Assembly (NCBI GenBank): GCA_902556105.1
Contig: CACDUZ010000003.1
Coordinates: 49,579 to 113,578 of the forward strand
Length of the DNA: 64,000 bases
Direction of reading: 5' to 3'
DNA from: an uncultured SAR86 cluster bacterium
GTDB lineage: Bacteria > Pseudomonadota > Gammaproteobacteria > Magnimaribacterales > D2472
The notes beneath the pieces are model-generated. The model was not told where the DNA came from and did not search any database. It worked only from the letters and a program-made list of their open reading frames with translations. Made by a program: the position numbers and the translations under genes. Shown here piece after piece: positions 1 to 64,000 of this stretch (positions are counted from its first letter, which is position 1; each line of letters begins with the position of its first letter).

Positions 1-597
1 TTGGACAGCATAAAGCAAAAACTTGAACAAATAAATCTAACAGACCCCACAAAATATAAAAAAGCTGGTGTCCTGATTCTTCTCATTAAAGATAATGACG
101 ATGAAGAATACAAAATTTTATTTACTAAAAGGTCAGAACAATTAAAAACTCATTCGGGGGAAGTAAGCTTTCCAGGTGGGAAGTGGGAAGATGGAGATTC
201 GAATCTTTATCAAACCGCATTGAGAGAATCTAATGAAGAAATTAATTTAGATATGGAAAATGTAACTAAATTAGGACCCTTAAATTTTTTATTATCTAGG
301 CATAAAATAGAAGTAAATCCATTCGTTGGTTATTTAAATCAGTCGCAGGACTTTAAAGGTAATTTTGAAATTGATGAGATATTTACTGTTCCTATTAGCT
401 TTCTAATGAATGAGGAAAATATTGAGTATAAAGAATTTAATAGAAAGGATTTAAAAGTATATATTCCAAGTTGGGTTTATAATGGGAACCGTATATGGGG
501 ACTTACAGCAATGATTGCTGCGGATTTTTTAAATATTTGTTTTGATGCCCCTACAAAAACAGATATAAATTTATTTAGAACATACGATGAATATTGA
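1..597 (+). CDS. Nudix hydrolase, CoA pyrophosphatase-like (possibly 5'-partial; TTG at nt 1 on window edge)
   Basis: Nudix box visible (GGKWEDGDSNLYQTALRESNEEINL). The 198-aa ORF overlaps the next gene by 11 nt. Confidence 0.75.
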   Translation: MDSIKQKLEQINLTDPTKYKKAGVLILLIKDNDDEEYKILFTKRSEQLKTHSGEVSFPGGKWEDGDSNLYQTALRESNEEINLDMENVTKLGPLNFLLSRHKIEVNPFVGYLNQSQDFKGNFEIDEIFTVPISFLMNEENIEYKEFNRKDLKVYIPSWVYNGNRIWGLTAMIAADFLNICFDAPTKTDINLFRTYDEY

Positions 598-1108
598 TTT
601 AGGTGATAAAAAACTTCAAACAGCTGGAGATGATTATTGGATTGCTCCCAATGCTAATGTTATTGGAGAAGTTGCTCTAGCTAAGGATGCAAGCATATGG
701 TTTAACGCAGTCTTGAGAGCAGACAATGAACCAATATATATTGGGGAAGGTTCAAATGTGCAAGATGGAGCAATTATTCATACCGACCCAGGCTTTGCAT
801 GTTCTATCGGAAAGAAGGTTACAGTTGGTCATATGGCAATGCTTCATGGTTGTACGATTGGCGACGGCAGTTTAATTGGAATAGGTTCCGTTATTTTAAA
901 TGGAGCAAAAATAGGAAAAAATTGTATCATCGGTTCTAAGGCTTTGGTCACAGAAGGAATGGAAGTGCCTGATGGATCAATGGTTCTTGGAATTCCTGGA
1001 AAGGTAAAAAAAACTCTTAGTGATGAAGAGCAAAGCGCTGTATCAATGGCTGCTGATCATTATGTAGAGAACTATAAAAAATATAAAAAATTAATGAATT
1101 CTAATTAA
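587..1108 (+). CDS. gamma-class carbonic anhydrase-like / hexapeptide-repeat (LbH) protein
   Basis: Left-handed beta-helix hexapeptide repeats (IGEGSNVQDGAIIH..., VGHMAMLHGCTIGDGSLIGIGSVILNGAKIG) typical of the YrdA/PaaY family. Confidence 0.7.
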   Translation: MNIDLGDKKLQTAGDDYWIAPNANVIGEVALAKDASIWFNAVLRADNEPIYIGEGSNVQDGAIIHTDPGFACSIGKKVTVGHMAMLHGCTIGDGSLIGIGSVILNGAKIGKNCIIGSKALVTEGMEVPDGSMVLGIPGKVKKTLSDEEQSAVSMAADHYVENYKKYKKLMNSN

Positions 1109-1109
1109 A

Positions 1110-3686
1110 ATGAAAACTAATCAAATTAGAGAGTCTTTTTTAGAATACTTTAATTCAAAAGGGCATGAGATTGTTCCATCAAGCTCATTAATCCCAAACA
1201 ATGACGAAACTTTGTTATTTACAAATGCTGGAATGGTTCAATTCAAAGACGTCTTTCTAGGAACTGAAAGTAAAAACTTTACCAGAGCAACAACTTCACA
1301 AAGATGTATAAGAGCTGGCGGTAAACATAACGATTTAGAGAATGTAGGATATACACTTCGTCACCATACTTTCTTTGAGATGTTGGGCAATTTTAGTTTT
1401 GGGGACTATTTTAAAGAGGAAGCAATTAAATATGCTTGGGAGTTTCTAACAGAAGTCCTAAAGCTAGATAAAGATAAGCTTTGGATAACTGTATATAAGG
1501 ATGACGATGAAGCAGAAGAAATCTGGAAAAATATAATTGGAGTTGATGCAAACAGAATTGCCAGGCTAGGAGATGAAGATAATTTTTGGTCAATGGGTGA
1601 TACAGGCCCATGTGGACCGTGCTCTGAAATATTCTATGATCACGGTGATCATATTGAAGGCACACCACCAGGCGCAGATGGTGATGAGGGAGATAGGTTT
1701 ATAGAAATATGGAACCTTGTCTTTATGCAATTTAATAGAGATGAATCCGGAGTCATGAAGCCTCTTCCAAAACCTTCTGTAGATACAGGAATGGGTTTAG
1801 AGAGAATTGCAGCAGTTCTTCAGAGTGTAAACTCAAATTATGATACGGACGTTTTTAAGGATTTAATCTTTGCTTCAGAAAAAATACTTGGCCACGAAAA
1901 AAGCACCTCTCATAGAGTGATTGCCGATCATATTAGATCTGCAGTTTTTTTAATTGCTGATGGAGTTGTTCCAGAAAAAGAAGGTAGGGGGTATGTTTTA
2001 AGAAGAATTATGAGAAGAGGCATAAGACATGGATATAAGATGGATGCTAAAGAGCCTTTTATGCATCTGCTTGTGAAAGATTTAATAAAATTAATGAGCT
2101 CTGCATATCCGGAATTAAAACCTAAAGAAAAAGAAATTACCCAAGCAATTAAGAACGAAGAATATAAATTTTTTGAAACCTTAGAAAAAGGCATAGATAT
2201 TCTAGAAGATACAATTTCCAAAATGACAGACAAAACTATTTCAGGTGATGTTGTATTTAAGCTTCATGATACTTTTGGCTTTCCATTTGATTTAACTGCA
2301 GACATAGCAAGAGAAAAAGATTTATTGATTGATAAAAAGAGATTCAATGAATGCATGGATGAGCAAAAAGAAACTTCCAAGGCTTCAAGCAGCTTTGTTT
2401 CATCGCTTCCAGCTGCTTCCGGAGTTCAGGAAACAAAATTCTTGGGTTATGAAGACTTAGAAGCAGACTCAGAAGTTCTTGTGATTTGGAAGAACCAAGA
2501 AAGAATAAAAGAAGCTAAAAATAATGAAGAAGTATTTTTTGCATGTAACCAAACTCCATTTTATGCAGAAGCAGGAGGACAAATAGGTGACAAGGGTATG
2601 TTTGCATCTAAATCATCTACTGGTACTATTTTAGATTGCAAGAAACAAGGCAAAGTGTATATTCATAAAGCCTTTATTGAAAAAGGCAAAATTAAAACTG
2701 GCGATGTAATAAAAATGAGCGTAGAAAAAGAGAAAAGATCTGCTATTGCAATTCATCATTCATCAACACACCTTGTTCATGCTGCGTTGAGGGAAGTTTT
2801 GGGTGTTCATGTTCAGCAAAAAGGTTCTTTGGTTGATGAAAATAAATTACGATTTGATTTTTCACATGATAAACCTTTAACTCAGGATGAAATTTCTAAG
2901 ATTGAATCGATAGTCAATAAAGAAGGGTTGAACAATCTTGAGGTTAAGACTGAACTTATGAACATTGATGATGCTCTTAAATCTGGAGCTATGGCATTGT
3001 TTGGCGAAAAATATGATGATGAAGTTAGAGTATTAACAATGGGAGACAACTCCTATTCAGTAGAATTATGTGGCGGTACTCATGTGAAAAGAACAGGTGA
3101 TATCGGCCTTTTTGTAATAACAAATCAATCCAGCGTTGCTTCAGGCATAAGAAGAATTGAAGCTATTGGAGGCCTTAAATCGATCGAACATATTAATAAA
3201 ATTAGAGATATTAATAATTCACTTCAGAACACTCTCAATGTTTCAGCAGAGGATATTCAAGAAAAAGTTAATTCATTAATAGAAGAAAACAAAAAGTTAA
3301 AAAAGAACTCAGGTGGTAACAGCTCAAAAACATCTGTTCTTTTGTCAGACACTCATGATTTTAAAGATTGGAAGTTAATAATTGAGCAAGTGGAATTAGA
3401 AAACACTAAGGACTTGAGATATCTTGTTGATGAAAAGAAAAATACAAATGAAAAGGTTTGTATAGTTATCTTTACAGAAGCAAATAATAAGATTGCAATA
3501 GTCTGCGGTGTTACTAACAATTTAACTGATTCTCTTTCGGCAAAAGAAGTAATTTCCACTTTATCCAATCAAATTGGAGGCAAGGGTGGCGGAAGGCCTG
3601 ACTTTGCTCAAGGTGCAGGCGAAACAAAAAGTATTAAAGATTTCGTGACTTCTATACCAGATTCAGTAAAATCCCTCGCAAAATAA
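1110..3686 (+). CDS. alaS: alanine--tRNA ligase
   Basis: 858 aa. Class II AlaRS motifs (FTNAGMVQFK, RCIRAGGKHNDLENVG, FFEMLGNFSFGDYFK), editing-domain HHSSTHL...CGGTH and a C-terminal DHHA1-like GGKGGGRPDFAQG. Confidence 0.97.
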   Translation: MKTNQIRESFLEYFNSKGHEIVPSSSLIPNNDETLLFTNAGMVQFKDVFLGTESKNFTRATTSQRCIRAGGKHNDLENVGYTLRHHTFFEMLGNFSFGDYFKEEAIKYAWEFLTEVLKLDKDKLWITVYKDDDEAEEIWKNIIGVDANRIARLGDEDNFWSMGDTGPCGPCSEIFYDHGDHIEGTPPGADGDEGDRFIEIWNLVFMQFNRDESGVMKPLPKPSVDTGMGLERIAAVLQSVNSNYDTDVFKDLIFASEKILGHEKSTSHRVIADHIRSAVFLIADGVVPEKEGRGYVLRRIMRRGIRHGYKMDAKEPFMHLLVKDLIKLMSSAYPELKPKEKEITQAIKNEEYKFFETLEKGIDILEDTISKMTDKTISGDVVFKLHDTFGFPFDLTADIAREKDLLIDKKRFNECMDEQKETSKASSSFVSSLPAASGVQETKFLGYEDLEADSEVLVIWKNQERIKEAKNNEEVFFACNQTPFYAEAGGQIGDKGMFASKSSTGTILDCKKQGKVYIHKAFIEKGKIKTGDVIKMSVEKEKRSAIAIHHSSTHLVHAALREVLGVHVQQKGSLVDENKLRFDFSHDKPLTQDEISKIESIVNKEGLNNLEVKTELMNIDDALKSGAMALFGEKYDDEVRVLTMGDNSYSVELCGGTHVKRTGDIGLFVITNQSSVASGIRRIEAIGGLKSIEHINKIRDINNSLQNTLNVSAEDIQEKVNSLIEENKKLKKNSGGNSSKTSVLLSDTHDFKDWKLIIEQVELENTKDLRYLVDEKKNTNEKVCIVIFTEANNKIAIVCGVTNNLTDSLSAKEVISTLSNQIGGKGGGRPDFAQGAGETKSIKDFVTSIPDSVKSLAK

Positions 3687-3693
3687 GAATACT

Positions 3694-4908
3694 ATGACTG
3701 AAATTATTGTTCAAAAATTTGGAGGCACATCTGTCGGATCTGTTGAAAGAATAGATGCTGTGGCGGAGATTATTAAAGAAGCATCTAAATCAAAAAAAAT
3801 TATCGTAGTCGTTTCAGCTATGGGTGGAGAAACAAATAGACTTGTTAAACTAGCTAAGCATTTTGATAAAGATCCTGATAAAAGAGAGTTTGATGCACTA
3901 GTATCTACAGGAGAAACAGTTAGCTCAGCTCTTTTAGCTATGGCTCTTCAGTCAAAAGGAATTAAAGCAAGATCGTATTCTGCTTCTCAGATTTCTATGA
4001 GAACTACTGATTCATATTCAAAAGCAAAGATTTTAGATGTTGATGCTGACAAAATTTTGAACACTATAAAAGATAATACTATTCCTATTATTACTGGATT
4101 CCAGGGTGTAACAGCAGGAGGCGATGTTACAACCTTAGGAAGAGGAGGGTCTGATACCACAGCCGTTGCAATTGCAGCACAAGTCGGTGCAGAAAGATGT
4201 GACATTTACACTGATGTAGATGGCATTTTTACAACCGATCCTAAAGTAGTCCCGAATGCAAAAAAATTAGATTCTATTACAATGGAAGAAATGCTCGAGC
4301 TTGCTAGCCAAGGTGCTAAAGTTATGCAAACCAGAGCGGTGGAATTTGCTAATAAATATAATGTTCCTGTTAGAGTTCTATCAAGTTTTAATGATGGAAG
4401 TGGAACATTAATATCTCAAAAGGATGAGAGTATGGAAAATTCAGTAGTTTCAGGCATTGCCTTTCAAAAAGATCAGGTTAAATTTACTTTGCACGGGGTC
4501 GGTGATACTCCAGGAACAGCCTTTAAGATACTTGGCCCAATAAGTGATGCAGAGGTTGAGGTAGATGTTATTGTTCAAAATGTAAGTGTTGATGGTAAAA
4601 CAGATTTTACTTTTACGGTAGCATCTGAAGATCAAGATGTGGTTAATAAAGTTATTAAAACCTCTAAAAATGATGTTCAATACAAAGACTTGATAGTTAA
4701 TTCAGATATTGCAAAAGTATCCTTAGTTGGAGCAGGAATGAGATCACAAACAGGCGTCGCTAGTAGAGCCTTCAAAGCTTTATCTGAGAATGATGTAAAT
4801 ATACAAATTATATGCACATCAGAAATCAAAATAACAATGGTTATTGATGAAGTCTTAGTTGATAAAGCTGTTCAGGTTCTTCATGAAGAATTTGAACTGG
4901 AGAAATAA
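3694..4908 (+). CDS. lysC: aspartate kinase
   Basis: N-terminal VQKFGGTSVG, then GRGGSDTTAVAIAA and YTDVDGIFTTDP, with C-terminal ACT repeats. Sits downstream of alaS as in pseudomonads. Confidence 0.93.
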   Translation: MTEIIVQKFGGTSVGSVERIDAVAEIIKEASKSKKIIVVVSAMGGETNRLVKLAKHFDKDPDKREFDALVSTGETVSSALLAMALQSKGIKARSYSASQISMRTTDSYSKAKILDVDADKILNTIKDNTIPIITGFQGVTAGGDVTTLGRGGSDTTAVAIAAQVGAERCDIYTDVDGIFTTDPKVVPNAKKLDSITMEEMLELASQGAKVMQTRAVEFANKYNVPVRVLSSFNDGSGTLISQKDESMENSVVSGIAFQKDQVKFTLHGVGDTPGTAFKILGPISDAEVEVDVIVQNVSVDGKTDFTFTVASEDQDVVNKVIKTSKNDVQYKDLIVNSDIAKVSLVGAGMRSQTGVASRAFKALSENDVNIQIICTSEIKITMVIDEVLVDKAVQVLHEEFELEK

Positions 4909-6243
4909 ATGTATGATTTAATTTTGAAGAATTGCAATATTGTTAATGAAGGTTCTATATTTGAATCTGATATAGCAATTAAAAATTCTAGAATTGAACT
5001 CATCAGCAAAGAGATTGATTCAGAATCAAAAAAAGTTATAGATATTGGTGGCAAGAATGTAATTCCTGGGCTTATTGATGATCAAGTTCATTTTAGAGAA
5101 CCTGGATTAACACATAAAGGTGAGATCGCAACTGAATCAAAAGCTGGCTTAGCAGGAGGGGTTACAAGTTATTTTGAAATGCCAAACGTCAATCCAACTA
5201 CCACCACAAATGAAAATTTAACTAAAAAATTTGAATTAGCAAGCACCAGATCACTTTCGAATTATTCTTTCCATTTAGGTGGAAGCAATACAAATATTGA
5301 AGAAATTAAAAATGTTGATATTAATCAAGCAGCAGCTTTGAAAGTATTTATGGGAGCATCCACAGGTGAAATGTTAGTTGATAGCATTGATGCCCTTGAC
5401 GATATTTTTAATTATTCTCCACTAATTGTTGTTACTCATTGTGAAGATCCACAAAGAGTTACAGACAATGAAAAGCTGTTCTTTGAAAAATATGGAAATG
5501 ACTTATCAGCTGAGCATCATCATTTAATAAGAGATGTTGAAAGCTGTTATTTATCTAGCTCACTTGCAGTGGATTTAGCAAAAAAATATGATTCGGATCT
5601 TCATGTCTTTCACTTAACTACAGAAAAAGAAATGGAACTTTTTACTGCTGGAAAGATTGATGGTAAAAAAATAACAGCTGAGGTTTGTGTTCACCATATG
5701 TATTTTAATGAATCACGATATGCTGATCTTGGTAATCAGATAAAGTGTAATCCTTCTATCAAATATGAGTCAGATAGACTTGCTCTAATAAATGCTTTGC
5801 TAACAGATAAAATTGATATCATTGCAACTGATCATGCTCCTCATACATGGGAAGAGAAAAATCAAAGTTATTCTAAGGCACCTGCAGGGTTACCTCTTGT
5901 TCAACATGGTATGCAAATTCTAATGGACTTTTATCATCAAGACATCCTTTCTCTTGAAACAATTGTTCAAAAAACTAGTCACAATGTTGCAAATAGATTT
6001 CAAGTTAAAGAAAGAGGTTATATAAGAGAGGGGTATTATGCAGATTTGGCTGTGTTAGATATTGATAAACCTTATACAGTTTCTAATGATAATATTTTAT
6101 ATAAATGTGGTTGGTCTCCTTTTAACGGTCATACATTTCAATCATCAATATTTATGACAATTGTGAACGGAAATATTGCCTTTACAGACGGTCAGGTTGT
6201 TGAAGATTTGCCTTTTGGAATGCAAATAGAATTCGATAGATAA
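4909..6243 (+). CDS. pyrC: dihydroorotase-like cyclic amidohydrolase
   Basis: Amidohydrolase fold signatures: IPGLIDDQVHFREPG, KVFMGASTG, VTHCED, IATDHAPH. The first metal-ligand His of the usual HxH is Gln here (QVH). Confidence 0.7.
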   Translation: MYDLILKNCNIVNEGSIFESDIAIKNSRIELISKEIDSESKKVIDIGGKNVIPGLIDDQVHFREPGLTHKGEIATESKAGLAGGVTSYFEMPNVNPTTTTNENLTKKFELASTRSLSNYSFHLGGSNTNIEEIKNVDINQAAALKVFMGASTGEMLVDSIDALDDIFNYSPLIVVTHCEDPQRVTDNEKLFFEKYGNDLSAEHHHLIRDVESCYLSSSLAVDLAKKYDSDLHVFHLTTEKEMELFTAGKIDGKKITAEVCVHHMYFNESRYADLGNQIKCNPSIKYESDRLALINALLTDKIDIIATDHAPHTWEEKNQSYSKAPAGLPLVQHGMQILMDFYHQDILSLETIVQKTSHNVANRFQVKERGYIREGYYADLAVLDIDKPYTVSNDNILYKCGWSPFNGHTFQSSIFMTIVNGNIAFTDGQVVEDLPFGMQIEFDR

Positions 6244-6297
6244 ATTAGTTATCTTTATATTTTCAAACAGTTATAATCCCTCTTCTTAATGTTAATA

Positions 6298-6387
6298 GGA
6301 GAGTTGGCTGAGTGGTCGAAAGCGCCTCCCTGCTAAGGAGGTAACTGGGCAACTGGTTCGAGGGTTCGAATCCCTCACTCTCCGCCA
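6298..6387 (+). tRNA. tRNA-Ser (anticodon GCU), long variable arm, CCA encoded
   Basis: Hand-folded. Acceptor GGAGAGT/ACTCTCC, anticodon loop CT-GCT-AA, T-arm GGTTCGAATCC, discriminator G plus CCA. Confidence 0.9.
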
Positions 6388-6407
6388 GATTTATGGTTTA
6401 ATAAATT

Positions 6408-7259
6408 ATGAGCAATGAAGCAATAAAAAATTTTTTAGATGGATTCTCAATAGAAGTTACGCCAAGGGCTGCCGCCAAAATAGATAATTTTGCTGAACTT
6501 ATTCCAAAAGGAACTTTAATCTATATTGCCCATATAGAAGGAACCCCAATTGATGAGATGATAGCTACAGCTAAGAAAATAAATCAGCAAGGTTTTTCAC
6601 CAATGCCACATTTCCCTGCTCGAATAATTAAAGATAAAAATGTTCTACAAGACTGGATATCAAAATATCAAAATGAGGCTAATGTTAGAAATGGATTATT
6701 AATTGCTGGTGGGGCAAATAAACCATACGGAGAGTATGATTCTTCAATTCAATTAATTGAATCTGAGCTTTTTGACAAAGCAGATTTCCAAAACCTTCAT
6801 ATTGCGGGTCATCCTGAAGGCAGTATGGACATTGATCCAGACGGATCAACAAAAAATGTTGATCATGCACTGTCTTGGAAGAACGAATTTAGTAAACGAA
6901 CAGATGCAAAAATGGCGATTACAACTCAATTTAGTTTTGATGCTGATTCAGTTATAAGATGGGCAAATAACGTTAAAGAATCTGGCATAGATATACCTAT
7001 TCACATTGGAATAGCTGGCCCTGCAAAATTACAGACACTTCTAAGATATTCTATTGAATGTGGTGTTGGAGCATCTATAAAAATAATACAGAAACGTGCA
7101 ATGGATTTGACTAAATTGCTTTTGCCATACAAACCAACGAATATCATCACCGAATTAGCAACTCATAAAGCTAATAATCCCTCATTTAATATCGAAAAGG
7201 TTCATTTCTTCCCCTTGGGTGGAATAAAACAAGTATCAGATTTTATAAAAGAAATTTGA
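6408..7259 (+). CDS. methylenetetrahydrofolate reductase family protein
   Basis: 283-aa ORF with MetF-like layout (FSIEVTPR..., IAGHPEG, ITTQFSFD, IPIHIGIAGP). Assignment is from remembered family pattern only. Confidence 0.55.
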   Translation: MSNEAIKNFLDGFSIEVTPRAAAKIDNFAELIPKGTLIYIAHIEGTPIDEMIATAKKINQQGFSPMPHFPARIIKDKNVLQDWISKYQNEANVRNGLLIAGGANKPYGEYDSSIQLIESELFDKADFQNLHIAGHPEGSMDIDPDGSTKNVDHALSWKNEFSKRTDAKMAITTQFSFDADSVIRWANNVKESGIDIPIHIGIAGPAKLQTLLRYSIECGVGASIKIIQKRAMDLTKLLLPYKPTNIITELATHKANNPSFNIEKVHFFPLGGIKQVSDFIKEI

Positions 7260-7353
7260 CAATAATTATGTAAATAAAATTTATATAATTTTTGTATTTT
7301 TTTTACATTCATCCATTAATATATAAGGTCATTTAAATAATAAGGGAGATATT

Positions 7354-7791
7354 ATGGAAGAAATGATAATGCAAAGTGGTATGGTTGAGCTTGGTCTTTG
7401 GGAAATTTTTGCCCAGTCAAGACAAGCCAATACTACTGTAATTTTAGCAACCATCATTGGTGTTTGGGTAGCAGCTAGATTCTCTAGTGTAGTAATGGAC
7501 AAGGGACCTAATTTGTTAGCAAAAATAATTTGTACCTCAATTGCTGTAGGTATTTTTCTAATTGCTTTTAATAATGGCTATTGGATAAGCGGAACAATGG
7601 AAGGACATGCAGCTGCATTGGCGAATTTAGATATGCTAAATGGAGATGTTGACATTAGCGCTGGGTCTAAAGCATTTATAGAAAATAACGCATCGAATGG
7701 AAACATTATAGGTACTGTTGGTGCTTATTTATTTTATGTTGGCGGCTTACTACTAGCGGTTTTACCTCTTTGGATGAATCCTAACGACTAA
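7354..7791 (+). CDS. hypothetical membrane protein
   Basis: 145-aa ORF with about 4 hydrophobic helices, an upstream AGGGAG Shine-Dalgarno and a terminator downstream. No recognisable family. Confidence 0.45.
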   Translation: MEEMIMQSGMVELGLWEIFAQSRQANTTVILATIIGVWVAARFSSVVMDKGPNLLAKIICTSIAVGIFLIAFNNGYWISGTMEGHAAALANLDMLNGDVDISAGSKAFIENNASNGNIIGTVGAYLFYVGGLLLAVLPLWMNPND

Positions 7792-7810
7792 AATAAAAAT
7801 TATTTTTAAA

Positions 7811-7836
7811 ACGCCTATTTATTAGGCGTTTTTTTT
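7811..7836. terminator. rho-independent terminator (bidirectional position between convergent genes)
   Basis: Stem ACGCCT / AGGCGT with loop ATTTATT. A T-run follows and an A-run precedes. Confidence 0.6.
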
Positions 7837-8731
7837 AAAAAAGTTCTGTGAGCATACATCTTGCTGAACCTCCACCATATTTTTCTATGGTTGGTATGTC
7901 AGAATGAATAATATCTTTATAGCTTTCAAGAAGTTTGTCTATCTGACTTTGGTTTAAAGCATTGTATGCCGTTGAAGAAAGTATTAAAAAAAGATCATTG
8001 TTGTTATTTTTTGCTTCTATAGCATTACCACAAAAGTTTTCAATTTGTTTTGCAGTAAGTTCAACAACATCATGAAATTCAGCAACCTTTTTCTTTACGT
8101 AATCTCTGTGTTCTTCTTTTATAACATCAAAACAAATTCCAATAATATCTGTACCAACATACATTAAGACATCTGTATGATAAATAGGAGAACCGGTATG
8201 GCTTTCTGTCTCAAATAATACAAGTTCAAAATCATTATTTCGGCACCAGATTATTAGTTGAACAGCATTAGTTCTAGGTGAGATTCCAGCATAGACAATT
8301 CTATTAACTCTATCAAAAACCATACTGCTTGTTGATTCTAAAAAAATTTCTTTTTCTTCAAGATAGGACATATCATCAGTTAATTCATATGTCTTAGTAA
8401 GATGTTCAATCATAGATGGCTTTTTTTCTTTTCTGCGATTTGGAGCCAACATACTAAATATTTGCATAGTTTTATTTTGAAATGTTATGAACCAATTTGG
8501 AAAAATATGGTCAGGACAATCCTTAGAGCCCTTAAGGCTTGTTATTTTTATCCCTTTCTCTTCAATTTTATTTTTAAGATTATGAAATTCAGCCAGGGCT
8601 TTTCCAGCAACATCTTCTGGAGTTTCATCTGTAACTTCTTTTTGGTAGTGATTTGTATATGAAGTTTGTTCATTCGAATAGAAAGATTCAGGCTCAATCA
8701 TAAATAAGTGTGATGTTGATTGTTTATTCAT
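7835..8731 (-). CDS. guanidino-group-modifying enzyme, arginine deiminase-related / citrulline utilization hydrolase (CtlX-like)
   Basis: The C-terminal GGGSARCMLTELF (catalytic Cys) is typical of the amidinotransferase/ADI superfamily. Divergent from rocD. Confidence 0.6.
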   Translation of the reverse strand: MNKQSTSHLFMIEPESFYSNEQTSYTNHYQKEVTDETPEDVAGKALAEFHNLKNKIEEKGIKITSLKGSKDCPDHIFPNWFITFQNKTMQIFSMLAPNRRKEKKPSMIEHLTKTYELTDDMSYLEEKEIFLESTSSMVFDRVNRIVYAGISPRTNAVQLIIWCRNNDFELVLFETESHTGSPIYHTDVLMYVGTDIIGICFDVIKEEHRDYVKKKVAEFHDVVELTAKQIENFCGNAIEAKNNNNDLFLILSSTAYNALNQSQIDKLLESYKDIIHSDIPTIEKYGGGSARCMLTELF

Positions 8732-8773
8732 ATCTTTCCTTGCTGATAATATTTATGTGGTTAAAATACACTC

Positions 8774-10021
8774 ATGTCATTAAGTTTTCAAGACGAATAC
8801 ATCAAAAAAGAATCTCTTCATGGTGCACAAAATTATTCACCTCTTTCAGTTGTTTTGGAGCGAGGGGAAGGTGCATATCTCTGGGATGTAGATGATAATA
8901 AATATCTTGATATGGTCTCAGCATATTCTGCAGTCAGTCATGGGCATTCTCATCCTGAATTAATAAAAACTATTCAAGATCAAGCACAAAAATTAGCAAT
9001 AACTTCAAGAGCTTTTTATACGGAACCGTTTGCAAATTTTCTAGAGTCACTTACTAAGGTTTCAGGATTCGAATCTGTTTTGACAATGAATACAGGAGCG
9101 GAAGCAGTTGAAACTGCAATAAAAGCTGCGAGACGATGGGGATATTTTACAAAAGGGATTCCAGAGAATAAAGCTGAAATAATTGTTGCTGATGGTAACT
9201 TTCATGGAAGAACAACAACGATTGTTAGTTTTTCCACGGATTCTTCATATAAAGATGGCTTTGGTCCTTTCACGCCAGGATTTGAGAGCGCAAACTATTG
9301 TGGATCATGTGACTGTGAATCTTTAAATAGTTGTATATCAATAGAGTCTTTTGAAAGAAAAATTAATAAAAACACATGTGCTATTTTAGTGGAACCAATT
9401 CAAGGTGAAGCAGGCATAAGAGTGCCTAAAGATGGATGGCTTCTAAAATTAAGAGAGCTATGTACTTCTAATAATATATTACTAATACTCGATGAAATTC
9501 AATCTGGGCTGGGCAGGACTGGTAAATTATTTGCATACCAGCATGAGAATATCAAACCTGATGGACTTATTCTTGGAAAAGCACTTGGAGGCGCCATGCT
9601 TCCAATATCTGCATTTTTGAGTTCAAAAGAAGTTATGGATCATTTTAATGCAGGGTCTCATGGTTCTACTTTTGGAGGCAATCCACTCGCAACCAAAGTT
9701 GCAAGCAGGGCGCTTGAACTTTTATATGAAGATAATCTAATAGAAAATAGTCATATTTTAGGAGATTATTTTAAATCGAAATTAAAATCTATAGATAATA
9801 AAATCATTAAAGATGTTAGAGGAAAGGGGCTATGGATTGGAATGGAGCTTAACGAATCGGAAGTTAATGCTAAGGACCTTTGCCTTATGCTTTTAAATGA
9901 GGGGCTTCTTTGCAAAGAAACTCATAAAACCGTAATAAGATTTGCTCCACCCCTTATGATTACTAAAGAACAATTAGACTGGGCTATTAAAAAGATCACA
10001 AAAGTTATTAGATCTGTTTAA
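8774..10021 (+). CDS. rocD: ornithine--oxo-acid aminotransferase
   Basis: Class III aminotransferase. DEIQSGLGRTGK, GKALGGA (PLP Lys region), GSHGSTFGGNPLA and a C-terminus GLLCKETHKTVIRFAPPL that closely resembles RocD. Confidence 0.85.
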   Translation: MSLSFQDEYIKKESLHGAQNYSPLSVVLERGEGAYLWDVDDNKYLDMVSAYSAVSHGHSHPELIKTIQDQAQKLAITSRAFYTEPFANFLESLTKVSGFESVLTMNTGAEAVETAIKAARRWGYFTKGIPENKAEIIVADGNFHGRTTTIVSFSTDSSYKDGFGPFTPGFESANYCGSCDCESLNSCISIESFERKINKNTCAILVEPIQGEAGIRVPKDGWLLKLRELCTSNNILLILDEIQSGLGRTGKLFAYQHENIKPDGLILGKALGGAMLPISAFLSSKEVMDHFNAGSHGSTFGGNPLATKVASRALELLYEDNLIENSHILGDYFKSKLKSIDNKIIKDVRGKGLWIGMELNESEVNAKDLCLMLLNEGLLCKETHKTVIRFAPPLMITKEQLDWAIKKITKVIRSV

Positions 10022-10287
10022 TGTCAATTAATTCTAATTTTGAAAAACTGGTTTTTGAAAAGATTGATAAAATTCCATATGGCGAGACAAGATCCTATAA
10101 AGAAATTGCTATAGCAATAGGTAAGCCCAATTCATATAGAGCTGTAGCAAATGCATGTGGTAAAAATCCAATTCCAATTGTAAGGCCTTGTCATAGAGTA
10201 ATATGTTCTGATGGAAGTGCCGGAGGATACAGTGCCTCAGGAGGCACTAAACTCAAAGAGATTTTATTGAAGATAGAATCTTTATAG
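10021..10287 (+). CDS. ogt: MGMT-family methylated-DNA--protein-cysteine methyltransferase domain protein
   Basis: 88 aa with the active-site motif IPIVRPCHRVI. Start overlaps the rocD stop (TAATG). Confidence 0.8.
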   Translation: MSINSNFEKLVFEKIDKIPYGETRSYKEIAIAIGKPNSYRAVANACGKNPIPIVRPCHRVICSDGSAGGYSASGGTKLKEILLKIESL

Positions 10288-10302
10288 ATTTCTTAAAAAC
10301 TT

Positions 10303-12855
10303 TTATTTACTTTCAAAAAAATTATTTACATTGAAATAAATAAGATCAAAGTGACTGGACTTAAATTTACTTCTTTTGCTGTAAGCTAAGATATCTTTTA
10401 GGGCTGAGAAAATTGCAGCCTTTGAAACTTCGTCATAGGGAGCTTCATTAAAACCATCAATAAGAAGGTTTACATATGTAGACTGTAAATTTCTTTTGAA
10501 AGAATCGGGCTCTTCGTTGAGAACGAAGATTGCAGAATTTAAATCATTTAAAACTTCATCAGGCATATATTCATTTCCGTATAACGAACTATTAACCAAT
10601 CTTTTCATTACAATTGGATGCAATATATTCCTTAAAATATTTCTTTGGCTAGATAAAACAATAGAGTGAAAATCTGGATCATTATTTCCGCTAAGACTTC
10701 CATAGTAACTATCAATACCTCTTTCAAATACTAAATTAGCAAGTATTTTTGGATCGTAATTCATTGCTCCATTTGAAAAGACTTCTTTTTTTAAAAGATC
10801 AAATGCTTGTTTTTGTTTTTCGTATGGAACTGGCTCCAATATCTCAGAACCATCCTGGCTTGAAGCTTTTTTATTAATGTAAATTCCACCAATTTGTTGC
10901 GCAACTGTTTCCAAGAATCTACTTTTAGTTCTTATCAATCTATAAAATGAATTTGTATAATTATTAAACCCTTCTTCATCGGCAAAGATTTCCGGTAGCT
11001 CAGTAATTTTTTGATCAACTATTTCAATTATGTCCTCAGCATAAGCAATAGGGTCATTACTCATATCATATCTTTTCGTTCTAGGATCAATGTTATTACC
11101 GGGTGATGACATAGCTTCTTCGTCAGTTCCAAAAGAAAGCTCTCTTTTAACAGACTGACGGAGTATTTCAGTCCTTTCTTCATCTGTAAGGCCGGGGGTA
11201 TAACCAAATTTAATAGCCCACTTATCATAAACCCCAGGCACGGTAGAAAAATAAATGCCTTGTTCTGTGCCTTCTGGCGCCACATTAATAGGATCGTAGT
11301 CCATGACTGAACTCATCAAAGTTTTACCAGTAATTTCTTTATTATGGATTTCAGCAGGGCTATATAAATAACTGCCTCTAAAATTATGCCTAAGACCTAA
11401 AACATGTCCAACTTCATGTAAAGTTAGATTTGTTATGTACTGCATTAAAGGGTCATTATCCTCTGTATACCCATAAAGCTTCCTATAGTTATACCCAACT
11501 TTGACAGCAAGTAATTTATTCACAACATCACCTGAAATAATTTCGCCAGTTAATGGATTGGTAACACTTGGTCCAATACCAAGAAGATTTCCATCTGGTT
11601 CTGAAGACCATCTAACAACATTGTAATCATAGTCTGCAGCATCCCATTCAGCATCTTTTGGTTGAATCTTTGCAACCACAGCATTTATAAAGCCAGCCTC
11701 TTCAAAAGCCATATTCCAATTTTCAATTCCAGCAACCACTGCAGGAATTATTTCTTCTGGTGTTGTATTTTCTACCCAGAAAACGATTGGTTCCTCTGGC
11801 TCTGACATTTCTGCATTAGGATCCTTTTTAATTAATCTCCATTTATTTATCAAGGCAAAGTTAGGAAAATTATCATAGGAAGTTAAATCTGTAGATTTAT
11901 TTACAAAATAACCAACCCTGTGATCATTAACACGTGTTTCAAATCGATCGTCAGGCATTTTTATAAAGATATGTCTACCCGTCACTGATAAATATCTAGG
12001 ATCTGTAACCGCAGAAACAGAAAACGCATCTGAATTTGGCATAGTATTTTCAAATGCGAAGGTTACTTCAAAAGCAGTATTTGTATCGTTGTTAAGAACA
12101 TTTTTGACAAAAGTTTTGGATTCGTCAGGCCTGCCATAATCTACTGATACATACTCTCTGTATTCACTTGGAATGTAACTGATAGAGTCCATTTTTTCTG
12201 ACAGTAAAATACTATTTACGTTTATAAGATATGAATTGTCTGTTCTTGCAGAAGGTTTAAAAACTTCGACAAAAGCTTCTGTAATATTTGTTATTGATGA
12301 CTTGGCAATATTGTTTTCCGGATCACCAGTAATGTAGGAAGTATTTATTTGATAAAGACCAATTTTATCTTTCTTAAAATTTCTAAACTCTAACACCTTT
12401 CCATTAGAGGGTAATCCACCTGTTAGAGGACTTCCTTGAGGCGCATTCATAATGTAAGAAAAATATAAAAATTTGCTATTTAAGTCTTCTTCATCTAGCT
12501 TAAGAAAATAAGCTGAACCATCTTCATTTGTATAAATCTTTAAAAACCCATCAACTAAAACTAACTCTTCTTCATCAATAAATTCTTCAATAGACTGCAT
12601 GAAATCTTTTTCGCAGTTTTTTGCATCCTTCATGCTTTCTGCTTGCATCATACATTCTTCTAGATTTTCTGGAACAGCATCTTCATCAGCTACCTCATCA
12701 TCTGAATTTTCAGAGACGATCTCATCATCTTCTAATTTAACATTTGAATGAAGATCAATACTTACAAATGTGAAAATGAAACTCACAAAAATAAGTGAAT
12801 ATACGCGCGCATACTTATTTAAGACCATATGTAATTTTCCTTTAAAAAATAGCAT
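10303..12855 (-). CDS. secreted zinc metalloprotease (large, DUF-rich family)
   Basis: HEVGHVLGLRHNF zincin motif in an 850-aa ORF. The hydrophobic N-terminus fits a signal peptide. A second ATG at 12828 has the better Shine-Dalgarno (AAGGA, 9 nt) and may be the true start. Confidence 0.7.
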   Translation of the reverse strand: MLFFKGKLHMVLNKYARVYSLIFVSFIFTFVSIDLHSNVKLEDDEIVSENSDDEVADEDAVPENLEECMMQAESMKDAKNCEKDFMQSIEEFIDEEELVLVDGFLKIYTNEDGSAYFLKLDEEDLNSKFLYFSYIMNAPQGSPLTGGLPSNGKVLEFRNFKKDKIGLYQINTSYITGDPENNIAKSSITNITEAFVEVFKPSARTDNSYLINVNSILLSEKMDSISYIPSEYREYVSVDYGRPDESKTFVKNVLNNDTNTAFEVTFAFENTMPNSDAFSVSAVTDPRYLSVTGRHIFIKMPDDRFETRVNDHRVGYFVNKSTDLTSYDNFPNFALINKWRLIKKDPNAEMSEPEEPIVFWVENTTPEEIIPAVVAGIENWNMAFEEAGFINAVVAKIQPKDAEWDAADYDYNVVRWSSEPDGNLLGIGPSVTNPLTGEIISGDVVNKLLAVKVGYNYRKLYGYTEDNDPLMQYITNLTLHEVGHVLGLRHNFRGSYLYSPAEIHNKEITGKTLMSSVMDYDPINVAPEGTEQGIYFSTVPGVYDKWAIKFGYTPGLTDEERTEILRQSVKRELSFGTDEEAMSSPGNNIDPRTKRYDMSNDPIAYAEDIIEIVDQKITELPEIFADEEGFNNYTNSFYRLIRTKSRFLETVAQQIGGIYINKKASSQDGSEILEPVPYEKQKQAFDLLKKEVFSNGAMNYDPKILANLVFERGIDSYYGSLSGNNDPDFHSIVLSSQRNILRNILHPIVMKRLVNSSLYGNEYMPDEVLNDLNSAIFVLNEEPDSFKRNLQSTYVNLLIDGFNEAPYDEVSKAAIFSALKDILAYSKRSKFKSSHFDLIYFNVNNFFESK

Positions 12856-12891
12856 ACAATTCTATCTCAATCTTTTAGATACTGATAGTAT

Positions 12892-13698
12892 ATGACCATG
12901 GAAAATTCTTATGCATTAATCACAGGCGCATCCTCTGGTATTGGGCTTGAAATTGCCAAAGATCTTGCAGGAAGAGGTTATAACTTGATATTAACAGCAA
13001 GAAGGACAGAACTTCTTGAAAGCATCTCTAAAGAAATTAGTGAAGCAAATAATGTACATGTGGACCTAATCTCTAAAGACCTAAGCAATTATGATGCTCC
13101 TCGAGAAATTTTTGAATTTTGTGAATATAAGAATTATAAAGTTGATATCTTAATAAATAATGCTGGATATGGAATAAAGACTTCATTTCATGAAACAAGT
13201 ATTGATGATGAAGAAGCATTCATTAGAGTGCTAGGCACTTCAGTAATTATGCTTACAAAATTATTTATTCCTAAAATGTTGGAACACGATGGTGGAAAAA
13301 TAATGATTGTTTCATCTGTTGCATCTTTCGCTCCACCGTCTGCAATTCAACCATTATATGGACCTATTAAAACATTCATGAACAGATTCAGTGATGGAAT
13401 CAATATTAACTATAAAAGAAAGGGGATTACTTCTACTGCGGTTTGTCCTGGCTTTACAACAACAGGATTTCACACAGCAAGTGGAGTGCAAGAAGAGATG
13501 GACAGAGTCCCTCGATTTATGGTCTTCCCTGCATCTAGAGTTGCAAAAGAAGGAGTTGACGCAATGTTTGCAGGAAAAAGTATTTTTATTCCTACAAAAA
13601 CGTACAGAGCTATTGTCTTTTTAACAACAAACCTACCTCAATTTCTTTTGAGATTTATTTCTAATATGCTTGCTCCCGGAAGATACGACAGAAATTAA
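12892..13698 (+). CDS. short-chain dehydrogenase/reductase (SDR)
   Basis: TGASSGIG cofactor motif, NNAG, and S...YxxxK (YGPIK). Confidence 0.85.
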   Translation: MTMENSYALITGASSGIGLEIAKDLAGRGYNLILTARRTELLESISKEISEANNVHVDLISKDLSNYDAPREIFEFCEYKNYKVDILINNAGYGIKTSFHETSIDDEEAFIRVLGTSVIMLTKLFIPKMLEHDGGKIMIVSSVASFAPPSAIQPLYGPIKTFMNRFSDGININYKRKGITSTAVCPGFTTTGFHTASGVQEEMDRVPRFMVFPASRVAKEGVDAMFAGKSIFIPTKTYRAIVFLTTNLPQFLLRFISNMLAPGRYDRN

Positions 13699-14345
13699 TT
13701 AATACCTAAAACTGAATCAGATACGAACGGGTTGTTTAATCTTTCTGCTTTGAATGTTGAAACTGGACCGTGTCCGGGAATAAAATCTATATCACTGCCT
13801 AATGGCCATAACTTATTTTTTACAGAATTAATAAGTTGATCAAAATTTCCACCAGGTAAGTCAGTTCTGCCAATTGAACCATTGAACAAGACATCTCCAA
13901 CAATAGCCAAATTACTTTCTTTGTGAAAGAAAATAATATGCCCAGGTGTATGTCCAGGGCAAAAATAAACATCTAGTTTTTCATTTCCAACATAAACCTC
14001 ATCTCCCTCATCAAACCATTTATTTGGATAACAATTTTTTGAGGGCATCCCAAACATCTCACCTTGACTTTGAAGTGAGTCTAATAAAAATTTATCCTCA
14101 ATATGAGGTCCATGTATCTCAATTTTTAAAATCTCAGATAATTCTGTTGCTCCACCAGCATGATCAATATGACCATGAGTTAATAAAATCTTTTCAGGAA
14201 TCAAATTATTTTCCTTAGCTAAATTCATTAAGACATCTATATCACCACCAGGATCAATGATTGCACATTTTTTTGTTTCTGAACAAAATAGGATTGAAGC
14301 ATTTTGTTGAAATGGGGTTACAGATTGAATTAAAGATTTCAGCAT
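13695..14345 (-). CDS. MBL-fold metallo-hydrolase (glyoxalase II-like)
   Basis: THGHIDHAGG metal motif, plus CPGHTPGH and GRTDLPGG, typical of the YcbL/GloB-like group. Confidence 0.8.
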   Translation of the reverse strand: MLKSLIQSVTPFQQNASILFCSETKKCAIIDPGGDIDVLMNLAKENNLIPEKILLTHGHIDHAGGATELSEILKIEIHGPHIEDKFLLDSLQSQGEMFGMPSKNCYPNKWFDEGDEVYVGNEKLDVYFCPGHTPGHIIFFHKESNLAIVGDVLFNGSIGRTDLPGGNFDQLINSVKNKLWPLGSDIDFIPGHGPVSTFKAERLNNPFVSDSVLGIN

Positions 14346-14389
14346 TATTGTTTTACAATTACAAATTAAATTAATTATAAGTAATTAAC

Positions 14390-16099
14390 ATGAACGAACC
14401 AACAAATGAATCGTACTTAAGTTTAAGAGTGCCTTCTAATGAAAAAGATGAAAGATTTATATCCGGCATTAATTCATCTTATGAGGCAGCAAAACTAAGA
14501 AGTGCATCAAAAGATTCAAAAGTTAACGAGTATCATTCTCCAGTAAAGTTCTCATGGAGAGAGTTCTGGAAAACGATGCTGTATGAGAACCTGCCACCAG
14601 TAGTTTTTTCACCAATAGCAACCTTATTTTTAGAAGGCTCGTTGAGTAGGGCATGGCATGTTAGCCAAAACAGAATGCTTATTGCTGTTTCTACCAAACA
14701 TCATTCTCTTGTAGATATTATTCAAACCTGGTTGGTCGTTTATCCAGGGTCATGGTTAATGAATGTTGGATTATATTTTGCTCTTTTTTCAGAAAAAGAA
14801 TTAATAATGAATATTGATCCCTTTCATATGATTCTTGCATATTTATTACTTTTTATGAGAAGACTTATAATCTCAACTAAATATGGTTATTTTAGGCCAG
14901 AAGATACCGAAAGATTATGTCTTCCAGCACCTGACTGGGATAGGAATAAAACTAATAGGCGGCTAGTTGGCCAAGGATGGCTTCAGCCGTGGTTATATCC
15001 AGGATTGATCGAAGATGAATTAACAGTAGCTATGGACGAAAACGATATATGTCTGCAAGGCATTCCGTTGAAAGTAGATAAAGAAACTGAAAAAAAATTA
15101 TTACAACAAAATTCAAGCGATCTTTTTCCTCAAAAAACAAGCGCTTCAAATGAGAATGAAATTGCATCAGGTTTTATTCTTTTTAATATAATTAGATCTG
15201 TATACAACAGGCCGACAATGAAAAACTTTAGGACCATCCTATTCCTAACTATTTTATCTTTATCTGTAACGCCATTTTTAGTTAAGTTTTTATACGGAAC
15301 GCCAATATTTGGAATGACAATGAATGAAAAAATAATATCATCCGCAACATTAATTGGCTTATTTAATGGCTTTCAATTAATTATGTTCGGATTGGTGTGT
15401 TCGATAGATTATGAAAGAAGGTATAGGTGCGCAAAAAAATTAGGAGAAATGGTTTCTTTTCCAGGCTTAAATCTTAAAAATCTGTTCCATTCATCTGATA
15501 AGCATAATATTTACGTTGATTTACAAAAAAGATTGAATGTTTTTAGCTGGATGAATATGAGAAAAGTTCTTCGATCTTTTGGTGAAGCTTTTTATCTTCG
15601 CATTCAAAGCTATACCTCAATATTAATATTTTATTCTCTATTTTGTGTTGCGATTTTAAATTTAATTGTATGGACTGAATTAAGACACCATATATCAACT
15701 ATCTATTTAATATGCGTTGTTATTTTTTTTATATCATCCATAAGCTTATTCGCAATCTACAAAGCAATTAAACTTCAGTCTCTAAGTGCAGAACATAGAG
15801 ACTTTATAAGAAATGAGTTATTTATAATTGAAGAGGAAATATGGGAATTAAAGCTTGATGGTAGAAGCGAAGACAGAATAACGGATCTTACAAGCGCCAA
15901 AGCTTTATTGGAGCAGGTTGATGAATCCATTAACTATAAGGAACTTATTTATAAGCCGACAACTATTCTTGGTTACGCTGCAAATAATGGAGTAATTGGT
16001 TCCGTCTTAGGACTTGTTTTAACTGGTTGCCTTTTTGCTGTTCAAGGTTTTGTTTCAACTGGAATTGAATATGACGCTCTTGGCTGGTTTAATTTTTAG
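14390..16099 (+). CDS. hypothetical polytopic membrane protein (orphan)
   Basis: A 569-aa uninterrupted ORF with several hydrophobic segments and a predicted coiled stretch near residue 480. I recognise no family. Confidence 0.5.
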   Translation: MNEPTNESYLSLRVPSNEKDERFISGINSSYEAAKLRSASKDSKVNEYHSPVKFSWREFWKTMLYENLPPVVFSPIATLFLEGSLSRAWHVSQNRMLIAVSTKHHSLVDIIQTWLVVYPGSWLMNVGLYFALFSEKELIMNIDPFHMILAYLLLFMRRLIISTKYGYFRPEDTERLCLPAPDWDRNKTNRRLVGQGWLQPWLYPGLIEDELTVAMDENDICLQGIPLKVDKETEKKLLQQNSSDLFPQKTSASNENEIASGFILFNIIRSVYNRPTMKNFRTILFLTILSLSVTPFLVKFLYGTPIFGMTMNEKIISSATLIGLFNGFQLIMFGLVCSIDYERRYRCAKKLGEMVSFPGLNLKNLFHSSDKHNIYVDLQKRLNVFSWMNMRKVLRSFGEAFYLRIQSYTSILIFYSLFCVAILNLIVWTELRHHISTIYLICVVIFFISSISLFAIYKAIKLQSLSAEHRDFIRNELFIIEEEIWELKLDGRSEDRITDLTSAKALLEQVDESINYKELIYKPTTILGYAANNGVIGSVLGLVLTGCLFAVQGFVSTGIEYDALGWFNF

Positions 16100-16145
16100 A
16101 AAAATACTATAGAATAAGCATCTAAAGCATATGGAAAAATAAATT

Positions 16146-16790
16146 ATGACAAAAAAACCATCAAAAGAAGATACTTTAAAGGCTGTAAAAACATTAACAG
16201 AAGAGATTTCTAATAGTTCTTTAGAAAAAGAAGCATTAGAGGCGGTCAGAACTTTAATACTATGGGCTGGTGATGATCCTGAAAGAGAAGGACTCATAGA
16301 TACGCCAAAAAGAGTTGTCAAAGCATATAAGGAGTTTTTCTCTGGTTATGAAGAAGATCCTGAAGAAATTTTAAGCAGAACCTTTGAGGAAGTTGAAGGT
16401 TATGATGATGCAGTTATTGTAAGAAATATAAGAGTTGAGTCTCATTGCGAACATCACATGGTTCCAATCGTGGGAGTAGCACATATAGGATACATACCTA
16501 AAAACAGAGTAGTTGGAATAAGCAAGTTAGCTAGATTAGTAGATTTATTTGGAAAAAGACTTCAAACACAAGAAACAATGACAGCCCAAATCGCAGATAC
16601 TATTGATAAAGTCCTCCAACCTAAAGGCGTAGCTGTTGTAATAGATGCTAATCATCAGTGTATGAGCACTAGAGGCGTTCATAAGACTGAATCAAGCACA
16701 ATAACATCAAGAATGTTAGGAACTTTTAGATCAGATAATAAAGCTAGAGAAGAATTTATAAATCTAATTCATTCGCCTAAAAACTATTAA
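16146..16790 (+). CDS. folE: GTP cyclohydrolase I
   Basis: ESHCEHHMVPIVGVAHIGYIP and RLQTQE motifs. Confidence 0.93.
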   Translation: MTKKPSKEDTLKAVKTLTEEISNSSLEKEALEAVRTLILWAGDDPEREGLIDTPKRVVKAYKEFFSGYEEDPEEILSRTFEEVEGYDDAVIVRNIRVESHCEHHMVPIVGVAHIGYIPKNRVVGISKLARLVDLFGKRLQTQETMTAQIADTIDKVLQPKGVAVVIDANHQCMSTRGVHKTESSTITSRMLGTFRSDNKAREEFINLIHSPKNY

Positions 16791-17414
16791 ATGAGCAGGT
16801 CTCTGGATTATTCCAGTATCAAGCCAAAAGTCCCGATTATTCTTGCTTCTGGATCAGAGAGTAGGAAGCAAATGCTTGATGAAGCTGGTGTAACTTTCGA
16901 AGTAATTGTTTCGTCCGCAGATGAAGACTCAATAAAGAATCAAATCTCGTCATTACCATTTAGCGATCAAGTAACTATTCTTGCAAAGGCTAAGGCAGAA
17001 CCTGTTAGCATTCAAAATCCAAACTCTATAGTTATTGGAGGAGATCAAATGTGTGTGCTAGGTTCAGAACTTCTTCACAAACCTGGATCCAAAGAAAAAG
17101 CAATTGAAAGTCTTAAAACTCTCTCAAATCAAATACATCATCAACATAGCGGAGTATGTATATTTAAAAACAATGAATGTTTGTGGGAATATTCTGAAAC
17201 AGTGGAGCTGAAGATGCATAATTTAACTGAACAAGAAATTATCAATTATGTAGAGTTAGAAAATCCTATAAATGCTGCAGGTTCATATAAATTTGAATCT
17301 TTAGGATGCAACCTTTTTGAATATATCGATGGCTCTTCGCATACTGTAAGAGGTATGCCATTACTACCTCTATTAAATGCATTAAGGAGTTTAAACGTAA
17401 TTAGTTTAGAATAA
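16791..17414 (+). CDS. maf: Maf-like nucleoside triphosphate pyrophosphatase
   Basis: N-terminal ILASGSESRKQML, plus GGDQ and AGSYKFE motifs. Confidence 0.85.
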   Translation: MSRSLDYSSIKPKVPIILASGSESRKQMLDEAGVTFEVIVSSADEDSIKNQISSLPFSDQVTILAKAKAEPVSIQNPNSIVIGGDQMCVLGSELLHKPGSKEKAIESLKTLSNQIHHQHSGVCIFKNNECLWEYSETVELKMHNLTEQEIINYVELENPINAAGSYKFESLGCNLFEYIDGSSHTVRGMPLLPLLNALRSLNVISLE

Positions 17415-17418
17415 TTTT

Positions 17419-18798
17419 ATGAGCAGCATTCAACCATTCCATTTATTTAATACACTAAATGGTAAAAAGGAAAAATTAGAAGCAATTGATCCGAAGCATT
17501 TAAAAATTTATGCTTGCGGACCTACTGTCTATAATTATGCACATATTGGAAATGCTCGAATGGCAGTTGTTTTTGATACCCTAGTTCGAACCTTAAAAAT
17601 TATTTATCCCAAAGTAACCTACGTATCTAACATCACAGATATAGATGACAAGATAATCGATGCAGCAAATGAACAAAATGTAGCAATATCGTTAATTACT
17701 GAAAAATATACAGAAATATATAATAAGGACATGGCAAAACTTAATGTTTTACCTCCAGACATCCAGCCAAAGGCAACAGAATACATACCAGAAATGATTA
17801 CACTCATTAAAGATTTAATAAAAAAAGATTTTGCATATGAAAAAGACGGCCACGTTCTTTTTCATGTACCTTCATTTAAAAATTATGGTCTCCTTTCAAA
17901 TAGGAATAGAGATGAACAAATCGCCGGAAGTAGAGTTGACATTGCTCCATTTAAAAAAGATCCAGCAGATTTTGTTTTATGGAAACCTAGTATAGAAAAT
18001 CAGCCAGGATGGGATTCACCATGGGGTTTTGGAAGACCTGGTTGGCATACTGAATGCTCTGCTATGTCAGAAAAAACTCTTGGATTACCATTTGATATTC
18101 ATGGGGGAGGAAGGGATTTAATTTTTCCTCATCATGAGAATGAAATTGCACAAAGTTGCTGCTCAACCGCAGACGCAGATAAACCAGAATCATATGCTAA
18201 ATATTGGATGCATAATGGTTTCGTGACAATCGACGGTGAAAAGATGTCAAAGTCTCTGGGAAATATAATATTGGTTAATGATCTTACAGAAAAATATCAC
18301 GGTGAGGTTATAAGACTAGCTCTATTATCGTCTCATTATAGGCAAGGCTTAGATTGGAATGAGAAGGTAATTCATCAAGCAAAAAAATTATTAGACAAAC
18401 TTTATTCCCTTTATGATGAACTAAAAGATATAAAAACAGATCAAGAAGAACAGAATTTCGAAAGCATTGAAATAATTTTTGATGATTTAAATACACCTGG
18501 TTTAATTTCTCAAGCTAATAAATTAATTAAAGAGGGTGATTCGCCAAATAACTCTGAAAAGGCATTAATTAAGTCTAAGTTATTAATGATTGCAAAAGTT
18601 TTAGGTATTTTTGAAGATAAATCTTATAACAAGATCTCTGATGAACTTAACAAAGAAATTGAAATTTTAATAAAAGAAAGATCTATAGCAAAGGAAAACA
18701 AAAATTTTGATTTAGCAGACGAAATAAGGACTAAGCTTGAAAACCTAGGAATTGAAATTAAGGACACGCCTGATGGAACTTCTTGGCAAGTTAAGTAA
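17419..18798 (+). CDS. cysS: cysteine--tRNA ligase
   Basis: YACGPTVYNYAHIGNAR (HIGH), WHTECS and KMSKSLGN motifs. Confidence 0.96.
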   Translation: MSSIQPFHLFNTLNGKKEKLEAIDPKHLKIYACGPTVYNYAHIGNARMAVVFDTLVRTLKIIYPKVTYVSNITDIDDKIIDAANEQNVAISLITEKYTEIYNKDMAKLNVLPPDIQPKATEYIPEMITLIKDLIKKDFAYEKDGHVLFHVPSFKNYGLLSNRNRDEQIAGSRVDIAPFKKDPADFVLWKPSIENQPGWDSPWGFGRPGWHTECSAMSEKTLGLPFDIHGGGRDLIFPHHENEIAQSCCSTADADKPESYAKYWMHNGFVTIDGEKMSKSLGNIILVNDLTEKYHGEVIRLALLSSHYRQGLDWNEKVIHQAKKLLDKLYSLYDELKDIKTDQEEQNFESIEIIFDDLNTPGLISQANKLIKEGDSPNNSEKALIKSKLLMIAKVLGIFEDKSYNKISDELNKEIEILIKERSIAKENKNFDLADEIRTKLENLGIEIKDTPDGTSWQVK

Positions 18799-18803
18799 TT
18801 GAT

Positions 18804-19397
18804 ATGGATTTAAAAGAAAAACTACCAGATTCATACTCACATATTGATGAGACCCTTGATAGTGCAAAATTAATTTTGTCTGAAGCTGTTTCAAACACAC
18901 AAACTTTATTCCATACCCCAGTTGTGTCAACAATGAATGAAAACAAAATTGTATCCCGCGTGATGGTATTAAGAGAATTCAACTTTGATAAAAAAATTCT
19001 TCGTTTCCATACAGATAACAGAGCAGCAAAAATAGATAACTTAACCAAAAATCCTTCTTCAACAGTTATTGGATATGATGCAGACCTAAAAATACAAATA
19101 AAAATGCAAGGTCAGGCAAAGGTTCACATTGATGATGAAGTGGCAAAGATAGCATGGAATGAGTCAACGCCGCGTTCAAAGAAATGTTATTCAGTAAAAG
19201 GCGGCTCTTCTAAAAAAATTGAAAATCCTGGAGATTATGATATTACTAATTTTGAAGTTGAAGATGGCTATCAGAATTTTGCTGTAATTATTTTTAATTT
19301 TCTTTCGCTTGAGTTCTTATACCTCAAAAGTTCTGGCCACAGGAGAGCATTGCATGATTGGTATGATGATTATTCATCAACATGGTTGGTTCCATAA
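18804..19397 (+). CDS. pyridoxamine 5'-phosphate oxidase-like FMN-binding protein
   Basis: PNPOx-like split-barrel pattern (VMVLREFN...LRFHTDNRAAKI...IQIKMQG) and a C-terminal W..P ending. Confidence 0.55.
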   Translation: MDLKEKLPDSYSHIDETLDSAKLILSEAVSNTQTLFHTPVVSTMNENKIVSRVMVLREFNFDKKILRFHTDNRAAKIDNLTKNPSSTVIGYDADLKIQIKMQGQAKVHIDDEVAKIAWNESTPRSKKCYSVKGGSSKKIENPGDYDITNFEVEDGYQNFAVIIFNFLSLEFLYLKSSGHRRALHDWYDDYSSTWLVP

Positions 19398-19488
19398 TTT
19401 ATCTATAAAGTAGACGTAAATCACAATCTTTTAAATTAAAAGTATTGTATTATTGCTGTTCATTAATTTTAATAAAGGAGAAAAAAAA

Positions 19489-19914
19489 ATGAGATTTTTA
19501 TTAATTTCAGCTCTGATGCTTTCAATCACAACATTTGCACAAGAAGAAAATTCTAGAGAATTTGCAGATGGAGTTATTGAGTTAACAACTGTAAAAGTTA
19601 AAACTAATTTCCTACAAGACTATCTTGATGGAATTGAGCAAACATGGGTTGCTGCTGCAAAAATTCAGCAAGAAATGGGGATAATTTCTAATTACAATGT
19701 TTATATAGGAAATGACGGCTCAACTGTATATCTAACTCAAACTTACCCATCTTGGGCAAATAAAGCGCCTTGGACGGATGAGCAAACAGCAGAATTTCAA
19801 AAGAAATTTAATGAAGTGATGTCTGATGAGGATAATACTGAAATGTCTAAAGGCTATGAAGATATTCGTGAAATTGTTAGTGTTGAGTTAATTGGTAGAC
19901 TAATTTTTAATTAA
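19489..19914 (+). CDS. hypothetical secreted protein
   Basis: AAAGGAG Shine-Dalgarno 8 nt before the ATG at 19489, and signal peptide MRFLLISALMLSITTFAQ. The tracked upstream start at 19453 lacks an RBS. Confidence 0.5.
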   Translation: MRFLLISALMLSITTFAQEENSREFADGVIELTTVKVKTNFLQDYLDGIEQTWVAAAKIQQEMGIISNYNVYIGNDGSTVYLTQTYPSWANKAPWTDEQTAEFQKKFNEVMSDEDNTEMSKGYEDIREIVSVELIGRLIFN

Positions 19915-19954
19915 TTCAGCTAATTAATTAATTAATTTATTTTTTATAAATTTT

Positions 19955-19979
19955 AAACCCTCTTTTAAGAGGGTTTTTT
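19955..19979 (+). terminator. rho-independent terminator
   Basis: AAACCCTCT-TTTA-AGAGGGTTTTTT hairpin plus a T-run. Confidence 0.65.
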
Positions 19980-19981
19980 AT

Positions 19982-20056
19982 TGGTGCCCTCTGCAGGAAT
20001 CGAACCTGCAACTAATCCTTAGGAGGGATTTGTTATATCCATTTAACTAAGAAGGC
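19982..20056 (-). tRNA. tRNA-Arg (anticodon CCU), CCA encoded
   Basis: Reverse complement folds by hand. Acceptor GCCTTCT/AGAGGGC (one G-U pair), anticodon stem AATCC/GGATT with loop CT-CCT-AA, T-arm GCAGGTTCGATTCCTGC. Confidence 0.88.
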
Positions 20057-20067
20057 TTTAAAATTAT

Positions 20068-21921
20068 TTGTTCATGAGGAATTATATTAAAACAAATAAA
20101 CTTTTCTTTATTTGCCTGATAATAATTCTTATATCAAGCTCTCTAGCTTCAATTGTTCAGACAAGCTTTGGGAATGTCAAAATAGAACTTAAAAGTTTGC
20201 CAACAGATGATGGCCAAACGCTAGTTTACGATTTATACAAACCTAAAGAAGCAAACATTGATAACAAAGTACCTTTTGTAATTGTTGTACCTGGTTTTCA
20301 GCGTTCAAAAGAAGCTCTGTCCAATATTGCCATTGAACTTTCAAGAAGAGGATTAGCGATTGCGTTAATTGATCCTTATGCTCAAGGCATGTCTTCATCC
20401 TCTGTAAGTAGACTTGCAGCAACAACTCAAGGGTATGGAATGTTTGCATTGGTAAATTATGCATATGAAGAAAACTTTCCTTTTGTTGATATCGACAAGA
20501 TTGGTTCAACAGGACATTCAATGGGTGGCAATGCGGCCATAAGAGGTGCAGATTTTTTTGGCAAAGAAGCAATAAAATCAAATTCTAAGAGTAAATTAGA
20601 TTCTGTCTTTATCTCAGGATATGTTCTAACACTAAGAGACGATATTTTAAGAGATTCTAGATCCAATATGGGTGTCAGTTATGCACTTTATGATGAAGGT
20701 GCTTTTAGAAATGAATTAAAGGGTTGGGATGCAGCCAATATGGAGATCGCTCCAGAATCTTTAAGAGTAATTAACAATGTGTTGGATGAAAAAAGTAAAA
20801 TAAAAAAAGTTGATCTTGGTAATTATTACGGCGATAAAAAGAATGGAACTCTAAGAGTTGTATTTAATGAAAAATTATTGCATCCATTTCAGCCTTACAA
20901 TAAAGAAGCCACGGCAAATCAAATAAATTATTTTGAGAAAGTATTTGGTTTTTCGAATCAGATAGAACCTTCTAACCAGATTTGGCAATTTAAAGAATTA
21001 TTAACTCTTATAAATATGGTTGTATCTTTAATAATGCTTATACCTCTAACAAAAATATTTTTAAGTTTTAGTTTTTTTAAGACAATTATTAAACCTATTC
21101 CAGAACCTTTACCAGAACAATCTCAAATGGGCAAAATAATTTTTTGGTTCATATTTTTCTTAAGTGCAACCATTGCTTGTTTATCCTTTATTCCAATGGT
21201 AGATATAGCAAAAGTACTCTTTTCTGAAGCTGCTAACAGGGAGATGACATGGTTTTTTCCCCAAAGAATGAATAACTCAGTAATGTTATGGGCTGCATTT
21301 AATGGAATCGTTGGATTATGTATTTTCTTTTTAGCGTATAAGCTATTTGGCAAACATCATGGAGTTAAAAAAGAGTCTTGGGGTATAGATGTTACTATTT
21401 GGGAGCTTGGAAAAAGCTTTCTTTTAGGGATCTTGGTTTTTTGCGCATATTACTCTATTTTATTCTTAAACTATTATTTGTTTCACGTAGATTATAGATT
21501 TTGGTTTATGGGTGTAAGAGTCTTTCAACCAGAAATGATATTAGTTTTGATGATGTATTTTCCATTATTTTTTATTTTTTTCTTTTCTAATTCTTTAAGA
21601 GTTAATGGCTCAATGAGAATTAAGAACCAATCTGAATGGAAATCGAGATTAACAGCAGGTTTTGCAAACTCATTGGGTTTAATGATGATAATCATCATCC
21701 AATATATTACTTATGCCAGAACTGGCACTGTTTTTTGGACAACTAATTGGCTTAGCGTAAATTTATTATTTGGAATTGTTCCGATGATGTTTATTCTGCC
21801 TTACTTTAATTGGGCATTCTTTCAAATGACTGGGAGAGTATTTGTAGGTCCAATCATTTCTTGTTTAATCTTTATAATGATCCTATCTACTAACACTGTT
21901 ATTTACCTTCCAATAAAATAA
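20068..21921 (+). CDS. alpha/beta-hydrolase domain fused to a C-terminal polytopic membrane domain
   Basis: N-terminal anchor, a nucleophile elbow GHSMGG at about residue 150, then about 300 aa of very hydrophobic sequence with many helices. Confidence 0.6.
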   Translation: MFMRNYIKTNKLFFICLIIILISSSLASIVQTSFGNVKIELKSLPTDDGQTLVYDLYKPKEANIDNKVPFVIVVPGFQRSKEALSNIAIELSRRGLAIALIDPYAQGMSSSSVSRLAATTQGYGMFALVNYAYEENFPFVDIDKIGSTGHSMGGNAAIRGADFFGKEAIKSNSKSKLDSVFISGYVLTLRDDILRDSRSNMGVSYALYDEGAFRNELKGWDAANMEIAPESLRVINNVLDEKSKIKKVDLGNYYGDKKNGTLRVVFNEKLLHPFQPYNKEATANQINYFEKVFGFSNQIEPSNQIWQFKELLTLINMVVSLIMLIPLTKIFLSFSFFKTIIKPIPEPLPEQSQMGKIIFWFIFFLSATIACLSFIPMVDIAKVLFSEAANREMTWFFPQRMNNSVMLWAAFNGIVGLCIFFLAYKLFGKHHGVKKESWGIDVTIWELGKSFLLGILVFCAYYSILFLNYYLFHVDYRFWFMGVRVFQPEMILVLMMYFPLFFIFFFSNSLRVNGSMRIKNQSEWKSRLTAGFANSLGLMMIIIIQYITYARTGTVFWTTNWLSVNLLFGIVPMMFILPYFNWAFFQMTGRVFVGPIISCLIFIMILSTNTVIYLPIK

Positions 21922-21959
21922 CTTTATAAAAATTCTTATATACAATCTATAATATAAAA

Positions 21960-23894
21960 ATGAAGATTACTTTACCTGATAATAGTTTTAGAGATTTGCC
22001 AGATGGTTCTTCTGGATATGATCTTGCTAAAGATATTGGCCCTGGCTTGGCAAAGTCTGCTGTTGCTATTACTGTTAACGGTGTACAAAAAGACCTACAT
22101 GATAAGATTGAAGGCGATGCGTCTGTTTCTATAATTACAATAGACTCCGATGATGGTTTAAATATAATGAGACATACCTTAACTGCTCAAGTCCTAGCTA
22201 GAGCAATAAAGAATCTTTATCCTAAATCTCAACTAGCAATAGGACCAATCATTGAAGATGGTTTCTACTATGATGTTGAAACTGATAAGACTATTTCTAT
22301 TGATGATCTTCAAAAAATTGAAGATGAGATGAAGAATATTGTTAAAACTAATTCATCAATAACTAAAAAACTAGTCAGCAAGTCTGATGCATTGAAGGTC
22401 TTTAAATCATTGAAAGAGCCATATAAAGAAGAAATTATTTCAGAATCAGATCAAAAGGATGATTTTCAACTCTACTATCAAGACAAAGAAGAGTTTGTTG
22501 ATTTATGCAGGGGACCACATCTTCCTAATCTTAGCTTTATAGGATCTTTTAAGCTCACCAAGGTATCAGGAGCATACTGGAAAGGCGATTCTAAAAATAC
22601 AATGTTGACTAGAATTTATGGTACAGCTTGGAAAAATGATAAAGATCTTGAAAAATATCTAAATACGATTGAAGAGGCTGTAAAAAGAGATCACAGAAAA
22701 CTTGGAAAAGAAATGGATTTATTCCATTTTCAAGATGAAGCGCCTGGTATGGTTTTTTGGCATCCATATGGATGGAATATTTATAAAACGCTTCAAAGCT
22801 TTATAAGAACTAAATTAGATAAAAATGACTATTTAGAAATTAATACCCCCCAAGTGGTTGATAGAAAACTCTGGGAAGCATCTGGTCACTGGGATAAATA
22901 TAGAGAGAATATGTTTATTACTGAAATTGATGAAGAGCACGCAAATGAGAAAAGAGTAAATGCGCTAAAACCAATGAATTGTCCCTGCCATGTTCAGGTA
23001 TACAATCAAGGCATAACTTCATACAAAGATCTGCCTATAAGATATGCAGAATTTGGTTCATGCCATAGATATGAAGCATCTGGAACAATGCATGGCCTAA
23101 TGAGAGTAAGGGGTTTCACTCAAGATGACGGACATATATTCTGTATGCCAGAGCAGATTGAATCAGAAACAGCTTCATTTATTAGTCTTTTGTCTGAGAT
23201 ATATTCTGATCTAGGGTTTGAGAAATTTAATATCAAGTTATCAACTCGTCCTGAAGTAAGAATTGGATCTGATGAGGTATGGGATAAGGCGGAATCAGCG
23301 CTAGAAAATGCGATTAAAAAACTTGATTTGCCATACAAAATAGATGAGGGCGATGGAGCTTTTTATGGGCCAAAGCTTGATTTTGTATTAACTGATGCAA
23401 TTGGAAGAGAATGGCAATGTGGAACTTTCCAAGCTGATTTTAACCTTCCAGATAGATTAGATGCCGAATATATTGGTGAAGATGGAAATAAACACCATCC
23501 TGTAATGATTCACAGAGCAATTTTAGGTTCCTTTGAGAGATTTATTGGTATTTTAATTGAGAATTATTCTGGAAAATTACCATTTTGGTTAGCTCCTCAG
23601 CAGGTTGTTATTGCCTCTATAGTTTCTGAGGTAAATGACTATGCCCTTAAAATTCAAACTTTGTTGAAAGAAAAAGGGATCAGAACTGAAGTTGACTTAA
23701 GAAATGAAAAAATTAGCTATAAAGTAAGAGAGCACAGTTCTAGAAAAGTGCCAATCATTATGGCAATTGGAAAAAATGAAAAAGCCAATGAGACAGTATC
23801 TATAAGGCGTATTGGCAGCAAAGATACTGAGGTTATAGATCTCGATAAAGCATTAAAGTTAATTGAAAAAGAAAATTCTTCAATAAGCCAATGA
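21960..23894 (+). CDS. thrS: threonine--tRNA ligase
   Basis: TGS domain at the N-terminus, LCRGPHL, and class II motifs (FRHE-like CHRYEASG, RGFTQDDGHIF, QADFNLP). Confidence 0.96.
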   Translation: MKITLPDNSFRDLPDGSSGYDLAKDIGPGLAKSAVAITVNGVQKDLHDKIEGDASVSIITIDSDDGLNIMRHTLTAQVLARAIKNLYPKSQLAIGPIIEDGFYYDVETDKTISIDDLQKIEDEMKNIVKTNSSITKKLVSKSDALKVFKSLKEPYKEEIISESDQKDDFQLYYQDKEEFVDLCRGPHLPNLSFIGSFKLTKVSGAYWKGDSKNTMLTRIYGTAWKNDKDLEKYLNTIEEAVKRDHRKLGKEMDLFHFQDEAPGMVFWHPYGWNIYKTLQSFIRTKLDKNDYLEINTPQVVDRKLWEASGHWDKYRENMFITEIDEEHANEKRVNALKPMNCPCHVQVYNQGITSYKDLPIRYAEFGSCHRYEASGTMHGLMRVRGFTQDDGHIFCMPEQIESETASFISLLSEIYSDLGFEKFNIKLSTRPEVRIGSDEVWDKAESALENAIKKLDLPYKIDEGDGAFYGPKLDFVLTDAIGREWQCGTFQADFNLPDRLDAEYIGEDGNKHHPVMIHRAILGSFERFIGILIENYSGKLPFWLAPQQVVIASIVSEVNDYALKIQTLLKEKGIRTEVDLRNEKISYKVREHSSRKVPIIMAIGKNEKANETVSIRRIGSKDTEVIDLDKALKLIEKENSSISQ

Positions 23895-24088
23895 TCTCAA
23901 AAATATTTATTCTTCCAATAAGGTTTTATCGTTATTTTATTTCTCCGATGTTTCCGCCTAGTTGCAGATTTACTCCAACATGTTCTGCATATGCAATAGA
24001 TGTAATTATGAAATATGGAGTGATTAAAGGAACATATCTAGCAATAATAAGAGTAAGTAAGTGCCATCCATGGCATGAATCAAATTAA
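23891..24088 (+). CDS. yidD: membrane protein insertion efficiency factor YidD
   Basis: 65 aa with YRYFISPMFPPSCRFTPTCSAYA...KCHPWH. ATGA overlap with the thrS stop. Confidence 0.85.
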   Translation: MISKIFILPIRFYRYFISPMFPPSCRFTPTCSAYAIDVIMKYGVIKGTYLAIIRVSKCHPWHESN

Positions 24089-24135
24089 ATAAAAACTTTT
24101 TTTAAATCATTAGATAAATAAATATGTGTATAAAA

Positions 24136-24145
24136 TATGTATATA
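24136..24145 (+). promoter_or_regulatory. T-run + TATGTATATA motif (extended -10-like) upstream of TBDR-1
   Basis: The same motif recurs at a similar distance upstream of TBDR-2 and TBDR-3. Confidence 0.3.
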
Positions 24146-24218
24146 TTTTAAATATATATTATTTGGTGCTATAGTTTAAGAAGACATACGTTTAATACCA
24201 TTTAGGGGGGTCTTAGTT

Positions 24219-26957
24219 ATGTATAAGTTTTCAAAAATAGCATTTAATCTATCTTTATCCTTTTCTTTAATTTTTACTGCTTTTATAACTGCGCAAGAAG
24301 TAGAAGAGGTTGTTGTGACAGCAACAAAACAAGAGAAATCTGTTCAAGATATTCCTGTATCAATCGAAGCGTTCACTTCTGAAGATATAGATAAGAATAT
24401 GATTGATGATTTCAGTGATTTAGCTGAAGTTGTTCCAGGTCTAATAATTGATAAAGCTATCGGTTCAGGCGCATCTTATTCCATGAGGGGTGTTGGTTCT
24501 TATGGTGTTGGTGCTGCAGTTGTAGGATCATTAGTAGTTTCGATGGACGGCCATGAATACGGTTCATCATCCATAGCGGATACCGCTTTTCATGATCTTG
24601 AGAGAATCGAAGTTTTAAAAGGACCTCAAGGAACTTTATCTGGAAGAAATGCTGTTCAAGGTTTAGTTAATATGGTTACTAAGAGACCAACATCTGAATT
24701 CGAAGGCTCTGTTGATATATCAATAGGTAACTTTAATTCTCAAAGAACAAGCATGATTTTAAATATACCCGTTTCGGACAGACTAGGTATGAGATTGGCT
24801 ACAACAATATTTGATAGAGATGGTGTTGTTAAAAATATCCATACTGGAAATGATATTGATGGCAGAAGTGCTTATGGAGCAAGATTATCAATCGATTTTG
24901 ATATAAGTGACAAAACAACAATGGAATTTACTTATGATTATCAGCACGCTGATGATGATAGGCAAAATATTGGGCATAATGTTTGTACAAAAGACCCATT
25001 ATTTGGTTGTTCACCTTTTGAAAGAGGAACTTTTGGTCAACCAGCTCATGTTAATGGTAGTACTGCAGGATTCTTTAACTTTGCAGCTGCATTAGCTCCT
25101 GCACCAACTCTAGATTCTTATGCTGGAGTAGTGCCAACTGCTAATATCGAAGAAGTAAATCTTAATAGAGATCCTATCCTTAAGCAGAAATATGAATTCG
25201 CTCAAATGAAGTTTGATCATGAAATTAGTGATAGTCATAGACTTGAGGTTAAAGGTACATATTCAGTAAGAGATTACCAGCATATGGCTGACAATGATTA
25301 TGCTGTTGCTACATCACCATTCCCAGGACTCTTCCCAGCTGGTCATCCTGCATCATTTATCCCAATGCAATGGGATGGTTGTTATGGAGGTGTTCATAAT
25401 ACTTTCTGTGAAACTAATACAGCAGACAGAACATATGAGTTTGCATTTGCTGAAACAGAAACCTGGCAGGGTGAAGTAACATTAATCTCTGATCTTGATG
25501 GACCTTTAAACTATCAAATTGGTTATTATTACTATGACTCAACAACAAAAAATATTTATCAGGTTCAAACAGCTGCTTGGAACTTGATTCGTGATGCCAG
25601 TGTTCATCCTTATAACAATACATTATTTGGTGGAGCTCTAACTGGATCTGGATCAACTGACTTTCATGTTGCTTGGGCCCTAACCGGCTTCAATGCTGCA
25701 TTACTTCCACTTGTATTAACTGGATATACAACTCCATTACCAATTCAGGGTTTTATAAATGAAGATCATGTAAGGATAAAGTCTAAAGCTATATTAGGTG
25801 AGTTGTACTATGAACTATCTGATAAAACAATGCTTACACTTGGTCTTAGATATAACGATGATGTTGTAAAGGATAGTGTTGCTTCATGTTTAACTTTTGC
25901 AAGTTGCCCTAATTATCCTGCATCTCAAAAAGTAACTTCCGAATATGGATTTTTCCCAACTCAAGTTACTGAATCTGATGATGCTACTGGTTATAAATTT
26001 GCACTGAAGCATGATATAGATGATAACAAAATGGTTTATACAAGTTACACAACTGCTGTAAAAGCTGGAGGTAACAACCCAAATTCAACTGGTACTCCTG
26101 ATCCATATGATCAAGAGGAAACAGCCGTTTTTGAAATAGGCGCAAAGGGTATATTCCTAGATGGAGCCATGTTGCTGAATGCAACTTACTTCCAAAATAC
26201 AACTGATGGTATGTTAATTTCCTCAATTGTTAATGCTGGATCAAGAAACGTAAATACTGATGCTGAAATAAATGGACTTGAAGGTAATATGCTACTTTTC
26301 TTAAATGAAACAACAAGTATAGACGTTACTTTCTTAAAAGCTGATACAGAAATTACTAGTTTGAGCTTAATTAATCCAATTAATATTAATAATGCTTCAG
26401 CTAGAACACTTCTTCCTGCTGCTTTAGGTGGAGGATTAATGACGCCGCTTGGAGCTGGTGGGGTTTTAAGTGTTGGTAATACCGATGCAGGTTTAGTTTA
26501 TAAATTTGCGGGATTTATGTGTCTTGCTCCATTTAACCCATTTGATGCTACTGGAGCAACAGCTTGTACAGGAGACAACTTAGGAGTTCCTGTTGATGTT
26601 TCAGGCAATAAATTACCTCAATCACCAGAACTTTCATATAGTATCGGTCTAAATAAAGACTTTGTTGGTGACAGTGGGACAACAACAGCTCGAATTGCAT
26701 ACAGATATATGGGTGAGAGAGAAGGCACTGTCTATAATCAGCCCTGGTTAAAAATGCCAGAGCATAAGTTTTTTGATGCAACCGTTACGTATCAACCAAA
26801 TGGTGCAGATTGGTTTGTTAGGCTTGAAGCTAAAAATTTAGCAGACGATCGATATATTGGTTCATGGTATCTTGCAAGTGGTCTACAAGGTGGAAATAAG
26901 TTTGCAACAATCACAGAACCTAGAACATTTGGAGTTTCTTTCGGTACCTCCTTTTAA
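24219..26957 (+). CDS. TonB-dependent receptor (TBDR-1)
   Basis: Signal peptide, TonB-box/plug start QEVEEVVVTATK, plug motifs (IEVLKGPQGTLSGRN), and a C-terminal beta-barrel ending ...FGTSF. Confidence 0.9.
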   Translation: MYKFSKIAFNLSLSFSLIFTAFITAQEVEEVVVTATKQEKSVQDIPVSIEAFTSEDIDKNMIDDFSDLAEVVPGLIIDKAIGSGASYSMRGVGSYGVGAAVVGSLVVSMDGHEYGSSSIADTAFHDLERIEVLKGPQGTLSGRNAVQGLVNMVTKRPTSEFEGSVDISIGNFNSQRTSMILNIPVSDRLGMRLATTIFDRDGVVKNIHTGNDIDGRSAYGARLSIDFDISDKTTMEFTYDYQHADDDRQNIGHNVCTKDPLFGCSPFERGTFGQPAHVNGSTAGFFNFAAALAPAPTLDSYAGVVPTANIEEVNLNRDPILKQKYEFAQMKFDHEISDSHRLEVKGTYSVRDYQHMADNDYAVATSPFPGLFPAGHPASFIPMQWDGCYGGVHNTFCETNTADRTYEFAFAETETWQGEVTLISDLDGPLNYQIGYYYYDSTTKNIYQVQTAAWNLIRDASVHPYNNTLFGGALTGSGSTDFHVAWALTGFNAALLPLVLTGYTTPLPIQGFINEDHVRIKSKAILGELYYELSDKTMLTLGLRYNDDVVKDSVASCLTFASCPNYPASQKVTSEYGFFPTQVTESDDATGYKFALKHDIDDNKMVYTSYTTAVKAGGNNPNSTGTPDPYDQEETAVFEIGAKGIFLDGAMLLNATYFQNTTDGMLISSIVNAGSRNVNTDAEINGLEGNMLLFLNETTSIDVTFLKADTEITSLSLINPININNASARTLLPAALGGGLMTPLGAGGVLSVGNTDAGLVYKFAGFMCLAPFNPFDATGATACTGDNLGVPVDVSGNKLPQSPELSYSIGLNKDFVGDSGTTTARIAYRYMGEREGTVYNQPWLKMPEHKFFDATVTYQPNGADWFVRLEAKNLADDRYIGSWYLASGLQGGNKFATITEPRTFGVSFGTSF

Positions 26958-26974
26958 GAACCGAAAATAAGAAA

Positions 26975-27003
26975 GGACTATATTTTAAATATAGTCCTTT
27001 TTT
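26975..27003 (+). terminator. rho-independent terminator after TBDR-1
   Basis: GGACTATAT / ATATAGTCC stem with a 5-nt loop, followed by TTTTTT. Confidence 0.65.
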
Positions 27004-27041
27004 GTCTATATTAAATCGCTATATAAATAGTTAATATTTTT

Positions 27042-27050
27042 TGTATATAA
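27042..27050 (+). promoter_or_regulatory. T-run + TGTATATAA motif (extended -10-like) upstream of TBDR-2
   Basis: Shared motif; see the entry at 24136. Confidence 0.3.
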
Positions 27051-27115
27051 TTTCTATAAGTGATATAGTTTTCGAACATATTATGTTCATTAAGTCTATT
27101 TAAAGGGGGTACTAT

Positions 27116-29923
27116 ATGAACAATTACTTAAAACTTACATTTAGTTTTTTCACATTAATTGCAATAACCTTTTCAGCGAATACTATTTCTCAAGAAGTTG
27201 AAGAAGTGGTAGTTACTGCTACAAAGAAAGAGGAGTCTACTCAAGACATTGCGGTTTCTATTACTGCTATCACTGCAGATCAACTTGCAGCCGATCAGAT
27301 TTACGATCTTCAAGATCTAGCAGAAATTGTTCCTGGTTTTGGCGTAGCTAAGGGAATCGGTTCTGGTTCAGGTTTTGTTATGAGAGGCATAGGTTCCTAT
27401 GGTGTAGGTGCTGCTGTTGTTAGCTCAATAGTAACAAGCATAAATGGCCATAGTGTTAATCCTAGTATCATGAATGATATGGGTTTTATGGATCTTGAGC
27501 GTATTGAGGTATTGAATGGACCCCAGGGAACTCTTTTTGGAAGAAATTCTGTAGCTGGTGTTATTAATCTAATTACTGCTAGACCAACTGGTGAATTTGA
27601 AGGATATGTAGACTATGAGTCTGGAAATTATGATAAAGAAACTGTTAAAGGTGCAGTTAACATGCCTATTTCCGACACTGTGCGTGCAAGACTAGCTTTT
27701 ATGACAAATACTAGAGACGGAATGGTAGAAAATACTACTAACGGGAATAAAATGGATGATCGAAATGATCAAGCTGTTAGACTTTCTCTTGACTGGGACA
27801 TAAATGATGTTACTGAATTAAAATTCACATATTCCGGACAAAAGAGTAATGATAATAGACCTCAAGAGGAAATTTCTTACTGTCAACAAGATCCATTCTT
27901 TGGTTGTTCACCATGGGTAAGAGGAACTCCTAATACTGCAGCAGACAGCAGAGGCATAGGTGCTGGTTTATTCTCATTTATTGCAGCACTTTATCCTGGA
28001 ACTATACAAAACGATTATCGTTTCTCACCAACTACTGCAGAGCTTAACAAATTAGCAATAGACAGAGAGCCAACCCATGTTCAGGATATTGAATTTTCAA
28101 ATTTAGAATTAGTAAGAGAGTTGAGTGATAACCTTACAATGACTGCAAAATATTCATACGAAACAAGAAGGTTTCAACAAATGAATGATAATGATGGAAG
28201 TACTTCTCTTGCACCATTTATTGGTGCTGGAGTATTATTAGGTCTCCCGCCTGTAGAATCAGAACAGTGTTTTGGTACTCCAACTTTTGGATTCTGTGAA
28301 TATGTTACAACTGATCGAACGTATGATTTTTCTGACGTAAAGTATGAATCACAACAGGCTGAAATTAACATAATTTCTGATTTTGATGGACCTTTTAATT
28401 ATACAGCAGGTTTCTATATGTATGATTCCAGAAATGATAATGAATATAGAGTTCAAACTCCTGGTACTCAATACATTGGTGATTTTAGTTCACATCCTTA
28501 TTATCCAACAGTAACTGGACTTCTCGGCATTGACTTTGGTGCTAAAGGTGGCGTTCCATTCTATCAAGGCTTATTAGGTGTTGTTGCACTTGCACAACCT
28601 GCTATAACAGCTCAGACAATGTTAGCTATGGGGCTTCCAATATCAGCTACTCAATTAGCACAGCTTCAGGCTTTTGGAGCCGGTGTTGCTGCTTTACAAG
28701 CATTGCCAGATGTTACTGTTCCTATGGATATTAGAGGTACTTTAAGTGATCAGCACGTAAGAGTTAAATCTCAAGCTATATATGGAGAAGCTTACTTTGA
28801 TTTAAATGATACAACCAAACTTACACTTGGATTGCGTTTTGATGACTTAACTAATGCTTCCACTACATATAACGGTGGTATTCTTTCAAGCGGTTGGATT
28901 GCTGCTGGCGGATTTAACTATACAAATAGGATGGATGTTCCAGGTTTAGTTGATTATTTAGTTTTAAATGAAACAGCTACAAATGGAAAAATAGCAATTC
29001 AAAAATATCTTCAAGAGGACGTGATGGTATATGCCAGTTACGCAACAGCTACTAAGGGAGCTGGTGTAAATGCTGGTGATAATCCTGTCCCTTATGACAA
29101 AGAAGATACTTCAGTGTTAGATTTTGGTTTAAAAGCTAGATTGCTTGATGGTGCAATGCTTTTGAACATGAATATATATAGAAATGACAGTGAAGGTATG
29201 TTGCTTGCAACTATAAGAGATACACAATCATTTAATAATAATGTAGATGCAGAAATTACTGGTTTTGAAGGACAACTTAATGTCTTTTTAACAGAAACAA
29301 CACAACTAGAATTTTCATGGTTAGCTGTAGATGCAGAAATTACTGATGCACCAGCTACGATTAATTATCTAAACCCTTTTGACGCTAATAGCGTTGCCCA
29401 ATATTTAGGTCCAGTAGATCCAAATGGGACAGGATTCCAAACAGGTGCAGTATTCGATAATGGCATGATGGGCTTTAAATCTGCAGGATTTAACTGTAGT
29501 GTTCCTCAGTTTGCTCCAGCTGCTAATGTTCCTTGCCCTGGTTCACTAGGAGTTCCAGTAAGTGTTGCTGGTAATCCTTTACCTGGTGTTGCTGATCTTG
29601 AATACAGTCTTTCAGTTACACAGTTATTCCCAAGTGCAAATGGAGTAACTTCATGGAGACTATCTTACAGATATAGAGATAAAACTAATGGCGATCCATT
29701 TGGCTATGCAAGGTTTGATGTTCCTGAACAAAAATACTGGGACTCACTCGTAAGATATACTCCAAATGATGGAGATTGGTATGTTGGCGCTTATGCTAAA
29801 AACTTGGCTGATGATCAAACTCTTAATAGTTTAAGATCAGGAAGTAATATTCAAGGTGGCCAATTATATGGTACCTTCGCTGACCCAAGAACTATTGGTA
29901 TTCAGTTTGGCACTTCTTTTTAA
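27116..29923 (+). CDS. TonB-dependent receptor (TBDR-2)
   Basis: Same architecture as TBDR-1 and collinear with TBDR-3 over its whole length. Ends ...FGTSF. Confidence 0.9.
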   Translation: MNNYLKLTFSFFTLIAITFSANTISQEVEEVVVTATKKEESTQDIAVSITAITADQLAADQIYDLQDLAEIVPGFGVAKGIGSGSGFVMRGIGSYGVGAAVVSSIVTSINGHSVNPSIMNDMGFMDLERIEVLNGPQGTLFGRNSVAGVINLITARPTGEFEGYVDYESGNYDKETVKGAVNMPISDTVRARLAFMTNTRDGMVENTTNGNKMDDRNDQAVRLSLDWDINDVTELKFTYSGQKSNDNRPQEEISYCQQDPFFGCSPWVRGTPNTAADSRGIGAGLFSFIAALYPGTIQNDYRFSPTTAELNKLAIDREPTHVQDIEFSNLELVRELSDNLTMTAKYSYETRRFQQMNDNDGSTSLAPFIGAGVLLGLPPVESEQCFGTPTFGFCEYVTTDRTYDFSDVKYESQQAEINIISDFDGPFNYTAGFYMYDSRNDNEYRVQTPGTQYIGDFSSHPYYPTVTGLLGIDFGAKGGVPFYQGLLGVVALAQPAITAQTMLAMGLPISATQLAQLQAFGAGVAALQALPDVTVPMDIRGTLSDQHVRVKSQAIYGEAYFDLNDTTKLTLGLRFDDLTNASTTYNGGILSSGWIAAGGFNYTNRMDVPGLVDYLVLNETATNGKIAIQKYLQEDVMVYASYATATKGAGVNAGDNPVPYDKEDTSVLDFGLKARLLDGAMLLNMNIYRNDSEGMLLATIRDTQSFNNNVDAEITGFEGQLNVFLTETTQLEFSWLAVDAEITDAPATINYLNPFDANSVAQYLGPVDPNGTGFQTGAVFDNGMMGFKSAGFNCSVPQFAPAANVPCPGSLGVPVSVAGNPLPGVADLEYSLSVTQLFPSANGVTSWRLSYRYRDKTNGDPFGYARFDVPEQKYWDSLVRYTPNDGDWYVGAYAKNLADDQTLNSLRSGSNIQGGQLYGTFADPRTIGIQFGTSF

Positions 29924-29944
29924 ATTTTAAATAAATTTAATTTT

Positions 29945-29974
29945 AAAGGCTGGGTTTATCCCAGCCTTTTTTTT
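29945..29974 (+). terminator. rho-independent terminator after TBDR-2
   Basis: GGCTGGG-TTTAT-CCCAGCC followed by T8. Confidence 0.7.
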
Positions 29975-30003
29975 GGATAAATACTTAAAATAGTTACATT
30001 TTT

Positions 30004-30014
30004 TATGTATATAA
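30004..30014 (+). promoter_or_regulatory. T-run + TATGTATATAA motif (extended -10-like) upstream of TBDR-3
   Basis: Shared motif; see the entry at 24136. Confidence 0.3.
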
Positions 30015-30091
30015 AAAACGTATAACAGTTTTCTACTTAGACACTATTTCCGCATAGAATATTTAAATATTAAACATATGGGGGATATTAA

Positions 30092-32905
30092 ATGTTTATA
30101 GTTAACCTAAGAAATAGTTTTTTTGCTTTACTACTCACATTCACCTTTTCTTATACCGCCGTTGCGCAAGAAATAGAAGAGGTTGTTGTTACTGCAACTA
30201 AAAAAGAAGAATCCACTCAAGACATTGCAGTTTCTATAACTGCCATAACTGCAGACTTGCTTGCTGCAGAACAAATATATGATCTTTCAGATTTAGCTGA
30301 AGTTGTTCCAGGTTTTGAAACTTCCAAAGGCGTGGGCTCTGGATCAGGTTTTGTTATGAGAGGTATTGGTTCCTATGGCGTAGGTGCTGCTGTAGTAAGC
30401 TCAATAGTTACAAGCATTAACGGACATAGTGTTAACACAAGTGTGATGACTGATTTAGGTTTTATTGACCTTGAAAGAATAGAAATTTTAAATGGTCCAC
30501 AAGGAACTCTTTTTGGAAGAAATTCTGTTCAAGGGGTTATTAATTTAATTACCAAAAGACCAACCGAAGAGCTTGGTGGATACGTGGATGTTGAAGTTGG
30601 GTCATTTGATAGACAATTTGTGAAAGGTGCAATTAATGTTCCTTTTAGTGACTCTTTAAGAACAAGACTAGCATTTGCAACAAATACAAGAGATGGAATG
30701 GTTGAAAATGGTTATACGGGAAATGCAATGGATGATAGAAATGATCAATCCATCAGACTTTCTGTAGATTGGGATATTGACGATACTACTGAATTAAAAT
30801 TTACATACTCAGGACAAAAAAGTGATGATAATAGACCTCAAGAAGAAGCATCATATTGTCAGCCAGATCAATTCTTTGGATGTTCACCATACGAACGAGG
30901 TCCATTAGGTGGCTCACCCGATAGTAGGGGTAGTGCATTTGGTCTTTTTGGATTTATTGGACTTATTTATCCAGGAACAGTAAATAATGATTTTGGAACT
31001 GCGCTAAGACCAGACTCATTTAAGACTTTATATTTCGATAGAGAACCAACTCATCTTCAAGAAATCGAGGTTTCTAATTTAGAGCTCGTTAAAGAACTTG
31101 ATAATAATTTAACTCTTGTTGCAAAGTATTCTTACGAAACAAGACTATTTCAGCAGATGAATGACAATGATGGAGTTGTAAATAACCAACCTATGATTGG
31201 TACATTAGCAGGACCACCTTTTAGCTTACCTCCTATTGTTGCTGATGTATGTTTTGGAACAACTAATTTTGGTTTTTGTGAAACCGTAGATACTAACAGG
31301 GTATATGACTTTTCTGATGTAGCTACCAATTCAGGTCAGGGTGAGATAAACATAGTATCTGATTATGATGGTCCATTTAATTTTACAGTTGGTTATTATA
31401 TTTTTGATGAAAGAAATGATAATGAATATAGGGTTCAATCAGTTGGTACTCAGCTTATTGGAGACTTTGGAATTCATCCATATCTTCCGGTAATTAACGG
31501 TGCCACTAATAGTGATTTTAGCAATAAGGGCGGTGTAATTTTTTATCAAACTCTCTTAGCTGCGTTACCGCTTGGACCTGCAGCTTTACAGGCTCAAGGA
31601 TTATTAGCTGCTGGTTTAACACCATCAGCTGCTCAATTGCAGGCACTTCAACAATTTGGAGGTCTCGTAGCACTTTTAAATTCACTTCCAGATGCGACCG
31701 TTCCAATGGATATGAGAGGCACACTAAGTGATCAGCACGTTAGAACTAAATCTCAAGCTCTTTATGGTGAAGCTTACTTTGATTTAAATGATACAACCAA
31801 ACTTACACTTGGTTTAAGGTATGACGATCTTTCAACAGCTGCCTCAACTTATAATGGTGGTCTCCTTTCAACAGCATGGTTACTTGCTGGAGGTCCTGCC
31901 TTTGAAAACAGAAGAGATGTCCCAGGGTTAGTTGATTACAGAGTAATCGAAGATACAGCAACAAATGGAAAAATTGCGATTCAAAAGTATTTGCAAGATG
32001 ACTTAATGGTCTACGCTAGCTATTCAACTGCCACAAAAGGTGGAGGTGTTAACGCTGGAAATAATCCTACTCCATATGAAAAAGAAGAGACATCGGTCAT
32101 AGATTTTGGTCTAAAAGCTAAATTCTTAGATGGAGCCATGCTTTTAAATATGAATGTATTTAAGAATGAAAATAATGGCATGTTACTAGATACAATTAGA
32201 GACACTCAGTCATTTAATATTAACGTAGATGCTGAAATCACAGGTTTTGAAGGTTTAATGAAAGTATTTTTATCAGAAACTACTCAATTAGATCTCACAT
32301 GGATAATGGTTGATGCTGAAATAACATCTGATACCAGCGCAATTAATTATTTAAATCCTGCAAATTCTACTCTTGTTATGCCTTTAGGTGCAGTTGATCC
32401 AAATGGAACTGGTTTCCTAACTGGTGCTGTCTTCAGCAATGGAGAAACATGGATTAAGTCTGGTGGATTTAATTGTAGTACTGCTGTAGGTTTTAATCCT
32501 GCTGCAAATGTCTTTTGTCCAGCAAGTGTTGGTAATCCAGTTGATTTGCAAGGCCTTCCTTTGCCAAGAGTTGCAGATTTATCATATAGCATTGCATTTA
32601 CTCAACTCTTCCCAACAGACAATGGAGTTACATCAGCTAGATTAGCTTACAGATTTAGAGACGAAACTAATGGTGATCCATATAATATGAGTAGGTTTGC
32701 AATTCCTGAGAATAAAACTTTTGACTTTTTACTAAGATATACACCAAATGATGGAGATTGGTATATTGGTGCATATGCTAAAAACTTAGCAGATGATCAA
32801 TATATGAATTCAATCAGATCTGGTAGTAATGCTCAAGGTGGTCAATTATATGCATCCTTTACAGATCCAAGAAGTTGGGGAATTCAGTTTGGTTCTTCAT
32901 TCTAA
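30092..32905 (+). CDS. TonB-dependent receptor (TBDR-3)
   Basis: Close paralog of TBDR-2, with long identical peptide runs such as EEVVVTATKKEESTQDIAVSITAITAD. Ends ...FGSSF. Confidence 0.9.
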   Translation: MFIVNLRNSFFALLLTFTFSYTAVAQEIEEVVVTATKKEESTQDIAVSITAITADLLAAEQIYDLSDLAEVVPGFETSKGVGSGSGFVMRGIGSYGVGAAVVSSIVTSINGHSVNTSVMTDLGFIDLERIEILNGPQGTLFGRNSVQGVINLITKRPTEELGGYVDVEVGSFDRQFVKGAINVPFSDSLRTRLAFATNTRDGMVENGYTGNAMDDRNDQSIRLSVDWDIDDTTELKFTYSGQKSDDNRPQEEASYCQPDQFFGCSPYERGPLGGSPDSRGSAFGLFGFIGLIYPGTVNNDFGTALRPDSFKTLYFDREPTHLQEIEVSNLELVKELDNNLTLVAKYSYETRLFQQMNDNDGVVNNQPMIGTLAGPPFSLPPIVADVCFGTTNFGFCETVDTNRVYDFSDVATNSGQGEINIVSDYDGPFNFTVGYYIFDERNDNEYRVQSVGTQLIGDFGIHPYLPVINGATNSDFSNKGGVIFYQTLLAALPLGPAALQAQGLLAAGLTPSAAQLQALQQFGGLVALLNSLPDATVPMDMRGTLSDQHVRTKSQALYGEAYFDLNDTTKLTLGLRYDDLSTAASTYNGGLLSTAWLLAGGPAFENRRDVPGLVDYRVIEDTATNGKIAIQKYLQDDLMVYASYSTATKGGGVNAGNNPTPYEKEETSVIDFGLKAKFLDGAMLLNMNVFKNENNGMLLDTIRDTQSFNINVDAEITGFEGLMKVFLSETTQLDLTWIMVDAEITSDTSAINYLNPANSTLVMPLGAVDPNGTGFLTGAVFSNGETWIKSGGFNCSTAVGFNPAANVFCPASVGNPVDLQGLPLPRVADLSYSIAFTQLFPTDNGVTSARLAYRFRDETNGDPYNMSRFAIPENKTFDFLLRYTPNDGDWYIGAYAKNLADDQYMNSIRSGSNAQGGQLYASFTDPRSWGIQFGSSF

Positions 32906-32922
32906 AAAGGATTAATTTTAAG

Positions 32923-32950
32923 AGCCCAGTATTACACTGGGCTTTTTTTT
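32923..32950 (+). terminator. rho-independent terminator after TBDR-3
   Basis: AGCCCAGT-ATTAC-ACTGGGCT followed by T8. Confidence 0.7.
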
Positions 32951-32965
32951 GCTTATAATCCACAT

Positions 32966-33445
32966 ATGAAACCTTTGCCTTATATACATGACTCAATAAC
33001 TGTCACAGAAAGTATGTGTGATCATAATGGCCATATGAATGTTAATCACTACTATAAATTATTTGACAGCACTTATACTTCATTTTATATAAATGAATTA
33101 GGGTTCGATGAGGATTATATTAAGAGCGGTTTCTCAACATTTACGTTAGAGGATAGCATTAGATACCTAAATGAGTTCACTCTTGATGAAAAGGTATATC
33201 CATCATTTATCTTGTATAAAGCTAATAAAAAATTACTTCACTTTATAGGGATATTACAGAATGAAGATGCAGAGCTTGCTGCGATTTTTGAAACTGTCCT
33301 AGGGCATATAGATCTTCAAAAGAGAAAGATAGTTAATTTTTCAGATGATAAGATTCAACATACTCAAGATATTTGTCAAAAACAAAAAGAGGGTACAGAT
33401 ATTTCATTCGAGATTAAGCTCGCCATAAAAGATATAAATGAATAA
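32966..33445 (+). CDS. hotdog-fold acyl-CoA thioesterase-like protein
   Basis: 159 aa. The N-terminal pattern VTESMCDHNGHMNVNHYYKLFD resembles the 4HBT/YbgC family (D..GH.N...Y). Confidence 0.55.
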   Translation: MKPLPYIHDSITVTESMCDHNGHMNVNHYYKLFDSTYTSFYINELGFDEDYIKSGFSTFTLEDSIRYLNEFTLDEKVYPSFILYKANKKLLHFIGILQNEDAELAAIFETVLGHIDLQKRKIVNFSDDKIQHTQDICQKQKEGTDISFEIKLAIKDINE

Positions 33446-34448
33446 AAATACACTTAGTAGGCTATTTTTAATAACAATTTTTATATCCCCTATAGCCTGT
33501 GCATATGAGTTTAGTGCCATGACGCTAAATGTAGATAATCTTTTTGATACTCTAGATGATAAAAATAAAGATGATAAGGCTTATCTCCCTATAGAAGCAA
33601 AAACATCAAAAAATCACATAAAATCATGCAACCGCATCAAAGTTAAGTCTTGGAAAAATGAGTGTTTATTTTTAGATTGGGATATTGAAACTAAAAACGT
33701 AAAACTAAAAAATTTAGCTTCTAATATTATTTCGTATGATAGAGATGGAGCAGATATCATAGCGCTTCAAGAAGTTGAAAATCTAAACATATTAAATCAA
33801 TTATTTGATTTATTAGAACCCTATGGATATCAAGATCTTATGTTAATAGAGGGTAAGGACTACAGAGGTATTGATACAGCACTCATTTCTAAATATAAGA
33901 TTTTAGATGCCAAACTTCACTACATTGTCTTTTCTGGTAAATTTGAAGGAAAAGATACAAGGCCAATTCTTGATGCATTAATTGATGTAAATGGAAGTAA
34001 GGTAAAGATTTATAATGTTCATTTTCCATCTGGTTTTCACGATGTTTCAATGAGAATTGACTCGTTAAACTTGCTTAGCGAGTTATTGGAAAACCATAAC
34101 TACCCAACTATTGCCTTGGGTGACTTCAATGTTAATACAAAAGAAGACACAAAATTAAATATATATAAATCTCAAGAAAAATACTGGAGCGTTGCCCACC
34201 TAGAAGGCTGCGAAGACTGCAAAGGATCATATTATTATAATTATGGAAAGGCATGGGAATATCTAGATACAATTTTCTTATCTAAGAATAGAGGGATAAA
34301 TTATGTTCCTGACAGCATAAACATTCATGTAACACCTTCTAATTCATATAATGATACTGGAAAACCAATAAGGTTTAATGCAAAAAATAAAACAGGCGTA
34401 TCAGATCACTTGCCTATGACAGCAAGATTTATAATTAAATCTAGATAG
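33438..34448 (+). CDS. secreted endonuclease/exonuclease/phosphatase (EEP) family protein
   Basis: Signal peptide, TLNVDNLFD at the start, IIALQEVEN, and the C-terminal SDHLPMTARF typical of the EEP fold. Confidence 0.7.
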   Translation: MNKNTLSRLFLITIFISPIACAYEFSAMTLNVDNLFDTLDDKNKDDKAYLPIEAKTSKNHIKSCNRIKVKSWKNECLFLDWDIETKNVKLKNLASNIISYDRDGADIIALQEVENLNILNQLFDLLEPYGYQDLMLIEGKDYRGIDTALISKYKILDAKLHYIVFSGKFEGKDTRPILDALIDVNGSKVKIYNVHFPSGFHDVSMRIDSLNLLSELLENHNYPTIALGDFNVNTKEDTKLNIYKSQEKYWSVAHLEGCEDCKGSYYYNYGKAWEYLDTIFLSKNRGINYVPDSINIHVTPSNSYNDTGKPIRFNAKNKTGVSDHLPMTARFIIKSR

Positions 34449-34857
34449 ATAAATTTTGTTTATCGTGACAATCACATTCAAGTTCTTTACAAACTTTATG
34501 ATTTCTATAATGAGCATATGCAACAATAGAAGAACCAATAACTGTAAGTACTTTTTCAGAAAGACCTTCACCTAAGAGAACAGCAAGAAGCATTAAAGAT
34601 AGGCCAAAAATACCAATTATCAAAAAAGAAAGCACTTTATGATTTCTATATCCTAGAGTTAGTGCAAGAGCGCTTATGGGTAAAGCCAATGTTAAAATAA
34701 TATAGTGAACAATCTCACTCTCAATAGAAAAAGATAAGAAGCTATATGCAAAAATTATAAGAGTAGGTGCAAACAAACAATGTATTACGCATGCTGCTGA
34801 TAAGCTCAATGCCACCTTGTCTGAATTCATTTGAGCTTTGAGCACTATTTTCTCCAA
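34441..34857 (-). CDS. MerC-domain-like small membrane protein with Cys/His-rich C-terminal tail
   Basis: 4 TM helices. The first helix carries CVIHC and the tail is CKELECDCHDKQ. Overlaps the upstream cupin gene by 13 nt. Confidence 0.45.
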   Translation of the reverse strand: MEKIVLKAQMNSDKVALSLSAACVIHCLFAPTLIIFAYSFLSFSIESEIVHYIILTLALPISALALTLGYRNHKVLSFLIIGIFGLSLMLLAVLLGEGLSEKVLTVIGSSIVAYAHYRNHKVCKELECDCHDKQNLSI

Positions 34858-35243
34858 CCACCTCGATCAAATACTCTCAAATATGTTAATTGATCATGGT
34901 CTGAGTCATTCACAACTTTACAATAATCACCAGATTCAACTAATACAATGTCACCAGCTGAAAGCTCATATGAATCTTTGTGTTCAATGCCATACGATGG
35001 GTTTGAGCCATGTCCTTCATCAGAATTCATGTACTCAACTATCTCCATAGTGCCTCTTCCGTTGGTAATGATATAAACAACATCAGAGTCAATGAGCTTA
35101 TGTCCGACTGTTGATTTACCAGGCTGTATTACAGTTTTACTAGCAATAATTCTCTGCAGTAAGTCATTTGACCACATTGTATAGTCATCAGTAGTTTTTT
35201 GAGGGGATCCCCCAATTCTAAAATTAGTATATTTTTTAGCCAT
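34845..35243 (-). CDS. cupin-domain protein
   Basis: 132-aa ORF with a cupin-like G.STVGHKL...G.G...........GD.V.V pattern. Probably co-transcribed with the MerC-like gene. Confidence 0.5.
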   Translation of the reverse strand: MAKKYTNFRIGGSPQKTTDDYTMWSNDLLQRIIASKTVIQPGKSTVGHKLIDSDVVYIITNGRGTMEIVEYMNSDEGHGSNPSYGIEHKDSYELSAGDIVLVESGDYCKVVNDSDHDQLTYLRVFDRGGWRK

Positions 35244-35374
35244 AATAAATTCCTTCGCTAATTATAAGTATTTGTTATCAATATACCAGTATATATAACT
35301 AATAAGGGTGTTGTTATTAAACAATATTTACTATACTTATGGACTTAAGAGAAAAATAGAGAGGAGCATCAATA

Positions 35375-36667
35375 ATGAGTAAAACTTATACTAACCCTGA
35401 AACAATAGGACTTCATGCAGGATGGAGAAAAGACGATACTACAAATTCGGTAGCAGTACCCATTCATCAAACATCAAGTTTCCAATTTGATGATTGCGAT
35501 CATGCAGCAAATTTATTTGCATTATCTGAGCTTGGAAATATTTATTCAAGGATTATGAACCCAACATGTGCAGTTCTTGAAGATAGAATTGCAGCCCTAG
35601 AAGGTGGTGTTGGTGCATTAGCTGTGGCATCAGGTCAAGCAGCTTCAGCATACGCAATCCAAAATATTGCCAAAAAAGGTGACAATATTGTTGCATCTTC
35701 ACATCTTTACGGCGGAACCTATAATCAGTTTAAAAATCCAATGTCAGATATGGGTATTGAAGTAAGATTCGTCGATCCAGCTGATCCAAATAACTTTGCA
35801 GAAGCTACTGATGAAAATACAAGAGCTTATTATGGAGAAGTATTGCCTAATCCTAGTTTTGAGGTTTTTCCAATAAGTGAAGTAGCTGAAATAGGAAGAC
35901 CTCTAGGAATTCCTTTAATTGTTGATAATACTGCGGCTCCCGTTATATGTAAGCCTTTTGATCATGGTGCAGCTGTATTAATTCACTCAACTACAAAATT
36001 TATTGGTGGTCACGGAACTTCAATTGGTGGAATTATTGTTGATAGCGGTAATTTTGACTGGGAAGCATTTCCAGACAGACAGCCAGCTTTGAATACACCA
36101 GATCCTTCTTATGGAGGTGCTGTTTGGACTGAAGCAGTTAAACCTCTTGGTCCTATTGCATACATTCTCAAAGCTAGAACCACAATACTAAGAGATATGG
36201 GAGCTGCGATGAGCCCATTTAACGCATTTATGTTTATTCAGGGTTTAGAAACTCTAGCCTTAAGAATGAGAGAGCATTCAGCTAATGCTGAAATAATTGC
36301 AAAATATTTATCAGAGCATGATTCAGTAGAAAGAGTCATATATCCTTCAGTCATGGATGGATATGCTAAAGATAGAGCAGAAAAATATCTTACTCGAGGT
36401 AATGGAGGCTTAATGGGCTTTGAAGTGAAAGGAGGGAGAGAGTCTGGAGAAAAATTCATTAATGCATTAGAGATGGTTTACCACGTTGCAAATATTGGAG
36501 ACTCAAGAAGTTTGGCTATTCATCCAGGTAGTACAACGCATAGTCAATTATCAGAGGAAGAACTTCTATCAGCAGGTATTACACCTGGCTTTGTAAGACT
36601 ATCAATAGGTCTCGAACATACTGATGACATTATTGCTGACTTTGAGCAAGCATTATCGAAGATATAA
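35375..36667 (+). CDS. metY: O-acetylhomoserine sulfhydrylase (aminocarboxypropyltransferase)
   Basis: The N-terminus ETIGLHAG...PIHQTSSFQF...NIYSRIMNPT and the PLP-Lys region HSTTKFIGGHG are typical of MetY/Cys-Met PLP enzymes. Confidence 0.9.
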   Translation: MSKTYTNPETIGLHAGWRKDDTTNSVAVPIHQTSSFQFDDCDHAANLFALSELGNIYSRIMNPTCAVLEDRIAALEGGVGALAVASGQAASAYAIQNIAKKGDNIVASSHLYGGTYNQFKNPMSDMGIEVRFVDPADPNNFAEATDENTRAYYGEVLPNPSFEVFPISEVAEIGRPLGIPLIVDNTAAPVICKPFDHGAAVLIHSTTKFIGGHGTSIGGIIVDSGNFDWEAFPDRQPALNTPDPSYGGAVWTEAVKPLGPIAYILKARTTILRDMGAAMSPFNAFMFIQGLETLALRMREHSANAEIIAKYLSEHDSVERVIYPSVMDGYAKDRAEKYLTRGNGGLMGFEVKGGRESGEKFINALEMVYHVANIGDSRSLAIHPGSTTHSQLSEEELLSAGITPGFVRLSIGLEHTDDIIADFEQALSKI

Positions 36668-36673
36668 AAAATT

Positions 36674-37186
36674 TTGAACCAAGAATTAGTTACTTATATA
36701 GTTCTTGGTTCATACGAAAGACTTAAAAATCTAAAATTACCATCTTCTAACAAATTTGAGGAATATCTTTCTACAAGATTCTCAGATAAAAGCTCCCTTG
36801 AGAAGGATCTTGATGAATTAATTGCTAATTCAAAAGGTGGCCTCATTGTATTGCTTCCACCATCATCCTTTCCAAGTGTAAATGCAAAAAAGGCACTCAA
36901 AAAGATATCGATGATTGATCTTTCTACCTGGGGTTGGTTTAAGTTCAATAAAAATAACAATGATGTGATTCAGAATCTAAAAAAAATTTCAGCTACTATT
37001 CGGAGCATACCCGACATCGAACAAGGAATATTTTTTACAAAAAGACTTTATTTTTCAGTAGGCGGAATAGGGAAGCTGGGTAAATCACCTTTCAAAGAGA
37101 TTTCTAAAAGATTTTATTCAAGAATTGATCCACAAAATCCATTGCCTGCACTTATAATAAGAACAAAAAATTTTAATATATTTTAA
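36674..37186 (+). CDS. hypothetical protein (TTG start)
   Basis: 170-aa ORF tightly packed between metY and ccmA. No recognisable motif. Confidence 0.35.
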   Translation: MNQELVTYIVLGSYERLKNLKLPSSNKFEEYLSTRFSDKSSLEKDLDELIANSKGGLIVLLPPSSFPSVNAKKALKKISMIDLSTWGWFKFNKNNNDVIQNLKKISATIRSIPDIEQGIFFTKRLYFSVGGIGKLGKSPFKEISKRFYSRIDPQNPLPALIIRTKNFNIF

Positions 37187-37761
37187 TGAATAATAATTAT
37201 CTTATAGTTGCCGAAAATATAGGCTACAAGATCAATGAAAATAAGCTTTTTCATAACCTTTCCTTTGATGTTGCTGAAGGAGAGGCCCTCCATATATGTG
37301 GTGATAATGGTTCTGGTAAATCTACCCTAATAAGAATAATTTTAGGAATAACCAAACAGACAAAAGGCAATATAAAAAATAATTCTTCACATGGAATAAC
37401 TTATCTTGGGCATAAGAATGCCATTAAAAACTACTTAACACTTGAAGATAATATCTTATTAATGGAGCTAAACGATAAAGAAGAGCTTAATAAGTATATT
37501 GAAATACTAAATTTGAGAAAATATATGGATGTAATAGCTGCAAACTTATCTTTTGGCCAACAGAAAAAATTAGCATTGTTAAGAATTTTTCTAAATAACT
37601 CAGACCTAATTATTTTGGATGAGCCTTTTGTTGGTTTAGATATTGAAACTCAAGATATATTGAGTGAGTTCTTAAATAACCAATTAAAAATGAATAAATC
37701 TATTATTTATACCTCGCATATATCGTGTCAGATTGAATCAAAGATATTAAAAATAAATTAA
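37186..37761 (+). CDS. ccmA: cytochrome c biogenesis heme exporter ATPase CcmA
   Basis: Walker A GDNGSGKST, ABC signature LSFGQQKK and Walker B LIILDEP. First gene of the ccm cluster. Confidence 0.85.
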   Translation: MNNNYLIVAENIGYKINENKLFHNLSFDVAEGEALHICGDNGSGKSTLIRIILGITKQTKGNIKNNSSHGITYLGHKNAIKNYLTLEDNILLMELNDKEELNKYIEILNLRKYMDVIAANLSFGQQKKLALLRIFLNNSDLIILDEPFVGLDIETQDILSEFLNNQLKMNKSIIYTSHISCQIESKILKIN

Positions 37762-37767
37762 CTACCA

Positions 37768-38415
37768 ATGAAGATAATAAGATTAGAATTTTTAAAACTA
37801 AAGAAAAAAACTAGAACTTGGCTAGGGCCTGTACTGGTATTTTGGTTAATGATGATCGCATATCCTCTGACCGTAGAATTTCTTCAAGAAAAGCTTGAGG
37901 TTGGTTTTTTCTCAGTGCTATGGATAGCAATTTTGATTTCAATGATGCTTGCAACTGAAGATATATTCTTAGAGGATTTTAATGATGGCACTTTAGAACA
38001 AATAATGATTAAAACCTCATCTTTTTCAACCTTAGTATCTGTAAAAATTCTTACTTATTGGATTTTTGTTGGTATCCCAATTTCAATTCTTAGCTTCATT
38101 TTTTCATTTGGTACCACTGAGGATCTTGCTCTAAGTCTTATGATATTTCCTTTATCTATTATCAGCTCATACATATTTTTAAATCTATTTGTAATGGGTA
38201 ACGCACTTAGCCTTAATAAGGGTTCTGTATTAGGTGCTTTAGTAACTATGCCATTAGCGTTGCCAGTTTTAATTGTCTTGGGAAAAAGCATAATCGCCAT
38301 TCAATTGAGTATTAATTACTTAGGATTTATTTTTTTATTATTGGGCTGCTTATCTATTATAATAGTGACAGTGCCTTTAGTTGTTTCTTATATAATTAAA
38401 GCTCATTTAGAATAA
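37768..38415 (+). CDS. ccmB: heme exporter membrane protein CcmB
   Basis: A 215-aa six-helix hydrophobic protein between ccmA and ccmC. Confidence 0.85.
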   Translation: MKIIRLEFLKLKKKTRTWLGPVLVFWLMMIAYPLTVEFLQEKLEVGFFSVLWIAILISMMLATEDIFLEDFNDGTLEQIMIKTSSFSTLVSVKILTYWIFVGIPISILSFIFSFGTTEDLALSLMIFPLSIISSYIFLNLFVMGNALSLNKGSVLGALVTMPLALPVLIVLGKSIIAIQLSINYLGFIFLLLGCLSIIIVTVPLVVSYIIKAHLE

Positions 38416-38438
38416 AACTATTCAGCACACAATATATA

Positions 38439-39170
38439 GTGATTAAAAAGTTTATACATCAATTTGCTTCGCCCAAAACATATTTATTTCAAGTAAATAA
38501 GTTCTACAACTATATATTCTTTATCTCAGTTTTTATTTATATATCATCAATAACTTGGGGTTTGCTGTTTACTCCTGAAGATTTTGTACAAGGAAACTCT
38601 TTTAGAATAATTTATCTTCATGTACCTGCATCTTTTATATCCCAGTCACTTTATGCAGCGATGGCTGTCTCAAGTATTGTATATCTTGTCTGGAGAGTTA
38701 AGTTGGCTGCCTATTTGGTTATAGCAATAGCTCCAATAGGAGCTATGACTACTTTTATTGCTCTTATATCAGGTTCTATATGGGGAATTCCAACCTGGGG
38801 AACATGGTGGCAATGGGATGCAAGAATAACCTCTACATTAATTTTATTTATTATGTACTTAGGTTTAATCTCATTTCATAATTCATTTAGTAACTATGAA
38901 AAAGCAGACAAGTTATTATCTTGGCTTGTGATAGTTGGCGCAGTAAATATTCCAATAATCAAAAAATCAGTAGACTGGTGGAGCACTCTTCATCAATCAG
39001 CCTCTATAACGCTCACCAATAAACCAAGCATAGACCCATCGATGTTATATCCACTAATTGGATCAATCATTGGATTTTTTGGCTTAATATTATGTTTAGT
39101 TTTACTTTCTTCTAAAAATCAAATCTTAATAAGAGAAAAAACAAAATCTTGGATTAAAGATTATGTTTGA
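38439..39170 (+). CDS. ccmC: heme exporter / heme lyase subunit CcmC
   Basis: WWD motif: WGIPTWGTWWQWDARITS. Confidence 0.9.
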   Translation: MIKKFIHQFASPKTYLFQVNKFYNYIFFISVFIYISSITWGLLFTPEDFVQGNSFRIIYLHVPASFISQSLYAAMAVSSIVYLVWRVKLAAYLVIAIAPIGAMTTFIALISGSIWGIPTWGTWWQWDARITSTLILFIMYLGLISFHNSFSNYEKADKLLSWLVIVGAVNIPIIKKSVDWWSTLHQSASITLTNKPSIDPSMLYPLIGSIIGFFGLILCLVLLSSKNQILIREKTKSWIKDYV

Positions 39171-39330
39171 ATTTGCATTTAATTCTTTTTATGAGGCCAT
39201 ATATATGAATGGACACGGCATTTATGTTTGGAGTGTTTTAGCAATTGTGTGTTTAAGCTTGTTAGTTTTTTTCACACTTTATAGTTCAAAAATTAAGCAA
39301 ATAAAAAAGAAATTAAATGAACCCAATTAG
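39163..39330 (+). CDS. ccmD: heme exporter protein CcmD (55 aa; below the ORF-track cutoff)
   Basis: Hand translation: MFEFAFNSFYEAIYMNGHGIYVWSVLAIVCLSLLVFFTLYSSKIKQIKKKLNEPN. It has the CcmD-like M.GhG.YVW motif plus a single TM helix and a basic tail. It overlaps the ccmC stop and the ccmE start. Confidence 0.7.
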   Translation: MFEFAFNSFYEAIYMNGHGIYVWSVLAIVCLSLLVFFTLYSSKIKQIKKKLNEPN

Positions 39331-39727
39331 AAAGAAAAGAATTTATAGCATACTATTCGTGCTTCTATTTTCAGTTTCTGGTATTTCATTAATACTTTAC
39401 TCACTTAATTCTAATTTAGATTACTTTTTTACGCCTACTGAATTAAAAAAACAAAATATTCCTAGTGATAAGAGAATTAAATTAGGTGGTATGGTCTTAA
39501 AAGGCTCAGTAGAAAGAGAGGCATCAGAGATATCCTTTGTTGTAACTGATTATGAGAATTCATTAAGAGTTATTTATGATGGAATTGTTCCTGATTTATT
39601 TAAAGAAGAAAGTGGTGTAGTCGTTCTTGGTTTCTATAGAGATGATATGATTTATGCTGAAGAGGTCTTAGCCAAGCATGATGAAAATTATATGCCTCCA
39701 AATCTAGATATAAAGAATGATAGTTGA
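39317..39727 (+). CDS. ccmE: cytochrome c-type biogenesis heme chaperone CcmE
   Basis: N-terminal anchor, LGGMVLKGSV, and the heme-binding region VLAKHDENYMPP. Confidence 0.9.
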   Translation: MNPIRKKRIYSILFVLLFSVSGISLILYSLNSNLDYFFTPTELKKQNIPSDKRIKLGGMVLKGSVEREASEISFVVTDYENSLRVIYDGIVPDLFKEESGVVVLGFYRDDMIYAEEVLAKHDENYMPPNLDIKNDS

Positions 39728-41603
39728 AGTTTCTCATTTTTTATCATTGCTAGCTACAGGATTATTTTTTCTAGTTGGTTCTTTTGCACTTCTTACAAAA
39801 CCTTCAGCTTATATTTCAAATCTGATAACTAGAACTTATTCTCATGGCTTTTTATTTTTAATAGCCTCATTTTCAATATATGTATGGCTAGCAATAACAG
39901 ACAACTTTAGTGTCCAATATATTGCTAGTCATTCAAATAGTCAGCTTCCAACTTTTTACAAAATATCATCTATATGGAGTGCTCATGAAGGCTCAATGTT
40001 CTTGTGGATAGTTTTTTTATCATTATGGGGATTTATTTTTAATATCACTATAAAAAATGAACAAATATTAAAATCGAACACAATTGGGATAATATCTTTG
40101 ATTCTTGTTGGCTTTTTATTATTTTTACTTATTACCTCAAATCCTTTTCAGACAATATTGCCAATCGCACCGCTAAATGGAGCAGATATCAACCCAGTCC
40201 TTCAAGACCCTGCATTAGCAATTCATCCTCCAACGCTTTATTTGGGATATGTTGGATTTGTAATACCATTTGCATGCGCTCTTTCTTTTCTAATTAATGG
40301 AGATCCTGGCATTAAATGGGAGTCGTTAATTCAAAAATGGTCAGTTGCTGCATGGATATTTCTAACAATAGGAATCACCCTAGGTAGTTGGTGGGCATAC
40401 TATGAACTAGGTTGGGGTGGTTATTGGTTTTGGGATCCTGTTGAGAATGTGGCATTAATGCCTTGGCTCGCTGCCACTGCATTTATTCACTCTTTAAGTG
40501 TCTCTATTAAATCTTCGAATTTAAGAATATGGACAATATTATTATCTATATCAGTATTTTCCTTAAGTCTTTTTGGTGCATTTATAGTTAGATCTGGAAT
40601 TATTGATAGTGTTCACTCATTTGCTAACGACCCTGAAAGAGGGCTGTATTTACTTGCGTTTATAGGAATAATTATTGTGAGTTCAATGTCTTTGTTTGTA
40701 GCAAAACTTTCAATAATCAAACCCTCTAAAACAATTAAAAGATTTTCAAAAGAATCATTTATATCTATAAATAATATTTTTTTTGGGGCATTAATATTTT
40801 CTGTAATGCTTGGTGTTACATATCCATTAATATATGAATTTTTATTTGACCAGAAGATTAGTGTTGGAGCTCCCTTTTATAACGCAATATTTATACCTAT
40901 GGTTATTCTTGCATGTATATTTATGTTTTTCTCTATTGATTCTAAATGGTCAAGAAGTTTAAATTTTCATTTTTTTATAGCTCCAATATCACTTTCTGTT
41001 ATTTCCTCTATCATTACCACTTTGTTGATAAGTTATATTTTTGACACAAGCAATCTTGCAATATTAATATCATTATTTGCAGGATTCATAGTAGTTTATA
41101 GATATGTAATTGAAATAATGAATTCTTTTTTCATGAAAAAATATCTTAATCCATTTAGTGCGATAGCTCACTTTGCTTTAGGCTTGCTTATAATATCCAT
41201 TTCATTCAACAGCTTGCTAAGCTCTGAGAGAGCATTAAATATCAAAATTAATGAGTTTGAGGAATATAAGGACCTAAAAATTTTCTTTAAAGATATCAAG
41301 GTTTTAAAAAACTCCAATCATGACTCTATTGAAGCAACATTTGTTTTGGAAAATCAAAAAGGTAGGACTTTTGATCTGAGCCCTGAAAAAAGAAGATACT
41401 TTACAAGAGGTCAAATAACTACTGAAACAGCAATTTTTATAATGCCACTAAAAGATATATATATGACTATTGGCGATCAATTGGATGACGGGAGTTGGAT
41501 TGTAAACATACAAATCAATTATTTAATTAGATGGATTTGGTTTTCAGCTGGTTTGATGGCATTTGCTGGTATGGTTTTAATGTTTTCTAAAAGAAATATT
41601 TAA
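39717..41603 (+). CDS. ccmF: cytochrome c heme lyase subunit CcmF
   Basis: 628-aa polytopic protein with WWD motif WWAYYELGWGGYWFWDPVEN. Confidence 0.92.
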   Translation: MIVEVSHFLSLLATGLFFLVGSFALLTKPSAYISNLITRTYSHGFLFLIASFSIYVWLAITDNFSVQYIASHSNSQLPTFYKISSIWSAHEGSMFLWIVFLSLWGFIFNITIKNEQILKSNTIGIISLILVGFLLFLLITSNPFQTILPIAPLNGADINPVLQDPALAIHPPTLYLGYVGFVIPFACALSFLINGDPGIKWESLIQKWSVAAWIFLTIGITLGSWWAYYELGWGGYWFWDPVENVALMPWLAATAFIHSLSVSIKSSNLRIWTILLSISVFSLSLFGAFIVRSGIIDSVHSFANDPERGLYLLAFIGIIIVSSMSLFVAKLSIIKPSKTIKRFSKESFISINNIFFGALIFSVMLGVTYPLIYEFLFDQKISVGAPFYNAIFIPMVILACIFMFFSIDSKWSRSLNFHFFIAPISLSVISSIITTLLISYIFDTSNLAILISLFAGFIVVYRYVIEIMNSFFMKKYLNPFSAIAHFALGLLIISISFNSLLSSERALNIKINEFEEYKDLKIFFKDIKVLKNSNHDSIEATFVLENQKGRTFDLSPEKRRYFTRGQITTETAIFIMPLKDIYMTIGDQLDDGSWIVNIQINYLIRWIWFSAGLMAFAGMVLMFSKRNI

Positions 41604-41606
41604 GTT

Positions 41607-42128
41607 ATGAAAATAGTTTTTAAATTTATTGTTTTAATTTTACCACTTTCGTTAATATTCACTTTTTATTTTCTTCTTACAAATAATGAATCTTATCCAG
41701 GAGCTGACTATGATGTTTTTGATATACCAAAATTTGAGTTAGGAAGTCTTAATAATGACAAAACACTTAATGAGAGTTCTTTAGATAAAGACTTTATTTT
41801 AAATGTATGGGCAAGTTGGTGTATTACGTGCAGGGTAGAACACCCTTATTTAATGAGTCTCAGTAAAAAAGGAATACCTGTAGTTGGACTAAACTATAAA
41901 GATGAGAAGGAGGATGGTCTTGAATGGATTGAAAGATATGGAAATCCTTACAAAACAATTCTATATGACTACAAAGGGACTTTGGCTATGGACCTTGGAG
42001 TAACAGGAGCTCCAGAAACTTTTTTAATTATCGATGGAAAAATTGTTGTTCGTTATCAAGGCGAAGTTAATGAACTCATTTGGAATGACGTTTTCTTACC
42101 TGTAATTGAAAGTAAGGATATCTTTTAG
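41607..42128 (+). CDS. ccmG: thiol:disulfide interchange protein CcmG/DsbE
   Basis: WASWCITC (CXXC) and GAPETFLIDG motifs. Confidence 0.88.
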   Translation: MKIVFKFIVLILPLSLIFTFYFLLTNNESYPGADYDVFDIPKFELGSLNNDKTLNESSLDKDFILNVWASWCITCRVEHPYLMSLSKKGIPVVGLNYKDEKEDGLEWIERYGNPYKTILYDYKGTLAMDLGVTGAPETFLIIDGKIVVRYQGEVNELIWNDVFLPVIESKDIF

Positions 42129-42129
42129 G

Positions 42130-42498
42130 ATGAAATACTTAAGATTTTTTATATTATTTTTGTGTATGAATCTCTGCGCCGACACTTTATATAATTTTGA
42201 AAATGAAAAGGATGAAGCTAGATTCAATAACCTCATAAAGGATATAAGATGCCCTAAATGTATATCAGGTTCGCTATCAAGTTCAAATGCTCCGATATCT
42301 GAAGATTTAAAATTAAAGATTGTTGAAATGATCAAAGAAGATAAAACAGACGAAGAAATAAAAAAATACGTATCAATAAGATTTGGAAAAGAATCACTTT
42401 ATGAGCCTGAGCTCAATAAGCAGACATACTTTCTATGGTATTCACCATTTATTTTATTATTTTTTGCACTATCATTTTTTATTCTAAGAAATAAGTAA
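42130..42498 (+). CDS. ccmH: cytochrome c-type biogenesis protein CcmH
   Basis: IRCPKC (LRCxxC-type) motif and a C-terminal TM helix. The ATG at 42130 directly follows the ccmG stop and yields signal peptide MKYLRFFILFLCMNLCA. The tracked ORF opens at 42106. Confidence 0.8.
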   Translation: MKYLRFFILFLCMNLCADTLYNFENEKDEARFNNLIKDIRCPKCISGSLSSSNAPISEDLKLKIVEMIKEDKTDEEIKKYVSIRFGKESLYEPELNKQTYFLWYSPFILLFFALSFFILRNK

Positions 42499-42501
42499 AA
42501 G

Positions 42502-43287
42502 ATGGTTATTTTTTACCTTTTAACAATATTTGCGGCCCTGCCAATAACTGCATATGTTTTAGCACAAAAAACGAGTCATAAAGGATTAATATTTGGTTCC
42601 ACAATCATTATTCTGACAATTTGCTTGGTACTTTTCATAAGCAAGTTTGCTTTTATAGGGTCTGTACAAAAACAAGTATTAAGTAACAAGATATTTGATC
42701 AAATTTATATAGATGAAAGAATATCTCCTGAATATCTTAACGAAATAAACTCTATTTTAAGCGAGCAGGAGTTAAAAAATTGGTTGATCAACTTATCAGG
42801 TAAATCGATTGATCTAAATAAGCTTAATTCTGCTGAAAGTTTAATAACTTTTTCCGAGAGATTTTTTAATTCCAATGAAGAAAAACTAATCTTCTATGGA
42901 ATGTACACAACACTCAGAGATGCAAAATTTCCTGAATTTAAAGACTCACGTCTTGTTATAGATTCTAATTCATCGACACCCTGTTTGATTGAGAGTGGAA
43001 TTATAAATTTATTTATAATGAATGGACCAGAAATTCCATTAGCAAAAAAAGATTTTCTAGATTTTACAGATATTCAAGTTACAAATTTAGATAGTGTTAT
43101 ACCCGGATTTGACCTTGCTTCAGCTCATTTAAACCAGGAAACAATAGAATTTGGTATTGATATAGTATGTAGTAATAGTAATGAAACTTACTATTTAAAA
43201 AATCTTATAGTTCTTGATAAAAATAAGAGCTTTAATACTTATAAAATTGATTTAAATGAATGGTTAAAAAAATCACAAGAGTTATAA
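42502..43287 (+). CDS. hypothetical membrane protein in the CcmI position
   Basis: Two N-terminal TM helices followed by a soluble domain of about 200 aa. It sits last in the ccm cluster where CcmI normally lies. I could not see TPR-like repeats. Confidence 0.4.
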   Translation: MVIFYLLTIFAALPITAYVLAQKTSHKGLIFGSTIIILTICLVLFISKFAFIGSVQKQVLSNKIFDQIYIDERISPEYLNEINSILSEQELKNWLINLSGKSIDLNKLNSAESLITFSERFFNSNEEKLIFYGMYTTLRDAKFPEFKDSRLVIDSNSSTPCLIESGIINLFIMNGPEIPLAKKDFLDFTDIQVTNLDSVIPGFDLASAHLNQETIEFGIDIVCSNSNETYYLKNLIVLDKNKSFNTYKIDLNEWLKKSQEL

Positions 43288-43314
43288 TATATACCAAGAA
43301 ATTTAACTCTTGAG

Positions 43315-45513
43315 ATGCAGCTAAAACATATAAAACTATCAGGTTTTAAAAGCTTCGTTGATCCAACGAAGATATCATTCCCAACAAATATGGTTGGTGT
43401 TGTAGGTCCCAATGGCTGCGGTAAATCTAATGTAATCGATGCAGTAAGATGGGTACTGGGAGAATTATCAGCTAAGAATCTTAGAGGCGAGTCGATGGTT
43501 GATGTAATTTTTAATGGCTCTGAAAAAAGAAAGGCATCTGGTCAGTGCAGCATAGAACTTTTATTTGATAATTCAACTGCAAAAATTGGTGGTGAATACG
43601 CCTCCTTTAATGAAGTATCTATAAAAAGAGTTATGACAAGAGACGCTCAATCAGATTACTTTATTAATAATACAAAATGTCGTAGAAAAGATGTTCAAGA
43701 TATATTTCTTGGAACAGGACTTGGACCAAGTTCATATGCAATTATCGAACAAGGAATGGTAAGTAAACTTGTAAGTGCAAAACCTGATGAACTTAGAACT
43801 CATTTAGAAGAAGCCGCTGGAGTTTCTAAATATAGAGAAAGAAGAAGAGAGACTGAATCTAGAATAAAAAGAACAAAAGAAAACCTATCAAGAGTTAAAG
43901 ACATAAGAGATGAAATAGCAAGATTAATAAAGCGTCTTGAAAATCAGGCGAAAGCTGCAGATAAATATAATTTGCTTAAGCAAAAAAAATCAAATCTTGA
44001 ACTAGATAAAGCGATAATATTTTCAATTGAAGCAAAAAATAATAGAGATGATCTTCAAAAAAAATTAGATGCTTTAAACAGAGATCTTAAAATTAAAAAT
44101 GCAGAATCTGAAACAATTCAGTCTCAAATAGACCAGTTTAGAACTCAAAATGAATCTGTATTAAATGAATATGAAGCTGCTCAAAAGAATTTTTATTCAA
44201 TAGGTGCTGAAATTGCAAAGAGAGAAGCTAATTTACAAAATATTAATAGAAGTGAATCAGAGACTAAAGAAAGTCTTCAAAAGGCTATCCAAAATCTTGA
44301 AAAGGCAAAAGAAACAGAGAAAAATTTCGATGAATTAAGTCCAAGCGAAAAAGCTATGCATATCTTAGATAGCATTATTAGTACGATTGAAAAATTTCAA
44401 ATAAAGAACGATAGCATTGGGGAAAAAGCAATTGAACTCAAAGGTTTGCTGACAGACATATTAAATATTGCCACCGCTCAATCAAAATCACTTACAGATG
44501 AATATCTTTCAAGGCAAAGTGATCTCGAGGGCCAGATATCTGAGGCTGAAAAACTTAAACTATCAATAGAAAATGAAATGAAGGAATTTGTTGGCAAAAG
44601 TTCAGAGGCTGAATCAATTTTAATATCTTTAAGACAAAAACAATCGAAGTTTAATGACGAGTTAAGAGAGCTTGAAAATAATAAGTCTATATCTGACTTA
44701 GACTCTAGATCAATTTCAGAAAATATTACAAATATACGAATTGAACTTAAAACGTATGAAATTAACTTAGATAATTCAAATAAAAAAATTAAGGAAGCTG
44801 GTATAGATATTGATTCAATTGAATTCTCTGAATATAAAGGAATCACCTTAGATGATTTAGATAATAAGTTAACTGATATAGAAACAAAAATAATAAGATT
44901 GGGAGCAATAAATCTTGCAGCACCTGAGGAAATAGAAGAAGAATCTAAAAGGAAAGAAGATTTAGATAATCAATATAATGATCTTACCGAAGCATTAGAT
45001 AAGCTTACAGGAGCAATTAAAAAAATAGACCAAGAGACCAAAACAATTTTTAAAGATAGTTTTGATTCTGTAAACGTAAAGTTGAAAGAAATGTTTCCTA
45101 AGCTTTTTGGAGGTGGGGTTGCTGAATTAACTTTAACAGATGATGATGCATTAAATGCAGGTGTTATTTTAATGGCTAGGCCACCAGGTAAAAAGAACTC
45201 ATCCATATCTCAATTATCTGGCGGTGAAAAAGCTTTAACTGCTTTAGCTTTGGTATTTGCAATATTTGATCTAAACCCTGCACCATTTTGTCTTCTTGAT
45301 GAGGTTGACGCTCCTCTGGATGATCTTAATACATTAAGATTTATAGATATGGTTGAAGAGATGTCTAAATCAGTTCAATTTATCTTCATTACCCATAATA
45401 AAGTGTCAATGGAAAGAAGCGATCATCTAATGGGTGTTACCATGCAGGAAGCAGGTGTTTCAAGAATGGTTTCTGTAGATGTGAATCAAGCTCTTGAGCT
45501 TGCAGAATCATAG
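43315..45513 (+). CDS. smc: SMC-family chromosome segregation ATPase, unusually short (732 aa)
   Basis: Walker A GPNGCGKSN, Q-loop IIEQG, AAGVSKYRERRRE, C-terminal signature LSGGEKALTALALVFA and Walker B LLDEVDAPLDD. The middle is heptad-like coiled coil only. Confidence 0.8.
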   Translation: MQLKHIKLSGFKSFVDPTKISFPTNMVGVVGPNGCGKSNVIDAVRWVLGELSAKNLRGESMVDVIFNGSEKRKASGQCSIELLFDNSTAKIGGEYASFNEVSIKRVMTRDAQSDYFINNTKCRRKDVQDIFLGTGLGPSSYAIIEQGMVSKLVSAKPDELRTHLEEAAGVSKYRERRRETESRIKRTKENLSRVKDIRDEIARLIKRLENQAKAADKYNLLKQKKSNLELDKAIIFSIEAKNNRDDLQKKLDALNRDLKIKNAESETIQSQIDQFRTQNESVLNEYEAAQKNFYSIGAEIAKREANLQNINRSESETKESLQKAIQNLEKAKETEKNFDELSPSEKAMHILDSIISTIEKFQIKNDSIGEKAIELKGLLTDILNIATAQSKSLTDEYLSRQSDLEGQISEAEKLKLSIENEMKEFVGKSSEAESILISLRQKQSKFNDELRELENNKSISDLDSRSISENITNIRIELKTYEINLDNSNKKIKEAGIDIDSIEFSEYKGITLDDLDNKLTDIETKIIRLGAINLAAPEEIEEESKRKEDLDNQYNDLTEALDKLTGAIKKIDQETKTIFKDSFDSVNVKLKEMFPKLFGGGVAELTLTDDDALNAGVILMARPPGKKNSSISQLSGGEKALTALALVFAIFDLNPAPFCLLDEVDAPLDDLNTLRFIDMVEEMSKSVQFIFITHNKVSMERSDHLMGVTMQEAGVSRMVSVDVNQALELAES

Positions 45514-46116
45514 ATGAGCACAAATTCAGAAATTTATCTTATTGGATTTGCTATAGTAATATTTCTCAGCATTGTCTTTTTATTTATAAGAAAAATATCG
45601 AATGCTGGAAAATTAAAAGTAAAGATTGAATCCTTGCCTGAATCATTTGATGAAGAAATGAGCAATAAAAATCAACAATCATTTGAATTTGAGGCAAATG
45701 AAGATAAAGATCAAGAGCTAGTAATACTTAACTTGATTTCAGTTGATAGATCTTTATTTGATATAGATCAACTTTTTGGATTTCTTTCAAATTATGGAGG
45801 AAAAATTACAAATAAGTTTTTTTTATTTTGTGACGAAAATAGTAAAGAAAAATTCAGAGTAATAAATGCGCTTAATCCAGGAACTTTCGATGAGGACACA
45901 AAGACTTTTGCTATTGCAATTGTTTCAGACATTAATAGTGTTGAAGACCCGCTAAATACTGTAAAAAAAATGATTGAGTTTTCAGTTAGTTTTGCAGAAA
46001 AGTTTCATGCAACCTTGTGCGATCAAGAAAGAACACCAATCACAAAACAAATGATTCTTCACATCGAAACAAAAGCACAAGACGTAGCAAGAATTAAGCA
46101 ACTTAAAAATAGTTAA
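45514..46116 (+). CDS. zipA: cell division protein ZipA (minimal form)
   Basis: N-terminal TM anchor. The C-terminal domain aligns by eye with the E. coli ZipA FtsZ-binding domain (NPGTFDEDTKTF vs KPGTFDPEMKDF; LCDQERTPITKQ vs LDDQRRMMTPQK). Position between smc and the ligase supports the call. Confidence 0.72.
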   Translation: MSTNSEIYLIGFAIVIFLSIVFLFIRKISNAGKLKVKIESLPESFDEEMSNKNQQSFEFEANEDKDQELVILNLISVDRSLFDIDQLFGFLSNYGGKITNKFFLFCDENSKEKFRVINALNPGTFDEDTKTFAIAIVSDINSVEDPLNTVKKMIEFSVSFAEKFHATLCDQERTPITKQMILHIETKAQDVARIKQLKNS

Positions 46117-46139
46117 TATAAATGAGAAAAATTATTTAA

Positions 46140-47429
46140 ATGTCAAAACCTTGGAAAATAATTCAAGAATTAGAAACTGATAATAGTCGTCTTTTTAAAG
46201 AAAGTGTTGTCGAAAAAAACCTAAATGATAAAACTTTTCAAGAAGGTTTGGCTATGTGCCTAGACCCGCTAGTTACTTTTGGTGTCAAACAAGTGCCTGA
46301 ATCTGATGCTGATGGTGAAGGGTTAAAGTGGGATCATTTTAGAGCGGCAGCAAAATTATTAATTGAAAGAGAAAAGACTGGCCACGCTGCACGAGATTTA
46401 ATTATTGATTTAGTTAGTTCTTCTAAAAAAGATCAATGGAATGACTGGTATAGAAGAATATTAATTAAAGATCTTCGTTGTGGCGTGAGTGAAAAGACTG
46501 TTAACAATGTAGCAAAAAAAATGAATTTGAAGTACCGTGTTCCAGTTTTTTCTTGCATGTTAGCTCACGATGGAGCAAAGCATCCTAAAAAAATTAAAGG
46601 CGACTGTTTAGTTGAGTACAAGTATGATGGAGTGAGAGTAATAGCAATTGTCATGAAAGGGAAAGCTACTTTGTACAGTAGAAATGGCAAAATATTTAAT
46701 AATTTTCCACATATTGAAAATGCTTTAAGCAAACCAGAATACAATAATATAGTATTTGATGGCGAGGTGATGAGTGATGACTTTCAAGCATTAATGAAAC
46801 AGGTATATAGAAAGTCTGGTGCTCAAACAGACGATGCATATCTTGCCTTGTTCGACATGCTCCCATTAAATGAATTCAATAAAGGCAAAAGCAATTTAAA
46901 TTCTATTGAAAGAAAAAATGAACTCAATAAGATAGCCAAGAATTTTGATGTTAATGTAATTAAATTAGTAGATTATGAAATTGTGAATTTTGATAATGAC
47001 ATAGGACAAGCTAAGTTTGCTGCTATGAATAAAGAAGCTCTTGAAATGGGTTTTGAAGGGTTAATGATAAAGCCAAATGAAAATTATTATGAATCTAAAA
47101 GAAGTCATGCTTGGCTAAAAATTAAACCATTTATAGAAGTTACATTGAAGATAGTAGACATTCAAGAAGGTACAGGTAAACATTCTGGTAAATTAGGTGC
47201 TTTTCAAGTTGAAGGATCTGACGATGGAAAATTCTTTTCTTTAAGTGTTGGAAGTGGCTTAACAGATGAAGATAGAGAAAAGTTTTGGGAATCAAGAGAC
47301 CAGCTTTTAGGGAGGTTGATAGAGGTAAGAGCTGATGCTATTACGCAAAGTATTGAAGGAGAGCATTACAGCCTTAGATTTCCAAGATTTAAAAATTTTA
47401 GGGGCTTTAAAAAAGATGAAAAAATATAA
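46140..47429 (+). CDS. ATP-dependent DNA ligase (T7-like catalytic core with N-terminal extension)
   Basis: Adenylation motif I VEYKYDGVR, motif III VFDGEVM, motif IV FEGLMIKP, motif V WLKIKP, and an OB-fold tail. No NAD-ligase motifs (no KxDG inside a BRCT/zinc-finger architecture). Confidence 0.88.
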   Translation: MSKPWKIIQELETDNSRLFKESVVEKNLNDKTFQEGLAMCLDPLVTFGVKQVPESDADGEGLKWDHFRAAAKLLIEREKTGHAARDLIIDLVSSSKKDQWNDWYRRILIKDLRCGVSEKTVNNVAKKMNLKYRVPVFSCMLAHDGAKHPKKIKGDCLVEYKYDGVRVIAIVMKGKATLYSRNGKIFNNFPHIENALSKPEYNNIVFDGEVMSDDFQALMKQVYRKSGAQTDDAYLALFDMLPLNEFNKGKSNLNSIERKNELNKIAKNFDVNVIKLVDYEIVNFDNDIGQAKFAAMNKEALEMGFEGLMIKPNENYYESKRSHAWLKIKPFIEVTLKIVDIQEGTGKHSGKLGAFQVEGSDDGKFFSLSVGSGLTDEDREKFWESRDQLLGRLIEVRADAITQSIEGEHYSLRFPRFKNFRGFKKDEKI

Positions 47430-48027
47430 ATTTATTTATTATTTATTATTTATATCAGTTTTTGTAATCCAATCTTGCACAACGAGGCCGCCAGAAAATC
47501 CAGATAATATTTGTCTCATATTCAAAGAAAAAAGAAGCTGGTATAAGGCTGTCATGAGAAGTGAAAAAAGATGGAAAGTGCCTCCATATGTTTTAATGTC
47601 ATTTGTATATCAAGAATCAAGCTTCCAGTCTGATGCAAGGCCGGAAAGAGAAAAGCTTCTTGGTTTTATTCCATGGTTTAGACCATCAACAGCTGTAGGT
47701 TATTCACAAGCTTTAGTGAATACTTGGGAAGATTATAAGGATGAAACTGGTAATACAAGAGCGAGTAGAAAAGATTTTGCAGACTCGGCAGATTTTATTG
47801 GATGGTATGCCAGTAAAGGCTATTATCAAGGCTTTGAAAGAACAGATGCTAGGTCGTTATATCTTGCTTATCATGAAGGATATGGTGGATTTAAGAAAAA
47901 AACTTATAGAAAAAAACAATGGCTTATTAAAGTTTCAGATAGGGTGCAGGCAAGATCTACAAAATATCAAAAACAATATTGGGGATGTGCGAAAGAATTG
48001 AAGAAAAAGAGATTTATATTTTTTTAA
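47416..48027 (+). CDS. lipoprotein with lytic-transglycosylase (SLT)-like domain
   Basis: The ATG at 47416 gives lipoprotein signal MKKYKFIYYLLFISVFVIQSC. VYQESSF (catalytic Glu-Ser) and AVGYSQAL resemble SLT domains. The tracked start at 47335 lies inside the ligase gene. Confidence 0.55.
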   Translation: MKKYKFIYYLLFISVFVIQSCTTRPPENPDNICLIFKEKRSWYKAVMRSEKRWKVPPYVLMSFVYQESSFQSDARPEREKLLGFIPWFRPSTAVGYSQALVNTWEDYKDETGNTRASRKDFADSADFIGWYASKGYYQGFERTDARSLYLAYHEGYGGFKKKTYRKKQWLIKVSDRVQARSTKYQKQYWGCAKELKKKRFIFF

Positions 48028-48028
48028 A

Positions 48029-50896
48029 TTATATATTTTTGATCTCAAACTTTAGATTTTTCATCTCTTCAGAATAATTTTCACCAGCGATCACCGCTTT
48101 TTTAGATTCATTAAATAAATATTTTCTTGAAACATTCTCTAAATCTTTTAGAGAACACTCCTTTACCAAAGCTCTAAATCTTAGTCTTTGATCAATACTT
48201 TTTCTATCTAGATTATTAGCAAAATCACTCATTGCCTCACCATATGGAGATAATGGTTTATCTATACTAGAAATAACACCAAGGATGCCTTCATCGAGCT
48301 GATTTTGAGAAATTCCTTTTAAAGACCATTCTCTAGAATTTCTAAATTCATTAAATGTTTCAGTACATTTTGGATCGCGGTATGAAAAGAATTTAAATAC
48401 TTGATTTTTTGAGTCTTGCATTGCTCCAGCACCATAAGCACCACCTTTTTCTCTTATAGCTGAATGTAAGTAACCATTTCTTAAAACAGCTCCTAAAACA
48501 CTTAGAGCAGGAGCGTCTTCATGAAATGCATCGACAGTTGGAAATGCTTCAGCACAATAAGATACCTGTGCGCCAGTGATCCAGCCTATAGAGGCTTCTT
48601 GAATATCAAAATAACTTTGAGGCATCTGTGAAGTATTTTCTGAATTAAAATCAAAATTAAGTTGAGTTTGATCCATATCTAAAGAAGATGAGGTGAAGGT
48701 AAAAATAGGCTGAGAAACAATCTTGGATTTAATATTTTTAAGCAACTCAAGATATTTGTTTAAAGATAAATCATTATTAATTTCTCGAGCGAGTGCCCCA
48801 GTATTAGTTATAAAGTTAATACCTGAAGCAATATCATTTGTTGATGAAATATTATTTATTTGAGCAGCAGCATTACTCATTGCAAGAACGTGGCCGTTTT
48901 GAATAACAGACTTATCGTTATCCGATGCAATAAAAGTCAACATATCTTTAATTCTATTTTTATCTGTAAATTTTGCATTACCAACCATCTCAATCATTAA
49001 ATCCTGCATTTTATTTTCATTCTTCTCTAAGGACTTGGATGTAACTTTAATAGCCAAAGAATGCTCAGTCCTATTTTCATTTGGTAAAAGTATGAAATTT
49101 GCAGATATACCTCCAGTTACTGCTGATTGTATTTTTTGAACCTCTTCATAATTTTTATTTCCAATGCCAACATCAGTCAAAGTACTTGAATATAAAGAAG
49201 CAATGTTAAATTCCTCTTTTGTAAGCGGCTGGCATGGAAAAATTATGGAATGATATGTAATTCCATTTGTACCAGCTTTATAAAAATAATTTTCTGTATT
49301 GTTATGGCTTGTTTTTAAATGTCTTGCGTAGGCTCTTGATTCTGGAATATCATCTTTTGTCACTTTTGGAAGAACCTCAGGATCATCAATATGCTCTTGT
49401 CTTTCTTTAAGATTAACTGTCAGATCAACTATTCTTTGTTTATCCTTGTCTGTTAAAGTTTTTGATTTCTGAGTAACCTTATCTTGTATTATTTTATCTT
49501 TTTCATTATTAAAATTTACATCAGGAACTAGGGAATAATTTATTCGATGATTATTATCAATAATTTTTTCTTTTATAAGGTTTTCAATATAATTTTTATT
49601 TTTTAGATTCTTTTTGATTACATCAAATGATGAATCTAAATCCAAGACTTTTAGAGGATCATCATTGTGCAAGCATGCAGGAAGACAACCTAGCATGATT
49701 TGAAGACCATATGGCATTCCAGAACCAGTTATTTCCCTTTGTCTTATTTCTAGTTGATGAAGAGATGAGCTTATAAGATCCTCAGAAATACCATTTTTAA
49801 CTACATCTTTAAGACAATTCATTATTAAATCTTCAACTTGCTGTTGATTATTTGAATCAACTCCCTCCAAACCTGCAGCAAATACAAGTTCTTTATGATC
49901 TGCTTCAAGACCAGTCAACGGAGACAAAGATTTACCAAGATCTGTGTTCTCTAAAACTTTACGTAATGGCGAAGCTGAATTATCTAAAAGTATATTAGCC
50001 ATCAAATATGACTCTAATAGTTCAACAGGATCATGACTTTCACCTAGCAGCCAACCTAGGACAACGTGATGATTATTTTCATCTTCAGGCATAGGATTAT
50101 AGAATTCAGAAACAGTTTTTGGGGCATCAATCCTATTCTCATTCTTAACATTGATATCATTTTTTTCAGGTTTAAAACTTTTAAGTACATTTTCGTTTAT
50201 ATAACTTTGAATTTCTAATGGATCAATATCTCCAAATGTAAAGAATGTCGCATTTGAGGGATGATAGTGTTTCTTATGAAAATTTACTAAGTACTCATGG
50301 GTGAGGTCAATTATATTCTCAGGATTGCCTCCACTGTTATGTTTATATGTTGAAGAGGGATATAGATGTTTAGACATGCCATGCCACAATTGACTTGAAA
50401 TTGAGCTCATTGCACCTTTCATTTCATTAAATACCACCCCTTTAATTTCTAGCTTGCTATTAACATCATTTTCTTCAGAAAATTCGAGTCGATGACCTTC
50501 TTGAAGAAAATCTAACTCATCTAAATTAGGAAAAAATGATGAATCAAGATAAACACTTAATAAATTATTAAAATCTTTATCATTTTGTGTAGCAAATGGG
50601 TATGCAGTCCAATCACTAGAAGTAAAAGCATTCATAAAAGTATTCAAAGATCTTCTAATCATCATAAAAAATGGATCTCTAACAGGATATTTCTTTGATC
50701 CACATAAGGCCGTATGTTCTAGAATATGCGCAACTCCAGTTGAGTCTTCTGGAATGGTTCTAAATGCAACCATAAAAACCTTTTCATCACTTTTAGAATC
50801 TAAGTGAATATGTTTGCAATTAAACTCAGATTCAGTATATATTTGTGCATTGAGGTTTAATAAATTTATAAACTTTTGATCTTCAAGATTAAACAT
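48029..50896 (-). CDS. M16-family zinc peptidase (PreP/M16C-like, 955 aa)
   Basis: Inverted zincin motif HILEHTALCGS near the N-terminus. The length and repeated-domain layout are typical of presequence-protease-like enzymes. Confidence 0.88.
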   Translation of the reverse strand: MFNLEDQKFINLLNLNAQIYTESEFNCKHIHLDSKSDEKVFMVAFRTIPEDSTGVAHILEHTALCGSKKYPVRDPFFMMIRRSLNTFMNAFTSSDWTAYPFATQNDKDFNNLLSVYLDSSFFPNLDELDFLQEGHRLEFSEENDVNSKLEIKGVVFNEMKGAMSSISSQLWHGMSKHLYPSSTYKHNSGGNPENIIDLTHEYLVNFHKKHYHPSNATFFTFGDIDPLEIQSYINENVLKSFKPEKNDINVKNENRIDAPKTVSEFYNPMPEDENNHHVVLGWLLGESHDPVELLESYLMANILLDNSASPLRKVLENTDLGKSLSPLTGLEADHKELVFAAGLEGVDSNNQQQVEDLIMNCLKDVVKNGISEDLISSSLHQLEIRQREITGSGMPYGLQIMLGCLPACLHNDDPLKVLDLDSSFDVIKKNLKNKNYIENLIKEKIIDNNHRINYSLVPDVNFNNEKDKIIQDKVTQKSKTLTDKDKQRIVDLTVNLKERQEHIDDPEVLPKVTKDDIPESRAYARHLKTSHNNTENYFYKAGTNGITYHSIIFPCQPLTKEEFNIASLYSSTLTDVGIGNKNYEEVQKIQSAVTGGISANFILLPNENRTEHSLAIKVTSKSLEKNENKMQDLMIEMVGNAKFTDKNRIKDMLTFIASDNDKSVIQNGHVLAMSNAAAQINNISSTNDIASGINFITNTGALAREINNDLSLNKYLELLKNIKSKIVSQPIFTFTSSSLDMDQTQLNFDFNSENTSQMPQSYFDIQEASIGWITGAQVSYCAEAFPTVDAFHEDAPALSVLGAVLRNGYLHSAIREKGGAYGAGAMQDSKNQVFKFFSYRDPKCTETFNEFRNSREWSLKGISQNQLDEGILGVISSIDKPLSPYGEAMSDFANNLDRKSIDQRLRFRALVKECSLKDLENVSRKYLFNESKKAVIAGENYSEEMKNLKFEIKNI

Positions 50897-50916
50897 AAAA
50901 CAATAATAAATAATTT

Positions 50917-51429
50917 ATGAAAAAAATAACAACACTTTTTGTTCTGATATTTTTAGTAGGCTGTTCAACCACTCAGTCAAATTTGAAAATAGACTCGGTT
51001 GACACATTTAACCTTAGTAATTATAACAACTTTAATATAAAGATAAATAACTCCAATATAGGCGCTGAGGTAAATCCTATTGTGCTCGAAAGATTTAAAG
51101 AAAATTTAAAAAAAGCTATTGAAGAAAGAGGCCTTACTTTTAGTGAAGATTCAAATATTATCTTTGATATTAATTTTTCGACCAAAGAGACTGTTGAGTC
51201 TGACAGAATGAATCATTACTATTCTAGGTACTATTGGGATTTCTATAGATATCGTGACGACGTCTATAACGTAACTCGAAACTTCCTCAGAGTTAACTTA
51301 AGGGACATTGATGATGATAAAACTCTTTGGACGGTTGTAACTGTTTGGAGAGATGGATCTAACAGGTCAATTTCATATGATGATGCATCAAATATGCTTG
51401 TTGATGAAATAATGTTAAGTTTTTTATAA
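50917..51429 (+). CDS. small lipoprotein (DUF4136-like)
   Basis: Lipobox LVGCSTT. 170 aa. Confidence 0.5.
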   Translation: MKKITTLFVLIFLVGCSTTQSNLKIDSVDTFNLSNYNNFNIKINNSNIGAEVNPIVLERFKENLKKAIEERGLTFSEDSNIIFDINFSTKETVESDRMNHYYSRYYWDFYRYRDDVYNVTRNFLRVNLRDIDDDKTLWTVVTVWRDGSNRSISYDDASNMLVDEIMLSFL

Positions 51430-51443
51430 AGCAATAAGTAATC

Positions 51444-53162
51444 TTGCATAAATATTTAATACTTTCTTTTTTATTAATATTTGTATTCGCATGTTCGGAC
51501 TCGAAGCAAACAATTATAGATATCCCAATTACCTCTGATGTTGAAGATCTTATAGAGCATTCAAAAGAATTTGATCAGCAAGTCTTAACTTTTGATACTC
51601 CTGGAGGAAAAGTTCACTTTGCAATTGGATTTGGTATTGCCAATTCTATTATGGTTGAAGGAGATGAAGGCAATATTATTATTGACACATCTGACAGCGT
51701 TTTTGAGGCTGAAAAAATATATACACTGTTTCGCAAAAAAAATTCAAACCCCATAAAAGCAATTATCTACACTCACAATCATGGAGATCATACATTCGGA
51801 GCCTCTTATTATGTAAATCTTCAAAATGAAAAACCCCAAATTATTGCTCATGAGGATACTGATTATTATGTACAAAGAATTATGGGCATACTAAATCCAA
51901 TAATCACCTCAAGAAGTACAAAAATGTTTGGTACAGCACTTCCAGAAAAAGATTTAATTAATGTTGGTATTGGTCCCAGTCTCAGCGTCTCTAAATCTCC
52001 AACAGGCTATATAAAACCAAACTTAACTTTTAAAGATAATTTAAATTTAAATATTGCAGGTATTGAAATAGAGTTATTTCATGCGCCTGGTGAAACAAAT
52101 GATCAAATTTTTGTATGGCTTCCAGAGCATAAATCACTTATGCCTGGCGATAATATTTATAAAACCTTTCCTAATCTTTATACTATAAGAGGAACTACAC
52201 ATAGGGATGTAAAAGGGTGGATAGACAGCATTGATCATATGAAGTCATTTAGCCCTTCCTTTCTTTTTCCAAGCCATACAAAGCCAATAATAGGAGTTGA
52301 TAAAATCCAATCAGCCTTGAATACTTACAGGGACGCTATTCAATTTATTCATGATCAGACCATTAGGCTTATGAATCAAGGCTTATATCCTGATGAGATA
52401 GTTGAAATGATTTCGCTACCTAAACATATAGCAGATTCACCTTACTTATATGAGTTTTATGGAACTGTGAGATGGTCAGTAAAAAGCATTTTTAATGGTT
52501 ATCTTGGATGGTTTAGTGGTAATCCATCTGAATTAGATCCGCTTTCAAGAAAAGAAAAGGCGATAAGAATATCAAGACTTGCCGGAGGTAACGATAAATT
52601 ATTAGATCAGCTTAAGGTTGCTGTTGAAAATAATGATATGCAATGGGCCTTAGAGCTTAGCGATCATCTTATAGCTCTAGATTATTTTATTGATGAGGTT
52701 AAAGATTTAAGAATTGATGCATTAATATATGAAGGTTCTCGTTCCTCAAATCCTAATAAAAGAAATTATTTCTTAAGTTCCGCTCTTGAATTAAACGGGA
52801 GCATTTTAGATACACCTCTAACTGACAGAACCTCAGAAGAATTATTGCAAAACATTTCTATCGACACCTTATTTGATGTTCTATCTTCTAGATATAATCC
52901 TATTAATCACACAGACGATAATTTTAAAGTCTGCTTTAATTTTTCTTCTTCAAAATCAAAAAGCATTACTTTAAGAAATCAAGTTGCAGTGGTAAGCGAT
53001 GATATAGTTCAAAACTGCAATATAAAAATCCTTACAGAAGAGCTCGAGTTCAAAAAAATATTAGTTGGAATCTCTAACCCAGTATCTTTAATTGCTTCAG
53101 GAAGTATGGGTGTTGATGGAAGCACAACAGAATTTTTACAATTCCTGGCTAAATTCAGATAA
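51444..53162 (+). CDS. alkyl/aryl-sulfatase-like MBL-fold lipoprotein (SdsA1/BDS1 type)
   Basis: TTG start with lipobox VFAC. MBL motif YTHNHGDHTFG, a dimerisation region and a C-terminal SCP2-like tail. Confidence 0.78.
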   Translation: MHKYLILSFLLIFVFACSDSKQTIIDIPITSDVEDLIEHSKEFDQQVLTFDTPGGKVHFAIGFGIANSIMVEGDEGNIIIDTSDSVFEAEKIYTLFRKKNSNPIKAIIYTHNHGDHTFGASYYVNLQNEKPQIIAHEDTDYYVQRIMGILNPIITSRSTKMFGTALPEKDLINVGIGPSLSVSKSPTGYIKPNLTFKDNLNLNIAGIEIELFHAPGETNDQIFVWLPEHKSLMPGDNIYKTFPNLYTIRGTTHRDVKGWIDSIDHMKSFSPSFLFPSHTKPIIGVDKIQSALNTYRDAIQFIHDQTIRLMNQGLYPDEIVEMISLPKHIADSPYLYEFYGTVRWSVKSIFNGYLGWFSGNPSELDPLSRKEKAIRISRLAGGNDKLLDQLKVAVENNDMQWALELSDHLIALDYFIDEVKDLRIDALIYEGSRSSNPNKRNYFLSSALELNGSILDTPLTDRTSEELLQNISIDTLFDVLSSRYNPINHTDDNFKVCFNFSSSKSKSITLRNQVAVVSDDIVQNCNIKILTEELEFKKILVGISNPVSLIASGSMGVDGSTTEFLQFLAKFR

Positions 53163-53165
53163 ATA

Positions 53166-54383
53166 TTAATTCCCCGAGGGAATATCCTTAAATGCCACAC
53201 CTTTATCAGCTCTAGGATCTTGAGGTAGGCCTAAAACTCTTTCAGCAATTATATTGCGAAGAATTTCATCAGTCCCCCCAGCAATTCTTAGTCCGGGCGC
53301 ACCCAGCCAAGCATTATGGAAGCTTTTAATATCCTGATCATCTGTTTTCAGCATTCCAGCCATATCTAATGAATCAATTCCAAAGTTTCCTATATCTTGT
53401 AATTTCCCAGCACTAACAATTTTAGTAATAGACGCCTCAGGTCCAGGAGTGCCTCCTTTCGAGAGAGCAGACATAGTTCTTAGTTTTGTGTTCTTTAATC
53501 CACTTTTTTCACAATACCAATCAGCAATCGATTCTCTTGCAGCTTTATTATTTAGGAGTGGCTCACCTTGATCATCTTGAGTCTTTGCCCATCTAAAAGC
53601 GTCTTCAACATCTGCACCACTAGCATCGCCTACAGCAAGTCTTTCATTCATAAGAGTTGTTATTGCAACTTTCCATCCATCGCCAATCTCACCAAGTCTT
53701 TGAGAGTCTGGAATCTCAACATCAGTAAAATAAACTTCATTGAAGCTAGAGCCACCAGTTATTTGCTTAATAGGTTTCACTTCAATGCCTGGAGACTTCA
53801 TGTCTACAAAGAAAAAAGTCATTCCTTTATGTTTTTCAAGATCTGGATCATGTCTTACTACCAAAATTCCATAGTCTGAGAAGTGAGCACCAGATGTCCA
53901 TACCTTTTGCCCATTTATAATCCATTTATCACCATCTTTGACTGCTTTACTTCTTAGACCAGCAACATCTGAACCTGCTGATGGTTCTGAGAATAATTGA
54001 CACCATATTTCTTTTCCTTCAGCCATTGGAGGTAGATACCTTTCTTTCTGTTCTTGCGATGCGTATTCCATCATTACTGGCCCACACATACCAAGACCAA
54101 TTTCAAAGATACCTTTTGGTACATCAAACTTAGACTCTTCATTGCCCCAAATAATTCTTTCCATAGAGCTTGCATCAATACCGCCATATTCTTTGGGCCA
54201 GTGAAGCATTGCCCAGCCAGCATCATATTTTTTCTTTTGCCAAGCTTTCGCCTCTTTTAAACGATCTTTACTAGCAAAATCGTCAGACTTAGAGGTGCCA
54301 TCAACATACTCAGCATTTTTTTCTAGCCAATCTCTGCATTTTTTTCTAAATTGAGCTTGTTCGGGTGTATCTTTAAAATCCAT
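53166..54383 (-). CDS. acyl-CoA dehydrogenase
   Basis: ACAD patterns: CQLFSEPSAGSD, ING.K.W.SG, and the C-terminal IAGGTDEILRNIIAERVLGLP. Confidence 0.9.
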   Translation of the reverse strand: MDFKDTPEQAQFRKKCRDWLEKNAEYVDGTSKSDDFASKDRLKEAKAWQKKKYDAGWAMLHWPKEYGGIDASSMERIIWGNEESKFDVPKGIFEIGLGMCGPVMMEYASQEQKERYLPPMAEGKEIWCQLFSEPSAGSDVAGLRSKAVKDGDKWIINGQKVWTSGAHFSDYGILVVRHDPDLEKHKGMTFFFVDMKSPGIEVKPIKQITGGSSFNEVYFTDVEIPDSQRLGEIGDGWKVAITTLMNERLAVGDASGADVEDAFRWAKTQDDQGEPLLNNKAARESIADWYCEKSGLKNTKLRTMSALSKGGTPGPEASITKIVSAGKLQDIGNFGIDSLDMAGMLKTDDQDIKSFHNAWLGAPGLRIAGGTDEILRNIIAERVLGLPQDPRADKGVAFKDIPSGN

Positions 54384-54394
54384 ATTTATTTTTC

Positions 54395-55507
54395 CTAATT
54401 AATGTTTGATTGTTCTAAGCTTGTAACTAATTTTTCTCTCCAATTGCTAAGCGACCCAATATTTAGTGACAATAATTTTGATCTTTTATAAAACATGTGA
54501 CAATCATATTCCCATGTAAAACCATTCCCCCCGTGAGTCTGAATATTTTCTTTTGAACATAATTGATAAGCTTTTGTAGAACTAACTCTTGCCGTAGCAG
54601 AAGCAGAAGGTAAATCTGCTGAATTTGTAGAAAGAGCCCATGCTGCATAATAACAATTAGACTTTGCCAAAGTGAGAGCAATATACATGTCTGCTAACTT
54701 GTGTTTAATTGCTTGATAAGAACCAATAGGTCTTCCAAAAGCGTATCTTTCTTTTGCATAATTTATTGCCATATCAAGTGTAGCTTGTGAGCCACCAATT
54801 TGCTCATAACTAAAAAGAACAGCAGCTTGATTAATAATAGATTCATACATTTCCCAACCAGAACTCTCATCTCCAATGGCATTGCTCTTTACGTTATTAA
54901 AGGTGATAGAAAAATGACCTCTACTTTCATCAATATTTTCTTGATGCTCAATTGAAACTCCCTCTGATGAAAGATCAACAACTTGAAGGCTTACTCCATT
55001 ATTGGACTTTGCTACCACTATGGCATGAGTTGCCACTTCAGCATCTGGAACAGCTATTTTTTTTCCATTGAGAACTCCATCATTACAAGATAATTTAATA
55101 TTATGTTCTGTTGGTGCATACAAACCTTCTGTTATAGCCATAGTTCCAACAATTTCTCCATTTACAAGCTTTGGTAACAAGGATTTTTTTATCTCATCAT
55201 TACCATAATTAACAATAGCTTCTGTAAATAAATATACTGAGGATGAAAAGGGCACAGGTGCTAAAAATCTTCCAAGTTCTTCTGCAATAACACAAAGTTC
55301 AAGATGACCAAGTCCGAGACCGTCAAATTCTTCTGGGATTCTTATACCAGTCCAACCAAGATCAACAATTTTATTCCATAGCTCTTCATCAATATTTTTA
55401 TCTGTTTCTAAAACTGATCTGCTTCTAGATAAAGCACCTTCTTTGTCGAGGAATTTTCTTGCCTCTTCTTGAAGAAACTTTTGATCATCTGAAAAATCTA
55501 AATTCAT
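54395..55507 (-). CDS. acyl-CoA dehydrogenase family protein
   Basis: ACAD fold (YAKERYAFGRPIGSYQAIKHKLADM, IQTHGGNGFTWEYD). Tandem with the previous ACAD. Confidence 0.88.
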   Translation of the reverse strand: MNLDFSDDQKFLQEEARKFLDKEGALSRSRSVLETDKNIDEELWNKIVDLGWTGIRIPEEFDGLGLGHLELCVIAEELGRFLAPVPFSSSVYLFTEAIVNYGNDEIKKSLLPKLVNGEIVGTMAITEGLYAPTEHNIKLSCNDGVLNGKKIAVPDAEVATHAIVVAKSNNGVSLQVVDLSSEGVSIEHQENIDESRGHFSITFNNVKSNAIGDESSGWEMYESIINQAAVLFSYEQIGGSQATLDMAINYAKERYAFGRPIGSYQAIKHKLADMYIALTLAKSNCYYAAWALSTNSADLPSASATARVSSTKAYQLCSKENIQTHGGNGFTWEYDCHMFYKRSKLLSLNIGSLSNWREKLVTSLEQSNIN

Positions 55508-55575
55508 TATTACGTTTTATGTTAATGTAAAATAGATTTTATTATATGCTAAATAGTGTTTAATTTTAATTACCA

Positions 55576-56211
55576 ATGAATAGTAAGCTAAAGAAAGAAG
55601 ATAAATTACCGTCATACCTTCGTAGATCATCAAAAGGCGGACTTCTTGTAGGATTTATATACGTAATAGCTTTTATGAGTATTTTATTTTTAGCTATATG
55701 GCAAACATTTGAATCGGAAAAAAATAAAAGCGATATGCAACTTGTTGATGATCGACTCTCTTTAATAGAAGAACAAATCAATATTGTTGATGAAACCAAT
55801 AATGATTCGATGACAGATATTACATCTTCAATACAATTCCTTGATAAAGAAGTTAGAAAATTATGGGATTTAAGCAATAAAAGGAATAAAGTTAATATTC
55901 AGAACCTTAGTAATAAAACTGAAGAAATTCAGGAGCTATTAAATACGATCAAGATTGACATAAAAGAAAATCAAACAAATCTTTCATCTTTACAAGATGA
56001 TATTGCCATTAATATATCTAAAATTGATGAATTGGGTTTATCTTCAGATGATCTTGAGGAACTTAGACAAAAACTAAATAATATCAATACACAATTAATT
56101 CTGCTTGATGACTCTGTACAAGCCTTGAATAATTATAAAAATCAATTAAATCAGGCGATTTTAGAAATCCAGACGCAAGTCTCTTCTATTCAAAGCCAAA
56201 CTGATGAATAA
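55576..56211 (+). CDS. membrane-anchored coiled-coil protein (hypothetical)
   Basis: One TM helix, then heptad-rich Asn/Gln/Leu/Ile sequence. Confidence 0.45.
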   Translation: MNSKLKKEDKLPSYLRRSSKGGLLVGFIYVIAFMSILFLAIWQTFESEKNKSDMQLVDDRLSLIEEQINIVDETNNDSMTDITSSIQFLDKEVRKLWDLSNKRNKVNIQNLSNKTEEIQELLNTIKIDIKENQTNLSSLQDDIAINISKIDELGLSSDDLEELRQKLNNINTQLILLDDSVQALNNYKNQLNQAILEIQTQVSSIQSQTDE

Positions 56212-56258
56212 TTTTTTAGAAAATTGACAATTTTGTAAAATAGTAGTTTTATAAAGGC

Positions 56259-56471
56259 ATGAATAGGTTTGTGTTACAGGTTTTTTTATTTTTAGCGTTC
56301 ATACCTTTAGCAATACTAGTAGGGTATGGGGTATTGGTGGTAGCGCCAATTTTTTGCTGTTTTCTTGCAATAAACTCTTATAAATTTAACAATTACAAAG
56401 AAATGTACATTTGGATGGCGTTTGGTTGCCTATCATTTTTACTTGCTTTGTTTATGCTTGGAGTTTTATGA
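56259..56471 (+). CDS. small hydrophobic protein (hypothetical)
   Basis: 70 aa with two predicted TM helices. Its stop overlaps the next start (ATGA). Confidence 0.35.
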   Translation: MNRFVLQVFLFLAFIPLAILVGYGVLVVAPIFCCFLAINSYKFNNYKEMYIWMAFGCLSFLLALFMLGVL

Positions 56472-56863
56472 CCACATTTTTTAAAGGCTATTTATTATTG
56501 ATTGGTTTGATTTCTATTGTAATGGGCTTATATGGTATGTTTGCGCCGGATTTTAGTTGGTATCCACCATTTGAAACTATCGAAAGAGGAACATCATTAT
56601 CAAATTTTGTTCGGACTATTTCAGGAGTCTTTGTAGCTTCCGGCTACATACTTATAAGGTTTATATTTTCATCGTCAAAGGTTCAGCTAGGCACTGTCTT
56701 AATATATCTAGTAGCATTTATGTTAGTTGGTAAATTTACTGGTTTTCTTTACGATGGATTTCTTCAACATGACGTAATTGCATTTAGTTTGGGAATCATC
56801 ACATTTATAGCTTTACTAAGAATTCATAGGTATAGAAAAAGTTTATTAAATTACGATCTTTAA
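56468..56863 (+). CDS. hypothetical membrane protein
   Basis: The ATG at 56468 forms an ATGA overlap with the upstream stop. About 4 TM helices. Confidence 0.4.
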   Translation: MTTFFKGYLLLIGLISIVMGLYGMFAPDFSWYPPFETIERGTSLSNFVRTISGVFVASGYILIRFIFSSSKVQLGTVLIYLVAFMLVGKFTGFLYDGFLQHDVIAFSLGIITFIALLRIHRYRKSLLNYDL

Positions 56864-56869
56864 AAAATT

Positions 56870-56899
56870 TTCCACTTAAACATAATATCTATATATAAT
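56870..56899 (+). promoter_or_regulatory. candidate sigma70 promoter of tRNA-Leu
   Basis: TTCCAC, 18-nt spacer, TATAAT. The -10 ends 10 nt before the tRNA 5' end. Confidence 0.35.
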
Positions 56900-56909
56900 G
56901 CATCTTCTT

Positions 56910-56994
56910 GGGGATGTGGTGGAACTGGTAGACACGCTTGGCTTAGAACCAAGTGCCGCAAGGCGTGGGGGTTCGACTCCCTCCATCCCTACCA
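56910..56994 (+). tRNA. tRNA-Leu (anticodon UAG), long variable arm, CCA encoded
   Basis: Hand-folded. Acceptor GGGGATG/CATCCCT (G1-U72), anticodon stem CTTGG/CCAAG with loop CT-TAG-AA, T-arm GGGGGTTCGACTCCCTC. Confidence 0.88.
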
Positions 56995-57039
56995 TGTAAA
57001 TTTTTTTGTAAAAATTTTACTCGTAAAAATTAGTAATTA

Positions 57040-57924
57040 CTAAGAGCGAGCTTTAGAAAAGAGCTTGTATCTCATAAAGTACAACATCATTTTCCAGTCA
57101 GGAATTTTATAGGGATCGGGTTTATCTAAATTAGACCCCAGTTTGGATAAACTGGGGGCATTTTTATTAGACTCATTTTCTAAAAAAACTTCTTTTTGAA
57201 TCGAAGATAATAAGTTCAAAAAGCTATTTTTTACTAAGTGATCATTTGAAGAAGATTCTGTATTTGAATAACGAATCATAATAATTTCTCTACCAGGTTC
57301 AGTGAATTTAGGTAGTCGATGCCAAATAGATCTATGAAAGATTACAACTGTACCAATTCCACCATGAGTTTTAATAATATCTTTATCTGAAAATGGAGAT
57401 TTACTTAAATCAATGTATGTTGCATCATCAATCTTGTTTTTAGTTATAGAACTATTATCGATAGTACATAAATGAGATCTTTTCACAAATTCAGTAATAC
57501 CAAATTTTTTATCAGGCTTAGTTAAATATATAAATATACTCAATCCGTTTCCCAAGTCACTATGCAGTGGAATTCCATTCTCTGAAAAAATTTTTTTTTG
57601 AATTGAAATCGTTCCTAAAGAGATGTCTGAATTGAAATATTTTTTAAGAAACTTAATTAAATCTGTATCCAACACTAACTTAAGAGCTTTTGAGCTGCAA
57701 AGACCGACGTGGTCAATCCACTGATTATTTCCAATGATAAATGAAGATATTCTATTATTAAAACTTATATTTTTATACCAAGATAATGTATCCTTTCTTA
57801 TATCATTAATAATATCACTAGGAATTATACTGGGTAAAATAATTACTCCATCTTCCTTTAATTGTTTGAGATGATTTTCAGATAAAGATAAAAATGAAGG
57901 CATGGTAATTATTATACCTTGCAA
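57040..57924 (-). CDS. Fe(II)/2-oxoglutarate dioxygenase, phytanoyl-CoA dioxygenase (PhyH)-like
   Basis: PhyH-like N-terminus (LSENHLKQLKEDGVIILPSII), HxD (PLHSDL) and a distal His (VVIFHRSIWH). Confidence 0.55.
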   Translation of the reverse strand: MQGIIITMPSFLSLSENHLKQLKEDGVIILPSIIPSDIINDIRKDTLSWYKNISFNNRISSFIIGNNQWIDHVGLCSSKALKLVLDTDLIKFLKKYFNSDISLGTISIQKKIFSENGIPLHSDLGNGLSIFIYLTKPDKKFGITEFVKRSHLCTIDNSSITKNKIDDATYIDLSKSPFSDKDIIKTHGGIGTVVIFHRSIWHRLPKFTEPGREIIMIRYSNTESSSNDHLVKNSFLNLLSSIQKEVFLENESNKNAPSLSKLGSNLDKPDPYKIPDWKMMLYFMRYKLFSKARS

Positions 57925-57964
57925 TCTAGAATATAAAACATGCTAGTGAAAACCATATGTAGAA

Positions 57965-57989
57965 GGTTTGAATCCCTAAATCCCTACCA
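57965..57989 (+). repeat. decayed direct copy of the tRNA-Leu 3' end (T-arm/acceptor/CCA)
   Basis: GGTTTGAATCCCTAAATCCCTACCA versus tRNA 56970-56994 GGTTCGACTCCCTCCATCCCTACCA: 21 of 25 identical by hand alignment. All 4 differences are C to T/A. Confidence 0.75.
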
Positions 57990-58010
57990 TTAAGTTTTAA
58001 CATTTAATAA
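57971..58010. repeat. left copy of a perfect 40-bp inverted repeat
   Basis: AATCCCTAAATCCCTACCATTAAGTTTTAACATTTAATAA is the exact reverse complement of 62924-62963, checked base by base. Confidence 0.9.
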
Positions 58011-58272
58011 TTGTAAAAAGAGACCAGATTAATAGTCCATAGCCGAGAACTTTCTTTCCACCATACTTATCAGCTAAGTAGCCTCCAAGAATCATAGTGA
58101 TCATGTATCCAAAATAAAAAGAACCTAAAATTATGCCAACTTGAAGTTCAGACCAGCCAAATTGGTCTTGCATGGGAATAATAGCTACAGAAATATTAAC
58201 TCTGTCTATGTAACAGATAAAAACAGCTAAGAAAGATAAAAAAACAACTTTAAACCTATATGGGAAGTTCAT
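57997..58272 (-). pseudogene. MFS transporter, N-terminal fragment (about 2 TM helices) truncated at the left IR
   Basis: The 91-aa ORF starts like an MFS/ACS-family transporter (CYIDRVNISVAI...GSFYFGYMITMILGGYLADKYGGKKVL). The last residues IKC-stop are encoded by the repeat itself. ATGA overlap with the P450 stop. Confidence 0.7.
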
Positions 58273-59627
58273 TTAGGGGAAAACTTTATCGGCATTTCCT
58301 GAATTGCATGTACAAAATTATTAGGTGCTACCTTCCATTCGCCATTCATTTCAAAGTCTTGAAATCTTGATAAAAACTGCGAATAAAACTCTTGTAGTTG
58401 CATCAACGCAACGGGTTTACCAAGACAGGTATGTCTGCCTATTCCAAAAGCTAAATGTTTATCTGCATTTTTCCTTAAAATATTAAATTCATCAGGATTT
58501 TTAAAGATAGCAGGATCTCTATTTGCTGCTCCATACCATAATGCTACCTTCTCATGTGCTCCAATTCTTTGACCGTTTATTTCAGTTTCTTCTAAAGTAG
58601 TTCTTCTCATATGTATTACAGGGGATACACATCTTACAGTTTCATTTATAAAGTTTGGTATTAAGTCTTGATTCTGCATTAATAAATCTTTTTGAGTTTG
58701 ATTTTCATGAAGCAGTTTAATACCCCCACTCATGGTATTTCTTGTAGTGTCATTACCAGCAAAGATAATTAACAGCCACGATCCATCTAAAAATTCATCG
58801 CTTAACTTTTCTCCATCTATCTCAGCATTTGCAATTGCAGTAAGCAGGTCGTCAGAAGGATTCTCTCTCTTATCTTTTAATATAAACCTTCCATAATCAA
58901 ACATTTCATCAACCATTGAATTAAACATATCTATGATTGCAGGATCTGGTGTGGATTCTGTTTTTCCTTCGTTTTGTTCTTTAATAATTTCATATGTAAA
59001 ATATTGTGCAAGCTCTAAGAACTCCATCCACGATACTAGTTTTTGTCTATCTTCTTCTGGTATGCCTAATATTTCAGACAAAGTATATATAGGCAATTGT
59101 TGAGAAACTTGTTGTACAAGATTGCACTGACCCATTGGAGCTATAATATCTAATAATTCAGTAACTTTTACTGAGACTTTCTTTCTTAAATCATCAACAT
59201 ATCCAGGTTTAAAAAAAGGCATGTGTTCTTTTCTTAAGTTGAGATGCATTTGGCCATCTAAATTTAACATATGGTCAATTGTTGATTTGAATAGTTTTGG
59301 ATGTCTATTTTCTTCAGCTCCTTGGGTTAACATATTTCCAGTTGCATATTGAGATGAAAATATTTTTGGATTCATTGATACATGTTTTATATCCTCATAT
59401 CTTGTAAGCGCCCAATATCCTGGCTCTGGATCCATTGGCATAGGCTCATGAAAAAATATAGGAGCGTTATCTCTAAGTTCTTTATATAAGTCAAATGGCT
59501 GCCCTTTTGTAAATAAATCTAAGTCATTTAATTTATTAGATGGTTTGAAGGAATTTATTTGTTTGAAGGCAGGGTTTCTTATCTCATTATTAATAATTTG
59601 ATCAGATAGTACAAAACTTTTTGACAT
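58269..59627 (-). CDS. cytochrome P450
   Basis: Heme-thiolate loop FGIGRHTCLGKPVA, I-helix AGNDTT, and K-helix ETVRCVSP (ExxR). Confidence 0.93.
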   Translation of the reverse strand: MSKSFVLSDQIINNEIRNPAFKQINSFKPSNKLNDLDLFTKGQPFDLYKELRDNAPIFFHEPMPMDPEPGYWALTRYEDIKHVSMNPKIFSSQYATGNMLTQGAEENRHPKLFKSTIDHMLNLDGQMHLNLRKEHMPFFKPGYVDDLRKKVSVKVTELLDIIAPMGQCNLVQQVSQQLPIYTLSEILGIPEEDRQKLVSWMEFLELAQYFTYEIIKEQNEGKTESTPDPAIIDMFNSMVDEMFDYGRFILKDKRENPSDDLLTAIANAEIDGEKLSDEFLDGSWLLIIFAGNDTTRNTMSGGIKLLHENQTQKDLLMQNQDLIPNFINETVRCVSPVIHMRRTTLEETEINGQRIGAHEKVALWYGAANRDPAIFKNPDEFNILRKNADKHLAFGIGRHTCLGKPVALMQLQEFYSQFLSRFQDFEMNGEWKVAPNNFVHAIQEMPIKFSPK

Positions 59628-59660
59628 AAAATTAATTATAAATGATGGTTGAAAGAGAGG

Positions 59661-60266
59661 CTATTCGCCACCTCCTCCGCCACCTACTCCATCTGAAGTT
59701 GGTTTAGGATGAGTTAAATATATTGAAGACATAAAAGTAACTCCATTTCCTAGTGCTGATGATATCTCTTTTAAGTTTAGTTTTTCAGAAAGATCTGGAT
59801 ATGGTTCTGCATCACCAGTTTGATCATTTATAAGAAGTGCGCCTTTTTTTGATATTAAAAATATATCGTCAGATATTATTACTAGTGAATATTGTGTAAA
59901 AATTGATTTTTTAAATCTTTTCCTAAATACAATTTCTCCAGTATCCCATGATAACTTTGCTACTTCTTTTGATGAAGCAAGATAATACATATGATTATCA
60001 AGAGTATGTGGTATGAATGGAATTAAGGAGCTATGGAGAGTTTGTTGAAAATGTGACCATAGAAATTCTCCAGAGTCTTGCTTAAAACAGTGAACCATTT
60101 TTGAGCCTGTCCACATTGAGCTAAAGACTATTACATAGTTTTCATATTGACCGATAATATCTGGTTTATATCCAGGAGTTAGATCTCCAACCCATATAGG
60201 TTTATTTTCTGTTAAGTCGTATTTAGATACTGAGCCTTTTTTGCCGAAGATAGCTACTTTATTCAT
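59661..60266 (-). CDS. hypothetical beta-propeller-like (PQQ/BamB-like repeat) protein with a C-terminal oligo-Gly tail
   Basis: 201 aa with no signal peptide. Repeated G..lW-type blades (KPIWVGDL, GEFLWSH, TGEIVFRK). The C-terminus is DGVGGGGGGE, encoded by a GC-rich run. Confidence 0.45.
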   Translation of the reverse strand: MNKVAIFGKKGSVSKYDLTENKPIWVGDLTPGYKPDIIGQYENYVIVFSSMWTGSKMVHCFKQDSGEFLWSHFQQTLHSSLIPFIPHTLDNHMYYLASSKEVAKLSWDTGEIVFRKRFKKSIFTQYSLVIISDDIFLISKKGALLINDQTGDAEPYPDLSEKLNLKEISSALGNGVTFMSSIYLTHPKPTSDGVGGGGGGE

Positions 60267-60334
60267 ATTGTTAATTGTATAGAAGTGGTGCAGGGAATAT
60301 AACTCCCTGCATCAGCATTATCTAAAGCAACAAC

Positions 60335-62698
60335 CTAAAAGCTATAAGAATATTTAAGTGTTACTGTTCTCGGCGGTATCCATTGCATCCAGTTTCTTGG
60401 TCTCCAGGATGTATCATCAACAGCATATATATATGCCTCTGTTCTTTCATCAGTAAGATTATCAATGGATAATTGAAGTTTTGAATATTCACTCAAGTCT
60501 AATCCAAGATTGAAATTTAATTTTGTGTAATCTGGAGAGCTTGAATTTGGATTTTCAGCAAATGTATTAAAACTATCTCCATAATAATTTACATCAAGTC
60601 TTGCATAGGATGGATATGACATAATTGTTGTGTCATACACTAATCCAAGATTCCACTGAGTTTCAACTGTATTAGGTAGTCTATCGCCAGCTGAAGCGCC
60701 AAGAGATGAAATATCTATTGATGTCTCAGCAGTCATGGAACTTCCAGCAAAATCAAGAGAAATTTCATCATTAACTGTATAAGTAAAGTCGACTTCCCAG
60801 CCTGAAGTCTCAGCTTTACCACCATTAAAATTATATCTCCATCCACAACCCGGTGTTACCTGAATGATAATTCCATCCCAATCAACATCAAAATATGTAA
60901 CATTGGCACTATAATTTTCGCCTCTTGCTTTCACTCCAAATTCTGTAGTCTCAGCTTCGTCTGAATTAAATCTTCTTGAGAAGTTTGCTTGTGCTGCTTC
61001 GTCACTACTACAAAAAGGTGGAAGTGGAGCCTGATTTCCACCAGGTCTATACCCGGCTGCCTGTGTTGCATATAAGGTTAAGTCATCATTAACCATGTAA
61101 TTAACAGCATATTTCATTCTTGTATCAGACTCTGACCCTGAAAGTTCAGCACAATCAGTTCCAGCAGGATCATTACCATCACATCCATTGCTGTCCATAA
61201 AGAAGATACCATACTGATAAGATTTTGATGCATCTTCAATTTCATAATCTCTGATACCAAATGTTAGTGTTAACTTGTCATTAACGTTGTAATCAAATTG
61301 ACCATAAAAAGATGTTTCTTCTTGCTCGTTGTACTCAGTATAGGAACCATAATAGAAGTATGGATAGCCTAAATGATCATCACAGAAAGGAGGACAATAA
61401 ATTGTTGCATCATAATCGCCAGGACTTAAACCAGCTGCATAAAGCATCACATACTCTAACCAATCTTGATCCACCGCATATTGAGTTTGTGATACTGAAT
61501 TAGGTTCTTCATTAAACTTATAATTATAATAACCTACAGTCCACTCAAATTTGCCGGGTTTTGAGATTAATCTTAGCTCAGTTGTTTCTTGGTAAGATTC
61601 ATCTCCATCTACGATTAGTGGTGCTGGAACATAATCATCCATATCAATTCTAGCCCAATCAGTTACTGAATCATCAGTTACTGTTCTGTCAGAAATAATT
61701 AAGTTAGCATCAAAAGCACCAAAGTCATATTTAATATTCGCAATTAAAGTTTCTCTAGTAATGTCCTCAGATTCATCCGCTGCTAAAGCATGTGCAAATT
61801 TTGGATCATAATTTGTAAGAACTCCATTAACACCCTCGCTGACTGCATATGTTGATATTGCACTTAAACGTGAACATGTTGGATCTCCATCAAAATTATA
61901 AAACCAACTGGTTGCCTGAGGACAGCCCTCAACATAGACGTCTGCACTTCCAGGCTTACTTTGCCCAGGTTCCAAGATACCATATGCTTTATTATTAAAA
62001 TTTACGTATCGTAAACTACCAGTTAACTTTCCACCGTTGTTAAATCCTAGAGTAATCATTAATTGAGAGTCATCCTCTTCGCCAACAGTTTTGCCTGTTT
62101 GAATGTTTTTATAAATACCAGGAGAAACTAATTGTGAATAGACCGTCCTAAGTGCAAGATTGTCTGATAACGATAAGTTATACATCATTTCAATGCTAGT
62201 TTCTGGATCACTGGCTTTAACTTTATCACCGTAACCAATTCTTATTTTTCCATAAGATGCACTTGAATCAGGCTTATTAGTTATGTATCTGATGGTTCCA
62301 CCAATTGCATTTGAACCGTAGAGTGTACCTTGAGGTCCTCTCAATACTTCAATACGCTCAACATCGAATAAACCCATCAATGCTCCACTTACCTCATCAA
62401 TATAAGTTGAAGAAGTTCCAGAGCCACGTTGTGAAGTTGATGTGTTTAAACCCCTAAAGGTGTAATAATTTGAGCCGCCCGGTGTTGAAACACCTGCCAA
62501 TGATCGCAAATAGTCTTCAGGGTTTGTTATGCCTCTTTCTTCTAGTGCTGTTTCAGTAATAACAGAAATATTCATTGGTATTTCTTGAAGTGTTTCAGCC
62601 TTCTTGTTAGCAGTAACAATAACTTCTTCAACTTCTTGTGAAATTAAAGATAATGGCATTAAAAACAATGCGACATACAATAAATTTAAATTTTTCAT
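60335..62698 (-). CDS. TonB-dependent receptor (TBDR-4)
   Basis: Signal peptide MKNLNLLYVALFLMPLSLISQ, TonB box EVEEVIVTANK, plug IEVLRGPQGTLYGSNA, and a barrel ending ...YSYSF. GAGGA sits 7 nt before the ATG at 62698. The tracked ATG at 62704 is only 1 nt from that Shine-Dalgarno. Confidence 0.88.
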   Translation of the reverse strand: MKNLNLLYVALFLMPLSLISQEVEEVIVTANKKAETLQEIPMNISVITETALEERGITNPEDYLRSLAGVSTPGGSNYYTFRGLNTSTSQRGSGTSSTYIDEVSGALMGLFDVERIEVLRGPQGTLYGSNAIGGTIRYITNKPDSSASYGKIRIGYGDKVKASDPETSIEMMYNLSLSDNLALRTVYSQLVSPGIYKNIQTGKTVGEEDDSQLMITLGFNNGGKLTGSLRYVNFNNKAYGILEPGQSKPGSADVYVEGCPQATSWFYNFDGDPTCSRLSAISTYAVSEGVNGVLTNYDPKFAHALAADESEDITRETLIANIKYDFGAFDANLIISDRTVTDDSVTDWARIDMDDYVPAPLIVDGDESYQETTELRLISKPGKFEWTVGYYNYKFNEEPNSVSQTQYAVDQDWLEYVMLYAAGLSPGDYDATIYCPPFCDDHLGYPYFYYGSYTEYNEQEETSFYGQFDYNVNDKLTLTFGIRDYEIEDASKSYQYGIFFMDSNGCDGNDPAGTDCAELSGSESDTRMKYAVNYMVNDDLTLYATQAAGYRPGGNQAPLPPFCSSDEAAQANFSRRFNSDEAETTEFGVKARGENYSANVTYFDVDWDGIIIQVTPGCGWRYNFNGGKAETSGWEVDFTYTVNDEISLDFAGSSMTAETSIDISSLGASAGDRLPNTVETQWNLGLVYDTTIMSYPSYARLDVNYYGDSFNTFAENPNSSSPDYTKLNFNLGLDLSEYSKLQLSIDNLTDERTEAYIYAVDDTSWRPRNWMQWIPPRTVTLKYSYSF

Positions 62699-62713
62699 AA
62701 TCATATCCTCTAT

Positions 62714-62740
62714 AAAAAAAAACCCAGCATAAGCTGGGTC
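62714..62740 (-). terminator. rho-independent terminator-like hairpin abutting the TBDR-4 RBS
   Basis: Minus strand reads GACCCAGC-TTAT-GCTGGGT plus a T-run, followed immediately by ATAGAGGATATGATTATG. Confidence 0.6.
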
Positions 62741-62923
62741 TAATACATAAAAAAAGATCCAGCTACTTAGCGATTTCCCGGTTTTTATGTAATTTAATTT
62801 TAAACATTAGACTTTAGTATAACTACAAAAAGGAATTTGGCTAGTATTTTTTTGGTTAAAAATATCTGACTTATATATTTAAATTTAAGATCCTTAAGCA
62901 ACAACTATGTTTGAAGTAACTAC

Positions 62924-62963
62924 TTATTAAATGTTAAAACTTAATGGTAGGGATTTAGGGATT
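62924..62963. repeat. right copy of the perfect 40-bp inverted repeat
   Basis: The reverse complement equals 57971-58010. Three further matching bases lie beyond one mismatch on the tRNA-like side. Confidence 0.9.
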
Positions 62964-63043
62964 TAAATAAGAATAATTCATTAGACATATATGAGGATCA
63001 CAGATTAGATAGCAAATTAAGATCTGATGATCTTCTTAATAAA

Positions 63044-64000
63044 ATGACAATTGAAGAAAAGGTTGGGCAAATGTTTCATCCACCCTTCACTCTTAAACCA
63101 GATATATGGATGTTGATATATGAGATTGCTATAAGAGGAAATAAATCAACAGAAGCGCAAATACTTTTCGACAATATTTCTCATTTCAATCTTTATGGGA
63201 ATCCTAGTCCTGCAGAATTAGCAAATAAGATTAACCATTTTCAAGAGATAGCTTCAAGATCAAGATTAGGAGTACCTATAACAATAAGTTCTGATCCTAT
63301 CCATGAAGTTCCTAAAGGTGGCGGAGTTGCATCCTTTTCAGTAGATGGTTTTTCAAAGTGGCCATCTCAATTAGGATTCGCCGCAACAAACGACTCATTA
63401 ATAATTAAAAACTTTGCACAGATTGTAAAAGAAGAATACTTGGCGGTTGGAATTAGAACAGCGCTTCATCCAATGTCAGATTTAGCGACTGACCCAAGGT
63501 GGGCTAGAAATTTTGGAACTTTTGGATCTAATGCACTACTGTCTTCTGATATGACAATTGCATACATGAATGGATTTCAGGGAAACACTATAAGTAGTGA
63601 AAGCGTTTTAACGATGGTGAAACATTTTCCCGGTGGCGGCCCTCAACAAAAAGGACTAGACCCTCATTTATATAGCGGGAGAAATCAAACTTATCCTGGT
63701 AATAATTTTGATTATCATCTTATTCCCTTTAAGGATGCTATTAATAATAATCTCAAAGTAATAATGCCATATTATGGAATACCTATTGGTCAAACCAATG
63801 AAGATGTAGCTATGGCTTACAATGAATATATTCTTACTGATTTGCTTCGAGAAGAGCTTGGTTTTAGAGGAGTTATTTGTTCAGATTGGGGAATCATAAC
63901 TGGAAGGCATTGGGGTGTAGATGAACTTTCGATTGCAGATAGATATGAAAAATCTATCAATGCTGGTATTGATCAATATGGTGGAGAGACAGAAACATCT
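63044..64000 (+). CDS. glycoside hydrolase family 3 (beta-glucosidase/BglX-like), 3'-partial at the window end and probably 5'-truncated
   Basis: Not in the ORF track because there is no stop before the window end. Hand translation gives MTIEEKVGQMFHPP..., KHFPGGGPQ and GFRGVICSDW (nucleophile Asp). The frame is open back to 62951, inside the right IR, with no earlier start codon. Confidence 0.85.
   Translation, partial: MTIEEKVGQMFHPPFTLKPDIWMLIYEIAIRGNKSTEAQILFDNISHFNLYGNPSPAELANKINHFQEIASRSRLGVPITISSDPIHEVPKGGGVASFSVDGFSKWPSQLGFAATNDSLIIKNFAQIVKEEYLAVGIRTALHPMSDLATDPRWARNFGTFGSNALLSSDMTIAYMNGFQGNTISSESVLTMVKHFPGGGPQQKGLDPHLYSGRNQTYPGNNFDYHLIPFKDAINNNLKVIMPYYGIPIGQTNEDVAMAYNEYILTDLLREELGFRGVICSDWGIITGRHWGVDELSIADRYEKSINAGIDQYGGETETS

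Follow-up and report, generated by a model that had tools for sequence, protein, structure and literature searches.

The mechanical models of SMC action, namely ring entrapment, segment capture and hinge-to-head transfer of DNA, assign mechanical parts to the hinge and to the full-length arms. Activity without a hinge is not a given, because in Bacillus subtilis a Smc whose hinge has been deleted and bridged by a flexible linker does not localize on the chromosome (PMC4785775). A stretch of 64,000 nucleotides from the SAR86 cluster, hereafter the window, raises the question of what a natural SMC built in this way would be, since a preliminary description had pointed to an SMC homolog of 732 residues with canonical heads, no recognizable hinge and coiled coils of half the usual length, and had taken it for the probable functional SMC of a streamlined genome.

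The reading frame runs through 732 codons and a stop codon with no interruption (Table 1), as first described. The full motif set of a split ABC-ATPase head can be read from the sequence, comprising Walker A (GPNGCGKS, residues 31-38), R57, the Q-loop residue Q146, the signature (LSGGEKAL, residues 634-641), Walker B (LLDEVD, residues 660-665), the D-loop and the H-loop (H694). These ATPase motifs are invariant across homologs. The best PDB sequence matches of the head are the B. subtilis Smc heads 5XG3 and 3ZGX, and Pfam SMC_N spans residues 3-716 (1.9e-59); the heads are thus intact and canonical, as had been claimed. The nearest homologs are full-length gammaproteobacterial SMCs (40-55% identity), the protein scores 800.5 bits against the NCBIfam equivalog TIGR02168 (SMC_prok_B; cut-off 567.35), and the gene occupies the orthologous gammaproteobacterial smc-zipA-ligase position. 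Because of these three features the gene is assigned, from its sequence, as an ortholog of the bacterial Smc that serves as ATPase in the Smc-ScpAB condensin. Membership of another short family, which the preliminary description had kept in view, is contradicted by the scores: RecN (TIGR00634) reaches 36.3 bits against a cut-off of 407.85, and the Rad50/SbcC models reach 41-54 bits against cut-offs of 700-1087. The CXXC zinc hook of the latter is missing, and the sole cysteines of the SAR86 protein are C35, C78, C122 and C659, which leaves residues 123-658 free of them. Likewise, MukB and MksB were discarded, as the Pfam and NCBIfam matches include neither a Muk nor a Mks family and the neighbors are ccm genes, zipA and a ligase.

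Table 1. Features of the smc locus (positions within the window; aa, residues of the encoded protein; AF2, AlphaFold2)
Feature	Position	Strand	Evidence and details
smc	43315..45513	+	ORF; TIGR02168 800.5 bits vs 567 cut-off; SMC_N match, no SMC_hinge match
N-terminal half of ATPase head, aa 1-165	43315..43809	+	Walker A, R57, Q146; PDB heads 5XG3, 3ZGX
N-terminal arm helix, aa 166-342	43810..44340	+	AF2 helix 170-334; profile positions 166-350; conserved neck 166-230, variable arm, loop 335-342
Arm tip, aa 343-392	44341..44490	+	AF2 secondary structure; conserved motifs; local conservation peak; invariant P343, helix A 343-360, loop 361-366, start of helix B
C-terminal arm helix, aa 393-570	44491..45024	+	AF2 helices 367-494, 512-529, 536-598; profile positions 816-1000; joint-like breaks at 495-511 and 530-535 (GAINLAAPEE)
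C-terminal half of ATPase head, aa 571-732	45025..45510	+	Signature, Walker B, D-loop, H694; PDB matches
zipA, 200 aa	45514..46116	+	ZipA_C 4.7e-12; same order in L001-L010
ATP-dependent DNA ligase, 429 aa	46140..47429	+	PF01068 + PF14743

At the level of the locus, the gene order ccm-smc-zipA-ligase is found in all 10 SAR86-type species genomes (L001-L010), and in the window the zipA start codon directly abuts the smc stop codon (TAGATG). The smc-zipA-lig context recognized earlier holds for the order of the genes and fails for the identity of the last one, which encodes an ATP-dependent enzyme and not the NAD-dependent LigA; ligA holds this position in the related SAR86 genomes L006, L007 and L010. 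In hingeless relatives of other lineages smc likewise lies upstream of zipA. The search for scpA/scpB and mukBEF that had been suggested for the genome covered the 64-kb window, where they are absent: in the 45 ORFs scanned, which are all but five short ccm-operon ORFs, a pitrilysin-like ORF and antisense or overlapping ORFs, Pfam detected no separate hinge, second SMC, ScpA, ScpB, MukEF or Mks.

The hinge is absent from the protein itself. SMC_N is found by Pfam whereas SMC_hinge (PF06470) gives no match even at E<=1, and neither NCBIfam nor an HMM of our own, built from 135 full-length homologs, recovers a hinge. TIGR02168 matches in two stretches, the first of which places residues 2-342 on positions 1-343 of the 1181 of the profile. 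In our HMM, residues 1-349 fall on profile positions 1-350 and residues 385-731 on positions 816-1162, so that positions from about 351 to 815 (~465) are missing, a gap that takes in the hinge and, in each arm, about 150 residues. Each arm does align to the full-length profile over about 185 residues, and the resulting arm of about 165-185 residues (about 25 nm) compares with about 340 (about 47-50 nm) in canonical Smc; the published arm length modes of 163, 238 and 341 aa (PMC5344682) are defined differently from the arm lengths given here. The half-length coiled coils and the lack of a recognizable hinge, both first noticed in the sequence alone, are therefore borne out by the profiles. The two most conserved arm prolines of the 135 full-length SMCs lie at profile positions 354 (80%) and 845 (83%), the N-terminal match stops at about position 350, and P343 is invariant across the hingeless clade. 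Accordingly, the break site lies near a conserved mid-arm proline of full-length SMCs, and a central arm discontinuity has been described for bacterial Smc (bioRxiv 10.1101/464701). As to the expectation that both arm length and dimerization mode depart from the textbook condensin, the first part is a direct observation; the mode must also differ because the hinge is missing, and what replaces it is addressed below in conditional terms.

The AlphaFold2 monomer of the 732-residue protein (mean pLDDT 80.7) consists of a head and a joint followed by an arm about 165 residues long, which ends in a short tip of the helix-loop-helix type, with helices predicted at 170-334, 343-360, 367-494, 512-529 and 536-598. 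The loops, at 335-342 and 361-366, fall exactly in the short non-heptad stretch that had been singled out as a possible turn. The best Foldseek match is 5XEI, a Smc head with coiled coil and joint, and together with the breaks at 495-511 and 530-535 it indicates that the head-proximal neck and joint of Smc have been retained. At the opposite end, the tip is predicted with low confidence (pLDDT 56-67) and no sequence relatives of it were found in the PDB. It carries two motifs, SPxEKA and QSK, that are invariant over about 40% sequence divergence, as well as conserved hydrophobic doublets on both of its helices (M348/I350/L351/I354/I355/I358 on helix A and L375/L378/L379/I382/L383/I385 on helix B), and it adjoins an arm end that is poor in hydrophobic residues. 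Conservation peaks locally at the tip, the difference in invariant fraction being only modest (0.27 vs 0.15-0.18 in the flanking arm). Tip sequence varies among hingeless lineages and, except for the proline, is not common to the deeper hingeless branches P0177, P0126 and P0136. Taken in this way, the tip is a candidate dimerization module that would take the place of the hinge.

The reading that we hold to be rather probable is that of a working condensin of the Smc-ScpAB type that dimerizes through its hydrophobic tip, its arms and its heads. An ancestral in-frame loss would have removed the hinge together with the distal half of both arm helices, to a point near the conserved mid-arm break or 'elbow'. 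The remainder is an intact ABC-ATPase head, a neck, a joint and an antiparallel coiled coil of ~25 nm closed by the conserved helix-loop-helix cap, and it may still act with a kleisin, presumably ScpAB in SAR86 as well, as an ATP-driven chromosome organizer able to load and translocate. Three contacts would hold the dimer: the unusually hydrophobic caps could pack tip-to-tip, probably as a four-helix bundle; the arms would lie side by side; and the heads would engage in an ATP-dependent manner, bridged by ScpA. This reading is favored by two precedents, the functional exchange of the hinge for the Rad50 zinc hook (PMC5344682) and the share of arm-arm contacts in dimerizing hinge-less Smc (PMC5526789; PMC4785775), and by the kleisin genes beside the hingeless smc of a second lineage described below. 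The low confidence of the predicted tip, its modest gain in conservation over the flanking arm, its divergence in the deeper hingeless branches and the lack of ScpA and ScpB in the scanned ORFs of the window count against it.

The main alternative, possible and clearly less probable, is an open, single-armed SMC in which the tip is a cap that does not dimerize and the protomers meet only via ATP-engaged heads, transient zipping of the arms and the kleisin. Such a complex would be a head-level DNA clamp or a kleisin ring and not an SMC ring that closes around a lumen between its arms. It fits with a tip that has no recognizable dimerization domain, no PDB sequence relative and a low AlphaFold2 confidence, and that differs among hingeless lineages as expected of a mere closing hairpin. 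Besides, arm-arm contacts help to dimerize hinge-less Smc (PMC5526789; PMC4785775), and the hinge-less B. subtilis protein already dimerizes by such contacts and by its heads. Against it, the conserved hydrophobic doublets on both tip helices exceed what the burial of a two-helix hairpin needs, SPxEKA and QSK are invariant over about 40% sequence divergence, and in B. subtilis neither the hinge dimerization mutants nor the hinge deletion support chromosomal association (PMC4785775). The stronger statement that the SAR86 chromosome is organized and segregated by an SMC-kleisin motor whose arms are unjoined at the top, with no closure equivalent to a hinge, is regarded as improbable. If it were true, SMC function in vivo would need neither a lumen that is topologically closed nor contacts of the hinge with DNA, and arm length would be tuned stepwise by paired duplication or loss of modules, as in the 732-aa and 995-aa forms.

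Relatives of the gene provide a separate view of the arms and of the possible partners. The survey of SMC length suggested earlier shows that 731-732 aa is the recurrent size and that some relatives have forms of 995-996 aa that arose from tandem duplications matched between the arms, 120 aa long in the N-terminal one and 143 aa long in the C-terminal one. Lengthening of both arms together is a sign that arm length matters. Some clusters of the long form are represented, on long contigs, by nothing but C-terminal ORFs of 391-525 aa. A second hingeless lineage (L206) has the contiguous order smc(905 aa)-zipA-scpA-scpB-rluB; its cluster (L206/L207) was reached by scanning metagenomes with the AT-biased pattern FEGPLDLLL for ScpA loci of proteobacterial type. 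A split kleisin was rejected as a general feature of this lineage, since the split in L207 is a T-homopolymer frameshift and L206 has an internal deletion, seen on one contig only. The same scan returned an abundant low-GC marine gammaproteobacterial trpS-scpA-scpB operon (L116/L208), for which neither cluster names nor tetranucleotide similarity gave an assignment to SAR86. In low-GC marine bacteria, the hinge has probably been lost on more than one occasion.

Purifying selection is strong over all regions of the gene, the tip included, with dN/dS of 0.042 (L004/L005) and 0.050 (L006/L008) for the whole and 0.07-0.13 for the tip. Across SAR86 lineages the invariant fraction is 0.75 in the N-terminal half of the head and 0.65 in the C-terminal half. 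High conservation in the SAR86 protein extends to the neck (invariant fraction 0.47-0.54), through which Smc binds the kleisin and is targeted to parS. The 732-residue product occurs in >100 protein clusters of 93-100% identity (a few members have 731 residues and one is truncated), which are spread over hundreds of contigs in the NCBI, JGI, ENA and Tara data, and 10 species representatives of the SAR86 type, several being single-cell genomes, carry the hingeless smc at the same locus. Selection and orthologous position also support the earlier guess that this is the functional SMC of a streamlined genome.

These data bear on the idea of a changed function, in which the protein would have become a DNA-end or repair tether similar to RecN or Rad50, or would be on its way to being lost from a ~1.5 Mb genome that segregates without condensin. 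The combination of a head and a short coiled coil without a hinge is closer in architecture to RecN than to Smc, the C-terminal ORFs of the long-form clusters could reflect fragmentation, and the exchange of the neighboring ligase points to an evolutionarily plastic locus. Nevertheless, this idea is unlikely in view of the strong purifying selection on the whole gene, its constant place upstream of zipA in all relatives, an SMC equivalog score far in excess of those of RecN and Rad50, the conservation of the neck, and the presence of scpA and scpB beside a hingeless smc in the second lineage. Finally, an artefact or pseudogene, be it a collapse or merge created by assembly or a piece of an ordinary smc of 1170 aa, found no support, was weighed only on account of the missing half of the expected length, and is ruled out for all practical purposes by the recurrent length across clusters and contigs, the context shared by the 10 species representatives and a dN/dS of about 0.05.

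SAR86, which ranks among the most abundant marine bacterial groups, thus retains a hinge-less SMC ortholog under strong selection. This ortholog offers biochemical and structural work a minimal natural SMC, and it amounts to a natural test of which parts of an SMC are dispensable. The matched duplications of the long forms provide an independent, evolutionary argument for a joint constraint on the two strands of the arm and on its total length.

In comparison with canonical Smc (B. subtilis; 5XG3, 3ZGX, 5XEI), the SAR86 protein has the same head with all its motifs, neck, joint and antiparallel intramolecular coiled coil, and the smc-zipA locus is shared with other Gammaproteobacteria; it differs in its shortened arm and in having a helix-loop-helix cap instead of a hinge. 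RecN, which dimerizes via the apex of its coiled coil, likewise has an SMC-type head and a short coiled coil and lacks a hinge, whereas the SAR86 arms are longer and the gene sits at the smc locus. Rad50/SbcC resembles it in joining a head and a long coiled coil to a small non-hinge apex, which in Rad50/SbcC is the dimerizing zinc hook that the SAR86 protein lacks. MukB, MksB and JetC are gammaproteobacterial ATPases that also belong to the SMC class, and their hinges are reduced; here the head is of the Smc type and no mukEF-like genes lie nearby. A literature search for SAR86 or gammaproteobacterial hingeless SMCs found no description. A report from 2025 concerns an oceanic cluster of hinge-less SMCs assigned to Actinomycetes and branching with actinobacterial SMCs (PMC12153180), in which SAR86 and Gammaproteobacteria go unmentioned. 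That cluster likewise shows an SMC head and coiled coil with neither a hinge nor a CXXC hook, is abundant in ocean metagenomes and is of unknown function. It is set apart by its description as actinobacterial from the gene studied here, which is gammaproteobacterial by its homologs and smc-zipA synteny, and hinge loss would then extend beyond the single oceanic cluster reported. The engineered B. subtilis variants Mini-Smc, Smc(Zh) and Smc(deltaH) (PMC5344682; PMC4785775) are comparable in having shorter arms and/or no hinge in an otherwise normal Smc. In this series parS targeting needs the head-proximal ~100 residues (PMC4785775), and the SAR86 protein keeps more than these. The functional variants differ from it in retaining a dimerization module, either the hinge or the Rad50 zinc hook, which can functionally replace it (PMC5344682). 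While the engineered linker-joined hinge deletion is non-functional, the SAR86 protein has arisen by evolution, is kept by purifying selection and possesses its own conserved tip.

The 732-aa protein is a real, selected and widespread orthologue of bacterial Smc that lacks the hinge and retains arms of about half length. Its ORF, of 732 uninterrupted codons, encodes the full set of SMC/ABC-ATPase motifs. The canonical head recognised in the preliminary description was upheld not only by these motifs but also by SMC_N, which covers aa 3-716 (Pfam), and by the NCBI bacterial SMC equivalog TIGR02168, which scores 800.5 bits (cut-off 567). Identity as RecN was rejected (36 bits against a cut-off of 408), as was identity as Rad50/SbcC, whose models score far under their cut-offs, so that the other short SMC-like ATPases initially contemplated can be set aside; identity as MukB was likewise rejected. 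Sequence matches in the PDB are exclusively Smc head constructs, with no hinge entry among them.

The absence of a recognisable hinge was confirmed both by Pfam, where SMC_hinge gives no match even at E<=1, and by an HMM built from 135 full-length homologues (1150-1190 aa) taken from an exhaustive representative search. In this profile, aa 1-349 correspond to positions 1-350 and aa 385-731 to positions 816-1162; the ~465 missing positions comprise the hinge and, from each arm, some 150 residues, in line with the half-length coiled coils first described. The most conserved arm prolines of the 135 full-length SMCs, at profile positions 354 (80%) and 845 (83%), mark a discontinuity midway along the arm, of the sort termed the SMC 'elbow'; bacterial Smc has been reported to possess one (bioRxiv 10.1101/464701). 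Since the N-terminal match stops at this discontinuity and P343 is invariant across all hingeless relatives, the protein looks like an Smc truncated immediately above the elbow, with a short loop closing the end. AlphaFold2 (68-sequence alignment, mean pLDDT 80.7) modelled the tip of the arm (aa 343-392) with low confidence (pLDDT 56-67), and the top PDB folds found by Foldseek (5XEI, 5XNS, 5H68 and 5XG3) are Smc head, coiled coil and joint.

Features of the window and of related loci
Feature	Location	Details and basis
smc ORF	window 43315-45513 (+)	732 codons
Walker A GPNGCGKS	Smc aa 31-38	read from sequence
Arginine	Smc R57	read from sequence
Q-loop	Smc Q146	read from sequence
Signature LSGGEKAL	Smc aa 634-641	read from sequence
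Walker B LLDEVD	Smc aa 660-665	read from sequence
Histidine	Smc H694	read from sequence
Head		AlphaFold2
N-arm helix, unbroken	Smc aa 170-334	165 residues, about 25 nm; AlphaFold2
Loop between N-arm helix and tip helix		AlphaFold2
Tip helix	Smc aa 343-360	18 residues; AlphaFold2
Second tip loop	Smc aa 361-366	AlphaFold2
Returning helix	Smc aa 367-494	AlphaFold2
Joint-like breaks	Smc aa 495-511 and 530-535	AlphaFold2
Helix running into head	Smc aa 536-598	AlphaFold2
ATP-dependent DNA ligase	window 46140-47429	PF01068 + PF14743
SLT_4 transglycosylase ORF, from first ATG	window 47335-48027	95-nt overlap with ligase 3' end
Three consecutive TonB-dependent receptor genes	window 24219-32905 (+)	912/935/937 aa
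Fourth TonB-dependent receptor gene	window 60335-62704 (-)
Long-form smc	L009:7001-9988; L010:7001-9991	also protein P0122
Second-lineage cluster	L206:6653-11993, also L207	905-aa hingeless smc, zipA, scpA, scpB, rluB-like gene
Split scpA	L206:10001-10674	~45-aa internal deletion and frameshift; ORFs of 161 and 67 aa
Low-GC scpAB operon	L208:7257-10781, also L116, L209-L216	trpS-scpA(257 aa)-scpB(173 aa)-mog-rluB, 31-32% GC

More than 100 clusters of the 732-aa form at 93-100% identity (a few of 731 aa, one truncated) are spread over hundreds of contigs from NCBI, JGI, ENA and Tara, some of them under the name SAR86 cluster bacterium. Nei-Gojobori dN/dS for smc is 0.042 between the related loci L004 and L005 (dS 0.31) and 0.050 between L006 and L008 (dS 0.67), with purifying selection in each region of the gene and values of 0.07-0.13 at the tip, all of which argues against a fragment or merge created by assembly. 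A survey of SMC length in relatives revealed hingeless smc genes of 727-732 or 995-996 aa in all ten closest species-representative loci (six SAR86 cluster bacterium, four Gammaproteobacteria MAGs); in the other 70, which come from Cellvibrionales, Pseudomonadales and similar groups, the SMC is full-length. The conserved smc-zipA-ligase context proposed earlier also holds, the order ccm operon-smc-zipA-ligase being kept in these ten loci wherever the contig reaches far enough. The zipA start directly adjoins the smc stop codon (TAGATG), and no terminator-like site was found within the operon.

The gene 3' of zipA varies inside the SAR86 clade: an ATP-dependent ligase of 427-429 aa (PF01068 + PF14743) is found in the window, L002, L003 and L009, and an NAD-dependent LigA of 676-725 aa at the same position in L006, L007, L008 and L010. 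The type of replicative ligase has been replaced in place inside a single clade. Downstream, the true start of the SLT_4 ORF probably lies beyond its first ATG, given the later starts of its counterparts in L003 and L009. Elsewhere, the window carries TonB-dependent receptor genes, which are typical of SAR86. Pfam gave no match at E<=1e-5 for the 569-aa ORF 14390-16099 and the 617-aa ORF 20068-21921, nor at E<=0.001 for the 294-aa ORF 57040-57924 and the 211-aa ORF 55576-56211.

The 995/996-aa SAR86 forms (P0122, L009, L010) differ from the 732-aa form by two tandem duplications, one adding 120 aa to the N-arm and the other 143 aa to the C-arm, which together account for the 263-aa length gap; their boundaries are the same in both species, and the control background scores much lower. 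AlphaFold2 predicts for the long form a wholly helical arm of about 280 residues, with breaks where the proline and the joint-like element, both of them duplicated, lie opposite each other. N-arm and C-arm lengths of the SAR86 forms change in step. In the C-arm, the distal copy of L009 is orthologous to that of L010, and in the NJ tree the window's group joins L009 in 184/200 and L009 joins L010 in 14/200. From this tree and the ligase-type character, the long form appears to be paraphyletic with respect to the 732-aa group of the window, implying either a joint later loss of both duplications in that group or recombination that moved alleles. Long-form C-terminal pieces also occur as 391-525-aa ORFs in the cluster of P0160 (P0327, P0328, P0330, P0334), on contigs up to 37 kb; these may be smc genes that are split or frameshifted in some genomes, or artefacts of gene calling.

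Six of the best 150 representatives have no hinge (732, 736, 810, 827, 906 and 995 aa). The 736-, 810- and 827-aa forms, with zipA also downstream and ccm genes upstream in two of the three, cluster with the SAR86 core as a single clade in 191/200 NJ bootstraps. The 906/905-aa form (P0146, L206) joins that clade in just 15/200 NJ replicates, NJ on long branches being weak evidence, and its deletion has different end-points (profile 425-711), so that its hinge loss is probably independent. This second lineage (L206, L207; low-GC marine Gammaproteobacteria) carries queF and smc-zipA-scpA-scpB-rluB in one block, the L206 product, here 905 aa, having been called as 930 aa using an upstream start. 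Hingeless SMC therefore does co-occur with kleisin and kite subunits. The condensin and zipA genes are here fused into one cluster; scpA appears interrupted in the L206 contig, and in L207 a T-homopolymer error accounts for its split. Within the 64-kb window, a Pfam scan of 45 ORFs (leaving out five short ccm-operon ORFs, a pitrilysin-like ORF and antisense/overlapping ORFs) detected no ScpA/ScpB, MukBEF/MksBEF or second smc. The low-GC gammaproteobacterial operon typified by L208, very common in marine metagenomes on contigs up to 946 kb, is a candidate for SAR86 ScpAB. Two hinge-bearing gammaproteobacterial SMCs with each arm ~80 residues shorter, P0169 (990 aa) and P0214 (1003 aa), are natural short-arm variants with no relation to the hingeless clade.

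In B. subtilis, parS targeting tolerates loss of the hinge and of two-thirds of the arm, and it requires the head-proximal ~100 residues (PMC4785775). The parts kept in SAR86 Smc are those on which B. subtilis Smc relies to turn over ATP, to bind its kleisin and to be targeted through ParB/parS; across SAR86 lineages, the invariant fraction is 47-54% in the neck (aa 166-230) versus 15-18% in the mid-arm. B. subtilis Smc with a linker-joined hinge deletion does not associate with the chromosome (PMC4785775) and a Rad50 zinc hook in place of the hinge works (PMC5344682); what is required, accordingly, is a dimeriser rather than the hinge fold as such. Dimerisation of hinge-less Smc is helped by arm-arm contacts too (PMC5526789; PMC4785775). 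At the SAR86 tip, large hydrophobic doublets are invariant in helix 1 (M348, I350/L351, I354/I355, I358) and helix 2 (L375, L378/L379, I382/L383, I385), the adjoining arm end is almost devoid of hydrophobic residues, and the hydrophobic surface exceeds what a two-helix hairpin buries. The tip motifs SPxEKA and QSK are invariant, and tip conservation as a whole is only modestly above that of the flanks. Given this hydrophobic excess, the invariant motifs and the need for a dimeriser, we favour tip-to-tip packing, which, along with contacts made by the arms, the heads and the kleisin, would stand in for the hinge.

Literature searches found no paper on a SAR86 hingeless SMC. For the question of how SMCs work, this half-arm protein is clearly of interest. 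A 2025 study assigned abundant oceanic 'hinge-less' SMCs to Actinomycetes and left their function open, with SAR86 and Gammaproteobacteria unmentioned (PMC12153180); compared by description only, that cluster differs in assignment from the window protein, which is of SAR86. With respect to bacterial Smc itself, the protein belongs to the family by sequence but departs from it in two architectural features, the hinge and the arm length, and it is therefore classed as a variant of Smc and not as a canonical member.

Follow-up and report, generated by a model that had tools for sequence, protein, structure and literature searches.

An ATP-dependent DNA ligase with phage affinities occupies the ligA slot in a lineage of SAR86

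SAR86 bacteria are among the most abundant heterotrophs of the surface ocean. In a SAR86 lineage of the family Suzuki/D2472, the chromosomal slot that holds the NAD-dependent ligase gene ligA in relatives carries instead the gene for an ATP-dependent ligase (hereafter AD-ligase) of the Pmar-Lig family. We consider it highly probable that this is a functional nick-sealing enzyme that serves as the housekeeping, replicative ligase in place of LigA; its use of ATP and its replicative role are inferred. The gene lies in a window of 64,000 nucleotides, by which we mean the whole stretch of DNA that was analysed. The genes that define its setting are as follows.

37186..43287, + strand: cytochrome c maturation cluster ccmA/B/C/E/F/G/H with a 261-aa CcmI-like open reading frame, conserved upstream flank
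43315..45513, + strand: smc, in an unusually short 732-aa form (TIGR02168, 800 bits), its stop codon abutting the zipA start
45514..46116, + strand: zipA, 200 aa (PF04354), upstream border of the ligase slot
46140..47429, + strand: ATP-dependent DNA ligase of the Pmar-Lig / AD-Lig P type, 429 aa, an intact open reading frame with an ATG start
47416..48027, + strand: SLT_4 lytic transglycosylase, 203 aa, downstream border of the slot (true start MKKYKF at 47416)
48029..50896, - strand: PreP/M16C peptidase, a conserved flank that served for synteny and for the host tree

The gene order around the ligase is ccm–smc–zipA–[ligase]–SLT_4–PreP, and no phage genes flank the ligase. The zipA stop codon is separated from the ligase ATG by 23 nt. 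At the other border, the first 14 nt of the SLT_4 gene fall within the 3' end of the ligase gene, an overlap with the SLT_4 start codon that suggests translational coupling. In E. coli MG1655, ligA lies directly 3' of zipA on the same strand. The smc-zipA-ligase synteny and its equation with the ligA slot, proposed in an earlier sequence-only reading of this DNA, are borne out by the SMC (TIGR02168) and ZipA (PF04354) models, by the zipA-ligA order of E. coli and by smc-zipA-ligA loci in SAR86 relatives. A Pfam scan of the open reading frames of at least 569 aa found no LigA within the 64-kb window, which represents about 5% of the genome.

The identity of the gene is clear. Its 429-aa product is identical to GenBank RZO24129.1, "MAG: ATP-dependent DNA ligase [SAR86 cluster bacterium]". 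As judged from sequence, it is a member of the Pmar-Lig / AD-Lig P family with a T4-like three-domain architecture. The structure of Prochlorococcus Pmar-Lig ("AD-Lig P", PDB 6RAU) matches residues 6-429 over its full length (E = 6e-137), and the matches in the PDB comprise Pmar-Lig together with T4, archaeal and human Lig1, LigE and Chlorella virus ligases. The domains are placed as follows.

46140..46583, + strand: N-terminal alpha-helical DNA-binding domain, approximately residues 1-148 (alignment to 6RAU/6RAS and to T4 ligase 5WFY)
46584..47126, + strand: nucleotidyltransferase (adenylation) domain, residues 149-329 (PF01068, E = 3e-22)
47166..47402, + strand: OB-fold domain OB_2, residues 343-421 (PF14743, E = 5.5e-11), with motif VI RFPRF at 413

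The N-terminal domain has no Pfam model. Residues 6-148 align with residues 10-155 of 6RAU without large gaps, and the alignment includes the LIKDLRCGVSEKT block with the predicted R120 equivalent. The segment LIKDLRCG occupies residues 108-115, and its Arg113 is the counterpart of Pmar-Lig R120 (PMC6698739). The DNA-binding domain of T4 ligase (5WFY) gives a weak match to residues 6-124. The sequence-only reading had reported an N-terminal extension of about 150 aa. This is not an unexplained addition, since it aligns with the Pmar-Lig DNA-binding domain. The presence of this domain of about 148 aa also rules out a T7-type two-domain ligase, which has a nucleotidyltransferase and an OB domain only, and the "T7-like" label given in that reading was therefore wrong.

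The catalytic motifs are intact. Motif I is K161-Y-D-G, in which K161, the adenylated lysine, is encoded at 46620..46622. It is accompanied by motifs III ((F)DGEV, 207), IIIa (LFD237), IV (EGLMIK, 306) and V (WLKIK, 325), so that every ATP-ligase motif quoted earlier (KYDG, FDGEV, EGLMIK, WLKIK) is confirmed, with motif VI RFPRF in addition. An alignment of 10 diverse family members shows K161, D163, G164, D207, G208, E209, E306, G307, K311, K327 and K329 to be invariant. Searches with Pfam and NCBIfam detected no NAD-ligase domain in the protein (Ia, PF01653, PF03120, Zn finger, PF12826 HhH or PF00533 BRCT), in agreement with the initial impression that NAD-ligase architecture is lacking. In the LigA proteins of SAR86 relatives, all LigA domains were detected except the Zn-finger model. 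Ligases of the NHEJ or LigD type are ruled out by model scores below the NCBIfam cut-offs (97.6 bits against 227.75 for TIGR02779, and 86 against 373 for TIGR02776) and by the fact that neither the ligase nor its neighbourhood has Ku, polymerase or phosphoesterase modules.

For Pmar-Lig, ATP-dependent nick sealing has been proven biochemically (NAR 2019, PMC6698739; PDB 6RCE, 6RAR, 6RAU and 6RAS). ATP as cofactor and nick sealing are inferred for the SAR86 enzyme by analogy with this characterised homologue, and there are no biochemical or expression data. On the model of the solved homologue, Lys161 would be adenylated by ATP in a step that depends on the OB-domain motif VI, and all three domains would together surround the nicked duplex. 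AMP would then be passed to the 5' phosphate, and attack by a metal-activated 3' OH would seal the nick. Expression would presumably come from the same smc-zipA-[ligase]-SLT_4 string that holds ligA in relatives.

The SAR86 protein and Prochlorococcus AD-Lig P share their family, their three domains, the R120 equivalent and the catalytic motifs, with an identity of approximately 55-57% (an estimate from related sequences). T4 and T4-like or large-phage ligases (6DT1, 5WFY; Rhizobium phage P10VF, PMC12121391) also combine helical DNA-binding, nucleotidyltransferase and OB domains in a DNA-encircling arrangement. However, those of isolated phages reach no more than about 33% identity, and the SAR86 gene is chromosomal, ameliorated in composition and vertically co-diverging. 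LigA (E. coli b2411; SAR86 loci L050 and L060-L066) has the same slot and operon neighbours and, by inference, the same cellular job. The two proteins nevertheless have only the superfamily nucleotidyltransferase core in common: the Ia, Zn-finger, HhH and BRCT domains are missing from the AD-ligase, the cofactor is NAD+ rather than ATP (the latter inferred for SAR86), and LigA is about 718 aa long as opposed to 429 aa. The accessory ligases LigE, LigC, LigD and LigB share the PF01068 core, and LigE the PF14743 OB variant as well, but none of them replaces LigA. LigE lacks a DNA-binding domain and has a periplasmic signal, while LigD and LigC act with Ku and carry or partner polymerase/phosphoesterase modules.

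We compared the locus across approximately 60 syntenic SAR86 loci. Each has exactly one ligase between zipA and SLT_4, an AD-ligase in about 50 and a full-length NAD-dependent LigA in 10. The arrangement zipA-ADlig-SLT_4 is found in 23 GTDB SAR86 species, and metagenomes supply 20 additional AD loci. LigA sits between the same flanks in three loci (L050, L055 and L056), and seven more (L060-L066) all have LigA in the slot in an smc-zipA-ligA context. The exact 429-aa protein occurs on 190 contigs, the longest of 649 kb. On a contig of 1.19 Mb (ENA ERZ28548090 contig_27862), the corresponding locus holds an orthologue with 85% identity. Among the best 80 metagenome matches, all SAR86 or phage-like, no other cellular lineage has an AD-ligase in the ligA slot. 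The equivalence of the two slots and the mutual exclusivity of their occupants are direct observations: in none of the approximately 60 loci do both ligases occur. A side-by-side pair in a relative, which would have weakened the displacement first suggested from the window alone, was looked for and is absent from all of them. Close relatives retain a full-length LigA flanked by the same two genes, zipA and SLT_4, and the two ligases are never found together at one of these loci. This gives strong support to a non-orthologous displacement of ligA in situ by a phage-type ATP-dependent ligase, as does the nesting of the SAR86 ligases among those of phages.

It remains conceivable that the AD-ligase is an accessory repair enzyme, that a canonical LigA encoded elsewhere replicates the chromosome and that the slot position is incidental. 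Accessory roles are usual for bacterial ATP-dependent ligases (PMC7470946), the protein has a sub-threshold likeness to the NHEJ and LigD ligase-domain models of NCBIfam, and just 64 kb of this genome was inspected. We nonetheless regard an accessory role as very unlikely. The NHEJ models fall far under their cut-offs, no associated modules are present, and the slot never holds both ligases at once. In the accessible portion of a published CheckM-type marker table (PMC11582366), TIGR00575 is 0 in GCA_000252525.1 (SAR86A, 97% complete), the same assembly that provides an AD-type locus (L048), and also in two AAA076-P13 genomes (GCA_000384935.1 and GCA_000385055.1); all three genomes, from AD-type lineages, are 93-99% complete. 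The same portion of the table gives TIGR00575 as 1 in other SAR86 families and in the genera Su-G2 and Su-G3. Genome-wide absence of LigA rests on this table of related genomes (47 columns), as far as it was available, and not on a whole-assembly search. We also used the LigA of a close relative (L050) as bait against a database of 5.8 billion proteins and took the 120 nearest homologues. No match fell between 65% and 97% identity. The 120 homologues form nine groups, of which eight (118 matches) were placed in the slot and one (P0353/P0373) was left out; no off-slot LigA was seen in the eight context-checked groups, in spite of the great abundance of AD-type lineages in metagenomes. That the window's own genome lacks LigA altogether is an inference; outside the 64 kb it could still encode a LigA, a truncated NAD-ligase or another ATP-dependent ligase.

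The closest non-SAR86 relatives of the ligase lie on phage contigs, which would fit a gene that had arrived recently with a prophage or genomic island, or one that is an artefact of binning or assembly. Such explanations are effectively refuted by the locus itself, where phage genes do not flank the ligase and the same 20-kb synteny recurs across many samples, in MAGs and single-cell genomes as well as in long-read contigs and short-read metagenomes. The gene also behaves as a long-term resident. Its GC3 of 0.228 is in line with neighbouring genes and with host base composition, and the ratio of ligase to flank distances is 0.69-0.74 both within and between clades, so that it has diverged in step with its flanks. 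Its dN/dS of approximately 0.03-0.13 resembles that of SMC and is tighter than that of ZipA or PreP. The ligase is under strong purifying selection.

In neighbour-joining trees, the only kind we built, all SAR86 AD-ligases fall in one clade (bootstrap 100) that no phage sequence interrupts. This clade is nested within a set of ligases from uncultured marine T4-like phages and is distinct from the Prochlorococcus enzyme, whose separate branch implies an acquisition independent of that in SAR86. The nearest outgroups, at 60-64% identity, are ligases on uncultured marine phage contigs that encode a T4-type clamp loader, a head protease and tail proteins; support for a phage sister relationship is weak (bootstrap 27-68). 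We rejected the idea that these IMG/VR "viral" contigs are misclassified cellular DNA, as they lack SAR86 synteny and contain phage genes. Isolated phages were rejected as recent donors, the best match (Bacillus/Exiguobacterium and jumbo phages) reaching only about 33% identity, which indicates no recent transfer from any sequenced phage. The trees show a single, phage-affiliated origin of the AD-ligase within SAR86. A single ligase gene from the marine T4-like phage pool probably entered an ancestor within Suzuki/D2472 at the ligA position, after which AD and NAD genes have behaved as mutually exclusive occupants of one slot.

A 2020 review treats replication with an NAD-dependent ligase as universal among bacteria, calls this an unexplained "evolutionary enigma" and notes that no bacterium was known at the time without an NAD-dependent isoform (PMC7470946). 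High-light Prochlorococcus was claimed as the first exception in one preprint (bioRxiv 10.1101/2020.05.11.089284), where AD-Lig P is found at the exact position of the full-length NAD-ligase of relatives without an AD-ligase; truncated NAD-ligases on genomic islands and extra AD-ligases are also reported for Prochlorococcus. This is the family from streamlined marine bacteria to which the sequence-only reading had alluded; its view that the family may be known, with the syntenic replacement as the notable part, needs correcting in that in-situ replacement of ligA by AD-Lig P had already been described there. The literature on SAR86 and ligase yielded nothing relevant, and the SAR86 case appears unreported, although neither the enzyme family nor the phenomenon is new, both being described in that 2020 preprint. 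The two cases differ in their slots, downstream of recA in the cyanobacteria as opposed to smc-zipA-[lig]-SLT_4 in the Gammaproteobacteria, and in their distribution, which is a clean ecotype split in Prochlorococcus whereas the ligase type alternates repeatedly among closely related SAR86 lineages. SAR86 would be a second, independent exception to the NAD-ligase rule, in another phylum and with the same ligase family, which suggests that streamlined surface-ocean bacteria have arrived at this solution repeatedly and that it is not a one-off. LigA serves as a "universal" marker for estimates of genome completeness and as an antibacterial target. Neither assumption would be valid in AD-ligase lineages.

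On the host tree the ligase type is patchy, with four LigA-bearing lineages nested within AD-ligase lineages. The swap was therefore not one single datable event, and the suggestion that it could be dated by comparing the locus across genomes fails. The zipA and SLT_4 trees track the host tree and not the ligase type, for which reason we rejected a linked haplotype around the slot; the exchanged unit is essentially the ligase gene alone. The patchiness might also reflect several independent entries from phage into the slot instead of one entry followed by sorting or exchange within SAR86, and the junctions give this some substance: the ligase/SLT_4 overlap is 1-4 nt in clade Z and 14 nt in clades X and Y, and clade Z ligases retain the phage-like C-terminus GEKI. 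Multiple entries are still unlikely given the monophyly of the SAR86 AD-ligases without interleaved phage sequences, the reciprocal sister relationship of the clade Z and clade X+Y ligases, the identical 14-nt junction of X and Y, and the scaling of ligase divergence with flank divergence.

The replicative-ligase slot in Suzuki/D2472 could be a long-lived two-state locus, in which AD-ligase and LigA each co-diverge with their hosts, never occur together and switch at least four or five times between sister lineages. We give this description an even chance of being right; it implies trans-lineage polymorphism or repeated cassette swaps by homologous recombination. If it is true, the cofactor class of a bacterial replicative ligase is freely interchangeable in nature, and sisters that differ only at this locus could show why bacteria normally use NAD+. 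Several pairs of close sister lineages with LigA or AD-ligase between identical flanks constitute a natural allele-swap experiment that is absent in Prochlorococcus. They may help to reveal why ATP is preferred to NAD+, whether through the size of the gene (1.3 against 2.2 kb), savings of NAD+, the activity of the enzyme or pressure from phages.

Two more specific transfers were considered. Recent import of the X-clade ligases from Y is unconvincing, as the X-Y distance is 0.92x against 0.99-1.29x for the flanks and is only marginally low. Re-import of the L050 and L060 LigA genes from distant lineages was rejected, since their distance ratio of 1.39 fits that of close vertical pairs (1.21-1.46).

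The ligase gene of the window lies in the following order of genes.

ccm cytochrome c maturation cluster, preceding smc
43315..45513, smc, upstream of zipA
45514..46116, zipA, directly before the ligase
46140..47429, plus strand, ATP-dependent DNA ligase of 429 aa with an ATG start
47416 (real start), SLT_4 transglycosylase, downstream of the ligase and overlapping its stop by 14 nt
Minus strand, PreP peptidase, after SLT_4

Both the smc-zipA context claimed by the sequence-only reading and its zipA-ligA order for E. coli are borne out, the latter in MG1655, where ligA is immediately downstream of zipA. The ligase is identical to RZO24129.1 / MFL2712579.1, "MAG: ATP-dependent DNA ligase [SAR86 cluster bacterium]". 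The identical protein occurs on 190 contigs of up to 649 kb, and contigs with it show the same 20-kb synteny as the 372-kb and 1.19-Mb contigs that carry an 85%-identical orthologue.

Pfam places an ATP-dependent ligase nucleotidyltransferase domain (PF01068) at residues 149-329 and OB_2 (PF14743) at residues 343-421, and finds no NAD-ligase domain in the 429-aa protein, as the sequence-only reading had held. NCBIfam ATP-ligase models matched below threshold only. The motifs are K161-YDG, DGEV207, EGLMIK306, WLKIK325 and RFPRF413 (motif VI), and include every one quoted earlier. Among solved structures the best matches are PDB 6RAU, 6RAS, 6RAR and 6RCE (residues 6-429, E = 6e-137), all of Pmar-Lig, the Prochlorococcus marinus ATP-dependent ligase, whose crystals contain nicked DNA (PMC6698739). 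Because this match is full-length, the N-terminal segment of about 150 aa, correctly sized but previously taken for an extension, is assigned by alignment as the alpha-helical DNA-binding domain of the Pmar-Lig family. Within it, the arginine of a conserved block, LIKDLRCG, corresponds to Pmar-Lig R120, and the DNA-binding domain of T4 ligase (5WFY) is a weak match. With this domain present, the predicted architecture is T4-like, and the earlier T7-like label is withdrawn. The family is large: at E < 1e-30 it counts 923 clusters (50% identity).

Species-representative genomes were scanned with a ZipA+SLT_4 alignment, a query independent of ligase type, which gave 27 SAR86 loci. The order ccmF-ccmI-smc-zipA-ligase-SLT_4-PreP, with the ATP-dependent enzyme, is present in 23 of these, including the original SAR86A scaffold (L048). 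In three others (L050, L055 and L056) the place between this zipA and SLT_4 is taken by an NAD-type LigA, full-length at ~710-720 aa. L050 is a low-GC close relative with an 81% identical SMC; its LigA has a KxDG motif and a C-terminal region that resembles the BRCT terminus of LigA proteins, and the gene runs 23 nt past the start of SLT_4. The last locus, L059, is truncated or rearranged. Across all collections, about 50 syntenic loci have the ATP-dependent ligase and 10 have LigA; none of these ~60 has both, so the side-by-side genes named earlier as a refutation do not occur there. No ligA remnant is seen in the zipA-ligase spacer (0-23 nt). The original observation is thus confirmed and its interpretation supported with corrections; in-situ replacement of ligA is supported by the sister loci that hold LigA in the same slot.

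In L059 (CACIJE010000003.1, single-cell genome AG-913-G13, ~8289-10441), a partial SLT_4 is fused directly behind PreP, which is here on the plus strand, and neither ligase nor zipA is visible at the locus. The probable cause is an inversion from MDA or assembly rather than real biology.

Loss of LigA from the window lineage is supported on an indirect basis only, by three tests without reading of whole genomes, whole-genome checks or biochemistry. TIGR00575 (LigA) is among the markers of the closed genome HIMB1674 and is scored genome by genome in Table S1 of the paper on SAR86 isolates (PMC11582366). It is 1 in Magnimaribacteraceae, CHAB-I-7/TMED112 and Suzuki genera Su-G2 and Su-G3, and 0 in GCA_000252525.1 (SAR86A, Su-G10, 97% complete), GCA_000384935.1 and GCA_000385055.1 (Su-G9 = AAA076-P13, 93-99% complete) and several less complete low-GC genomes; that paper does not discuss the pattern. 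SAR86A is the same assembly as L048. With L050 LigA as bait against 5.8 billion proteins, one rare cluster matched at 97% and the next only at 65%, a gap that should have been closed if the highly abundant lineages with the ATP-dependent enzyme carried a LigA outside the slot. The best 120 matches formed nine groups, and the eight checked (118/120) all lie in smc-zipA-LigA-SLT_4. Pfam finds no LigA among the window ORFs of 569 aa or more; the window covers 64 kb only.

SAR86 LigA (L050:7843-9999, L060-L066) is ~717-719 aa long. Precomputed Pfam lists give no match to the Zn-finger model PF03119 in these proteins; cysteine pairs are present. In L050, which has many ambiguous bases, a long segment apparently separates two cysteine pairs, as read from the sequence.

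A neighbour-joining host tree of flanking proteins (about 2,400-3,000 columns) has the form (L055, L056 NAD), ((L062, (L064, L065)) NAD, ((L061 NAD, clade Z), (L063 NAD, (X, Y)))), where clade Z bears the ATP-dependent (AD) ligase. X is [L057 AD, (L060 NAD, (L048, L040 AD))] and Y is [L050 NAD, 21 AD species including the window]. On this topology, with bootstrap 91-100 at most nodes, four LigA lineages are nested within AD lineages. The locus comparison proposed earlier to date the swap therefore reveals no single clean event. In the AD-ligase tree, Z and XY are reciprocal sister clades, and ligase/flank divergence ratios are 0.74 between them and 0.69 and 0.71 within; from this scaling we infer that the gene and its hosts have been diverging together from a time before Z and XY separated. 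LigA inheritance also looks vertical (L050-L060 LigA/flank ratio 1.39; clearly vertical close pairs 1.21-1.46). The unit exchanged is essentially the ligase gene alone, because the adjacent zipA and SLT_4 follow the host tree and not ligase type. Three models are not separated: a long-lived two-allele polymorphism, repeated swaps by homologous recombination, and reciprocal loss from an ancestral tandem; none of the ~60 loci contains a tandem.

The ligase/SLT_4 junction also varies. The overlap is the same 14 nt in X and Y, with the SLT_4 ATG inside the ligase C-terminus (KDEKI-stop); the overlap is 1-4 nt in clade Z, and 20-23 nt, with a different SLT_4 N-terminus, in NAD-type relatives. Since the X and Y junction differs from the GEKI-stop end kept in Z and phages, the SLT_4 N-terminus appears to have been remodelled after the swap. 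In X and Y (window 47416..47429; junctions in L033-L058 and L075-L082), the SLT_4 start and first four codons (MKKYK) lie within the ligase 3' end, and the Asp codon of KDEKI-stop provides the ATG.

Pairwise dN/dS of the AD ligase is 0.03-0.13. SMC has similar values (0.03-0.06), and those of ZipA (0.05-0.42) and PreP (0.06-0.14) are higher. Its GC3 is 0.228, against 0.19-0.22 in its neighbours.

SAR86 AD ligases form one clade (bootstrap 100), whose exact sister group is weakly supported (bootstrap 27-68). The nearest outgroups (60-64% identity) are on metagenomic contigs that also encode tail proteins, a head maturation protease, a T4-type clamp loader, an exonuclease and a 2OG-Fe(II) oxygenase; on this content we class the contigs as uncultured marine myovirus-like phages. 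Isolated phages reach only ~33% identity at best. Pmar-Lig is placed apart, with the ligase of metagenome contig L134 (bootstrap 100). From this separate branch and the phage outgroups, the SAR86 and Prochlorococcus replacements are inferred to be independent events from a related marine phage gene pool.

The enzyme family, as suspected earlier, and the type of event are already known. Hjerde et al. reported that high-light Prochlorococcus lacks a full-length NAD-ligase and has AD-Lig P (Pmar-Lig) at the exact ligA position of low-light strains, and that the enzyme is ATP-dependent, with >10 times the activity of the low-light NAD-ligase; they presented this as the first case of a bacterium that depends on an ATP-dependent ligase (bioRxiv 10.1101/2020.05.11.089284). 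A same-year review knows no bacterium without the NAD isoform (PMC7470946), and in a 2025 review by the same group LigA is still the essential replicative ligase of bacteria. Searches combining SAR86 with ligase found nothing relevant; neither the SAR86 case nor the repeated switching of sister lineages between two ligase classes at one locus appears to be described in the searchable literature.

The L134 ligase is at 6001-7305 of a 96 kb contig (Ga0209632_10000078), probably from Prochlorococcus or a cyanophage. Two marine phage contigs that are only distantly related encode a phrog_2319 protein, of unknown function, upstream of the ligase, immediately in L014 (4361-5008) and one ORF away in L003 (3619-4386); it may be a conserved partner of the ligase in such phages.

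The SAR86 SMC is unusually short, at 732 aa in the window (43315..45513) and 995 aa in deeper lineages; a typical SMC has ~1,170 aa. Further SMC genes were compared at L061:6382-9369 and L055:5073-7256. The hinge domain (PF06470) is undetectable in SAR86 SMC even at E <= 1, and TIGR02168 positions ~343-668 have no match. The 995-aa and 732-aa proteins differ by two matched ~130-aa blocks, one on each side of a central segment of ~60 aa that is conserved (LSPSEKAMHILD...AQSKSLTDEYLSRQ); this pattern suggests that both coiled-coil arms were shortened symmetrically around a possible mini-hinge.

The window (GC ~32%) also encodes four TonB-dependent receptors, and both features are in keeping with SAR86.

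24219..32905, plus strand, three tandem TonB-dependent receptor genes (~912-937 aa), block GC slightly raised (0.36)
60335..62704, minus strand, fourth TonB-dependent receptor

Two large plus-strand ORFs, 14390..16099 (569 aa) and 20068..21921 (617 aa), match no Pfam family at E <= 1e-5.

Follow-up and report, generated by a model that had tools for sequence, protein, structure and literature searches.

Duplicated tRNA 3' ends are a feature of genomic islands targeted to tRNA genes, among them the islands of marine picoplankton and the tycheposon-type elements. Template switching at microhomologies in vivo is known as MMBIR/FoSTeS and from the tandem-inversion duplications of enterobacteria, and such events usually give duplications that keep an intact copy. 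A segment flanked by inverted repeats is also the shape of the Hin-, Gin- and Fim-type switches. Inverted joins can likewise be made in vitro. Of the chimeras formed during MDA, 85% are inverted, and 337 of 475 combine inversion with a distance of under 10 kb between the partners (PMC1855051). Priming at 2–21 nt of complementarity accounts for 76.8% of cases and for 93.5% of inverted joins of under 10 kb, while complementarity is found in only about a third of joins between partners more than 10 kb apart; chimeras arise at a frequency of about one per 10–22 kb (PMC1855051). A benchmark of the single-cell (GORG-type) assembly workflow gives 1.5 misassemblies per 100 kb (PMC11247762).

Here we analyse a 64,000-nt stretch (the window) of a contig from an uncultured SAR86 cluster bacterium, in which an earlier note had described inverted repeats with a tRNA-like core around a 4.9-kb cassette of genes. 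Like the Hin/Gin/Fim-type switches, the locus has a segment flanked by inverted repeats; unlike them, it has no recombinase, the native genome carries only one copy of its repeat, populations show a single orientation, and neither orientation gives intact genes. As in tRNA-targeted islands, a SAR86 insert lies between two direct copies of the ~25-nt 3' end of tRNA-Leu, relatives have the empty site, and cargo varies between strains. However, the SAR86 islands examined are tiny (about 1–3 kb) and lack an integrase, and the island model accounts for one half of the repeat, the tRNA-like one, but for neither the inverted copy nor the gene truncations. The inverted segment, short microhomology joints and small inverted duplication resemble MMBIR/FoSTeS, yet here two genes would be destroyed and a distant locus joined, and population support is nil.

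The closest likeness in our view is to MDA chimeras (Lasken & Stockwell 2007): the first and second segments have opposite orientations, the two partners lie 4.9 kb apart on one molecule, the putative priming matches are short (6 and 11 nt), the frequency fits, and a 40-nt overlap is the expected remainder of the branch-migration step in that model. Less typical of such chimeras are two consecutive switches in one assembled contig, the second of them reaching a distant locus through a match of unusual length, and amplification of the source DNA is here something that we infer from the profile of the assembly. We put at roughly three in four the probability that three native pieces of one SAR86 genome were joined into this contig as a chimera through phi29/MDA-type amplification.

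Results

The inverted repeat and its genes

The features of the region are as follows.

56910–56994, + strand: tRNA-Leu(UAG) gene, the integration target (ARAGORN; Rfam tRNA, 57.9 bits)
56995–57964: mini-island at the tRNA 3' end, with one 294-aa ORF; absent or swapped in relatives
57040–57924, – strand: the 294-aa ORF of the mini-island (no Pfam match)
57965–57989, + strand: degenerate second copy of the tRNA-Leu 3' end (21/25), displaced to the island's far end as an att-type remnant
57971–58010, + strand: left copy of the 40-nt repeat (native L003 1031–1070) and end of native segment S1
57997–58272, – strand: truncated MFS transporter, 91 aa (native 424 aa; Pfam MFS_1)
58005–58010: junction 1, 6-nt microhomology TAATAA (alignment and exact walk)
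58005–62963, – strand: segment S2, a native 4.96-kb block reversed, with the 40-mer, TBDR leader, TBDR, 201-aa gene, P450 and first ~87 MFS codons (matched by L003, L002 and L014)
58269–59627, – strand: cytochrome P450, 452 aa (Pfam; more than 100 homologues at 96–100% identity)
59661–60266, – strand: 201-aa protein with weak PQQ/BamB-like beta-propeller similarity (Pfam; JGI name)
60335–62704, – strand: TonB-dependent receptor (TBDR), 789 aa (Pfam Plug and TonB_dep_Rec_b-barrel)
62705–62923, – strand: native TBDR leader, identical in L003 and L001, directly after the 40-mer
62924–62963, – strand: right copy of the 40-nt repeat, where S2 natively starts
62953–62963: junction 2, 11-nt microhomology ATTTAGGGATT (alignment and exact walk)
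62953–64000, + strand: GH3 beta-glucosidase without its N-terminal ~55–60 residues, in segment S3; runs off the window

The perfect 40-bp inverted repeat of the earlier note was confirmed by exact string comparison, 57971–58010 being the reverse complement of 62924–62963 at 40 of 40 positions. A repeat search of the window gives arms of 44 nt with one mismatch (57967–58010 and 62924–62967). The flanks of the two copies differ on all four sides, and the window holds no third copy at up to 3 mismatches, where shuffles expect 0 matches. A 25-mer spanning the repeat is absent from viral contigs and from species-representative genomes and matches one metagenome contig, a native TARA contig. Given this near-absence from the three collections, the 40-mer is not a dispersed element, and the high-copy dispersal that had been raised as a possible objection does not apply.

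One half of the 40-mer is a copy of the 3' end of tRNA-Leu(UAG), and the remaining 21 nt are native DNA downstream of that gene. The likeness that had been claimed is real: the last 25 nt of the tRNA gene (56970–56994) and 57965–57989 are identical at 21 of 25 positions, in direct orientation, so that the two form direct repeats around a ~1-kb single-gene island. An Rfam search at a permissive E-value found the tRNA alone. The mini-island is missing from L002, L009 and L014, in which the tRNA is followed directly by TTAAGTTTTAA; it is present in L003, and other inserts occupy the same place in L001 and L004. With these direct repeats and empty sites, the tRNA-like half is a genuine att-type remnant. 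No integrase was found in the mini-island, whose sole ORF is without a Pfam match, or in the islands examined in L049 and L054. Other SAR86 genomes carry tandem arrays with 2–3 tRNA-end repeats, and across ~45 loci all other tRNA-end repeats are direct. In SAR86, tRNA-Leu is an active and variable integration hot spot. The genuine biology at this place comes down to an ordinary att remnant, left at tRNA-Leu by a small island that has no integrase.

The assigned identities of the genes (TBDR, P450, the weakly PQQ/beta-propeller-like 201-aa protein, MFS and GH3) agree with Pfam, and the truncations claimed at both repeat edges are real. The 91-aa MFS frame matches only positions 2–78 of the 347 in the MFS_1 profile; it consists of ~87 native codons, its last codons and stop being supplied by the left repeat. 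The GH3 frame opens after a TAG at 62948–62950, inside the right repeat, and its N-terminal loss was established against the full-length homologues P0125 and P0130 and the native 5' sequence of L012. As had been stated, inverting the segment on paper restores neither gene, and no recombinase is found by Pfam across the ORFs of 57040–64000. Among about 15 billion proteins the 91-aa MFS product occurs in the source contig only; a search with the full-length MFS returned only intact 424-aa representatives and no informative fragments. Terminator-like sites number 7 against 2.7 expected, and of these we use only the terminator-like hairpin in the TBDR leader (62741–62720). A promoter scan gave background levels.

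Native arrangement in relatives

We compared the locus with 12 near-identical SAR86 metagenome contigs (ten carrying one near-identical P450, plus two more) and about 35 SAR86 species representatives. In all of these the order is tRNA-Leu, an optional mini-island, TBDR, the 201-aa gene, P450 and an intact 424-aa MFS gene, co-oriented, with tRNA-Leu, P450 and full-length MFS all on the plus strand. All of the about 47 loci have this native orientation, and none is inverted. The TBDR–P450 'cassette', which had been taken for cargo, is thus a conserved chromosomal operon beside tRNA-Leu in every relative examined. Intact alleles of both truncated genes had been suggested as a check: MFS is intact at this locus in all of the relatives, and GH3 is full-length in P0125 and P0130, with native 5' sequence in L012, but in none of the relatives examined does a GH3 gene lie within 10 kb of the tRNA-Leu/P450 locus. 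In L017, a more distant homologue contig that may not be SAR86 (GH3 at 76% nucleotide identity), the GH3 neighbourhood has only paralogous acyl-CoA dehydrogenases in common with the window. A possible second break near the same MFS position, P0243/L016, was discarded as junk, a 596-nt contig with coverage of ~1 joined to unrelated, higher-GC DNA.

Of the rest of the window, positions 16026–46667 and 50307–57004 were compared and are colinear with relatives, the latter flank being syntenic core DNA. The 40-mer is single-copy in relatives (L003, L001) and belongs to fixed DNA downstream of the tRNA. L003 (1–1070, 99.9% identical to 56941–58010) runs natively from the left flank through its single 40-mer into the TBDR leader, continuing as GTAGTTACTTCAAAC, and the TARA contig L001 has the same join.

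Segments and junctions

The window is made of three native segments, each colinear with L003 or L012 (98.4–99.9%) up to exact breakpoints. In S1, which ends at 58010, tRNA-Leu is followed by the mini-island with its 294-aa ORF and then by the att remnant. S2 corresponds to L003 1027–5989, which matches 62967–58005, reversed, at 99.4%, and to L002 and L014 likewise; the native MFS join reads ...ACAATTATTACTCCATTTT. S3 comes from a GH3 gene at a distant locus and starts near its codon 55–60 (L012 164–1211 against 62953–64000, 98.4%). The missing C-terminal part of MFS, the 5' part of GH3 and the native neighbours of GH3 are all absent from the window. On these alignments the 'inverted repeat' is 40 nt of native sequence contained in both S1 and S2.

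At junction 1, TAATAA is common to the native DNA downstream of the tRNA and to the reverse complement of MFS codons ~86–88, and the join (spanning k-mer ACATTTAATAATTGTAAAAAGAGACCAGATT) links L003 1070 to 5989 on the opposite strand, 4.9 kb apart. At junction 2, a distant join of more than 10 kb (spanning k-mer GGTAGGGATTTAGGGATTTAAATAAGAATAA), the 11 nt are common to the reverse complement of the tRNA-like remnant and to the native GH3 codons for I-F-R-D. The two joints are at either end of the 40-mer, with different microhomologies and no common core. Among the other assemblies compared, neither junction nor the truncated MFS product recurs, against hundreds of near-identical contigs with the native arrangement.

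Discussion

Origin of the two junctions

The scar of site-specific recombination that the earlier note proposed would require an integrase, acting on a tRNA-derived att core, to have inverted the segment. Half of the 40-mer is indeed a tRNA-Leu att-type remnant at an integration hot spot, but a native genome with one copy of the site offers a recombinase no inverted partner, MFS and GH3 have no att-like core in common, and the two joints use different matches, of 6 and 11 nt, and lie at either end of the 40-mer, one joint being 15–21 nt outside the tRNA-like core. No recombinase gene was found in the region or in the islands examined, and all other tRNA-end repeats, at about 45 loci, are direct rather than inverted. 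Such a reading, judged from sequence, is already contradicted by the junction anatomy, and we consider it very improbable. Scarcely credible is the idea that a non-autonomous transposon or composite element, with the 40-mers as its terminal inverted repeats, carries the TBDR–P450 genes: perfect inverted termini do bracket the 4.9-kb segment, but in relatives the 40-mer is a single copy within fixed tRNA-downstream DNA, its spanning 25-mer is essentially absent from public collections, the supposed cargo is a conserved operon at the same place in all of them, and neither a target-site duplication nor a transposase is present.

A genuine complex rearrangement in one cell or strain, by template switching (MMBIR/FoSTeS-like) or microhomology-mediated end joining, deserves more attention, although we regard it as unlikely. 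Either switching, or end joining after breaks at the AT-rich site downstream of the tRNA, would have turned the 4.96-kb block round, with a duplication of 40 nt, and linked it to the GH3 locus, inactivating both MFS and GH3. Two microhomology joints and a short inverted duplication fit switching in vivo no less than in vitro. The contig runs cleanly across the joints and is otherwise colinear with relatives wherever the window was checked, and the tRNA-Leu site is a known hot spot of plasticity. Against this, at least three breakpoints plus the 40-nt duplication are required, two genes are broken, and the operon is parted from its conserved downstream core genes. A simple inversion, or one from staggered breaks with an inverted duplication, predicts the C-terminal part of MFS after the right repeat, where GH3 is found instead; that part of MFS is nowhere in the window, and we rejected both. 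Among the assemblies compared, the junctions and the truncated product are also confined to this one, against the hundreds of native contigs. The more specific version, in which a fork collapsed at the AT-rich att remnant and switched twice at microhomologies, along the neighbouring operon and then to the distant GH3, is slightly more doubtful still.

Our preferred explanation, a chimera made during amplification, is what the earlier note had itself named as a case against its proposal, and on the sequence comparisons it is the best supported. The setting would be strand-displacement (phi29/MDA-type) amplification of a single-cell genome. A growing strand would meet the 5' end of a downstream strand primed at 57971, and its 3' end (...TAATAA) would be displaced by branch migration over those 40 nt. 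This displaced end could then re-prime on the displaced downstream strand at TTATTA within MFS, 4.9 kb off, and the downstream strand would be copied back to its 5' end. The run-off 3' end, ending in the 11 nt of junction 2, would prime on a GH3 strand, and the assembler would follow the over-amplified chimeric molecule. Junction 1 falls in the commonest class of MDA chimera (inverted, partners less than 10 kb apart) and junction 2 in the rarer, distant class; both matches are within the 2–21 nt range. Since only about a third of MDA joins over more than 10 kb have complementarity, the 11-nt match at junction 2 counts as a strong one.

For the assembler to pass both joints the chimeric molecule must locally have outweighed the native path, which is plausible given the bias of MDA. 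A misjoin by the assembler alone was rejected, since any k-mer size far exceeds matches of 6 and 11 nt. Most SAR86 species representatives are GORG single-cell assemblies with contigs of 100–370 kb, and the unannotated 113.8-kb source contig at NCBI likewise fits that profile, from which we infer amplification. Were the source an unamplified metagenome bin, an MDA origin would become unlikely.

Significance

The locus is a caution that a perfect, sharply delimited inverted repeat, a tRNA-like core and truncated genes can together mimic the biology of mobile elements and recombinases. Aligning close relatives resolves the inverted repeat into two microhomology joints. Where they occur in public single-cell assemblies, joints of this kind can give rise to false calls of invertible switches, novel transposons or pseudogenes, here a 91-aa MFS and an N-terminally truncated GH3. 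If the rearrangement were instead genuine, a wild MMBIR-type event would have been captured in a streamlined marine genome, at a hot spot for tRNA islands. The SAR86 tRNA-Leu(UAG) hot spot itself is a known kind of feature, of modest use for studies of the flexible genome.

The inverted repeat and the genes at its edges

Exact comparison bears out the perfect 40-bp inverted repeat described in the earlier note: reverse-complementing 62924-62963 gives 57971-58010 without a single difference (40/40). The gene identities proposed there (MFS, P450, TBDR, propeller-like and GH3) are likewise upheld by Pfam, giving the following features.

Features of the locus (window coordinates)
56910-56994: tRNA-Leu(tag)
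57967-58010 and 62924-62967: inverted repeat arms, 44 nt with one mismatch (repeat search)
57997-58272, minus strand: MFS fragment, 91 aa, Pfam profile positions 2-78 of 347
58269-59627: P450 (Pfam)
59661-60266: 201-aa protein, weak PQQ/propeller similarity (Pfam)
60335-62704: TonB-dependent receptor, TBDR (Pfam)
Plus strand, frame opening behind a TAG that lies within the right repeat, first ATG at 63044: GH3 hydrolase (Pfam)

The lone "mismatch" of the 44-nt repeat is the point where GH3 sequence begins. No further copy exists in the window at ≤3 mismatches (chance expectation is also none), and three public collections contain almost no match to the sequence. The reported likeness to a tRNA-Leu 3' end is real: the last 25 nt of the tRNA recur in direct orientation at 57965-57989 (21/25 identical). 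The tRNA-like half of the repeat is the displaced tRNA end, left behind by island insertion. The other half is fixed DNA downstream of tRNA-Leu, because the island-less genomes L002, L009 and L014 show the tRNA followed immediately by TTAAGTTTTAA.

Proteins of the window trace to one unannotated NCBI contig of 113,790 nt, and among ∼15 billion proteins the truncated MFS product was found in this source contig only; P450 homologues at 96-100% identity number >100. We also observed a strong terminator-like hairpin in the conserved TBDR leader (62720-62741, minus strand; AGACCCAGC...GCTGGGTTT plus a T-run), a few bases 5' of the ribosome-binding site. It matches no Rfam family, and could be the tRNA-Leu transcription terminator or an attenuator.

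The native arrangement in relatives

The DNA belongs to a SAR86 gammaproteobacterium. We read the gene order in twelve contigs with near-identical P450s. All twelve carry two acyl-CoA dehydrogenases, a 211-aa protein (called as a 112-aa fragment in L014), DUF4345, tRNA-Leu, an optional small insert, and then an operon of TBDR(+), 201-aa(+), P450(+) and MFS(+), beyond which lie a thioredoxin-like gene and other conserved genes. The MFS, 91 aa in the window, is a full 424 aa in these contigs, the copy in frameshift-ridden L014 being split into two ORFs. In that 649-kb contig (JGI 3300046170) the MFS is broken into 111 + 138 aa and a Lactamase_B/alkyl-sulfatase gene into two, each intact elsewhere; such splits are typical of long-read assembly frameshift errors. 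Co-oriented tRNA-Leu, P450 and full-length MFS are also found in ∼35 SAR86 species-representative genomes, none of which has a GH3 within 10 kb of the locus. What had been taken for a mobile cargo cassette (TBDR/201-aa/P450/MFS) is a conserved chromosomal operon.

We regard comparison with contig L003 as decisive on the native arrangement. Over its positions 1-1070 it agrees with window 56941-58010 to 99.9%, sharing the 294-aa-ORF island and the 44-mer, and 1027-5989 match window 62967-58005, reversed, at 99.4%. Therefore a near-identical genome has a single 40-mer, with the TBDR leader as its native continuation. In the TARA contig L001 this native join recurs, here preceded by a different island. 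The other stretches of the window that were compared, 16026-46667 and 50307-57004, are colinear with relatives.

Anatomy of the two joints

At joint 1, the left breakpoint, the window tracks L003 to 58010 and the reverse complement of native MFS from 58005, with six bases in common (TAATAA). Native MFS runs from ...ACAATTATT into ACTCCATTTT; the window instead passes from ...ACAATTATT into AAATGTTAAAAC. Neither the missing C-terminal part of MFS nor the conserved genes downstream of it occur anywhere in the window. A 596-nt contig of coverage ∼1 (L016, 1-596) breaks the same gene 8 nt short of joint 1, where unrelated DNA of higher GC takes over; a chimeric read pair is the probable cause, and its break near the T-run CTCTTTTT may be coincidence.

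At joint 2, the right breakpoint, the window tracks the L003 reverse complement to 62963 and native GH3, represented by contig L012, from 62953; eleven bases are common (ATTTAGGGATT). The L012 GH3 stays in frame upstream (...INYLKPLEKLKIKNSLYDEVKTLKIDGEIFRDLNKNN), agreeing with the N-termini of P0125 and P0130, two full-length homologues that have a hydrophobic leader as well. The window GH3 has therefore lost ∼55-60 residues, in line with the missing N-terminus described in the earlier note, and this 5' part is nowhere in the window. In L017, a more distant homologue contig (76% nucleotide identity in GH3) that may or may not be SAR86, the native GH3 neighbourhood has the order topA ... NAD kinase, acyl-CoA dehydrogenases, NMO, GH3, MsrAB, GST; the window holds no counterpart.

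L012 (ENA ERZ27252076 k141_893221, metagenome) begins with Illumina P5/Nextera adapter sequence (1-71), so the 5' end of its GH3 is cut off and the gene call is short (560 aa). GH3 genes 97-99% identical to that of the window lie on only four contigs, each ≤2.4 kb, against hundreds of contigs for the neighbouring-locus P450; in this population, then, GH3 is probably accessory and assembles poorly.

Origin of the structure

The window thus consists, in series, of S1 (to 58010), S2 (a native 4.96 kb, reversed) and S3, which comes from a distant locus. What looks like an "inverted repeat" is the 40 nt common to S1 and S2. Two consecutive microhomology-primed template switches account for everything seen. 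Matches of 6 or 11 nt are too short for an assembler join, and thus molecules with both joints existed. The published anatomy of phi29/MDA chimeras fits the joints: 85% are inverted, 337/475 being inverted with partners <10 kb apart; complementarity of 2-21 nt occurs at 76.8% of joints and at 93.5% of inverted joins <10 kb; and chimeras arise about once per 10-22 kb (PMC1855051). A strand growing rightward would run into the 5' end of one already primed downstream, at 57971, and its own 3' end, at 58010, would be displaced. That end would re-prime inside MFS on the displaced downstream strand and copy back to that strand's 5' end, where the run-off end would prime on GH3. The 40-nt overlap may correspond to the branch-migration zone of the MDA model. 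Most of the SAR86 species representatives are GORG single-cell assemblies without annotation ("AG-..." isolates; contigs of 100-370 kb), and a benchmark of the GORG-Tropics laboratory workflow gave 1.5 misassemblies per 100 kb (PMC11247762), so that one or two events are expected per 64-kb window.

We put the probability of an amplification/assembly chimera, the source amplification being presumed, at roughly 75%. An in vivo template-switch rearrangement, real in that cell, seems unlikely to us, and the small remainder goes jointly to recombinase or transposon readings. To the earlier note the structure looked like the scar of site-specific recombination or rearrangement at a tRNA-associated hotspot; the att remnant stands, but the recombination scar does not. 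Site-specific recombination is rejected: the native genome has one site copy, the joints fall on opposite edges of the 40-mer, each with a short match of its own, neither MFS nor GH3 has an att-like core, the region and islands examined contain no recombinase gene, and all other tRNA-end repeats (∼45 loci) are direct. A TIR transposon was also discarded, the sequence being single-copy fixed host DNA without target duplication and near-absent from the collections. An inversion, whether simple or by staggered breaks, would have placed the C-terminal part of MFS 3' of the right repeat, which is not the case. Most likely, then, the headline structure is not a real genomic feature.

Other observations in the window

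Three independent metagenome contigs with identical FolE all stop 120-190 nt upstream of folE (window ∼15958-16026), which suggests a strain-variable region left of ∼16026. A tandem array of three genes for TonB-dependent receptors (912, 935 and 937 aa) occupies 24219-32905, the second and third being ∼73% identical in DNA over the 3' ∼1.2 kb.

tRNA-Leu as an insertion hot spot

The DNA between tRNA and operon ranges from ∼0 to 9.7 kb across genomes. Several carry the last ∼25 nt of the tRNA in two or three direct copies, which delimit successive small inserts; none of the copies is inverted.

Direct tRNA-end copies
Window: 56970-57989, from the first copy to the second
Contig L054: 1682/5003/6327
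Contig L081: 2908/4140/5302
Contig L049: 307/1530
Contig L050: 7509/8219

One L054 insert encodes a PLD-type endonuclease and a C5 cytosine methylase. Representatives of three different species share one island left end (TGAAACAACGATAAACTCGTTA) next to the tRNA, and the islands examined showed no integrase. In SAR86, insertions recur at tRNA-Leu(UAG), which makes this gene a hot spot, a feature of an already known kind.
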